Part shown: positions 1 to 32,000 of the stretch, in pieces
Layout of the letters: each line of letters opens with the position of its first letter
Position numbering within the stretch: position 1 is the stretch's first letter
DNA from: Sinorhizobium meliloti
GTDB lineage: Bacteria > Pseudomonadota > Alphaproteobacteria > Rhizobiales > Rhizobiaceae
Length of the DNA stretch: 32,000 nt
Assembly (NCBI RefSeq): GCF_017876815.1
Contig: NZ_JAGIOS010000001.1
Location: 810,001 to 842,000, forward strand
Reading direction: 5' to 3'
Notes under the pieces: model-generated
Databases searched by the model: none
Told to the model about the DNA's origin: nothing
The model's input: the letters and a program-made list of their open reading frames with translations, nothing else
Made by a program: the position numbers and the translations under genes

Positions 1-3000
1 CGGCGCCTTTGTTGTTTTCGTTGGAGTTGACTGCGGTCAAGGAAGAGGAAGGAGTCCTGACGAACAGGCCGCTTTTGTTGCTGTAGCATGAGCCTCCGCC
101 CTCCGAGGCGGTTCCGCTGCTCGTGGCGTTGTAGGGATATCCGCTGCCGGCTTTGCCTCCGGTATATCCGCCCCCGCCCCCGCCGCCGCTGCCGCCGTCG
201 CTACTGCCGCTGATATCGGCGGCAGATGCGCCGTTACCGGAACTATTGCAATTGGCATTCGCTGTGGGAGTTCGGGCGTTTCCGCCATCTTTCGGATCGG
301 GAGCGGTCGAACCGGACGAGGCTCCGGCCGCGCCGCCGCCGCCGCCGCCGCCGGCTTTCAATACGGTTGTTCCTCCCAGTGCCAGCGAGGTCCCGCCACC
401 ACCGCCGCCGCCGGGAGAGCCACCGGTAATGCTCGTGGTGTCGCCGCCATCACCGCCTCGTCCCGTGCCGGAGCCTCCGGCCCCTCCATTGTCGCTAAAG
501 CCATTGACGCCGCCGCCGCTGCCAACCGTGCCGGTGATCGTGTCACCCGGGACAACATTCACGATCGCGTCGATGATCCGGGCTGCACCTCCCTTGCTGA
601 AGGGGGTCCTGAGGAAGTTATCACCCGTCCCGCCGACGCCACCGACCAACCGCACCTTCACCCGCGTTACGCCCGCCGGGACGGTATAGGTGTAGAGCTC
701 GCCGCCGACGCCGGTCGTAACGCCGTCGAAACCTTCCAGCCCCGTTGCCGGCTCGACGCTGCCGGGCAGGCGCACCACCCCCTCGACGACGCCGGCAACG
801 ATCCGCTTGCTGTCGTCGGCAAGGAGCTTCACCTCGGCCTCGTAGCGGCCGAGGCCGTTGCGCACCGCGATCTTGTGGGTGCCGGAGAGCGCCGGCGGAT
901 AATAGTCGACGAGGGCCTCGCCCTTGTCGACGAAGACCTGGACACCGGGTTCGGTCGCCCGTATGTCCTCGGCCCCCCACCGGCCCCGGCCGGAGGTCTC
1001 GAGCGTCACGTCCATCGAGGCATGGGTGGGAACGCCGTCGGCGTCGACGAACCGGATCAGCACCGGGATGGCCGAGGCCGGATCGGCGAAGGCCGCGGGC
1101 GGAGCCACGAGTTCGATCCGCGCCGGACGCCCGGGCGCCAGAACGGTGATTTCATTGCGCTCGCGGACATTGCCGAACGGGTCGGAAAAAGTGGCCTCGA
1201 GCCTGTTGCGGCCGCCTTCGAGGCGGATCGCGACATATTCGGCCGCCTGAACGCCCCCTGAAGCGTAGACGACCCGCTGGCCGACCTGCCCATCGGAGAC
1301 AGGTTCGCCGTTGAGATTGAGCCCCAGCTTCCCTTCCGCCGGTCCCTTGATGCGGACCGAGACGATGTCGCTGTTGACCAGGCTGTCGGCCTCGAGGTCC
1401 AGAAAGCCGAGTGCCGGCGAGAGCCCGCGGATCTCCGCTTCCAGATCGCGCGTGCGGTCGAGCGCGAGTGCCTGCGGCGCGTCGGCCTTCCCGGATTCTG
1501 CCGACTCTTCCTCCGACTGTTCCCGCGCGACGATCTGCGTTTCGGTGGTCTTGGCCGCTTCGCGGCGGGAAGACGACAGACGCCCGAAGTAATCCACCCA
1601 TTCCTCGCCTCCCGGATTCAGCCGCTCGGGAACGCTTACAGTCTTGCTGGCGGCGATGTTTTCGGCATAGGCCTGCCGGCGAGACTCGAGTTCGGCAAGC
1701 ACCTCCTCGCGGCTCACGCCCTCCCTCGGCGAGACGGCGAAATATTCGCTCACCACCTGCCCCGGCAGCAAACGCAGATAGCGGCTCTGCGGGCTCAGCG
1801 CGTCGCGCGCCGTGGTCGACCGAAGCTTTACCGTTGCCGGCAGCGTGGGCGTCGAAACGGCGATGACATGCGAACCGGGCGGCAGTCCGGGCAGCGAATA
1901 TTTACCGTCGATATCGGTGACGACGCTCGCTCCGTTCGAGAACTGGAGCTTGACGCCCGGAACTCCCGGCTCCACGCGCTCCAACGCACCGTCCGCCGCA
2001 TTGCGGCCGGCCGCCAGATAGCGATCCTGCTGCCCGTTTCCGTTGAGGTCGGCATAGACCTTTCCGAGGACGACGCCCTCGTCGCTGAAGACGCCGCCGT
2101 CGCGCTGGATGCGTACCAGAGCGCGAGCCTCGTTGGAAAGCACTTCCCCCCTGCCGGCCAGGTTGCCCGAAGCAAGGGCGACGTTGGCAAGCCGGCCCTG
2201 GGCGGTGGGGTCGACGGCAGCCATATAGGTCAAGGCCACCGTGTCGTCGGGACCGACGAAGCCGAGGTCGAAGGTGAGATTCCGGCCGGGGAAGCCGGAG
2301 ACCTCGACCGGCTTGCCGTCGAGCCGGGCCGTGCCTTCGAGATAGGATATACCTTTCGGCAAGCCGTCACGGATTGCGGCGCTGACGAGCCCAATGCCGG
2401 TCGTATTGGTCAGGGTGAGCGAATAGACCAGAATATCGCCGGGCGCGGGATTGGCCTCATCGACCGATTTTTCGAGGCGCAGGACCGATGAAGCGTCCGG
2501 ATCGAGCGGAATGTCGATGCCGCTGAAAGCGCCCGTTGTCGTAAACGCAGCTCCGTAGGAGGCTTCGGCATCCACGTTGCGGCCCAAAGCGGGGAACACC
2601 TTGCGATCGGAAGGGAATGAAAAGCCTTCGGGCGGCAGCACTTCGATCCGGTACGCGCCCGCGTTCTGCGCCGCGCTCACGACATAGAAGCCGTCGGCAT
2701 CGGACACGATGCGCTCGATCTCCGCTCCGGATGCATCGTAAAGGATGACCGTTGCGCCCGGTATCGCGACATTGCTGGCGGAATGGAAGACGAACCCGCC
2801 CGGATTGACGGTGAGAATGGCGGACACGGTCTGACCGCCGCATGTGGCGCTCGCGGAGACTTTCGTGTTCCGGTCCCCGGACACGACGCTGTCGCCCTGC
2901 ACCACCGGCAAAACCCGCTGAATCGGAATGAGCGCGGTCGTGAAGAGGCCGGTATTGGGTCCGGTTTCCGTCGCGACGGCCGTCTCCAGATCCGCCTCCG

Positions 3001-4219
3001 GATCGGTCGCGATCCGGATCCGGACGCTGTCCGCACCCGGGGTCGTGTTGCACGCGGCCGCGCTCAGATGGAGGCGAACGTTGCTGTTGAGGGCTGCGGT
3101 CGAGATCGGCCGACCGTCCGGCGCTGCGTAGGTCAGTGCCGCCTCGCCGCCCTCTACGGGCGTACGAACGAGATTGGACCGGACCTCGACCAGATCCTCC
3201 CCCGACTGCTGCCATGTAGAGGCCTCGTTGAGGATGAAGCCTTCCTGGGCATTGCCGGCGACGGCGACCTCGAAAGCGAGGTTGGCCGAGATGCCGCCCG
3301 GATAATCGCCTGCCCTGAAGAAGGCGACGGCATCGACCGCCGACGGATCCTGCGGAAGGGTCGTCACATATGTGTGCGTAGGCTGTCCGGCGACATGATA
3401 CAGGCCTACGAAGCCGGCGGCGGATTCCGCGTTGACGACGCGCGTATTGAGCGGCCGCGCGTCGCGCACGAGGATGCCGGAGGCCGCAGCCCCGTCGATG
3501 AGAATGGAGCTTCCGTCGAGCTGCGCGTAGGCTGCCACGGCATTCGCGCCGTTGTTGCGCAGCCGCAGTCCATAACGCAGCCTGCCGCCTGCCTGGACTT
3601 CATTCTCCGTGGCGGATTTTTCGAGAACGAGGCCCGTGGAGGACATGATGACCGTGCCGGTGGCTGCATCCGCAACACTTCCGTCCTTCGCACTCAGCCG
3701 GAGAGCCGCGAGCTGGCCATCATGCGAGGACGCCGGCGTTGCGAATTGCACGATGACGGGAAGCTCGCCACCCACCGGCAGCTCGATCGCCATGTCCGGC
3801 GTCAGTTCCCACTCGCCGGGATCGGCGGTTCCGTTGCGATTCTGATCTATGACGGCGCGGATATCAACGAGATTGGCATGGTGGCCGGCGACCTGCTCGA
3901 GGGTGGCCGACGGACTGAGGGGAGCGTTGCCCGTGTTGCGGATGAAGAATGCGAACTGGCCGACCGAAGCCGGCGCCATGAAAACGGTCTGGTCGGAAAC
4001 CACCTCGATGGCTTTCACCGAATTGACGCGGGTGACCACGACATTGGTCGATACGGACTCGTAGATGCCGAGTTCGGTATTGAAATACGAGACGACGGCC
4101 TGGCTTTCGATGAGCGCGCCGGCAGGAGCGGGAACGGCAAGGGCGACGGCCGGGCACAGGGCGGCGAACGCCGCCAGACAAGCCATGACCCTGCCAACTA
4201 TCCCGCGTATTCCCCGCAT
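1..4219 (-). CDS. Large secreted multidomain surface protein with DUF11-type repeat, SdrD-B/Cna-B-like, carboxypeptidase-regulatory-like and C-terminal glycine-rich domains. Partial: the C-terminus lies beyond the left edge.
   Basis: The minus-strand frame with codon first bases at positions equal to 1 mod 3 has no stop from 4318 down to base 1. I checked every in-frame plus-strand triplet for TTA/CTA/TCA. The upstream stop is at 4319-4321, and the first start is ATG 4219 (second ATG at 4186). It is absent from the ORF track because there is no stop in the window. Translation starts MRGIRGIVGRVMACLAAFAALCPAVALAVPAPAG, which looks like a signal peptide. It contains LEKSVDEANPAPGDILVYSLTLTNTTGIGL (DUF11-like) and GKVYADLNGNGQQD...GVPGVKLQFSNGASVVTDIDGKYSLPGLPPGSHVI. 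It also contains GGFVFHSASNVAIPGATVILYDASGAEIERIVSDADGFYVV and GGELYTYTVPAGVTRVKVRLVGGVGGTG followed by Gly runs. Confidence 0.8.
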   Translation of the reverse strand, partial: MRGIRGIVGRVMACLAAFAALCPAVALAVPAPAGALIESQAVVSYFNTELGIYESVSTNVVVTRVNSVKAIEVVSDQTVFMAPASVGQFAFFIRNTGNAPLSPSATLEQVAGHHANLVDIRAVIDQNRNGTADPGEWELTPDMAIELPVGGELPVIVQFATPASSHDGQLAALRLSAKDGSVADAATGTVIMSSTGLVLEKSATENEVQAGGRLRYGLRLRNNGANAVAAYAQLDGSSILIDGAAASGILVRDARPLNTRVVNAESAAGFVGLYHVAGQPTHTYVTTLPQDPSAVDAVAFFRAGDYPGGISANLAFEVAVAGNAQEGFILNEASTWQQSGEDLVEVRSNLVRTPVEGGEAALTYAAPDGRPISTAALNSNVRLHLSAAACNTTPGADSVRIRIATDPEADLETAVATETGPNTGLFTTALIPIQRVLPVVQGDSVVSGDRNTKVSASATCGGQTVSAILTVNPGGFVFHSASNVAIPGATVILYDASGAEIERIVSDADGFYVVSAAQNAGAYRIEVLPPEGFSFPSDRKVFPALGRNVDAEASYGAAFTTTGAFSGIDIPLDPDASSVLRLEKSVDEANPAPGDILVYSLTLTNTTGIGLVSAAIRDGLPKGISYLEGTARLDGKPVEVSGFPGRNLTFDLGFVGPDDTVALTYMAAVDPTAQGRLANVALASGNLAGRGEVLSNEARALVRIQRDGGVFSDEGVVLGKVYADLNGNGQQDRYLAAGRNAADGALERVEPGVPGVKLQFSNGASVVTDIDGKYSLPGLPPGSHVIAVSTPTLPATVKLRSTTARDALSPQSRYLRLLPGQVVSEYFAVSPREGVSREEVLAELESRRQAYAENIAASKTVSVPERLNPGGEEWVDYFGRLSSSRREAAKTTETQIVAREQSEEESAESGKADAPQALALDRTRDLEAEIRGLSPALGFLDLEADSLVNSDIVSVRIKGPAEGKLGLNLNGEPVSDGQVGQRVVYASGGVQAAEYVAIRLEGGRNRLEATFSDPFGNVRERNEITVLAPGRPARIELVAPPAAFADPASAIPVLIRFVDADGVPTHASMDVTLETSGRGRWGAEDIRATEPGVQVFVDKGEALVDYYPPALSGTHKIAVRNGLGRYEAEVKLLADDSKRIVAGVVEGVVRLPGSVEPATGLEGFDGVTTGVGGELYTYTVPAGVTRVKVRLVGGVGGTGDNFLRTPFSKGGAARIIDAIVNVVPGDTITGTVGSGGGVNGFSDNGGAGGSGTGRGGDGGDTTSITGGSPGGGGGGGTSLALGGTTVLKAGGGGGGGAAGASSGSTAPDPKDGGNARTPTANANCNSSGNGASAADISGSSDGGSGGGGGGGYTGGKAGSGYPYNATSSGTASEGGGSCYSNKSGLFVRTPSSSLTAVNSNENNKGA

Positions 4220-4304
4220 TATTTTCCCGATTGTGCTCGCCTGGAAGTGCCCGACATGCGGTGCGGGCAGGAGACGCCCCTGCCCGCCCGCCGACCGAGG
4301 AGGG

Positions 4305-7064
4305 CTACTGGTCGATCCTCACCCGGACGGTGAGCCGCGCGACCTGCCCCGAGGGCACGGTGCCATGCTCGGAGCGGATGGCACCCGTCGCGCCATCGGC
4401 CGGCTGAAGCGTCAGCTCCGCCTCAGTATCGCCGGTTGTCGCCGTGCCGGACGATCCGACATAGGTGGTGTAGGCCGGCGTTGCATCGTCGATTTGCAGC
4501 TCCGTCGCGTCCGCCGTGCCCATATTGGTCGCCGTGATGCGGTAGACGATGCATTCGCCCGGATTGGCCGCCTGCCCCGCCTGGGTGAAGCTGCCGTCGG
4601 CAGTTCCGTCGCATTTGGCGTCGACCGCCTGCTCCTTGACCACGACGACATTACCGGAAACGATGGTGACGGTTTCGGTGACCGTGTTGTTGCTCGGATT
4701 TTGATCCTCCACCGTTGCCTCGCCTGGCGCAGTGAGGGTGCTGTTCACGACGATTCTCGCGCTCTCGGAAAGTCCTCCCACGGCGCTGGCGGGTGCCTGG
4801 ACCCGCGAAAACAGCAGCACCCTGTCCCCGGGAGCGAGTTCCGTCTTGTCGAGCGCGGTCAAGATATTGGCAATGCTGGTCACCGTAGCGTCGGTGGAGT
4901 CCAGCACGCCGTTGCCGTTCGCGTCCACGCGAAGCGTTTCCGCGAAGCTCGGAAAATCAGGGTTGTAGCCGATGGGACCGTTGGTGATCGCGACGTTGCC
5001 GAGGTTCTCCAGCGTGTGGGTCATCACCACGACGCCGCCGGGCGCCGCCTGAGCGGTCTGGTCGGTGCGAATGGCGAGGTCGACGACCTGAACGACAGTG
5101 ACTTCGTCCAGTTTGGTATCGACGACCGCCGCACTGCTCGCCGAAGCGGCGCGGAAGTAAACATCCGTGTTGCCGGGCGCAGCCGTGTCCGGCGGGGTTA
5201 CGACGGCGGTGAACGTCGCGGACGCGCCCGGTGCGATCACGCCCGTATTGGTGACCGTGCCGTCGGCATTCCTGAACACCACCTGCCAGCCGGCCGGCAT
5301 GGAGCCGGGCGCGAAATTCGAGCCGCTGAAGGACAGATTGAAGCTGTCGGAAACCGAACGATTGTTTTTGACCACGAGGGTGAATTCGGCGGCCTCGCCC
5401 GGATTGGTTTTGACGGTCGTCCACGGGTCGCCGTTATCATTGGCGACATTGAGACCTGCCGCCAGTTCGCCCGCGTTCTGCAGATCGACGGTACCGCCGC
5501 CGACCTTACTTGCGATCCGCAGCCTTGTCTTGTTCAGCACCGCCGTGTTGCTGATGGAGGACGCCGTCATCGTCGCCTCCCAAGCTTGCGAACCCTCCTC
5601 GCGCGCCGCTCCGTCCGGCAAATTGGCATGCACAAGAAAGTTCGACACCGAGTTCGCGCCCAGCTGTATGTCCGGCCGGCCGTCGGAGTTCGTATCAAGG
5701 AGCGGCGTGCCCTCGGTGGTGGTAAAGCTGAACGTCGTGCCGGCGGGAAACGTGCCGGCGGGAAAACTGTTGCTCGGTTCGACGGAGAGATTGAACCTCT
5801 GCGTGGTGTTCGAGTGATTGGTAATGATCACGTCAAAAGGCACAGGGATACTTGAGGACAGATAGCCCTCTGTATAGGCAATGGTATCGTTCGCAGCGTT
5901 GTCGTCATCGGTGCTGGATGCCAGTCCGCCGTCGGTATAGTTCACGTCCGGCAGATCGCCACCGAATCGGCCTGCATAGGAAGGATCGGCCGCTCTATCC
6001 GCCAGCGTGACAGCCGTCGCCTGGCCGTCGTTGATGACGAGCCGCGCTTCGTTCGAGGTTTGCAGGTCGGTCTGGTCCGAGTCGATCGTACCGGTGTTGG
6101 AAATCGTGCCGGCTGCGCCAGTGGCGACCGTACCGACGAACTCGATATAGCCGCTCTTGCCGACAGGCACGGCGGACAGCGTCGCTTTCACCGTGCGGTC
6201 ATCAAGCGAATACGAATAGAAGATCTTGTGGCCCTGGCCGTTGGTGTGGTCTCCATCATCCTCGCGGGCGTCCGTCATCGCGCTGCCGTCGGACCACCGA
6301 CCCGTTCCCGCCACATATGTCAGTTCGCCTGGCAGCAGGTCCGTGATGATCACATCCGTCGCATCCGCTCCACCGGTATTGCTGTAGTTGAAGCGGACGC
6401 GCACGGTGTCGCCGGGGGTGAGCGAACCTGACCCGTCCCCGTCGTCGAGCAGGCTCATGGTCTTGGTGAACTCGAAAACGGCACCGGTCGTGACGGTCAC
6501 GGTATCCGTGTTGGTGTCGTTCGGCTGGTTCGGCTGGTTCGCCGTGCCCGCGGTGAAATTGCTCGCCGTTGTCAGCGTGCTCGCCGCGGTGATCTTGAAG
6601 GTGGGACTGCCGGTCGCCCCGGCCGCGACATTGACCTCTACGACGACGCAGGCGCTTTCGCCCGCGTTGAGCGAGCCGGTCTGGTCGATCGATGTCAGCG
6701 TATCGGGCACGCCGTCGCAATCGCCATCGGCATAGATGCCGACGAAGGAAAGGCCGGTACCGAAGTCGGAAGTCGTAAGGTCGTACCTGTCCGCCGCGTT
6801 ACCGACATTGGTGATGGTGTGCGGAAAGAGCACCTTGCCGCCGGCGACGGCGGATTTTGTCGTATCGGTCTCGATCTGAACGCCGGCGATGGTGTTGATC
6901 GTCGTCTGGACCAGGTTGGAGGTGACCGAAAAGGTCTGCCCGCCAGACTCGAAGGTCGCAACCGCCTGATTGCCGATGACGGTACCGGCCGCAGGCGGCG
7001 CCGCAAGCGCCGAAGACGCGAATGCCATTATACTCGCAGACGCAACCAAAAGATGCGCCGACAA
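4305..7064 (-). CDS. DUF11 (conserved repeat domain) secreted surface protein, about 919 aa
   Basis: This is the inner part of the 1097-aa track ORF 4305..7598. Repeated DUF11-like motifs are present (HTITNVGNAADRYDLT, MTHTLENLGNVAITNG, YRITATNMGTADATELQIDD). A signal-peptide-like MSAHLLVASASIMAFASSALA|APPAAG results if the TTG at 7064 is the start. The ATG at 7028 would truncate the signal peptide, and the 178 residues upstream look non-protein-like. The start is uncertain. Confidence 0.75.
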   Translation of the reverse strand: MSAHLLVASASIMAFASSALAAPPAAGTVIGNQAVATFESGGQTFSVTSNLVQTTINTIAGVQIETDTTKSAVAGGKVLFPHTITNVGNAADRYDLTTSDFGTGLSFVGIYADGDCDGVPDTLTSIDQTGSLNAGESACVVVEVNVAAGATGSPTFKITAASTLTTASNFTAGTANQPNQPNDTNTDTVTVTTGAVFEFTKTMSLLDDGDGSGSLTPGDTVRVRFNYSNTGGADATDVIITDLLPGELTYVAGTGRWSDGSAMTDAREDDGDHTNGQGHKIFYSYSLDDRTVKATLSAVPVGKSGYIEFVGTVATGAAGTISNTGTIDSDQTDLQTSNEARLVINDGQATAVTLADRAADPSYAGRFGGDLPDVNYTDGGLASSTDDDNAANDTIAYTEGYLSSSIPVPFDVIITNHSNTTQRFNLSVEPSNSFPAGTFPAGTTFSFTTTEGTPLLDTNSDGRPDIQLGANSVSNFLVHANLPDGAAREEGSQAWEATMTASSISNTAVLNKTRLRIASKVGGGTVDLQNAGELAAGLNVANDNGDPWTTVKTNPGEAAEFTLVVKNNRSVSDSFNLSFSGSNFAPGSMPAGWQVVFRNADGTVTNTGVIAPGASATFTAVVTPPDTAAPGNTDVYFRAASASSAAVVDTKLDEVTVVQVVDLAIRTDQTAQAAPGGVVVMTHTLENLGNVAITNGPIGYNPDFPSFAETLRVDANGNGVLDSTDATVTSIANILTALDKTELAPGDRVLLFSRVQAPASAVGGLSESARIVVNSTLTAPGEATVEDQNPSNNTVTETVTIVSGNVVVVKEQAVDAKCDGTADGSFTQAGQAANPGECIVYRITATNMGTADATELQIDDATPAYTTYVGSSGTATTGDTEAELTLQPADGATGAIRSEHGTVPSGQVARLTVRVRIDQ

Positions 7065-7655
7065 TTTTCCTGCGCCACCGATTTGTCTGCCGGTAGCCTG
7101 CTTCCAAGACGCTAGAATTCGCTCGCATAACTCGCCTTCCCGTGACCGATTTCGAACGGGAGTTGCAGGAGATGCCCACTTATATGCAAATAACCAAAAC
7201 AATTTTAGGGGAAATTTCGACTCGACGCTGCCGTCGCCAACATGCGGGGCCCTGCCGAATCCGGGCCCGACTGCCGGCAAATAGCTGTTTTGTTTACAAC
7301 CACAGGAAGAAAACACGTGCGATGAAGATCGCATATCATCGCCGGCGCGGTGTTCTCGCGAGCAACGGAAAAAGCTGCTTTGCCCTTGAAGGCGGGGGGT
7401 GATTCGGAAAATGCCTGCGAGGCGCGCTTCAGTCGGGGACGCCATCGTTCGGGATAGGTGAAGGTCAAGCCGCTTGTCGTCTCCCCCCTTGTGGGGGAGA
7501 ATATTTGCGGCGGGCTCTCGTTTCCACTTCTGCGTTCTGCCCGTGGCATCGTTTGGGCATGCGAACGTCAAACCGTTTACCATCTGCCCCCAAGGCAATG
7601 GTCCCGCGAGAGGATCAGAAGTGCATATGCCCTGGCGGCAACGCGAAGTGCTTCC

Positions 7656-8801
7656 TCACCGGAAACGCAGGTTTTCTTTTGTAAGCTCGTCGACCGATGA
7701 GCAGCCCATCAGCTTCATGCCGCGTTCGATCTCGACACGCATCAGTTCGAGCGCCCGTTCGACGCCAGCCTGTCCTGCCGCAGCGAGCGGGAAGAGATAG
7801 TAACGGCCAAGCCCGACCGCCTTCGCTCCCAACGAGAGCGCCTTGAGCACATGGGTGCCGCGCTGCACGCCGCCGTCCATCATCACATCTATCCTGTCCC
7901 CGACGGCCTGGACGATCTCGTCAAGCTGGTCGAATGCGGTGCGTGAACCGTCGAGCTGGCGCCCGCCGTGATTGGAGAGCACGATTCCGGTGCAGCCGAT
8001 CTCGACCGCGCGCTTGGCATCCTCGACCGAAATCACGCCTTTCAGGCAAAACTGGCCGCCCCAGTGCTGCACCATCTCGGCGACGTCGTCCCAGGACATG
8101 GACGGATCGAGCATCTCGGTGAAATAGCGGCTTATCGACATCGCGCCGCGGCCCATATCGACATGGTTTTCCAGCTGGGGCAGCCTGAAAGGCTCATGGC
8201 GAACATAGTTGACCGCCCAGGAGGGCTTGATCGCAAATTGCGTGATACCGGCGAGATTGAGCTTGAAAGGAATGGCAAACCCCGTTCGCTTGTCGCGCTC
8301 GCGATTGCCCCCGGTGATGCTGTCGACCGTCAGCATCATCACCTCGATGCCGGCCTGCTTGGCGCGCGCCATCATCTCGCGGTTCAATCCACGATCCTTG
8401 TGGAAGTAAAACTGGTAGACCTGCGGACCGTCGCAAATCCGCCGGGCCTCTTCCAGACTGACGGTGCCGAGCGAGGAGACACCGAACATGGTGCCGAACT
8501 TCGCAGCCGCTGCCGCCACCGCACGTTCGCCCTGATGGTGGAACAGACGCTGAAGCGCCGTCGGCGAGCAATAGACGGGCATCGCCAGCCTTTGCCCCAT
8601 GACCGTCACCGACATGTCGACGTCGCCGACGCCGCGCAGGACATTCGGAACCAGATCGCAGCCCTCGAACGCAGCCGTGTTGCGCCGGTAGGTGACCTCG
8701 TCATCGGCCGCGCCATCGATATAGTTGAAGATCGGCGACGGCAGGCGCCGTTTTGCCATCCGACGGAAATCGTGGAAATTGTAACAATCTTTCAGACGCA
8801 T
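7656..8801 (-). CDS. FMN-dependent alpha-hydroxy-acid dehydrogenase/oxidase (L-lactate dehydrogenase / mandelate dehydrogenase family)
   Basis: The translation MRLKDCYNFHDFRRMAKRRLPSPIFNYIDGAADDE... carries the family motif IVLSNHGGRQLDGS. The ATG at 8801 is preceded by GAGGGG. The 22 residues upstream in the track ORF are probably not translated. Confidence 0.85.
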   Translation of the reverse strand: MRLKDCYNFHDFRRMAKRRLPSPIFNYIDGAADDEVTYRRNTAAFEGCDLVPNVLRGVGDVDMSVTVMGQRLAMPVYCSPTALQRLFHHQGERAVAAAAAKFGTMFGVSSLGTVSLEEARRICDGPQVYQFYFHKDRGLNREMMARAKQAGIEVMMLTVDSITGGNRERDKRTGFAIPFKLNLAGITQFAIKPSWAVNYVRHEPFRLPQLENHVDMGRGAMSISRYFTEMLDPSMSWDDVAEMVQHWGGQFCLKGVISVEDAKRAVEIGCTGIVLSNHGGRQLDGSRTAFDQLDEIVQAVGDRIDVMMDGGVQRGTHVLKALSLGAKAVGLGRYYLFPLAAAGQAGVERALELMRVEIERGMKLMGCSSVDELTKENLRFR

Positions 8802-8888
8802 CTGCCCCTCAAACCCGAACGGCCGAATCAATAGCACTTTTTCGATAAGGCGGGATGAGGAAATCAAGCCGCGGCGGGAATCCGGCGC

Positions 8889-9506
8889 TCAGTCCGCCGT
8901 CGAGCCCGCAATGATGGTGAGGCGCCGCATAGATGGTATGTGGACACTGAACAGGAAGACGCCCCACCATTCGGCGCCGTCTTCGAAATAGTCGGAAACC
9001 TCCGGCAGCCGCGCGTCTGACCAGTCGAGAATTTCGCTTCGGTGGAGCGGCGGCAAGATAAAATCCCTGATCTCCTCGAACACCGCCTGCACTTCGCCAG
9101 GCCTGGCGTTCAGTGGATAGGGTGGATGCGAGAAGGCGTAGGCGAACTGCCCTCCAGGCTCAGGGCAAGAGCTCGCACCCGACATGATCCTCACATCGTC
9201 GAGCGAACTCAAGACCGGATCCGTCAACTGCGATCCGTCGGCGGTTTTATAGGAGCCGAGCCTCAGCAGGCTGCCGCTGTCCGGGTCGTACCAGTCGCCG
9301 AAGAATGCCTTTTCGCAGATGCGCCGGCTTCCCAGAGCGCGCAGCTTCCCGGCGTCGAATCTATGGAAGTGGCGCAACGCCTGAGGGACTGCCGAAAGGA
9401 TCTCCTCCTCCGTACCGCCTGCATCCTCGAAGATCGCGAAATCGAGCACGCCCAGCATTTCATCGAAGCGCTCGAAGGCAGGCGGTAGCTTCTCGATCCG
9501 GTTCAT
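8889..9506 (-). CDS. Hypothetical protein (205 aa), no family recognised
   Basis: Clean ORF with balanced, protein-like composition (MNRIEKLPPAFERFDEMLGVLDFAIFED...). It is co-directional with its neighbours. No motif I can name. Confidence 0.55.
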   Translation of the reverse strand: MNRIEKLPPAFERFDEMLGVLDFAIFEDAGGTEEEILSAVPQALRHFHRFDAGKLRALGSRRICEKAFFGDWYDPDSGSLLRLGSYKTADGSQLTDPVLSSLDDVRIMSGASSCPEPGGQFAYAFSHPPYPLNARPGEVQAVFEEIRDFILPPLHRSEILDWSDARLPEVSDYFEDGAEWWGVFLFSVHIPSMRRLTIIAGSTAD

Positions 9507-9714
9507 TCGCCTGTTTTAGGGCGCTGCCATGATAACTGCAATCGGCGGCAGAGGAGACGAGGATAGCTTTGGTATCGAGCATCCACAGGCTCATTCCTTC
9601 CAGCCCTCGAAGGGATCGCGATCCTGCGAAGTCTGGTTGCGGTCGGCCGGCCCCAGGGCAGCCCCTCGGTACTCGCCCTCCCCGTTGGCATTCGCGCCTG
9701 ATATGCCGCCGCCA

Positions 9715-10203
9715 CTATTCCAGCATTACAACGGCATCGACTTCGAAGAGCATCGGGTCGATTGCAAGCTTGGGAACGGGAATCAATGTCTGCGCCGGCA
9801 GCGCCGCGCCGAACATTTCCTTCACGTTCCTGGTCAGCACCTCAAGCTTGGACATGTCGTGATCGACGACGAAGACCGTGAGCTTGGCGACCTGATCCGG
9901 CCTGGCACCGAGCGCATCGAGGGCCGTGCGCAGGTTTGCATAGGCCTGCTGGACCTGGACAGCGAAGTCGGGCGACAAGGCTCCGCTGCTGTCCTGGCCG
10001 CCCTGTCCCGAGATATAGGCCACCCGGCCCTCGCGGGGCACGATCACTGCCGTGCTGTAGCCGTTCGGCGTCGGGTCGTAGAGGTTTTTCGGATTGACGA
10101 TGGTCAGCTTGAGATCATTCTCATTCGCTGTCGTCGCAGCGGGAACGCCCATGGTCATGATGATCAGCCCTCCGATAAGCAGATGCGTGATTGCGCGTGA
10201 CAT
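9715..10203 (-). CDS. RidA/YjgF/endoribonuclease L-PSP family protein with N-terminal signal peptide
   Basis: From ATG 10203 the translation is MSRAITHLLIGGLIIMTMGVPAATTANE, followed by the YjgF-like core GYSTAVIVPREGRVAYISGQGG...KLTVFVVD...IPVPKLAIDPMLFEVDAVVMLE. The upstream 42 residues of the track ORF are unlikely to be coding. Confidence 0.8.
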   Translation of the reverse strand: MSRAITHLLIGGLIIMTMGVPAATTANENDLKLTIVNPKNLYDPTPNGYSTAVIVPREGRVAYISGQGGQDSSGALSPDFAVQVQQAYANLRTALDALGARPDQVAKLTVFVVDHDMSKLEVLTRNVKEMFGAALPAQTLIPVPKLAIDPMLFEVDAVVMLE

Positions 10204-10282
10204 GTTTTTCTCTTGGCTCCGGGGACTGCGGGCAATAGAGCCTCGCCGCCTCCGGGATTGAACTTTTACTGCCGTATGATCC

Positions 10283-10327
10283 GACTCGTACGACGTACTA
10301 TCCGTGCCATCGTACATTGTACGAGTC
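10283..10327. promoter_or_regulatory. Candidate TetR operator in the divergent RidA/TetR intergenic region
   Basis: A perfect 9-nt inverted repeat pairs GACTCGTAC (10283-10291) with GTACGAGTC (10319-10327). Further CGTAC/GTACG half-sites lie between the arms. The repeat sits between start codons 10203 (-) and 10396 (+). Confidence 0.35.
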
Positions 10328-10395
10328 AACCGTTCAGGATCGACATTCGCAGGTTCGTCGGGTTAGATCGGCATTCTGATCAGCAAGGAAGACGG

Positions 10396-11091
10396 ATGAC
10401 GGCCAAACGCAGCGGCGCCCCGAGCAAACGGCCTCGACGGACAGGTGTATCGCCCCGGGTGCCGGAGGCGCGCAGTGAGCCGTCTCTCTCCCGGGAGCGC
10501 ATCGTGGCGACCGCGGTGGAACTGCTGGACGCCCAGGGAATAGACGGATTGACGATGCGTCGCCTGGCCGATCGCCTCGGCTCGGGCGTGATGAGCCTGT
10601 ATTGGCACGTCGACAACAAGGAGGATGTCTTTGATCTGGCGCTCGACTCGGTGCTCGAATACCGCGGACCGCCGCAATTGGTCGAGTCTCGAGATTGGCG
10701 CGGAAAAGTCGTTCATATGCTCGAGGACTGGCGCGCCGGCATGCTGCGCCATCCCTGGTCGGCATCGCTGCTGCCGCGCCGGGCACTCGGCCCGAACATC
10801 CTCAGCCGCCTGGAACTGCTGAGCAGGACGTTGTCCGGAGCCGGTGTAGCCGACGCAGATCTGAATGCCGCGATATGGTCGCTCTGGAACTATGTGATGG
10901 GCGCCACCATCACCCGGGCGAGCTTCGGCCTCTCGGACGAAGACAGGGCCGCGGCACAGCAGCGCCTCACACGTCTCAGCGAACACTATCCGACGATCGA
11001 ACGCTCCCGCCTGCTGCTGGACAACGATTGGGACGGCGCCTTCCGGAAAGGCCTCGACTTCCTGCTCGACGGCCTCGCTCCGAGACAATGA
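10396..11091 (+). CDS. TetR/AcrR family transcriptional regulator
   Basis: The ATG at 10396 is preceded by AAGGAAG. The N-terminal HTH reads SRERIVATAVELLDAQGIDGLTMRRLADRLGSGVMSLYWHVDNKEDV. The C-terminal region is typical of the TetR ligand domain. Confidence 0.85.
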   Translation: MTAKRSGAPSKRPRRTGVSPRVPEARSEPSLSRERIVATAVELLDAQGIDGLTMRRLADRLGSGVMSLYWHVDNKEDVFDLALDSVLEYRGPPQLVESRDWRGKVVHMLEDWRAGMLRHPWSASLLPRRALGPNILSRLELLSRTLSGAGVADADLNAAIWSLWNYVMGATITRASFGLSDEDRAAAQQRLTRLSEHYPTIERSRLLLDNDWDGAFRKGLDFLLDGLAPRQ

Positions 11092-11239
11092 GCGCTCGTC
11101 ATCTTCCTGACGAGACGGTGCCGGATCGGCTTAGCTGGAGCGGGATGAGGAAAAGTGTGTGCGGTTTTCCGCCCGCATCGTGATCTAGCCTAAACTAAGA
11201 CCAGGAACGTATCGGAGGACTGCAATCTCTCCTCACCCC

Positions 11240-11353
11240 TCATCTCTGTGCTTGTCACAGAGATCCAGCAGCGCCGCGTCTGCGGTGTGGGGAAATGTTC
11301 TTTCAGCCCAAGGACTTGGTCTCGCTGGATCCCTGTGACGAGCACAGGGATGA
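11240..11353. repeat. Palindromic intergenic mosaic element (REP/RIME-like): two roughly 30-nt inverted arms, each itself containing a hairpin
   Basis: The left arm is TCATCTCTGTGCTTGTCACAGAGATCCAGC (11240-11269). The right arm is GCTGGATCCCTGTGACGAGCACAGGGATGA (11324-11353). The arms are near-perfect reverse complements. Internal stems are CTCTGTG/CACAGAG and CCCTGTG/CACAGGG. Confidence 0.6.
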
Positions 11354-11413
11354 GGAGATCAAAGACACATCCCGGCGACGAATGGCCCGCATCCGGATGG
11401 GGCAATAACGAAA

Positions 11414-11431
11414 CCATTTGAAAGGAAATGG
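11414..11431 (-). terminator. Weak hairpin downstream of the RES gene
   Basis: On the minus strand, CCATTT-CCTTTC-AAATGG is followed by TTTCGTTATTG. The stem is only 6 bp and AT-rich. Confidence 0.25.
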
Positions 11432-11486
11432 CGCGCCGGACGAGATGAAACTGGGCACTCTTATGTGATTGTAATTTCGATATAAT

Positions 11487-12470
11487 TTATGGAAGTGTAC
11501 GAACTCCGATCAGGGAGGCGAAGGTCGCGACATCGTCCGCAGGTGACAGAAGAACCAAGTTTGCCCCGGATGGGTGCTTGGTCGAACCGTAGCTGATCGC
11601 ATCGAATCCAGCATAGATAGCACAATCGGCAACGAACCGTGTGAAAACGTACTCGCGCCTTACCCACCCTTCTCCAGTACGTGGCGCTGAGCATAGCGAT
11701 GACCGTGCCAGACACTGAATGAGGATTTCGGCGGGCGTTTCTGCTTCGGGCTTGGGTTGAAGATCGAGAATTTTCAGCGAGGTGTTCAGTGATATCTCTG
11801 CGACATGAAAGCGATCTCCCGGCGTAGCGATCTCAGCGAACGCTGTCTTCTCCGCCGCAGCGAGATAGATCATCCCGTGGCCGGCGTGATTGTAGCGACC
11901 CTCCGCCACAAGATGAGCTGGAGGCGCTCCAAAATCAGTAAGTGCCGGAGACGGCAGATTCGCGGCCTTGCGCGCACGGAACTGAGTGCCCACGACCGAC
12001 TGTGGAAGAGCGGCAACACCGAGCGCTACGATTACATCTAGGACCTCACGAGCGAGCGCGTGCGTGAGCAGCAAGAAAGGGGCGCGTGACGCCAGGCCAG
12101 CAATTTCATCAAGTGCATCTGAGAATTCGGGAGGAACATCGAATGGATGTTCGTAAATCCAGAACTCGCCGTCCAGAACCGAGCCGCAATTCGGACAGGT
12201 GAGCGATTTTGAGAAACGCTCGATTTCCTCGGGATAGAAATCATCCTGAACGCGGCTATTTCGCAAAAAATCGTCAATAGTCATGTACCCGTATTGAAGC
12301 TCGACATCATGGGAAACGGTACCTGGCCACCGAGCGTTGAATTCGTCGTGGCATTTGCCGCAGCATAAGATTCGTGACGAGAAAAAAGACTCAAGGTCCC
12401 GATCAAAATAATCTTGAAAAATGAGGACGCGCTCTTCCTCTGTATTTTCTTCGAAGTACTTGCTTCTCAC
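11487..12470 (-). CDS. RES domain-containing protein (NAD-targeting toxin family) with a Cys4 zinc-ribbon-like N-terminal extension
   Basis: The GTG start at 12470 is preceded by GAAGGG. The C-terminal half carries the RES signature: FRARK, GRYNHAGHGMIYLAAAEKTAFAE, and FDAISYGSTKHPSGANLVLL. The N-terminal roughly 150 aa has CCGKC (about aa 36-40) and CPNC (about aa 92-95). Confidence 0.8.
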   Translation of the reverse strand: MRSKYFEENTEEERVLIFQDYFDRDLESFFSSRILCCGKCHDEFNARWPGTVSHDVELQYGYMTIDDFLRNSRVQDDFYPEEIERFSKSLTCPNCGSVLDGEFWIYEHPFDVPPEFSDALDEIAGLASRAPFLLLTHALAREVLDVIVALGVAALPQSVVGTQFRARKAANLPSPALTDFGAPPAHLVAEGRYNHAGHGMIYLAAAEKTAFAEIATPGDRFHVAEISLNTSLKILDLQPKPEAETPAEILIQCLARSSLCSAPRTGEGWVRREYVFTRFVADCAIYAGFDAISYGSTKHPSGANLVLLSPADDVATFASLIGVRTLP

Positions 12471-12636
12471 TGGGAACCCTTCAAGACCGTGTTGAACCGC
12501 TCTACAAGCCGGAAGTGATGGTCCTGCGCCAGCCTATCCAAGTTGATTTTCTTCCATTTCACTGCTGGCAATTCTGCGGCTCCAGGCAGCCCGAGCAGGT
12601 TTGAAAGCCACCTAAAAGACCCAGTCTAACTTAGCA

Positions 12637-12676
12637 AAAGGGGCGAAGGTCAAACCAAAGGGGCCAGCCTCAAACC
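12637..12676. repeat. Two abutting 20-nt direct repeats in the S8-RES spacer
   Basis: AAAGGGGCGAAGGTCAAACC (12637-12656) is immediately followed by AAAGGGGCCAGCCTCAAACC (12657-12676). The ends are identical (AAAGGGGC ... TCAAACC) and the centre differs. Confidence 0.7.
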
Positions 12677-12693
12677 AGAATCGACGGGGATGT

Positions 12694-15276
12694 TTACGCT
12701 CCTGCCGCGATACCAGCGCGCACTGGCACACCAAGTCGTTCCCGTACCTGCTCATAGACAGGAATACCGGTGTCGATGGCTACTTCAAAACTCACTGCCA
12801 ATGCGTAAGGAACAGGATCAGCAAGAGTCCCTGCAGCAGCGCGGCACGAAACTCTCAGCAGAAGATTCCCATCATCTACAAAGACCCGCGCTGCCTCGCC
12901 TGTCCGGCGTTCATGGCAAACCGTTCCGCGGACAACGGCCTTATCAGTCGGTTGATAGGAATCACGTTCATCCGCCATCCAGTATTTGTCGTCACTTGCC
13001 GCGCTCACATCAAGAGCTGCCATGCGATAACCCTGATGGCGTGGATTGACCGGCGAAAACCAGGCGAGCGTGGTGGTCAATCCGCGAAGCGCGCGCACCC
13101 CATCCAGACCATCGGGAAGTGGTATCCGGTACAACACCGCACTGTCGGCATCGATCGTCCCGGTCCCCAGCAGAGTCGCCCGGTTCTCAGCACAATCCAG
13201 GACCCGTTGAATGTCAGGCACACCGTACCCGAGTAGTCGCGTGATATCGTCCCGCCGCGCAAGATGTGATCCTTGGCCTTGCGGGCCGAAGAAGCCGTCC
13301 AGCATGGCGCCCTTGTTGCTCCATTGCGCGCCATGAACCATCAAGGCCTTCAGAAGCAGAGGGAGTTCGTTAGTGGTCACGTCGGCATGATGGGAGCCGC
13401 CGTCTCCGTCGAGCAGGACATCATGAATGCGGTGTGCGGCACGCGTCGCGAGCGCCGTAGCTGCGCTCGTCCCCCATGTGAAATCTTCGAAGCTGGTCCC
13501 GCCGGCCGCAGAAGGCCGCGCCACCTTGAGTCCGAAATGCTGCGCACCTGCACGTACCGGCATCACAACAAGTTCACCCCCCGTAGCCGCCATCTGCACG
13601 GGCGCTCGGCCACCGCTGAATAGAAGCTCCGGCTTTACGACCTTCTTGAAACCCAGCCCCATCGCCGAGATTATGTTGGGAACACCCTCAGCGGTGAAAG
13701 GGTCGATCCGCCCGGCAGGAAAGCCGCCGTTGAACGCCGACCCCGCGTGAGCGGCCCCGATTGTCAGGGCGTTCATCGACTCGGCAGGCGACAACAGCGT
13801 GCGCTGGCTTTTCTGTGCATTGAGGGAAGCAAAAACAGCTTTTTCGCGATCCTCGGCGTTGGCTGCCTCGAAGTCCGTCCAGTTCGCATAGCCTTCTACT
13901 TTCAGGCGGTCAGTTATGTTTCCGGCGCTCACGAGAAACAGCACACGATAGCGCCAGCTCAAGTAGTCAAGCAAGCGACCAAGGGGACTCATGATGCGGG
14001 CAAACGGCCGTTTCTCATCTGCAAGAGAAAGATTGATCAACACGACTTGCGGAGCAGCTGCGGGCTCTTGGCCTTCTCCCACTTTTATGCGGCGCACGGC
14101 TTGGTGAATAACATCGACGAGCAGGCGATCGTCCGGTGTGCGCTCCCCGCCCTGCGTGGGCCGGAACACAGGCCTAACGTAGAGCGGTCGGGGCAGTGGC
14201 GGCTCACCGTGGTTCAGATCGCCGTGGATAATCAGCGACGCCATCTCGGTGCCGTGTTCGCGCTGCGCCACGGGGTAAGTTTCGGCAAGACCTTCCGGAT
14301 CGTCGACTCTCAGGCGGCCTGCGAGTCGTGCATGATTTTCCACAGGAAGGCCGTCAAGCAGTGCGGCGATCGGTTCATCGCTTACAAACACCGGAGCTGC
14401 GCCCGCGCCAGGACCGTTCTCGCCCTCGATCTCACTGGCCGGCGATCGTGCTACGGACTGGGGGCGCAGGAACATTACGTCATCAGCGCGGGCGAGGCCG
14501 ATATCGGGATTATCGAGAAGCGTTCTGACTGAAGCGGCAGGAAGATCGACGAGCGCAGCATCGTAGCGAATCTCGCTGACCACGGCATGATCGACGACGG
14601 CACCTCCAGCGGACTCTATATCCGCGGTGAGCCGACCGATCGCGCCTGCGCGACGTTCGGCATTCTCGTGATACCAGAGCTCTACCTCAAAACGCACCGG
14701 CGCGTCGGGTGCGCGCTCCAAGTCTTCCGCGAACGCTTTGATCGTCTCGTCAGGGATACGGTCCTGAGGCCCCCAAGGACGCACATCGATCAGTTGTGAA
14801 AACAATTCACGCCACGGTCCGCGCCCGGTGGGCATCCGCTCATTGTTCTTGTAGCGTCTCCAGAGGCTCAGCAGTTCCCGAAGCGCCTGAACGTCGGGCA
14901 TAGCGAGGTAAATGCGTCCGGCGAGCGACTTTCCAGGATCATCCTGATCGTAAAAATCGCCGCTTGGCGCGAAATCATCCTCGTAGTCGCCAAGATATTC
15001 GAGGCCGATGGCTCGTGCCTGTTCGTAGAAGTCCTTTAGCGAGCCTTCCACCTCAAAAACGATAGCGCGCTCGGGCGCGATTGAGGCCGGATCATTGCGA
15101 AGCGCCAGAATTTGCTGGGGGTCTGCAGCCACGCGATCGAGCCGCTCAAAGCGGGGATCAATGCGAGCGCGCTGGCGGTCCCGCGTAGGGCGGCTAATGT
15201 CCGCTCCGCCTCCAGCCCTACCTCGTAAGGTGAAGGGCTCAGGCTGAGGGAGATTAAGGAGCGGCCGATCCGGCAT
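12694..15276 (-). CDS. S8 (subtilisin-like) serine peptidase, about 860 aa, with a roughly 300-aa N-terminal domain of unknown function; IetS-like
   Basis: Subtilase catalytic motifs appear in order: Asp in IAALLDGLP (about aa 309), His in EHGTEMASLI (about 342), oxyanion Asn in LVSAGN (about 454) and Ser in WGTSAATALATRAA (about 605). The ATG at 15276 (GTG at 15279) lies inside the 3' end of the AAA gene, giving a 23-nt overlap. Confidence 0.85.
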   Translation of the reverse strand: MPDRPLLNLPQPEPFTLRGRAGGGADISRPTRDRQRARIDPRFERLDRVAADPQQILALRNDPASIAPERAIVFEVEGSLKDFYEQARAIGLEYLGDYEDDFAPSGDFYDQDDPGKSLAGRIYLAMPDVQALRELLSLWRRYKNNERMPTGRGPWRELFSQLIDVRPWGPQDRIPDETIKAFAEDLERAPDAPVRFEVELWYHENAERRAGAIGRLTADIESAGGAVVDHAVVSEIRYDAALVDLPAASVRTLLDNPDIGLARADDVMFLRPQSVARSPASEIEGENGPGAGAAPVFVSDEPIAALLDGLPVENHARLAGRLRVDDPEGLAETYPVAQREHGTEMASLIIHGDLNHGEPPLPRPLYVRPVFRPTQGGERTPDDRLLVDVIHQAVRRIKVGEGQEPAAAPQVVLINLSLADEKRPFARIMSPLGRLLDYLSWRYRVLFLVSAGNITDRLKVEGYANWTDFEAANAEDREKAVFASLNAQKSQRTLLSPAESMNALTIGAAHAGSAFNGGFPAGRIDPFTAEGVPNIISAMGLGFKKVVKPELLFSGGRAPVQMAATGGELVVMPVRAGAQHFGLKVARPSAAGGTSFEDFTWGTSAATALATRAAHRIHDVLLDGDGGSHHADVTTNELPLLLKALMVHGAQWSNKGAMLDGFFGPQGQGSHLARRDDITRLLGYGVPDIQRVLDCAENRATLLGTGTIDADSAVLYRIPLPDGLDGVRALRGLTTTLAWFSPVNPRHQGYRMAALDVSAASDDKYWMADERDSYQPTDKAVVRGTVCHERRTGEAARVFVDDGNLLLRVSCRAAAGTLADPVPYALAVSFEVAIDTGIPVYEQVRERLGVPVRAGIAAGA

Positions 15277-16279
15277 CACTCTCGTCCTTACTGATACCCG
15301 GCGCTGCGCGCGCGCGTCCCATCCACAACTTCATCTGCTCACGGATAATATCAACCACGGCCCGGCCATCGCCTGAAAGTATCCGCCGACGCAGAATGTC
15401 TGTGAAGAACTCTTCCGCTTCGCTGTAACTGACGCGGCCCAAAGCCTTTGCGATCTGCTCCGTACCCAAGCCAAGTTTTATCTCGGCTCTTGCAGAGAGG
15501 CTGGATAGAAAAGCCGCTAACTGCTTCTGTGTCGGCGCGGGCAGTGTCAACCGTAGCTGGAACCGCCGCCAAACCGCACGATCGAGCAGCTCGGCATGGT
15601 TTGTGGCCGCGAGCACGACGACATAGCTAGGCAAGTCATCGATCTGCATAAGTAGCGAAGTGACTACGCGTTTGATTTCACCAGTTTCATGGATGTCGCC
15701 TCGCTCTTTGCCAACAGCATCAAACTCGTCAAAGAACAATACGCAAGGCGTCGTCCGCGCGTAGTCGAATACGCGCTTGAGGCGCGTCGCTGTTTCCCCC
15801 AGAAAGCTACCGATCATGGCCTCATAGCGGACTACAAAAAAGGGCACGGCGAGGCTTTCGGCGATCGCCTCGGCCAATGTTGTCTTACCGTTGCCGGGCG
15901 GTCCGACAAGCAGGATGCGGTGGCGGGGCTCTAAGGAATGCGAGCGCAGCAACGAAGCGCGCTGCTGCTCCTCAATCAGCTGAGTCGCTGCAAGGCGCGT
16001 GAGATCAGGGAGGACAAGTTCGTCCAGTCGCCGTCGCGGGATCATCTCCGCTATGAATTCGCGCGCGCCGCGACCCGAGGCTTCTGCCGACACGCGGGCG
16101 ATGTTTGATTGGCCGTTCATGGGCGGCGTCTCCACTACTTTTTCCAGACGGTCGGCCAGGACATTGTGCTGCTTGGCCCGCTCTTCGGCGACGATAGCCT
16201 CAACGGTGCGCTTCACCGTCCGGGTGTCACCTGACACACCAGCCTTTACAAGATTTATGAGAAGGTCGCTGCGGGCCAT
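15254..16279 (-). CDS. Classical AAA+ ATPase (CDC48/FtsH-like fold), about 341 aa; IetA-like
   Basis: Walker A is LLVGPPGNGKTTLA and Walker B is VLFFDEFDAVG. Sensor-1 is VVLAATNHAE, and the Arg-finger region is AVWRRFQLRL. The ATG at 16279 is preceded by a perfect AGGAGG at 7-nt spacing. The track ORF start at 16312 is a TTG further upstream. Confidence 0.85.
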   Translation of the reverse strand: MARSDLLINLVKAGVSGDTRTVKRTVEAIVAEERAKQHNVLADRLEKVVETPPMNGQSNIARVSAEASGRGAREFIAEMIPRRRLDELVLPDLTRLAATQLIEEQQRASLLRSHSLEPRHRILLVGPPGNGKTTLAEAIAESLAVPFFVVRYEAMIGSFLGETATRLKRVFDYARTTPCVLFFDEFDAVGKERGDIHETGEIKRVVTSLLMQIDDLPSYVVVLAATNHAELLDRAVWRRFQLRLTLPAPTQKQLAAFLSSLSARAEIKLGLGTEQIAKALGRVSYSEAEEFFTDILRRRILSGDGRAVVDIIREQMKLWMGRARAAPGISKDESDAGSAAP

Positions 16280-16283
16280 ACTG

Positions 16284-16556
16284 CTACCTCCTGCGCCTGC
16301 CACGACGGTCAACTAGCTCGGTCTCGGCGATATCGACGCCGACTGCCTGCAAGCCGCGGAGAACAACCGTACGCATTGACTCTCCACGTTCAGCACAGAG
16401 AAGAGCCACCTGTCGTCTCACGCTGCTGGGAACCATAACCTGAAGCGGCACTTCCTTTTCTGCTGGCACTTCACCAGATGGCGCGACCCTTCGCTCTCCC
16501 TTGGGCGGGGTGCGCTTTGTCATAACCATGGCGGACGCCTCATGAGAACTCGTCAT
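16284..16556 (-). CDS. Small ribbon-helix-helix (CopG/ParG-like) DNA-binding protein, 90 aa
   Basis: The C-terminal half VPLQVMVPSSVRRQVALLCAERGESMRTVVLRGLQAVG fits a beta-strand/helix/helix pattern. The stop is 4 nt before the AAA ATG, and AGGA lies upstream of the ATG at 16556. Confidence 0.55.
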   Translation of the reverse strand: MTSSHEASAMVMTKRTPPKGERRVAPSGEVPAEKEVPLQVMVPSSVRRQVALLCAERGESMRTVVLRGLQAVGVDIAETELVDRRGRRRR

Positions 16557-16568
16557 GAAATCCTAATA

Positions 16569-16582
16569 TCATGAATTCATGA
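16569..16582. promoter_or_regulatory. Perfect 14-bp palindrome TCATGAATTCATGA upstream of the RHH gene (candidate operator)
   Basis: TCATGAATTCATGA at 16569-16582 is self-complementary. A third TCATGA half-site at 16553-16558 overlaps the RHH start codon. Confidence 0.4.
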
Positions 16583-16695
16583 CGAATCTCCCTTTTCAGT
16601 CGCCGGACGAGGGAGGAAGTTGTGGATAGATTTATGGGCGCTAATATGTAGGCAGGCGGTGATCGGTGGGGCAGCGCCCTCACGCAATGGTGCCG

Positions 16696-19600
16696 TCAAG
16701 CATTGGCGCCAAACTCACCCCTCATGGCCTGCTGCCAAATATGGGCGTATACGTTGCTAGCCACCAGCTTCTTCTCCTCAGCCGTGAATGGAGGTGTCGG
16801 CAAGCTGGCAAACACGTTGTCCAGGATGAACACCTCGATATCGGCTTTCGTCTGTTCTTTTTCCCAGAAGCGATCGAGTTTCGCGAGCCGCGCCTTGATT
16901 GAGGCAAGAAGTTCCCGGCTCGCCTGCTTCACCCTTTCGCGCGCCGTCTTGTCCAGCTCGTCCTTGAGAAGCAGGTCAAACAGCGCCAGTTCATCCTCGC
17001 GAAGACCTTCGCGCGTGGCGCGCTTCTGCTCCTCGTCCAAGCTGGCTACGAGTTCGATAAGGCGCCTGAACGTCTCTTCGATGGTGGTCCGGTCCTTCTC
17101 CCGGTTATAGTCGGCGACGATTTCCTCGTACTTGATCTGATAGTCCATACGCATTGGATTACGCGCCATCATCTCGGCGAGCTTCTCCTCAACTATGTCT
17201 CTGATATCCTGTAGGGTCGTCGCCTTACGCCGGACCTTCTTCGCAAATTCATCGCGAAGACGTTCCAGATCGATCTTGCTGAGATCGAACGTAAGCCCCT
17301 CGGCCTGATCGTCCCCCGCAGATTGTGTCGCGATGGCTGCATTGACAATACGATGCAGCTCTTTGAGGAGTTCTGTTACATCAGCGGTGTCGCGTCGCTC
17401 GATCAGCTTCTTGTAGATTGCTTCGATGTTGTCGTGCCGCTCCGCATAGGCGTATGCAGAGGGCTCCATAAGCAGTGCCTTAAAGCGGATGAAGACCTGC
17501 CGCGCCATGATCTCAAATCGCCGCTTGGCATCATCGCTCGAATATACGGCCTCGACCGCATCAGCGAGCCCCTTGATCCGGACAAACCCTTTTGCACCAA
17601 GCAGCGCAACCGGATCGAAGCCGAGGCCGCGGAGATGTGCTTCGGTCGCTTCAATGGCCTCGATGAGGGCCTGCACACGTTCCTCGATCGGCGCAATGAT
17701 TTCTTCCCCGCCTGTGCCGTCATCGCCAAGTGCATACTGGGCGAGCGCGGCCCGCAAACTGGCCAGCATGCCGTTGTAGTCGACGATCAAACCAAAATCC
17801 TTGCCAGGATAGACACGGTTGGCTCGCGCAATCGCCTGCATCAGCGTATGCGCCTTCATCGGTTTGTCGATATAAAGTGTTGAAAGGCATTCCACGTCGA
17901 AACCGGTCAGCCACATGGCGCAAACGATGGCGACGCGGAAGGGATGCTTGGGGTTCTTAAAGGCCGTTTCGACATCAACCCGCTCGCCTGCTTCCCCTTC
18001 AAACCCTCTTTTCATCAGGGCGCGATGGGGAATGATGTCAAAGCCCCATTTCTTGAAGTCGGCGACTTCGTTCTGAGCCTCGCTGATTATGATTTCGACG
18101 ATTGTCTCATCTAGCCATCTGGCCTGCGCCTCAAGTTTTTGGGCCTTTTCCGCAAGTGCGGCACGGACTGTTTTGTCGACAGCAGCCGCCGCCTCTGCCC
18201 TTTTGGTCTCACCCTCTTTCCGCACCTGAATGGCCTTCGCCTTCCAGTGGGGAACGATGCGCTGGTACATCCGGGCGCAAGTGATTTTGTCAATGCAGAC
18301 GAACAGCGACTTCCCTGATTCCCAACGTGTCGCGCAATGCTCGACAAAGTCGTGCGCGATTTTTTCAAGCCGCTCGTCGGCGGTGATGATCTCGTAATCC
18401 TTGCCAAGCAGCTTATCCAGGAGTGCGGCCTGATCTGGGTCGAGCTCAGCCTCCTCGATCTTCGCCGCGATCCGGTCGTTTAGATCGACCCTTGCGACGC
18501 CCAGTTTCTCACCTCGGTTCTCATAGACGAGCTTGACGGTCGCCCCGTCTTCTTCCGACCGCTTGAAATCATAGCGCGAGACATAGTCGCCGAAGATACG
18601 CTTGGTGATCTCATCCTGTTTGAACAGCGGCGTGCCCGTAAAGCCGATGAAAGCAGCGTTCGGCAAAGCGAGGCGCATGTTACGCGCAAGTCGTCCGGCC
18701 TGTGTCCTATGTGCCTCGTCAGAGATGACGATGATGTCGTCGCGCTCGCTGTAGGGCTCTTTCGGGTTCACATCCTGATTGAATTTATGGATCAGGCTGA
18801 AGACGTAGCGATGGTTTTCCTTCAGCAGACGCTGGAGGTCCGTGCCCGACGCGGCCCGCGGCGTTTCGTTGCTCGCGACATCGCAGCCGACGAAGGTCTT
18901 GTAAATCTGGCTATCCAGATCGTTGCGGTCGGTCATAAGCAGGAAGGTAAAATTGCCCGGCACCTTCCGGCGCACTTTTTCAGCAAAGAACGCCATGGAA
19001 TAAGACTTGCCGCTACCCTGGGTATGCCAGAACACGCCAAGCCGCCCGAGGTCCGGATGTGCCCGCTCGATGATATTCACGGGCCCTTCCGGGATGAATG
19101 ACGGAAGGGCTGGCGCAGCTTCCTTCTCCATCGTCGCAAGCCGTTTCTGATCGGCAATCGCCCGGTTCTCTAACGGCAACTCAATCACACGATGCCGTAG
19201 GCGTTCCTCACGGGGGAACTCGCGCTTTAACTCCTCCTGGTAGGCAACCGATGCAACGGCGCGGTTGACCCCCAGCACTTGATGGTTGCGCGCTACCACC
19301 TTGCGCGTCGCGCCGGCCTTGCTCTCGTCGAACAGGATGAAGTTCTCTATGAAGTCCAGAAGCCGATCATGTGTCAGCATGCCATTCAGCAGCACCTCGG
19401 CGTCAACATTACCTTTATCCGTCTCGTCGAGCCGCTTCCACTCCGCAAAATGATCCCATTCACTGGTGATCGAACCGTAGCGCGCGCGGTCACCATTGCT
19501 GACAATCAAAAAAGCGTTGTGGTGAAAGGCATGCGCGACAACATTCTCATCCATGTAATCACGCAGGTTGCCATCAAACCCGGCGCGGATGTTTTTGTAG

Positions 19601-20121
19601 ACCGCCTTCAGCTCGATGAAGACGACCGGCAGCCCGTTGACAAAGCATACAAGATCGGCGCGGCGATTGTAGTTCGGCGTCCGCAAACCGGTCAGTTTCA
19701 GCTCTCGTACCGCAAGAAAACGGTTGCTGCCCGGCGCGTTGTCGAAGTCAATTACGCGCGCGCGGGCATCGCGCACACGCCCCATGGCATCCCGATAGTG
19801 AACCGGAACGCCATTGCGGATCAGCCGCGTAAACTCCTGATTGTGCTGCACCATCGAGCGGCTGAAATCATGGACCGTAAGCGCCCGCACCGCATCATCA
19901 ATGGCTGACGGCGGCAGCTCAGGATTAAGCCGCACAAGCGCGGCGCGCAGATCACGCGTAAGGACCGCCTCACTTGTACTGGCACGTCCAAGCGTCCCTC
20001 CCGGCCCGAACGTTTCATCATTCCAGGCATAGATACTATCCCAGCCAAGCGCCGTCTCAAGGTGGACGGCGAAAGTCGCCTGTACCAGCCGATCCTCGCT
20101 GTTGATGCCTGTGACCGCCAT
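16696..20121 (-). CDS. hsdR: Type I restriction endonuclease subunit R
   Basis: 1141 aa. The PD-(D/E)xK-like motif is RADLVCFVNGLPVVFIELK. Helicase motif I is HTQGSGKSYSM and the DEAH box is VISDEAHRTQ. It has a long helical C-terminal region and follows hsdS by 24 nt. Confidence 0.95.
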   Translation of the reverse strand: MAVTGINSEDRLVQATFAVHLETALGWDSIYAWNDETFGPGGTLGRASTSEAVLTRDLRAALVRLNPELPPSAIDDAVRALTVHDFSRSMVQHNQEFTRLIRNGVPVHYRDAMGRVRDARARVIDFDNAPGSNRFLAVRELKLTGLRTPNYNRRADLVCFVNGLPVVFIELKAVYKNIRAGFDGNLRDYMDENVVAHAFHHNAFLIVSNGDRARYGSITSEWDHFAEWKRLDETDKGNVDAEVLLNGMLTHDRLLDFIENFILFDESKAGATRKVVARNHQVLGVNRAVASVAYQEELKREFPREERLRHRVIELPLENRAIADQKRLATMEKEAAPALPSFIPEGPVNIIERAHPDLGRLGVFWHTQGSGKSYSMAFFAEKVRRKVPGNFTFLLMTDRNDLDSQIYKTFVGCDVASNETPRAASGTDLQRLLKENHRYVFSLIHKFNQDVNPKEPYSERDDIIVISDEAHRTQAGRLARNMRLALPNAAFIGFTGTPLFKQDEITKRIFGDYVSRYDFKRSEEDGATVKLVYENRGEKLGVARVDLNDRIAAKIEEAELDPDQAALLDKLLGKDYEIITADERLEKIAHDFVEHCATRWESGKSLFVCIDKITCARMYQRIVPHWKAKAIQVRKEGETKRAEAAAAVDKTVRAALAEKAQKLEAQARWLDETIVEIIISEAQNEVADFKKWGFDIIPHRALMKRGFEGEAGERVDVETAFKNPKHPFRVAIVCAMWLTGFDVECLSTLYIDKPMKAHTLMQAIARANRVYPGKDFGLIVDYNGMLASLRAALAQYALGDDGTGGEEIIAPIEERVQALIEAIEATEAHLRGLGFDPVALLGAKGFVRIKGLADAVEAVYSSDDAKRRFEIMARQVFIRFKALLMEPSAYAYAERHDNIEAIYKKLIERRDTADVTELLKELHRIVNAAIATQSAGDDQAEGLTFDLSKIDLERLRDEFAKKVRRKATTLQDIRDIVEEKLAEMMARNPMRMDYQIKYEEIVADYNREKDRTTIEETFRRLIELVASLDEEQKRATREGLREDELALFDLLLKDELDKTARERVKQASRELLASIKARLAKLDRFWEKEQTKADIEVFILDNVFASLPTPPFTAEEKKLVASNVYAHIWQQAMRGEFGANA

Positions 20122-20145
20122 GCTACTAAGCCCTCCGCTCCGACA

Positions 20146-21294
20146 TCATACCGCGATCTCCCCGTTCATTAGACGAGGCATCAAAATGTCACGAGCTTGA
20201 GCGAGTTTATCAATCTGCCGCAGCAACGTTTGCATTTGCTTGGCAGCGTTTCCTGCAAAATCACCAAACAGCGTTTGTAGCGGGCGCGGAGGAGTTGTTA
20301 CACGAACCTCGGCAATCCGGTTCTTCGAAAGTTCTTTCTGATTAGTTGCCCCTTCGCCCATTCCCTCGAAGACCGGCTGCAGCTCAAGGAGCGCGTATCC
20401 AAACCAGAACGGATGAACATCACTATTCGGTCTAGCGACAGTTAGGTGAGAGTCAAATGTCATGGCCACCGGTTCGAACCAGCATTGAGCCACACGCCCC
20501 AGCGTCCCTGTACCCGTCGAATTTATGAGAACGTCCAGGTAGTTGAGCGCCTTTTCGACCTTATACTCTTTTCGTTGCCGTCGGGCTGGAGCGGTTGAAA
20601 GGAGTCGATCGCGAACGCATTTCTGGCTCAATACGATTGAATCACCATCGTCGTCGTATGTCGGCGAAATTCCTCGTCCTAAGAAGCAGCACGCATCGCC
20701 TATTCTTTTTCGTTCCCACCCTTTGGGGATACCCTCTATGATCTCAATATGCTCGTGACCGGGGTAGCGGAATCGACTAAACCACTCAAGGTAAAGCATC
20801 CGCACTGACTCATCCAACAATGCAATTCGCCGTCTGTTGTTCTCGATCAGATTGTCGTAAGCAGCAAGGATGGAAGCGATCTTGTCTTGGACTGGATGAT
20901 CTGCCAAACGGATTGGAAGACCATGAATGTGATTTCGATTGAGCGTGGGATTAGCCCCACCGACATTAAATCGTTCCAAGCCCAAGCACTTCAAAGCATA
21001 GTATACGAAACGTGCGTTGTTGCCGTTTAGTGATTTGCTCCAAAGCGTCGTGTCATGAGGCCAATAGTCGCCCGCGCTGTAGTGGACGGAGCCGAGCGTG
21101 CCTTTTCGGCCAATGACAACGCCGGGGCCGGCAGCCATGGCTTCGTTGTGCCAACTGCTCGGCCCAGATGACGAGATAACCGGTACATCTCCCTCCTTCT
21201 GATGATCCTTGGTTATGTCGAACCCACGTTGCAGGTAGACGAGGTCTTCAAGAATGGCAGGCTGCCAGTGCTTTGCGCCCAGGTATGATGTCAT
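20146..21294 (-). CDS. hsdS: Type I restriction-modification specificity subunit S
   Basis: 382 aa with two target-recognition halves. They are separated by the conserved helix ILAAYDNLIENNRRRIALLDESVRMLYLEWF, and the protein ends LLRQIDKLAQARDILMPRLMNGEI. Its ATG overlaps the hsdM stop (ATGA, 21291-21294). Confidence 0.9.
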   Translation of the reverse strand: MTSYLGAKHWQPAILEDLVYLQRGFDITKDHQKEGDVPVISSSGPSSWHNEAMAAGPGVVIGRKGTLGSVHYSAGDYWPHDTTLWSKSLNGNNARFVYYALKCLGLERFNVGGANPTLNRNHIHGLPIRLADHPVQDKIASILAAYDNLIENNRRRIALLDESVRMLYLEWFSRFRYPGHEHIEIIEGIPKGWERKRIGDACCFLGRGISPTYDDDGDSIVLSQKCVRDRLLSTAPARRQRKEYKVEKALNYLDVLINSTGTGTLGRVAQCWFEPVAMTFDSHLTVARPNSDVHPFWFGYALLELQPVFEGMGEGATNQKELSKNRIAEVRVTTPPRPLQTLFGDFAGNAAKQMQTLLRQIDKLAQARDILMPRLMNGEIAV

Positions 21295-23390
21295 GCGCCC
21301 AACTCCTGGAAGTTGCGCGCGATCTGCGCGGCGAGCTCCACCGCCTCTTCGTTTAGGCCTTTTAGGTCAATGTGGATCGCGCGGAGCGACTCTTCAAAAT
21401 CAAAATCTTCATCCTGCTCGACGGGCGCAACACCGACGTATCGCCCTGGCGTCAAACTCCAATCATAATCTTTGATCGCGGCACGATCGACCAGCTTGAC
21501 CAGCCCTTCGACATCACGCAGCGCGGCGTCAGGGAAGCGCTCTTGAAGCCAGTCAGCTTGCTTCACAAAGTAACGCGCCATCCGCAGCGCCTCGACGGCG
21601 TTCGCGCGTGCATCTTCCAGTCGCTTGCGCGTGCGGCTGATGTCAGCGTTCGACCATTTGCCGGAGTCTTTCGCTTCGAGCTCCTTCAAGCTGATGTCGA
21701 TCACACGGCCTGCGAGCTTCGCCGCAAGGTCGATCTGCTTCGTCAGATCGCGGCAGCTTTCCGCTATCGGATGCAGTGCCGCCCGCGCTGCGTTCAGCCC
21801 GGCATTGTCGCGACCCGCCTTCCAGCTCTTTTCCTGTTTCGCAGGCTCGGCGACGAACTGCTCGATATCTGCCGTCAGTGTAGACTGCGCGCTGGTTAGC
21901 TCCCCCCAGGGCTCCGCCAGCGGATCATCCTTGCGCCTGGTTCTGGCAAAAGGCTCGATCAACTCGATGAGTTTTCCAAGGACGTCCTCGAACGTGTCAA
22001 GGGGCGCTGCCGCCGCCTCGCCATCAGCGATGGCACGCGCCAGGTAGGATTCAACGAGCCTCAAGAAGCGATCCTGTTGACCGCGATAAAGCCAGATGAT
22101 CGCGGCAATGTTCTTTTGTTGCTCGGGACTAAAATCGACAACCGAACGCGACACCTTATTGTAGATGCCGCGCGCATCGAGCATCAGCACATGATCGCGG
22201 CGTGCGGCGTCCTTTTCCTTTGCCCGGTCGAAAAACCACAGCTGGCACGGCACCGTGCGCGTGTAAAAGAAGTTGCCGCGAATATCGATCATTACATCAA
22301 CGGCGCCAGTCTCGACCAGCTTTTGGCGTACCGTCGCCTCATCCCGTCCCGCGCTTGATGCCTGCGAGGACATCACCACGCCGGCGCGGCCATTTTCATT
22401 CAGGTAGCTGTAAAAATACGAAAGCCAGAGATAGTTGGCGTTCGACACTTTCTTGCCTTTGTTCACGCCCGGCAGGCCAAATGGCAGGCGCTTGTCACCC
22501 GTCACCTTATCGGCGTCGACCTCATCAACGTTGAACGGAGGATTGGCCATGACGAAGTCGCACTTGCCGGCGAGCTCATGCGGGTCCTTGTAATAGGTGA
22601 TAGCTTCGTTTCCGGCCCGGATCGTGCCTTGAAGGCCATGAACCGCCAGGTTGATCTGCGCGATCTTCGCGGTCGTTTCATTCTTCTCATGGCCATAGAA
22701 GGTGACACGCTTCATTGTGTCCTGGCCCGCGTCCTCAATAAAATGGCTCGACTGAACGAACATGCCGCCCGAGCCGCAAGCCGGATCAAACACGATCCCA
22801 TGGTCCGGCTCGATCACGTTGACGATGGTTTGGACAATGGAAGGCGGCGTGAAGAACTCGCCGTTATCGTGCGCGCCCTGCTTGGAGAATTCAGCGAGGA
22901 AGTATTCGTAGATGCGGCCGAACACGTCGCCAGAGGCTTTTCGCAGACCTTCGGAATCAAACATACGCAGCATGCGTTCGAGCAGATCGCTCTCGAAGCG
23001 CTGGTAGTCTTTCGGCAGCTGACCCGCGAGCGGCGGAAAGGCTGCCTCGATAACATCCATGGCGGCCGTGAGCGCCGCACCGAGATTGCCGTCCTTTGGC
23101 ATTTTCAGGAGTACGTCAAAGCGCGCAGCCTCGGGCAGCATGAGCGCGCGGCGACGCGTGAAATCTGCCTCGATCAGCGGACGATCCGGCATCTGGCCGG
23201 CGGCCTTGTCCGCCTCGATCGCCGCTTTTGCCTCATAATACCGATTGGTGGCGTGACGCAGAAAAATGAGCCCCATGATCGGCATGAAATACTCGTTTGA
23301 CGCCAATCCCGAGTTGGCGCGCAGGTCGTCAGCGATCTTCCAAAGCTCGGATTCGAACTTTTCAAGATTGTGAAAGTGATCTGCGCTCAT
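21291..23390 (-). CDS. hsdM: Type I restriction-modification N6-adenine DNA methyltransferase subunit M (long form with about 230-aa C-terminal helical extension)
   Basis: The N-terminal HsdM motif is ELWKIADDLRANSGL. The AdoMet motif is VFDPACGSGGMF and the catalytic motif is VMANPPFNV. I prefer the ATG at 23390 (MSADHF...). The upstream ATG at 23498 would overlap the HTH gene by 29 nt and cannot be excluded. Confidence 0.9.
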   Translation of the reverse strand: MSADHFHNLEKFESELWKIADDLRANSGLASNEYFMPIMGLIFLRHATNRYYEAKAAIEADKAAGQMPDRPLIEADFTRRRALMLPEAARFDVLLKMPKDGNLGAALTAAMDVIEAAFPPLAGQLPKDYQRFESDLLERMLRMFDSEGLRKASGDVFGRIYEYFLAEFSKQGAHDNGEFFTPPSIVQTIVNVIEPDHGIVFDPACGSGGMFVQSSHFIEDAGQDTMKRVTFYGHEKNETTAKIAQINLAVHGLQGTIRAGNEAITYYKDPHELAGKCDFVMANPPFNVDEVDADKVTGDKRLPFGLPGVNKGKKVSNANYLWLSYFYSYLNENGRAGVVMSSQASSAGRDEATVRQKLVETGAVDVMIDIRGNFFYTRTVPCQLWFFDRAKEKDAARRDHVLMLDARGIYNKVSRSVVDFSPEQQKNIAAIIWLYRGQQDRFLRLVESYLARAIADGEAAAAPLDTFEDVLGKLIELIEPFARTRRKDDPLAEPWGELTSAQSTLTADIEQFVAEPAKQEKSWKAGRDNAGLNAARAALHPIAESCRDLTKQIDLAAKLAGRVIDISLKELEAKDSGKWSNADISRTRKRLEDARANAVEALRMARYFVKQADWLQERFPDAALRDVEGLVKLVDRAAIKDYDWSLTPGRYVGVAPVEQDEDFDFEESLRAIHIDLKGLNEEAVELAAQIARNFQELGA

Positions 23391-23469
23391 TTTGCTTATG
23401 CCTTTGAGTCCCTGGCGTTCGTCGCGAACCTCAGCACGCTGTCCGGCTTCCGCCGGCATGCGCTCTGCT

Positions 23470-23682
23470 TCACTGCTTTTTTTCTTTAGGTTCGGCATCG
23501 TCGCCCTTTCCGTGTTTTGCGGATTCTCGTCTTATCCAACTGTCGATTTCGCCGCTGTCGAAACGCCATGAGCCTCCGACCTTAAAGCCCGGAATCTCCC
23601 CCTTAGCGGCGAGCTTGTAAGCCGTCTTCTCATTGATTTTGAGAAGGGCGGCCACCTCGCGCACCGTGAGTATCTCGCTCAT
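23470..23682 (-). CDS. Excisionase-family (MerR-superfamily) helix-turn-helix DNA-binding protein, 70 aa
   Basis: From ATG 23682 the translation is MSEILTVREVAALLKINEKTAYKLAAKGEIPGFKVGGSWRFDSGEIDSWI. This is the classic short HTH_17 / excisionase pattern. It is the first gene of the hsdMSR string. Confidence 0.75.
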   Translation of the reverse strand: MSEILTVREVAALLKINEKTAYKLAAKGEIPGFKVGGSWRFDSGEIDSWIRRESAKHGKGDDAEPKEKKQ

Positions 23683-23717
23683 GGCTTTGGCGCCCCGATA
23701 CAATCCCGGCGAGTATA

Positions 23718-23750
23718 GAGAAAATCGGAGAAAATTGGAGCGAAAACTCG
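23718..23750. promoter_or_regulatory. Tandem 10-nt direct repeats upstream of the HTH-hsdMSR operon
   Basis: GAGAAAATCG (23718-23727), GAGAAAATTG (23728-23737) and the degenerate GAGCGAAAACTCG (23738-23750) lie 36-68 nt upstream of the HTH start. An adjacent tandem pair ATTATGAAA/ATTATGAAG lies at 23764-23781. Confidence 0.3.
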
Positions 23751-23811
23751 CAGATTTACCTAGATTATGAAAATTATGAAGTTGGCGAAGTCTAGACTCG
23801 CAAGCTGGATA

Positions 23812-23950
23812 TCAGCCTGCTTCGTCTGGAGCCGTCCGTCGCCTCACAAGAGGCGGGCGACGGCGCGACAGCGAACAGGCTGCCGGCCTGCTTTGATGGT
23901 GTGTTCCCGAGCCTCTTTTCGCGCGAATGATCGTCACGGTCATGAGAATG
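23812..23950 (+). repeat. Copy A of a roughly 190-nt intergenic repeat (left part conserved, right part diverged or truncated)
   Basis: TCAGCCTGCTTCGTCTGGAGCCGTCCGTCGCCTCACAAG...GAACAGGCTGCC...GTGTGTTCCCGAGCCTCT.TTCGCGCGAA.GATCGTCAC aligns with 25691-25830 with few mismatches. The element contains a hairpin CTGGAGC...GCTCCAG (best preserved in copy C). Confidence 0.75.
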
Positions 23951-23998
23951 CTAGGCAATTGTCCGGCAGAGCCATAATATTCGATCAAGGGGGCCGTA

Positions 23999-24946
23999 TT
24001 GACTGCGAAGCGAAAGATTCCTGAGAGGCTTTACAAGTACCGGGCGTTTAGCAATCGCACGCTGGATGCGCTGATCGCCGACGAGCTGTTCTTCGCTGAT
24101 CCAAGCACGTTCAATGATCCGCTCGACAGCAAGCCGTCTCTGGCTACCGACCTCGACGCGGACGCCCTCGCTGATATGCTGGCGCGGTTGGTCGAGCAGC
24201 GAATCAGCGCAGAGATGAGCGCGGCCGCCAAGACGATCAAGTATCGCGGCCCGAAGACGCTCAACCATATTGCGGTGCATAGCCGCCGGCGCGCTGAGCA
24301 GGTGATCGCGGAAATCCGCTACAGCGCGACGAATCCTGAATACGAGATAGAGGACCCGGCCCGGTTTCTGTTCGGCCAGTATGTCGAGGACGAACTCCTG
24401 CGACGGTATGACAAGGGCATCGTCTCGCTGGCAGGACGTTCGGATTGCCCGTTGATGTGGAGCCACTATGGCGACCAGCACAAGGGTGTATGCATCGGCT
24501 ACTCGGTGCCGGAAAGCGCTGCCGCAAACCTCCACAAGATCACCTACGGCGGTAGCAGGCTTATCGAAGCGACTGCGGTTTCAGCGATGCTTGACGGCGA
24601 TGAATCCGCACGCCGGAAAGTGGACTCGGCCGTTCTGACAAGAAAGGCCATTGACTGGCGCTATGAACGTGAGTGGCGGCTTGTCGGCCCCCGTGGAGCA
24701 CAGGGCTCGCCACTTGAACTTGAAGAGGTCGTGTTTGGAATGCGCTGCTCGCATACAGTCAAATTCGCAATTGTCAGGGCGCTCGCCGGCAGGCGCCGAC
24801 CTGTCAAGTTCTACGAAATACGCGAGCGACGTGGACGTTTCCTGCTCGGCAGGTACGTGCTGGACACCGACGAGCTGTCAGTTTCTCTTCCTCGGCGCGC
24901 ACTCGATATCGATGATTTCTTCGAGCCGATCACAGGAGACGAATAG
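23999..24946 (+). CDS. DUF2971 family protein, 315 aa
   Basis: The TTG start at 23999 is preceded by AAGGGGG. DUF2971 hallmarks are LYKYRAFS, FFADPSTFNDPLD, PLMWSHYGDQHKGVCIGY and DWRYEREWRL. Confidence 0.8.
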   Translation: MTAKRKIPERLYKYRAFSNRTLDALIADELFFADPSTFNDPLDSKPSLATDLDADALADMLARLVEQRISAEMSAAAKTIKYRGPKTLNHIAVHSRRRAEQVIAEIRYSATNPEYEIEDPARFLFGQYVEDELLRRYDKGIVSLAGRSDCPLMWSHYGDQHKGVCIGYSVPESAAANLHKITYGGSRLIEATAVSAMLDGDESARRKVDSAVLTRKAIDWRYEREWRLVGPRGAQGSPLELEEVVFGMRCSHTVKFAIVRALAGRRRPVKFYEIRERRGRFLLGRYVLDTDELSVSLPRRALDIDDFFEPITGDE

Positions 24947-25045
24947 ACCCCTCTTTACGCGCGCGAAGGATCGTCACCCGCATGGGCCGAGACCCTGCGG
25001 AAGCAGGGCTCGGGGCGAACGCCTAGAGCCTGACCCATCGCGCCG
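24947..25045 (+). repeat. Copy B of the repeat (right part only)
   Basis: CGCGCGAAGGATCGTCACCCGCATGGGCCGAGAC (24960-24993) is identical to the same 34-mer in copy C (about 25800-25833). It is followed by the shared GGCTCGGGGC...GCCTAGAGCCTGACCCA. Confidence 0.75.
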
Positions 25046-25100
25046 TAGCAGAGCGAAGGCGGAGGGACGCGCCCTCAGAGAAAGCGATCGTTACCTGACT

Positions 25101-25146
25101 TATACGCGAGTGCGTATATCCGCGTTTTATACGCGTATGCGTATTA
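25101..25146. promoter_or_regulatory. Two tandem copies of the palindrome TATACGC-N4-GCGTATA upstream of ORF 25225
   Basis: TATACGCGAGTGCGTATA (25101-25118) has perfect 7-nt arms. TATACGCGTATGCGTATTA (25128-25146) is a near-perfect second copy. The centres are about 27 nt apart. Confidence 0.4.
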
Positions 25147-25224
25147 CCCCAACGGGGATTCCCCGAGGAATAGCGGCGGAAAATAGCGCGAGACTCCTCC
25201 AGCAGACAGGAAGGAGTCACCGTC

Positions 25225-25617
25225 ATGGAAACCGGACCGATTGTAGATACCGACCGCATCACCATCACCAAAGGCGATGTTAAGAACGATCTCTGGGTGA
25301 GCGGCACCGTCAACGAAAACCCCGCCTACAGCTTCACCGCCAAAGTCTTTGATGTGGGGAGCAGGTACGGGCTGGATGGGGGCCAGATTTCAAAGCTGAC
25401 TGTCTGGCACAGCGGCAACGAAGTCGCCTCTTACGATCGCGGTTGGGACAGTCCGCCCCAGACACACGACGACAAGCGCGCGGTCGAGATCATCAAAAGC
25501 TCATTCCGGGAGCATGAACAAACCCAAAGCTCCGACACAACCATCCGGGTTGACCTGCACTGGCGCCGGGCCGCCGGCCGCACCCGCCATGCCGACGACA
25601 CCGGCCGGGAGCGTTAG
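25225..25617 (+). CDS. Hypothetical protein, 130 aa
   Basis: ATG start with GGAAGGAG 11 nt upstream. The N-terminal 100 aa are protein-like (ITITKGDVKNDLWVSGTVNENPAYSFTAKVFDVGSRYGLDGGQISKLTVWHSGNEVASYDRGWD). A strong terminator follows immediately. Confidence 0.6.
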   Translation: METGPIVDTDRITITKGDVKNDLWVSGTVNENPAYSFTAKVFDVGSRYGLDGGQISKLTVWHSGNEVASYDRGWDSPPQTHDDKRAVEIIKSSFREHEQTQSSDTTIRVDLHWRRAAGRTRHADDTGRER

Positions 25618-25629
25618 CCGCCGGCCGCC

Positions 25630-25659
25630 GGCGGCCGCCACGCGCGGCCGCCTTTCTTG
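25630..25659 (+). terminator. Rho-independent terminator
   Basis: A 9-bp GC stem pairs GGCGGCCGC (25630-25638) with GCGGCCGCC (25644-25652) around a 5-nt loop. TTTCTT follows, 13 nt after the stop of ORF 25225..25617. Confidence 0.7.
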
Positions 25660-25690
25660 CGATGAGGCGCCGGTGCGCTGCCGCTGCAAT

Positions 25691-32000: not shown

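Follow-up and report, generated by a model that had tools for sequence, protein, structure and literature searches.

The 32,000-nt stretch of the Sinorhizobium meliloti chromosome analysed here (the window) carries a gene for a RES protein that is probably a functional single-chain NAD+-depleting defence effector, judging by its relatives. The first-pass annotation of this DNA had described a stand-alone RES protein with a Cys4 N-terminal domain, and the open reading frame, the Pfam RES match and the CxxC motifs in the DNA all agree with that description. The two-domain RES feature is far beyond chance. Its suspected role as a single-chain, signal-activated effector is made plausible by comparison, since the architecture is constant in about 150 proteins, these proteins are found in defence or mobile islands, and the nearest relatives of the RES domain are of the aRES type.

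The reading that we favour, with reasonable though far from full confidence, is that of a self-contained, single-chain effector of the abortive-infection type, in which the N-terminal domain (N-domain) acts as both off-switch and sensor. In such a protein, the C-terminal RES domain would consume NAD+, the likeliest chemistry being phosphorolysis to nicotinamide and ADP-ribose-1''-phosphate, the reaction known from MbcT and aRES. The acidic N-domain, probably held by one Zn2+ on C37, C40, C92 and C95, would pack on the RES domain and hold the enzyme off in healthy cells; phage infection, sensed by the N-domain, would release the RES domain, and the ensuing collapse of NAD+ would block phage replication.

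The gene and its annotation

The two-domain RES gene is complete and occupies positions 11487..12470 of the minus strand, with a GTG start at 12470 and the stop codon at 11487-11489, as seen from the ORF list and the sequence. It encodes 327 aa, and a Shine-Dalgarno-like GAAGGG box lies 6 nt 5' of the GTG, at 12477-12482. A word-indexed search returned 133 homologues of the RES protein. The GenBank product (P0001) is only 265 aa long, starting at M63, and is thus without the first 62 residues, including the first CxxC; the 327-aa long form is supported because full-length homologues (32-79% identity) align with it from residue 1. The closest of these, P0002, is 79% identical to the window copy from end to end. 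The AF2 model of the full-length protein reached a pLDDT of 84.4 and a pTM of 0.80.

The short GenBank product, together with family fragments in other loci (L052, 86 aa; L050; L053), would be expected if the gene were a decaying or non-functional passenger at the island edge. However, the window copy is full length, every invariant residue is intact and the ribosome-binding box is good, and the end-to-end identity with P0002 also argues against decay; we therefore consider this explanation very improbable. At the same time, none of the PADLOC models matches the RES protein, and the search criteria used for aRES miss it as well, so the present annotation, with a GenBank product 62 residues short, is inadequate for proteins of this kind. 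No record in the phage collection searched carries the Cys4 N-domain RES family. The sole match there was a Salmonella contig filed by mistake, from which an aRES-type protein was obtained.

The RES catalytic domain

The RES catalytic domain (aa 160-312; 11535..11993, minus strand) is supported by Pfam, Foldseek and residue conservation. The Pfam RES profile PF08808 matches aa 176-311 with an E-value of 1.5e-16 and 61.3 bits (cut-off 23.2), and it is matched by all 34 aligned relatives. The Arg, Glu and Ser residues, the possible mutation of which had been raised as a test of the RES assignment, are intact: their codons are located on the minus strand at 11895-11897 (R192), 11832-11834 (E213) and 11583-11585 (S296). 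Along with R167 and Y202, they recur in 148-150 of the 151 full-length relatives at each position. By motif and spacing alone, R167, R192, Y202, E213 and S296 correspond to MbcT R27, R47, Y58, E69 and S126, the roles of which have been described (PMC6436930); R192/E213/S296 would then form the Arg-Glu-Ser polar triad, with R167 and Y202 as counterparts of the NAD-binding Arg and Tyr of MbcT. Between the N-domain and the RES domain lies a helical lead-in (aa 116-158; 11997..12125, minus strand), for which AF2 predicts helices at 116-129, 131-136 and 138-153, and which includes an invariant P131-F132-L133 motif.

A PDB sequence profile search did not link the family to RES toxins, and the link came only from structure comparison: Foldseek matched MbcT (6fkg), the Pseudomonas putida RES protein (6gw6/9r35), NatT (8qnl), VPA0770 and ParT (6d0i) with a probability of 1.00 and E-values of 1.6e-5 to 3.7e-3. 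The RES chemistry is not readable from sequence, because S126 of MbcT is dispensable and ParT uses this fold to ADP-ribosylate a protein. The same architecture might serve another chemistry, namely a ParT-like ADP-ribosyltransferase acting on a host or phage protein (e.g., Prs) or on nucleic acid, with bulk NAD+ spared. The ParT structures 6d0i and 6d0h are matched about equally well with the NAD+ phosphorylases, and sequence motifs fail to separate the two activities; on the other side, aRES, to which the RES domain is nearest among relatives with data, and most of the studied RES toxins (MbcT, P. putida RES and NatT) degrade NAD+, which makes a transferase that spares NAD+ an unlikely outcome.

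The Cys4 N-terminal domain

The acidic Cys4 N-domain comprises aa 1-115 (12126..12470, minus strand). In it, a helix (11-29) precedes a CxxC-helix and a small beta element, after which come the second CxxC knuckle and an FWIYEHPF strand. The first predicted zinc knuckle, C37-G-K-C40, preceded by C36, is encoded by TGC GGC AAA TGC at 12351-12362, and the second, C92-P-N-C95, by TGT CCG AAT TGC at 12186-12197, both on the minus strand. Among the 151 full-length relatives from many phyla that were used for the conservation count, C37 and C40 are each kept in 150 and C92 and C95 in all 151; the invariant residues of the domain also include F44, W48 and P49. Across the family, the N-domain has a median pI of 4.3 and a net charge of -13; with the active-site clefts of RES toxins lined by arginines, this acidity speaks for the favoured reading.

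The N-domain has no sequence or structural relatives outside approximately 127 protein clusters. Its profile recovered only 127 cluster representatives (50% identity) among 1.84 billion proteins, and a word-indexed profile search yielded nothing beyond fragments of this family. Weak zinc-ribbon noise aside, no Pfam family was found for this domain in 34 members at E<=10; Foldseek with the N-domain model gave zero matches at E<1 in the PDB and BFVD, and a PDB sequence profile search with the family gave nothing meaningful. Fusions of the N-domain to a HEPN or other effector domain were absent, and the proteins of odd length, P0203, P0222 and P0243, had no informative domains. The AF2 pTM was higher for the full-length protein (0.80) than for the N-domain alone (0.63), and the models therefore suggest a fixed packing of the N-domain on the RES domain.

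Relationship to aRES proteins

The aRES proteins (Osterman, ..., Sorek; Jan 2026), such as E. coli UC5 aRES, are stand-alone two-domain RES proteins of defence islands that defend E. coli by an infection-dependent NAD+ depletion, and they are defined by PF18870 (HEPN/RES NTD1) at an HHsearch probability of >80% against Pfam (bioRxiv 10.64898/2026.01.28.702374). Because proteins of this kind were described in 2026, the idea of the first-pass annotation is less novel than had been assumed. As a sequence example, the Salmonella houtenae protein EHY67455.1 (L071:5530-6555) was taken, which has a RES domain and a PF18870 match with an E-value of 6e-5 and 23.8 bits (cut-off 27.4). In hhalign, our RES domain aligned with it at 98.3% probability (E 2e-14, 154 columns, 31% identity). 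By this sequence measure, the RES domain is clearly closer kin to aRES than to TA toxins.

The two groups have much in common. Both are stand-alone proteins of 300-600 aa (327 aa here) from defence or mobile islands, with a non-catalytic N-domain followed by a C-terminal RES domain; both N-domains have an invariant Cys4 set arranged as two CxxC knuckles, and the pattern of the first knuckle, 'CCxxC[FH]x[DE]', is common to both. At the same time, the N-domains differ. PF18870 was unmatched in 34 of 34 members with hmmscan at E<=10, whereas the aRES authors used HHsearch instead; hhalign of the N-domain with eight diverse aRES-type relatives of the sub-cut-off PF18870 protein gave 7% over 17 columns; and the N-domain profile recovered no aRES proteins among the 1.84 billion representatives. 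The knuckles are 51 residues apart here and approximately 20 in aRES, and the W...NRFF motif, an aRES feature, is absent. Moreover, the Cys4 N-domain family is rare, with 127 clusters at 50% identity, whereas aRES is found in 3-10% of the genomes of major phyla. The aRES gene table omits strains that bear the family (e.g., Ensifer sp. Root31), and sister strains of the collection are in that table.

The concept of stand-alone RES defence is thus no longer new, but the Cys4 N-domain makes the protein look, from its sequence, like an undescribed cousin of aRES. Since its N-domain is not PF18870, its regulation may differ from that of the validated aRES. More tentatively, and with somewhat less than even confidence, the Cys4 N-domain can be regarded as a hitherto unrecognised sensor/autoinhibitor fold. 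Stand-alone RES defence proteins that have it would then form a second class under independent regulation, 'type II aRES', responding to a phage cue other than that of PF18870-type aRES, or to a disturbance of zinc or redox state in the course of infection.

A different N-terminus is joined to the RES module in the long RES proteins of the Bacillus group, such as WP_000367279.1 from plasmid p01 of B. thuringiensis HD-771 (L065), which are likewise stand-alone (320-500 aa) and have the lead-in and RES module in common with our protein (aa 131-308, 34% identity, E 1e-19). Their N-terminal 170 aa are unrelated, however, without such a Cys4 pattern and without PF18870, which suggests that N-domains have been swapped on a RES effector shared by both families. 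These Bacillus/Peribacillus proteins had been considered as PF18870 examples and were rejected due to the absence of that domain. If the second class is real, then together with the Bacillus family it would mean that recombination has coupled one RES module to several sensor domains that are unrelated to each other. A second RES family would also widen the count of RES-based defences, with the same effector behind a different predicted zinc-binding domain; it would offer a clean comparison of how N-terminal domains gate RES and would indicate a phage-sensing module not described before.

Depletion of NAD+ holds a central place in bacterial immunity. Among the enzymes responsible, those of the RES type stand out in that ADPR-1''-phosphate, which they produce, defeats NARP1, the common phage pathway of NAD+ repair (bioRxiv 10.64898/2026.01.28.702374). 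[quoted passage not shown] DSR2 differs, however, in its effector fold, which is unrelated to RES, in yielding ADPR in place of ADPR-1''-phosphate, in its much greater size and in having its domains in the opposite order.

Search for an antitoxin or other partner

The RES toxins of the RES-Xre (COG5654-COG5642) systems, MbcT, P. putida RES, NatT and ParT, have the same fold and the same R...R...Y...E...S pattern as our protein, and NAD+ is the expected substrate for both. They are, however, single-domain proteins of 145-250 aa that always occur with an upstream Xre-family antitoxin plugging the active site, whereas here a partner gene is lacking and an N-terminal extension of approximately 158 aa is present. 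The absence of an Xre-type antitoxin, as had been claimed, was borne out: none is found in the window, and the 48 loci with a full-length homologue have neither Xre/COG5642 nor a recurrent neighbour. Additionally, the protein reaches 16.7 bits with the NCBIfam model Res_ParT_toxin (NF049844), the cut-off of which is 110, and a canonical RES toxin of the TA type was matched in hhalign at only 20%, so the view that this is not the canonical toxin-antitoxin arrangement holds.

Exactly 223 nt (12471..12693, minus strand) separate the stop codon of IetS from the RES start, as had been stated, but this spacer was wrongly said to encode nothing beyond a few codons: a 34-aa TTG ORF (12467-12571) shares 4 nt with the RES ORF at its GTG start, and an ATG ORF of 47 aa is located at 12612-12755. 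For neither was a match obtained with Pfam or, in 55 related loci, with tblastn, so the conserved small antitoxin ORF that would have spoken against a single-chain effector was not encountered there. Searches of the spacers for an RNA antitoxin or repeat array gave no tandem repeats and no Rfam match. Sub-threshold Rfam matches to hairpins were seen only in a known multi-copy repeat 3' of the gene.

A conserved partner of another kind was also sought and rejected. All-vs-all BLASTP of the 2783 ORFs within 4 kb of the 48 loci gave no family present in more than three loci, adjacent ORFs in the loci inspected showed nothing recurrent, and the upstream genes vary even among the closest relatives. 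The sole ORF family reaching three loci consists of ORFs antisense over the RES start. An approximately 400-aa protein with an RNFLAH motif is encoded upstream in the two closest relatives, where 4 nt separate its end from the start of RES; it was dismissed as a partner, since it has left no remnant in the window, has no Pfam match and is not common to other close relatives.

The protein could nevertheless be a fused TA module or an orphan toxin, with the N-domain as a cis-antitoxin, serving addiction, island stabilisation or persistence and not phage defence. RES domains are well known as toxins of type II TA systems, the genes lie in mobile or variable islands with other TA pairs nearby (RelB/ParE and PIN, and BrnTA at the corresponding site of strain Ak57), and the acidic N-domain could mimic the antitoxin block of a basic cleft; the clefts of RES toxins are arginine-lined, and that of MbcT is blocked by the antitoxin in MbcTA (PMC6436930). 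At the same time, neither the antitoxin C-terminal domain nor any HTH domain was matched in any of 34 members at E<=10, and the RES domain is far nearer to aRES than to TA-type RES. Moreover, a covalently attached antitoxin, unless cleaved, would not allow post-segregational killing through differential decay, and phage defence is the role of the nearest relatives that have been characterised. We consider the TA explanation rather unlikely and retain the self-contained defence effector.

The defence island

The RES gene lies outermost in a strain-specific island on the S. meliloti chromosome, which consists of RES, IetAS and a type I R-M system. All of these genes are located on the minus strand: IetS, an S8 peptidase (12694-15279; PADLOC 1002 bits, Pfam Peptidase_S8), is directly upstream of the RES gene and is preceded in turn by IetA, an AAA ATPase (15254-16312; PADLOC 485 bits, Pfam AAA), and by the type I R-M operon (16696..23498), in which Pfam and PADLOC identify hsdR (16696-20121), hsdS (20146-21294) and hsdM (21291-23498). 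The island is an insertion relative to strain Ak57, and its GC content dips to 0.52-0.57; the RES gene was acquired horizontally.

This neighbourhood raises the question of whether the RES protein is a third Iet component, for example, a pro-toxin from which the IetS subtilase, together with the IetA ATPase, removes the N-domain on infection and frees RES. The RES gene is on the same strand, 223 nt 3' of IetS. Neither a terminator-like site nor a sigma-70-like promoter was found in the spacer (all four predicted terminator sites are inside the RES ORF), and co-transcription with Iet is therefore possible. A family member on a Shinella plasmid (L006) also has IetA and IetS within approximately 2.5 kb. 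To our knowledge, no mechanism of killing or protection has been established for Iet, which counts in favour of such a role. However, the window IetS found no tblastn match in 55 loci, and only the L006 ORFs match the IetA and IetS models, so Iet linkage as a general rule is ruled out, with L006 as the sole exception; even there, Iet belongs to another subtype and is encoded on the opposite strand. Unrelated genes adjoin the closest relatives, and both PADLOC and NCBIfam define Iet as a two-gene system. A third Iet component is, in our opinion, quite improbable, and the RES protein is better regarded as a self-contained effector.

The relatives of the RES gene are likewise found in defence or mobile surroundings, with Gabija-like and MmeI-like genes, with UvrD, HNH and SLFN genes, or in integrase islands. 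In a raw tally, the 106 neighbours of 15 loci include dGTPase, Shedu, DrmC/D, DRT, GajB, AbiTii and Iet. TA pairs adjoin some of the relatives, with RelB/ParE at one and PIN at another, and the site that the island occupies in the window carries BrnTA in strain Ak57.

The RES gene and its family

The RES gene (11487..12470, minus strand) encodes 327 aa and begins with GTG, 6 nt downstream of a GAAGGG box. Both cysteine motifs reported in the first-pass annotation are present in its product, C36-C37-G-K-C40 at 12351-12362 and C92-P-N-C95 at 12186-12197 (minus strand), and the RES-domain call is borne out by a Pfam match over aa 176-311 (E 1.5e-16; 61.3 bits, cut-off 23.2) and by intact R/E/S residues. 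The database entry P0001, 100% identical in sequence, is given only 265 aa, and its start at M63 loses the first CxxC; alignment of the homologues shows the 327-aa long form to be the true protein, as judged at the sequence level.

Searching 5.8 billion protein clusters gave 133 relatives from Rhizobiales, Bradyrhizobium, Bacillus, Clostridium, Deefgea and others, the full-length members having 320-365 aa, ≈ 88-100% query coverage and 32-79% identity. Further loci came from a genome scan, in Gammaproteobacteria, Bacillota, Desulfobacterota, Chlorobiota, Verrucomicrobia, Acidobacteria, Fusobacteria and Leptospira. In the alignment of 151 full-length members, for which a 34-sequence alignment served as a second view, C92 and C95 are invariant (151/151) and C37 and C40 occur in 150 of the 151 each. 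Conservation of the RES residues is similar (R167, 149/151; R192, Y202 and E213, 150/151 each; S296, 148/151), and their spacing parallels R27-R47-Y58-E69-S126 of MbcT, whose toxicity requires R27, R47 and Y58 (PMC6436930). Conservation in the N-part is only a little lower than in the RES part (mean pairwise identity 35% and 42%, respectively).

An 86-aa C-terminal remnant (72% identity over aa 261-320) was seen in an otherwise unrelated context in Bradyrhizobium elkanii WSM2783 (L052, 9965-10225), so the gene decays in some lineages. That the window copy, with its intact R/E/S residues, is itself a decaying passenger is the lowest ranked of the rival explanations and very improbable.

Search for a partner gene

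The same-strand upstream gene stops at 12694, leaving a spacer of exactly 223 nt, as claimed in the first reading. The accompanying statement that this spacer encodes nothing beyond a few codons did not stand: it contains a 34-aa TTG ORF, overlapping the GTG of the RES gene by 4 nt, and also a 47-aa ATG ORF. Neither ORF had a Pfam match or a counterpart at any related locus, and no tandem repeats or Rfam elements were found in the spacer.

Among 55 genomic loci gathered, the 48 with a full-length copy were examined for neighbours. All-against-all BLASTP of ORFs ≥ 40 aa lying up to 4 kb away gave no neighbour family common to more than three loci; the lone three-locus family was rejected as an antisense ORF artefact. 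On inspection of these 48 loci, the directly adjoining ORFs differed in distance, orientation and content. Gene calls and Pfam placed close relatives beside a Gabija-like OLD/UvrD pair with an MmeI-like methylase, an integrase with a PIN toxin-antitoxin (TA) pair, an integrase island with an EcsC-family gene, HTH and Fic genes with an unknown gene, or UvrD, HNH and SLFN with a three-gene unknown operon. These results agree with the proposed lack of an antitoxin partner.

In the two closest homologues, a ≈ 400-aa gene lies upstream on the plus strand, 4 nt from the RES start (L001, 8738-9997; L067, 1487-2666, where it is split by a frameshift). It carries an Rx4H motif, "RNFLAH", that looks HEPN-like on inspection; it has no Pfam match, left no trace in the window and is missing from the next-closest relatives.

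Comparison with aRES and other RES proteins

Stand-alone antiphage RES proteins (aRES) are two-domain proteins of defence islands that protect E. coli against phages; they convert NAD+ to nicotinamide and ADPR-1''-phosphate, depleting NAD+, lose defence on mutation of predicted active-site residues, and are defined as 300-600 aa proteins matching both RES and PF18870, the HEPN/RES N-terminal domain 1 (10.64898/2026.01.28.702374, January 2026, Sorek laboratory). This kind of system is already described, and the RES gene is not categorically new. However, none of the 34 RES family members scanned matched PF18870 in hmmscan, even at E ≤ 10. The aRES gene table does not contain carriers of the family such as Ensifer sp. 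Root31, Salipiger thiooxidans and Paenibacillus jilunlii; other strains from the same Root/Leaf collection do appear in it.

The comparison used the aRES-type protein EHY67455.1 of Salmonella houtenae (L071, 5530-6555; RES E 1e-17) and eight diverse plasmid-borne relatives. EHY67455.1 matched PF18870 with E 6e-5 and 23.8 bits, just under the 27.4-bit cut-off. In profile-profile comparison, the RES domains of the RES family and EHY67455.1 were related with 98.3% probability (E 2e-14, 31% identity), whereas a canonical TA-type RES toxin reached only 20%. The N-domains of the family and of the aRES-type proteins gave 7%, over 17 columns around the first CxxC only. The aRES-type N-domain has its own invariant Cys4 (C6, C9, C30, C33) and a W...NRFF motif, its first knuckle "CCxxCF" being similar to that of the RES family; very remote kinship or convergence of these N-domains is possible from their sequences and not demonstrable. 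The Salmonella contig is mis-filed in a phage collection, and relatives occur in 321 plasmid records, mostly of conjugative enterobacterial plasmids.

A Bacillus family of stand-alone RES proteins has aa 131-308 in common at 34% identity and an N-terminus that is different again, which suggests that N-domains have been exchanged on a common RES effector. Two long stand-alone RES proteins, of 361 aa on B. thuringiensis HD-771 plasmid p01 (L065, 3494-4579) and of 444 aa on a Peribacillus simplex plasmid (L066, 3170-4504), have N-terminal regions matching neither PF18870 nor the Cys4 domain, suggesting that several more unclassified N-domain/RES combinations exist.

The N-domain and the proposed mechanism

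The N-domain profile retrieved only 127 proteins from 1.84 billion representative proteins, nearly all of them fragments or ≈ 330-aa proteins with the domain N-terminal, and no other effector domain was found in the few matches of odd length. The domain is therefore private to this family. Within the reach of the tools used, it is undescribed and confined to a small, widely scattered family that is missed by PADLOC, by GenBank annotation and by the present aRES criteria. The domain is strongly acidic (median pI 4.3, net charge -13), which argues against a nucleic-acid-binding zinc finger. Its predicted model (pLDDT 80.5, pTM 0.63) had no match with E < 1 in PDB or BFVD; the weak matches were to RING, rubredoxin and sirtuin zinc modules, compatible with a zinc knuckle and no more.

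In the full-length AlphaFold2 model (34-sequence alignment; pLDDT 84.4, pTM 0.80), the C-terminal half resembled MbcT 6fkg, P. putida RES 6gw6/9r35, NatT 8qnl, VPA0770 8gug and ParT 6d0i, each with probability 1.00 (Foldseek, PDB). The weightiest rival, in which the gene is a TA element, fused or orphan, that serves stabilisation or persistence, is unlikely. ParT-like ADP-ribosylation rather than bulk NAD+ loss ranks next and is slightly less likely again.

The most likely reading, which we consider probable, is a single-chain abortive-infection effector. The first-pass interpretation outside the TA architecture is supported in substance, by comparison. The RES domain would phosphorolyse NAD+, and the acidic, zinc-stabilised N-domain would pack onto it and keep it inactive until a phage cue lifts the block. 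The full-length model has a higher pTM than the N-domain modelled alone, a hint that the interface between the two domains is fixed. The N-domain might form an acidic lid on an arginine-lined cleft, by analogy with the MbcTA antitoxin in trans.

In Foldseek, the full-length model matched best to chain B of the cyanophage A4 pre-ejectosome (9k3a_B, 1071 aa; E 1.1e-5, TM 0.25, rmsd 24); this ejected protein may contain a RES/ART-like domain.

The defence island and the Iet pair

A complete type I R-M operon, IetA (PADLOC 485 bits), IetS (PADLOC 1002 bits) and then the RES gene lie in order on one strand, and GC falls from ≈ 0.62 to 0.52-0.57 over this stretch. The S. meliloti Ak57 chromosome (L070, CP090106.1) is collinear with the window to ≈ 11446, some 40 nt beyond the RES stop, so the RES gene lies outermost in a strain-specific island whose site is variable. 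Past this point, Ak57 has a helicase fragment and BrnT/BrnA in place of the RES gene, IetAS and type I R-M of the window strain; this variable defence/TA hotspot adjoins the TetR gene. The label of CP090106.1 reads "pSymB", yet its 3.72 Mb with rpmH and yidC identify it as a chromosome.

The IetA/IetS pair (ATPase and S8 protease; 12694-16312, minus strand) matched PADLOC models PDLC04232/04233 very strongly and fell far under the NCBIfam IteA/IteS equivalog cut-offs (222.8 against 510 and 60.8 against 900 bits), and is therefore a divergent subtype that the NCBI pipeline would leave unnamed. Another subtype occurs on a Shinella plasmid (L006, 4257-7600, minus strand), ≈ 2.4 kb upstream of a RES family member and on the opposite strand. 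Such proximity at 2 of ≈ 50 loci is above expectation for a rare system and compatible with defence-island clustering. A conserved RES-IetA-IetS three-gene system was rejected, because the window IetS had no tblastn match in any of the 55 loci and the Shinella pair is of a different subtype on the opposite strand; the adjacency in the window is thus an effect of the defence island. Third among the rivals, a pro-toxin that depends on Iet and is cleaved by IetS is highly doubtful.

For 106 large ORFs neighbouring the family at 15 loci, raw PADLOC matches (E ≤ 1e-10, without matched background) included dGTPase, Shedu SduA, DrmC/DrmD, DRT reverse transcriptase, GajB, AbiTii, IetA/IetS, PDC-S39 and methyltransferases.

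ARAGORN called a tRNA-Pyl (anticodon CTA) at 14584-14676 on the plus strand, within the IetS ORF and opposite to it; the call is almost certainly spurious. The intergenic sequence from the TetR gene to the RES stop, 11125-11364 (hairpin core 11236-11357), is a multi-copy Sinorhizobium/Rhizobium repeat with 10-14 copies per replicon at ≈ 89-90% identity, a long hairpin fold and only sub-threshold, miRNA-precursor Rfam matches; this repeat, beside the island boundary, is probably an intergenic mosaic element of RIME-like type.

Follow-up and report, generated by a model that had tools for sequence, protein, structure and literature searches.

A divergent IetAS cassette carrying a third gene for a probable ribbon-helix-helix autorepressor

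The window analysed here, a stretch of 32,000 nucleotides, contained three tightly packed, co-oriented genes on its minus strand, encoding in order a small protein, an AAA+ ATPase and an S8 protease. Their coordinates were confirmed, and are listed below with those of the features around them.

16284..16556, minus strand: small gene of ribbon-helix-helix (RHH) type, probable autorepressor, 90 aa from the ATG at 16556
15254..16279, minus strand: ietA, classic-clade AAA+ ATPase, 341 aa from its ATG, antitoxin/regulator of IetS by homology
12694..15276, minus strand: ietS, S8 subtilase, 860 aa from its ATG, toxin/effector by homology
16540..16582, minus strand: putative operator/promoter with four TCATGA hexamers
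20121..16696: hsdR, upstream of the cassette, together with hsdS and hsdM
12470..11487: RES-domain gene, downstream of the cassette (RES domain, 1.5e-16)

The likelier start of the small gene was the ATG at 16529, which the NCBI record uses and which gives 81 aa, and the ATG at 16556 lay within the third TCATGA box. Alternative starts were also present for ietA (in-frame TTG upstream at 16312) and ietS (GTG at 15279). The small ORF ended in ...AGG AGG TAG, followed by four nucleotides (CAGT) and the ietA ATG, with AGGAGG positioned 7 nt 5' of that ATG; the 4-nt gap and the AGGAGG claimed in the preliminary description were both read at this junction. The ietA stop codon (TAA, 15256-15254) lay 23 nt inside ietS as counted from the ATG at 15276, again as claimed, and the same 23-nt overlap was present in three related loci (L001, L006 and L009).

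All the motifs that had been ascribed to the ATPase, namely intact Walker A and B, sensor-1 and arginine finger, were located in IetA (Walker A GPPGNGKT, 126-133; Walker B VLFFDE, 180-185; sensor-1 AATN, 224-227; and RRF, 238-240, in the second region of homology), along with a pore loop (SFLGE, 158-162). The protein matched the Pfam AAA model (7.5e-31) and its closest solved relatives were p97/Cdc48 D2 rings (2e-45), which, together with the pore loop, point to IetA being a protein-remodelling ATPase. IetS possessed the full catalytic set expected from the preliminary description (D308, H341, N453 and S604, invariant in one set of 7 relatives and in another of 41) after an N-terminal domain of about 300 aa, and these predicted residues correspond to the Ser/His/Asp(/Asn) site of IetAS proteases. 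Pfam Peptidase_S8 covered residues 314-665, leaving out about 300 residues at the N-terminus and about 190 at the C-terminus. The AlphaFold2 model of IetS (pLDDT 83.6, pTM 0.88) showed about 300 aa of alpha/beta structure at the N-terminus, followed by the catalytic domain and, at the C-terminus, an all-beta domain (about 699-832), and its best Foldseek matches were pro-form or multidomain subtilases (ProN-Tk-SP, 2e-17; KP-43; PCSK9; Kex2).

Gao and colleagues reportedly described IetAS as an anti-phage system in 2020; it figures on standard lists of such systems, yet is annotated as two genes, and its mechanism is unsolved. The assignment of the present cassette as IetAS-like holds because the PADLOC IetA and IetS profiles, used for the HMM comparison that the preliminary description had named as a check, matched both large proteins end to end. 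In IetA, residues 12-336 of the 352-aa ORF spanned positions 1-322 of the 330 in PDLC04232 (E = 2.9e-146, 485 bits), and in IetS, residues 2-855 spanned positions 1-850 of the 855 in PDLC04233 (E = 4.9e-302, 1002 bits). The gene order was that of the PADLOC definition, with ietA immediately 5' of ietS on the same strand and overlapping it by 23 nt. Both proteins scored below the NCBIfam cut-offs (IteA_antiphage, 222.8 bits against 510; IteS_antiphage, 60.8 bits against 900), and IetS shared 22% identity with its pTiC58 counterpart, over the catalytic and C-terminal part only; the cassette was therefore placed in a distant subtype and not in the tested lineage or equivalog. Judged by its sequence, it is an intact IetAS copy from a divergent branch, in a clade distant from those IetAS systems for which phenotypes are known. 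The branch is large: GTDB species genomes contained at least 577 relatives, and 1650 clusters came out of the protein search at E <= 1e-20.

The small protein of the window had no Pfam match even at E 10 and reached no Pfam, NCBIfam or PADLOC threshold, and a Foldseek search with its monomer model gave no match. Its homologues formed 55 clusters, for none of which a Pfam domain was recorded, and an exhaustive search yielded 379 representative clusters. The missing domain match, and the absence of the gene from the gene table of one plasmid (Paracoccus albus plasmid p2, where it is present but unannotated), would suit a chance or decaying frame, the region being a mere 5' leader of ietA. That reading is scarcely credible and can be regarded as effectively refuted already, given the numbers of homologue clusters, the conserved core with a dN/dS of about 0.11 and saturated dS, the conservation of the 3' junction with ietA, and a fold prediction that was confident across the core (AlphaFold2 block-mean pLDDT 87-92 across residues 41-80). 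On its substitution pattern, the small gene is real and under purifying selection.

The AlphaFold2 model of the small protein placed an extended segment at residues 36-43 and helices at 44-57 and 61-71, a predicted succession that fits the beta-strand/helix/helix core of RHH (Arc/MetJ/CopG) proteins. Sixty-six distant relatives of the same family (family 1) gave weak Pfam matches (E 1e-2 to 9e-5) to Antitox_RHH (13), FitA-like_RHH (7), RHH_10 (4), RHH_5 (3) and RHH_1 (2), and the best PDB sequence match of the family profile was the CopG-family RHH protein 9kkd (E 0.1), aligned in register. A second, analogous family of small proteins (family 2), encoded at the same position in other related loci, also matched the RHH clan (RHH_1 in 13/23, CopG_antitoxin in 11/23), and the match between the two family profiles was weak (20% probability, E 0.0011). 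A strongly conserved C-terminal tail (ELVDRRGRRR) extended the small protein about 15 residues past helix 2.

The four TCATGA hexamers in front of the small gene were at 16540, 16553, 16569 and 16577, two of them forming the perfect palindrome TCATGAATTCATGA at 16569-16582. Four of the 13 copies of the hexamer in the window were thus found inside 43 bp (16540-16582), and the 14-bp palindrome occurred once in the window against 0.03 expected. Of 15 distinct family-1 loci, otherwise unrelated in their flanks, 12 had two TCATGA boxes with a spacing of 8 or 16 bp 5' of the small gene, and in one related locus (L017) the boxes were inside and just past a predicted TTGCCT-17-TAAAAT promoter. The consensus scan of the window's own upstream region called no sigma-70-like promoter. 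Family 2 had repeats of its own, of TGATGTCACTA type, beside the start codon; ATGTCA was present in 23 of 30 upstream regions. The putative TCATGA operator resembles the repeated or palindromic operators that RHH proteins have in their own promoters; together with the beta-alpha-alpha topology and the weak but consistent RHH-clan matches in relatives, these promoter boxes make the small protein a probable autorepressor. The definition of a promoter and operator makes a direct test of this regulation possible.

All four homologues of the small protein whose loci were looked up were encoded directly 5' of an AAA and S8 pair, in unrelated flanks. Among 73 related GTDB loci, a family-1 gene was found in 9 and a family-2 gene in 35 more; in these 44 loci the end of the small gene fell between -55 and +13 nt of where ietA starts, most often overlapping it by 10 or 13 nt. 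No recognisable RHH was found in the other 29 related loci. The preliminary description had placed the RHH gene outside the described two-gene system, a claim that was borne out and extended by these counts and by the purifying selection on the gene. The RHH gene is a third component, usual in the divergent IetAS branch and left out of the current two-gene description, and no paper in the collection searched named both IetAS and ribbon-helix-helix. Other IetAS branches and pTiC58 lack the gene. It would be an accessory regulatory layer and not an essential partner, since it is missing from pTiC58, the founding system, and from about 40% of related loci, and its lack in 29 of 73 related loci suggests that it is dispensable for core function. 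In about 60% of the branch's sampled loci there is a dedicated RHH gene, accompanied by a recognisable operator, and there is an annotation gap, in that one plasmid's gene table omits the gene and detection tools leave the RHH out of the system. Cloning from ietA onward would cut off the native regulation, and such fragments could prove toxic or be misexpressed.

Compared with the two-gene definition used by PADLOC and DefenseFinder, the cassette is alike in having an AAA+ ATPase gene followed by an S8 protease gene, with catalytic and ATPase residues intact, and differs by the third gene in front with its own putative operator and by the 23-nt overlap. The pTiC58 ietA-ietS pair (locus L094) resembles it in gene order, domain types, rhizobial host and location on mobile DNA, but its IetA is 37% identical to that of the window, its two genes lie 3 nt apart without overlap, and the place of an RHH ORF upstream is taken by an AbiEi-like gene with a spacer of 250 nt. 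As summarised in PMC13069673, the first description of IetAS was of a toxin-antitoxin pair on a plasmid, IetS being the toxin and IetA the antitoxin, and the founding member is a plasmid-stability system of pTiC58 (Yamamoto 2009). A Bacillus homologue acts by abortive infection, triggered by yosG of phage SPbeta (10.1101/2022.08.27.505566). The Mycoplasma pair TA132/133 is a toxin-antitoxin system (PMC8562856) that likewise combines an AAA antitoxin with an S8 (subtilisin-like) toxin and is chromosomal and horizontally acquired; unlike the present cassette, it consists of two genes in a distant lineage, with no RHH reported. Since toxin-antitoxin roles and abortive infection have been described, the logic of IetAS is not wholly unknown, which qualifies the statement in the preliminary description that the mechanism is still unknown; how the ATPase neutralises the protease is unsolved for any IetAS.

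In omega-epsilon-zeta systems, omega is an RHH repressor separate from the antitoxin. The likeness to the cassette is one of regulatory architecture only, with regulator, antitoxin and toxin in one operon and a stand-alone RHH protein as the repressor; the antitoxin and toxin are not homologous to the AAA and S8 proteins, and the cassette had no Zeta_toxin domain, its Pfam matches being AAA and Peptidase_S8 only.

The ietHAS system of E. coli (Liu-DS4; PMC13069673) is likewise an IetAS variant with an added third gene of regulatory, antitoxin-like influence; according to the same paper, protease activity is needed for defence, and an ietA mutant could not be constructed. The third gene of ietHAS encodes an SNF2 helicase essential for defence, whereas the one described here encodes a predicted DNA-binding protein of about 80-90 aa that is probably dispensable. 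A chaperone-like third component has been proposed for ietHAS (PMC13069673), and the present cassette might similarly be a tripartite toxin/antitoxin/chaperone-like module, with the RHH protein as the true labile antitoxin, or a co-antitoxin, touching IetS or IetA through its tail, and IetA as a chaperone or unfoldase controlling it; the RHH protein would then do more than regulate transcription, serving as a structural partner as well. The strong conservation of the tail and the antitoxin type of the relatives' weak Pfam matches (Antitox_RHH, FitA-like_RHH, CopG_antitoxin) are compatible with such a module, but it is quite unlikely, as IetA and IetS alone constitute working toxin-antitoxin or defence systems elsewhere, pTiC58 and the 29 related loci do without an RHH, and the tail, of just about 15 residues, is conserved in the broader family from the exhaustive search too and missing from family 2.

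The cassette was situated, as first described, between a type I restriction-modification (R-M) system, represented by hsdR, hsdS and hsdM, and the RES gene. The latter scored 16.7 against a cut-off of 110 for Res_ParT_toxin, and none of the listed ORFs of at least 50 aa in the 223-nt gap upstream of it would fit the co-directional antitoxin gene of a RES-Xre pair. It was rejected as a part of the cassette and is a mere neighbour, absent from every related locus inspected, in keeping with the earlier view that it lies outside the described IetAS system.

A relaxase gene was found less than 10 kb from the cassette, GC was lower across 11-25 kb of the window, and relatives of its IetS were encoded on 71 plasmid records. 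The flanks of related loci contained type I/IIG R-M, PtuA, AriA, resolvases, TrwC, ArdC and Tn3. The plasmid records, the relaxase gene and lower GC of the window, and the relaxase, resolvase and Tn3 genes flanking relatives would all suit a module acting mainly by addiction (post-segregational killing) and stabilising a mobile island, as the founding IetAS did for pTiC58, with no meaningful phage defence in this host. Such a restricted role is nonetheless unlikely: stability and defence are not exclusive, assayed IetAS relatives do defend, R-M, Septu (PtuA) and PARIS (AriA) components adjoin relatives, and a type I R-M system directly adjoins the cassette of the window.

The locus is likely to be a three-gene IetAS-type toxin-antitoxin/abortive-infection cassette on a horizontally acquired island, autoregulated by the RHH protein and with IetA restraining IetS. 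The RHH repressor, judging by its fold, its position and the conserved operator, would bind the candidate TCATGA boxes over its own promoter and keep the operon low and buffered. The three genes would share one mRNA, with translation presumably coupled through the 4-nt gap with its ribosome-binding site and then through the 23-nt overlap, and such tight coupling is proposed to fix the IetA:IetS ratio. IetA may act as a Cdc48-like hexameric AAA+ machine that, with its intact pore loop, uses ATP to hold IetS harmless; homologues in pTiC58, Mycoplasma and E. coli ietHAS have been established as antitoxins, and the present IetA would by homology play the same part. The restraint would be lifted by a phage trigger or if the element were lost, and the freed IetS, as a multidomain subtilase, could cleave cellular or phage proteins, leading to growth stop and aborted infection, an outcome shown for the Bacillus homologue and here inferred from it.

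A more specific version, which is doubtful, would have IetS as a zymogen-like enzyme in the style of proprotein convertases, with prodomain-like alpha/beta modules in its N-terminal region of about 300 aa. Latency would be maintained through ATP-driven remodelling by the Cdc48-like IetA ring, and the RHH repressor would set the expression ratio; the protease would be freed once a phage upset this balance, for instance by shutting off transcription or through a trigger protein. If true, RHH-IetA-IetS would be a self-regulated protease switch with an unfoldase as its gate, a logic of defence without mechanistic description so far. The confident IetS model provides testable domain boundaries for how an AAA+ ATPase may restrain a subtilase.

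Three tightly packed genes on the minus strand make up the cassette, and the open reading frames were found exactly as the preliminary description had placed them, in every detail:

16556..16284, minus strand, small ORF, 90 aa
16279..15254, minus strand, ietA, AAA+ ATPase, 341 aa counted from ATG
15276..12694, minus strand, ietS, S8 protease, 860 aa counted from ATG

In the database entry for the identical protein of Sinorhizobium meliloti, translation starts at the ATG at 16529 (81 aa). Both reported junctions, of 4 and 23 nt, could be read in the window sequence: the small ORF ends in ...AGGAGGTAG with the ATPase ATG 4 bases further on, and the ietA stop lies 23 nt within ietS. IetA retained the AAA+ motifs that had been described as intact, and a pore loop as well:

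Residues 126-133, Walker A, GPPGNGKT
Residues 158-162, pore loop, SFLGE
Residues 180-185, Walker B, VLFFDE
Residue N227, sensor-1
Residues 238-240, Arg residues, RRF

The full Asp/His/Asn/Ser set ascribed to IetS was likewise present (D308, H341, N453 and S604) and invariant both in 7 relatives and in 41 relatives, while the Pfam S8 model spanned residues 314-665 only. ARAGORN called a tRNA-Pyl (anticodon CTA) at 14584-14676 (+), antisense to the ietS coding region; the call is almost certainly spurious.

As the pair had been described as IetAS-like, both large proteins were compared with the PADLOC profiles, which matched them end to end (IetA, E = 2.9e-146; IetS, E = 4.9e-302), identifying the predicted ATPase and protease as an IetAS system by the PADLOC definition. 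The NCBIfam equivalog models scored far lower, with 223 bits against a cut-off of 510 for IteA and 61 bits against a cut-off of 900 for IteS. IetA is 37% identical to its counterpart in the founding pair of pTiC58 (locus L094, 1374-2360 and 2364-4874), and IetS 22%, with the IetS alignment confined to the catalytic and C-terminal part. Because of these sub-threshold scores and the low identity to the pTiC58 pair, the window pair is placed by sequence outside the experimentally tested IetAS lineage. Among sequences of solved structures, the closest to IetA was the D2 ring of p97/Cdc48 (2e-45), and no relative of IetS was found at E <= 0.001. On pTiC58, the next gene upstream of ietA is AbiEi-like (DUF6088; L094 531-1124, pTiC58 record 97030-97623; PADLOC AbiEi, 3.6e-65), with no AbiEii gene annotated between the two.

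The AlphaFold2 model of IetS, built on 41 sequences, was confident (pLDDT 83.6, pTM 0.88) and comprised three parts:

N-terminal alpha/beta region, with a beta-alpha-beta-beta-alpha run at residues 72-143 and more beta/alpha units to ~280
Between the N-terminal region and the C-terminal domain, subtilase core
Residues ~699-832, C-terminal domain, eight-strand all-beta

The best Foldseek matches in the PDB were pro-forms or multidomain subtilases (ProN-Tk-SP, 2e-17; KP-43; PCSK9; Kex2), and the order of elements together with the long alignments suggests that the N-terminal region may be prodomain-like. A 1220-aa metagenomic homologue (P0089, 69% identity to IetS), considered as an IetA-IetS fusion, was rejected as such: it consists of IetS and a C-terminal extension of ~350 aa without obvious relation to IetA, which may be a read-through fusion with a downstream gene.

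The small protein, described previously as an extra regulator within the operon, had 55 homologue clusters in a protein search, none with recorded Pfam domains. Its N-terminal ~35 residues are variable and its core is highly conserved (family 1, EVPLQVMVPxxVRRQVALxxAERGESxRTVVLRGLxxxGVxIxxxELVDRRGRRR). Across 15 loci, synonymous sites were saturated and dN was 0.15-0.33, with a median dN/dS of ~0.11 where computable. The AAA and Peptidase_S8 pair lay directly behind the small gene in all four homologues checked on contigs, with differing flanks (UvrD/PDDEXK, Type ISP enzyme, DndB/Mrr, HATPase_c_3, or urease genes). These comparisons bear out the description of an additional gene in the operon and argue that it is a real gene belonging to the cassette. 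On plasmid p2 of Paracoccus albus, the small gene is present and missing from the gene table.

The distribution of the small gene was assessed by scanning an IetS alignment against one genome per GTDB species, which gave at least 577 relatives. Among the best 80 loci, which were retained, ietA was directly 5' of ietS wherever upstream sequence was available, and 73 loci with a complete ietA 5' end and sufficient upstream sequence were counted. Family 1 occurred in 9 of the 73, namely the loci whose IetS is at least ~58% identical to that of the window. Analogous small proteins in the same position (family 2, consensus RVPVTVRxPExxxxxIDxxxxxRxVPxSRNxWLLEAAxEKL) were encoded at 35 loci, the 3' end of the gene falling between -55 and +13 nt from the ietA start, with a 10- or 13-nt overlap in most; neither family was found in the remaining 29. 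No RHH-like ORF was detected upstream of ietA on pTiC58, on Agrobacterium plasmid pAt15-1187 or in a rhizobial (Rhizobium) plasmid clade of 38% identity. Since the two families together account for 44 of the 73 loci and other IetAS branches are without them, the small gene is a common but not universal accessory within one large branch of IetAS (~60% of sampled loci). One of the 29 loci with neither family is from Nitrospiraceae (L012, 2500-3010): its IetS is 69% identical to that of the window, yet the RHH gene is absent and AT-rich, unrelated DNA lies upstream, suggesting that the regulator was lost or replaced. Degenerate-looking family-2-like frames upstream of ietA at several loci (L034, L038, L045 and L080; e.g. 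'...VRVPAPLPWRVGRCIHMRTVPILCNYG...') may reflect decay of RHH genes or frameshifts introduced by sequencing. Among the papers searched, none contained both 'IetAS' and 'ribbon-helix-helix'.

Concerning the fold of the small protein, its AlphaFold2 model from the family alignment had a disordered N-terminus, an extended segment (36-43) and two helices (44-57 and 61-71), with block-mean pLDDT of 87-92 over residues 41-80; this predicted strand-helix-helix sequence is the RHH order of elements. Against Pfam, the window protein reached no model even at E 10, and PDB sequence searches with two profiles of the family (A1 and A3) gave nothing useful. Foldseek found no meaningful match to the monomer model in the PDB, as is expected of a 55-residue dimeric core with a disordered N-terminus. 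With a broader profile including distant relatives (A6), the best PDB sequence match was the CopG-family RHH protein 9kkd, aligned strand to strand (E = 0.1). Family 2 matched Pfam weakly and consistently (RHH_1, 13 of 23; CopG_antitoxin, 11 of 23), and a profile comparison aligned the strand regions of the two families (E = 0.0011, only 20% probability). The family-1 profile, used in an exhaustive HMM search, gave 379 representative clusters, and of 66 distant relatives searched against Pfam some matched Antitox_RHH (13), FitA-like_RHH (7), RHH_10 (4), RHH_5 (3) and RHH_1 (2). Each single test falls short of decisive; combined, they make the assignment to the RHH proteins well supported. Eleven RHH-profile matches in a 2246-aa repeat protein (P0192) were spurious and arose through an 'LLCAESGE' motif. 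It was also considered whether the Arg-rich tail is a motif for interaction or cleavage peculiar to IetAS, a proposal weakened by conservation of the DRR tail across the broader family from the exhaustive search.

Upstream of the small gene, 4 of the 13 TCATGA hexamers of the window fall in 16540-16582, and two of them make a perfect palindrome, TCATGAATTCATGA, occurring once in the window against 0.03 expected. The upstream regions of family-1 genes are otherwise dissimilar, but of 15 distinct loci, 12 have a pair of TCATGA boxes that precedes the conserved core by ~90-150 nt. The spacing was 8 bp (TCATGANNTCATGA) in the window and in L006, L007, L008, L013, L019 and L048, and 16 bp (TCATGATCTTATAAAATCATGA) in L001, L014, L015, L017 and L055. 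A consensus promoter scan found none in the region upstream of the window's RHH gene nor in L007, and found one only in L017 (predicted TTGCCT-17-TAAAAT), where the TCATGA boxes lie within and just after it. Family 2 is preceded by conserved repeats of its own, which are of the TGATGTCACTA type and either direct or inverted; in loci L026-L087 they were recorded ~60 nt ahead of the small gene and overlapping the start codon. They form tandem copies with an 11-bp period (e.g. L037, L079) or, in L033, an inverted pair. ATGTCA was present in 23 of 30 family-2 upstream regions. Because both protein families each carry their own conserved repeat in the promoter, these putative operators read as the signature of autoregulating DNA-binding proteins.

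According to PMC13069673, IetS serves as toxin and IetA as antitoxin, defence needs protease activity, construction of an ietA mutant was not possible, the anti-phage mechanism is described as unknown, and ietHAS is a helicase-bearing variant. Abortive infection is the mode of action of a Bacillus homologue, whose toxicity is triggered by phage SPbeta gene yosG (10.1101/2022.08.27.505566), and an AAA/S8 pair of Mycoplasma functions as a toxin-antitoxin system (PMC8562856). The best-supported reading of the window, built on the observed gene structure, motifs, profile membership and conservation of the third gene and its operator, is an IetA-IetS toxin-antitoxin or abortive-infection cassette, translationally coupled and autoregulated by the RHH protein, in which the small protein would bind DNA and repress its own operon, IetA would neutralise IetS, and the clade would presumably have anti-phage activity. 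In omega-epsilon-zeta, a stand-alone RHH repressor is likewise separate from the antitoxin, a similar regulatory logic without homology. The cassette merits modest follow-up, since a defence system of unsolved mechanism gains from it a regulatory component and a putative operator that can be tested.

The position between a type I R-M system and a RES gene agreed with the earlier account, with hsdM, hsdS and hsdR adjacent upstream and the following genes nearby:

11487-12470, minus strand, RES-domain gene downstream of ietS, 327 aa, RES at residues 176-311
28004..26283, MobA/VirD2 relaxase gene

The RES gene had been set outside the two-gene system, and its candidacy as a component was rejected: at every related locus inspected, the gene after ietS is a different one, making the RES gene an unrelated neighbour. 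It has no adjacent Xre/DUF2384 partner gene, scores far below the NCBIfam RES/ParT cut-off and could be a variant RES toxin, either stand-alone or fused; its N-terminal ~175 aa contain CxxC...CxxC motifs. The idea that the plasmid clade of 38% identity (L002, L003) conserves a third gene behind ietS was also rejected, the two downstream proteins being unrelated. The large ORFs flanking 57 related loci most closely (114 ORFs, without a background set) included 4 type I methyltransferases, 2 PtuA, 2 AriA, 3 PDC-S68, Eco57I- and MmeI-type enzymes, 3 resolvases, 2 TrwC relaxases, 2 ArdC and one Tn3 transposase, a neighbourhood of defence and mobile elements in qualitative terms.

GC content was 0.52-0.61 over roughly 11-25 kb of the window, compared with 0.63-0.68 at its 5' end. 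The region ~11000-30000, likewise lower in GC (0.52-0.61), contains the type I R-M system, DUF2971, DUF7678, the MobA/VirD2 relaxase and a SprT-like gene and resembles a mobilisable island that has integrated, although the window showed neither an integrase nor a tRNA boundary. A second TCATGA pair, 11 bp apart at 27599-27615, lies inside the relaxase ORF (26283-28004) and could be due to chance or be a secondary site for the RHH protein.
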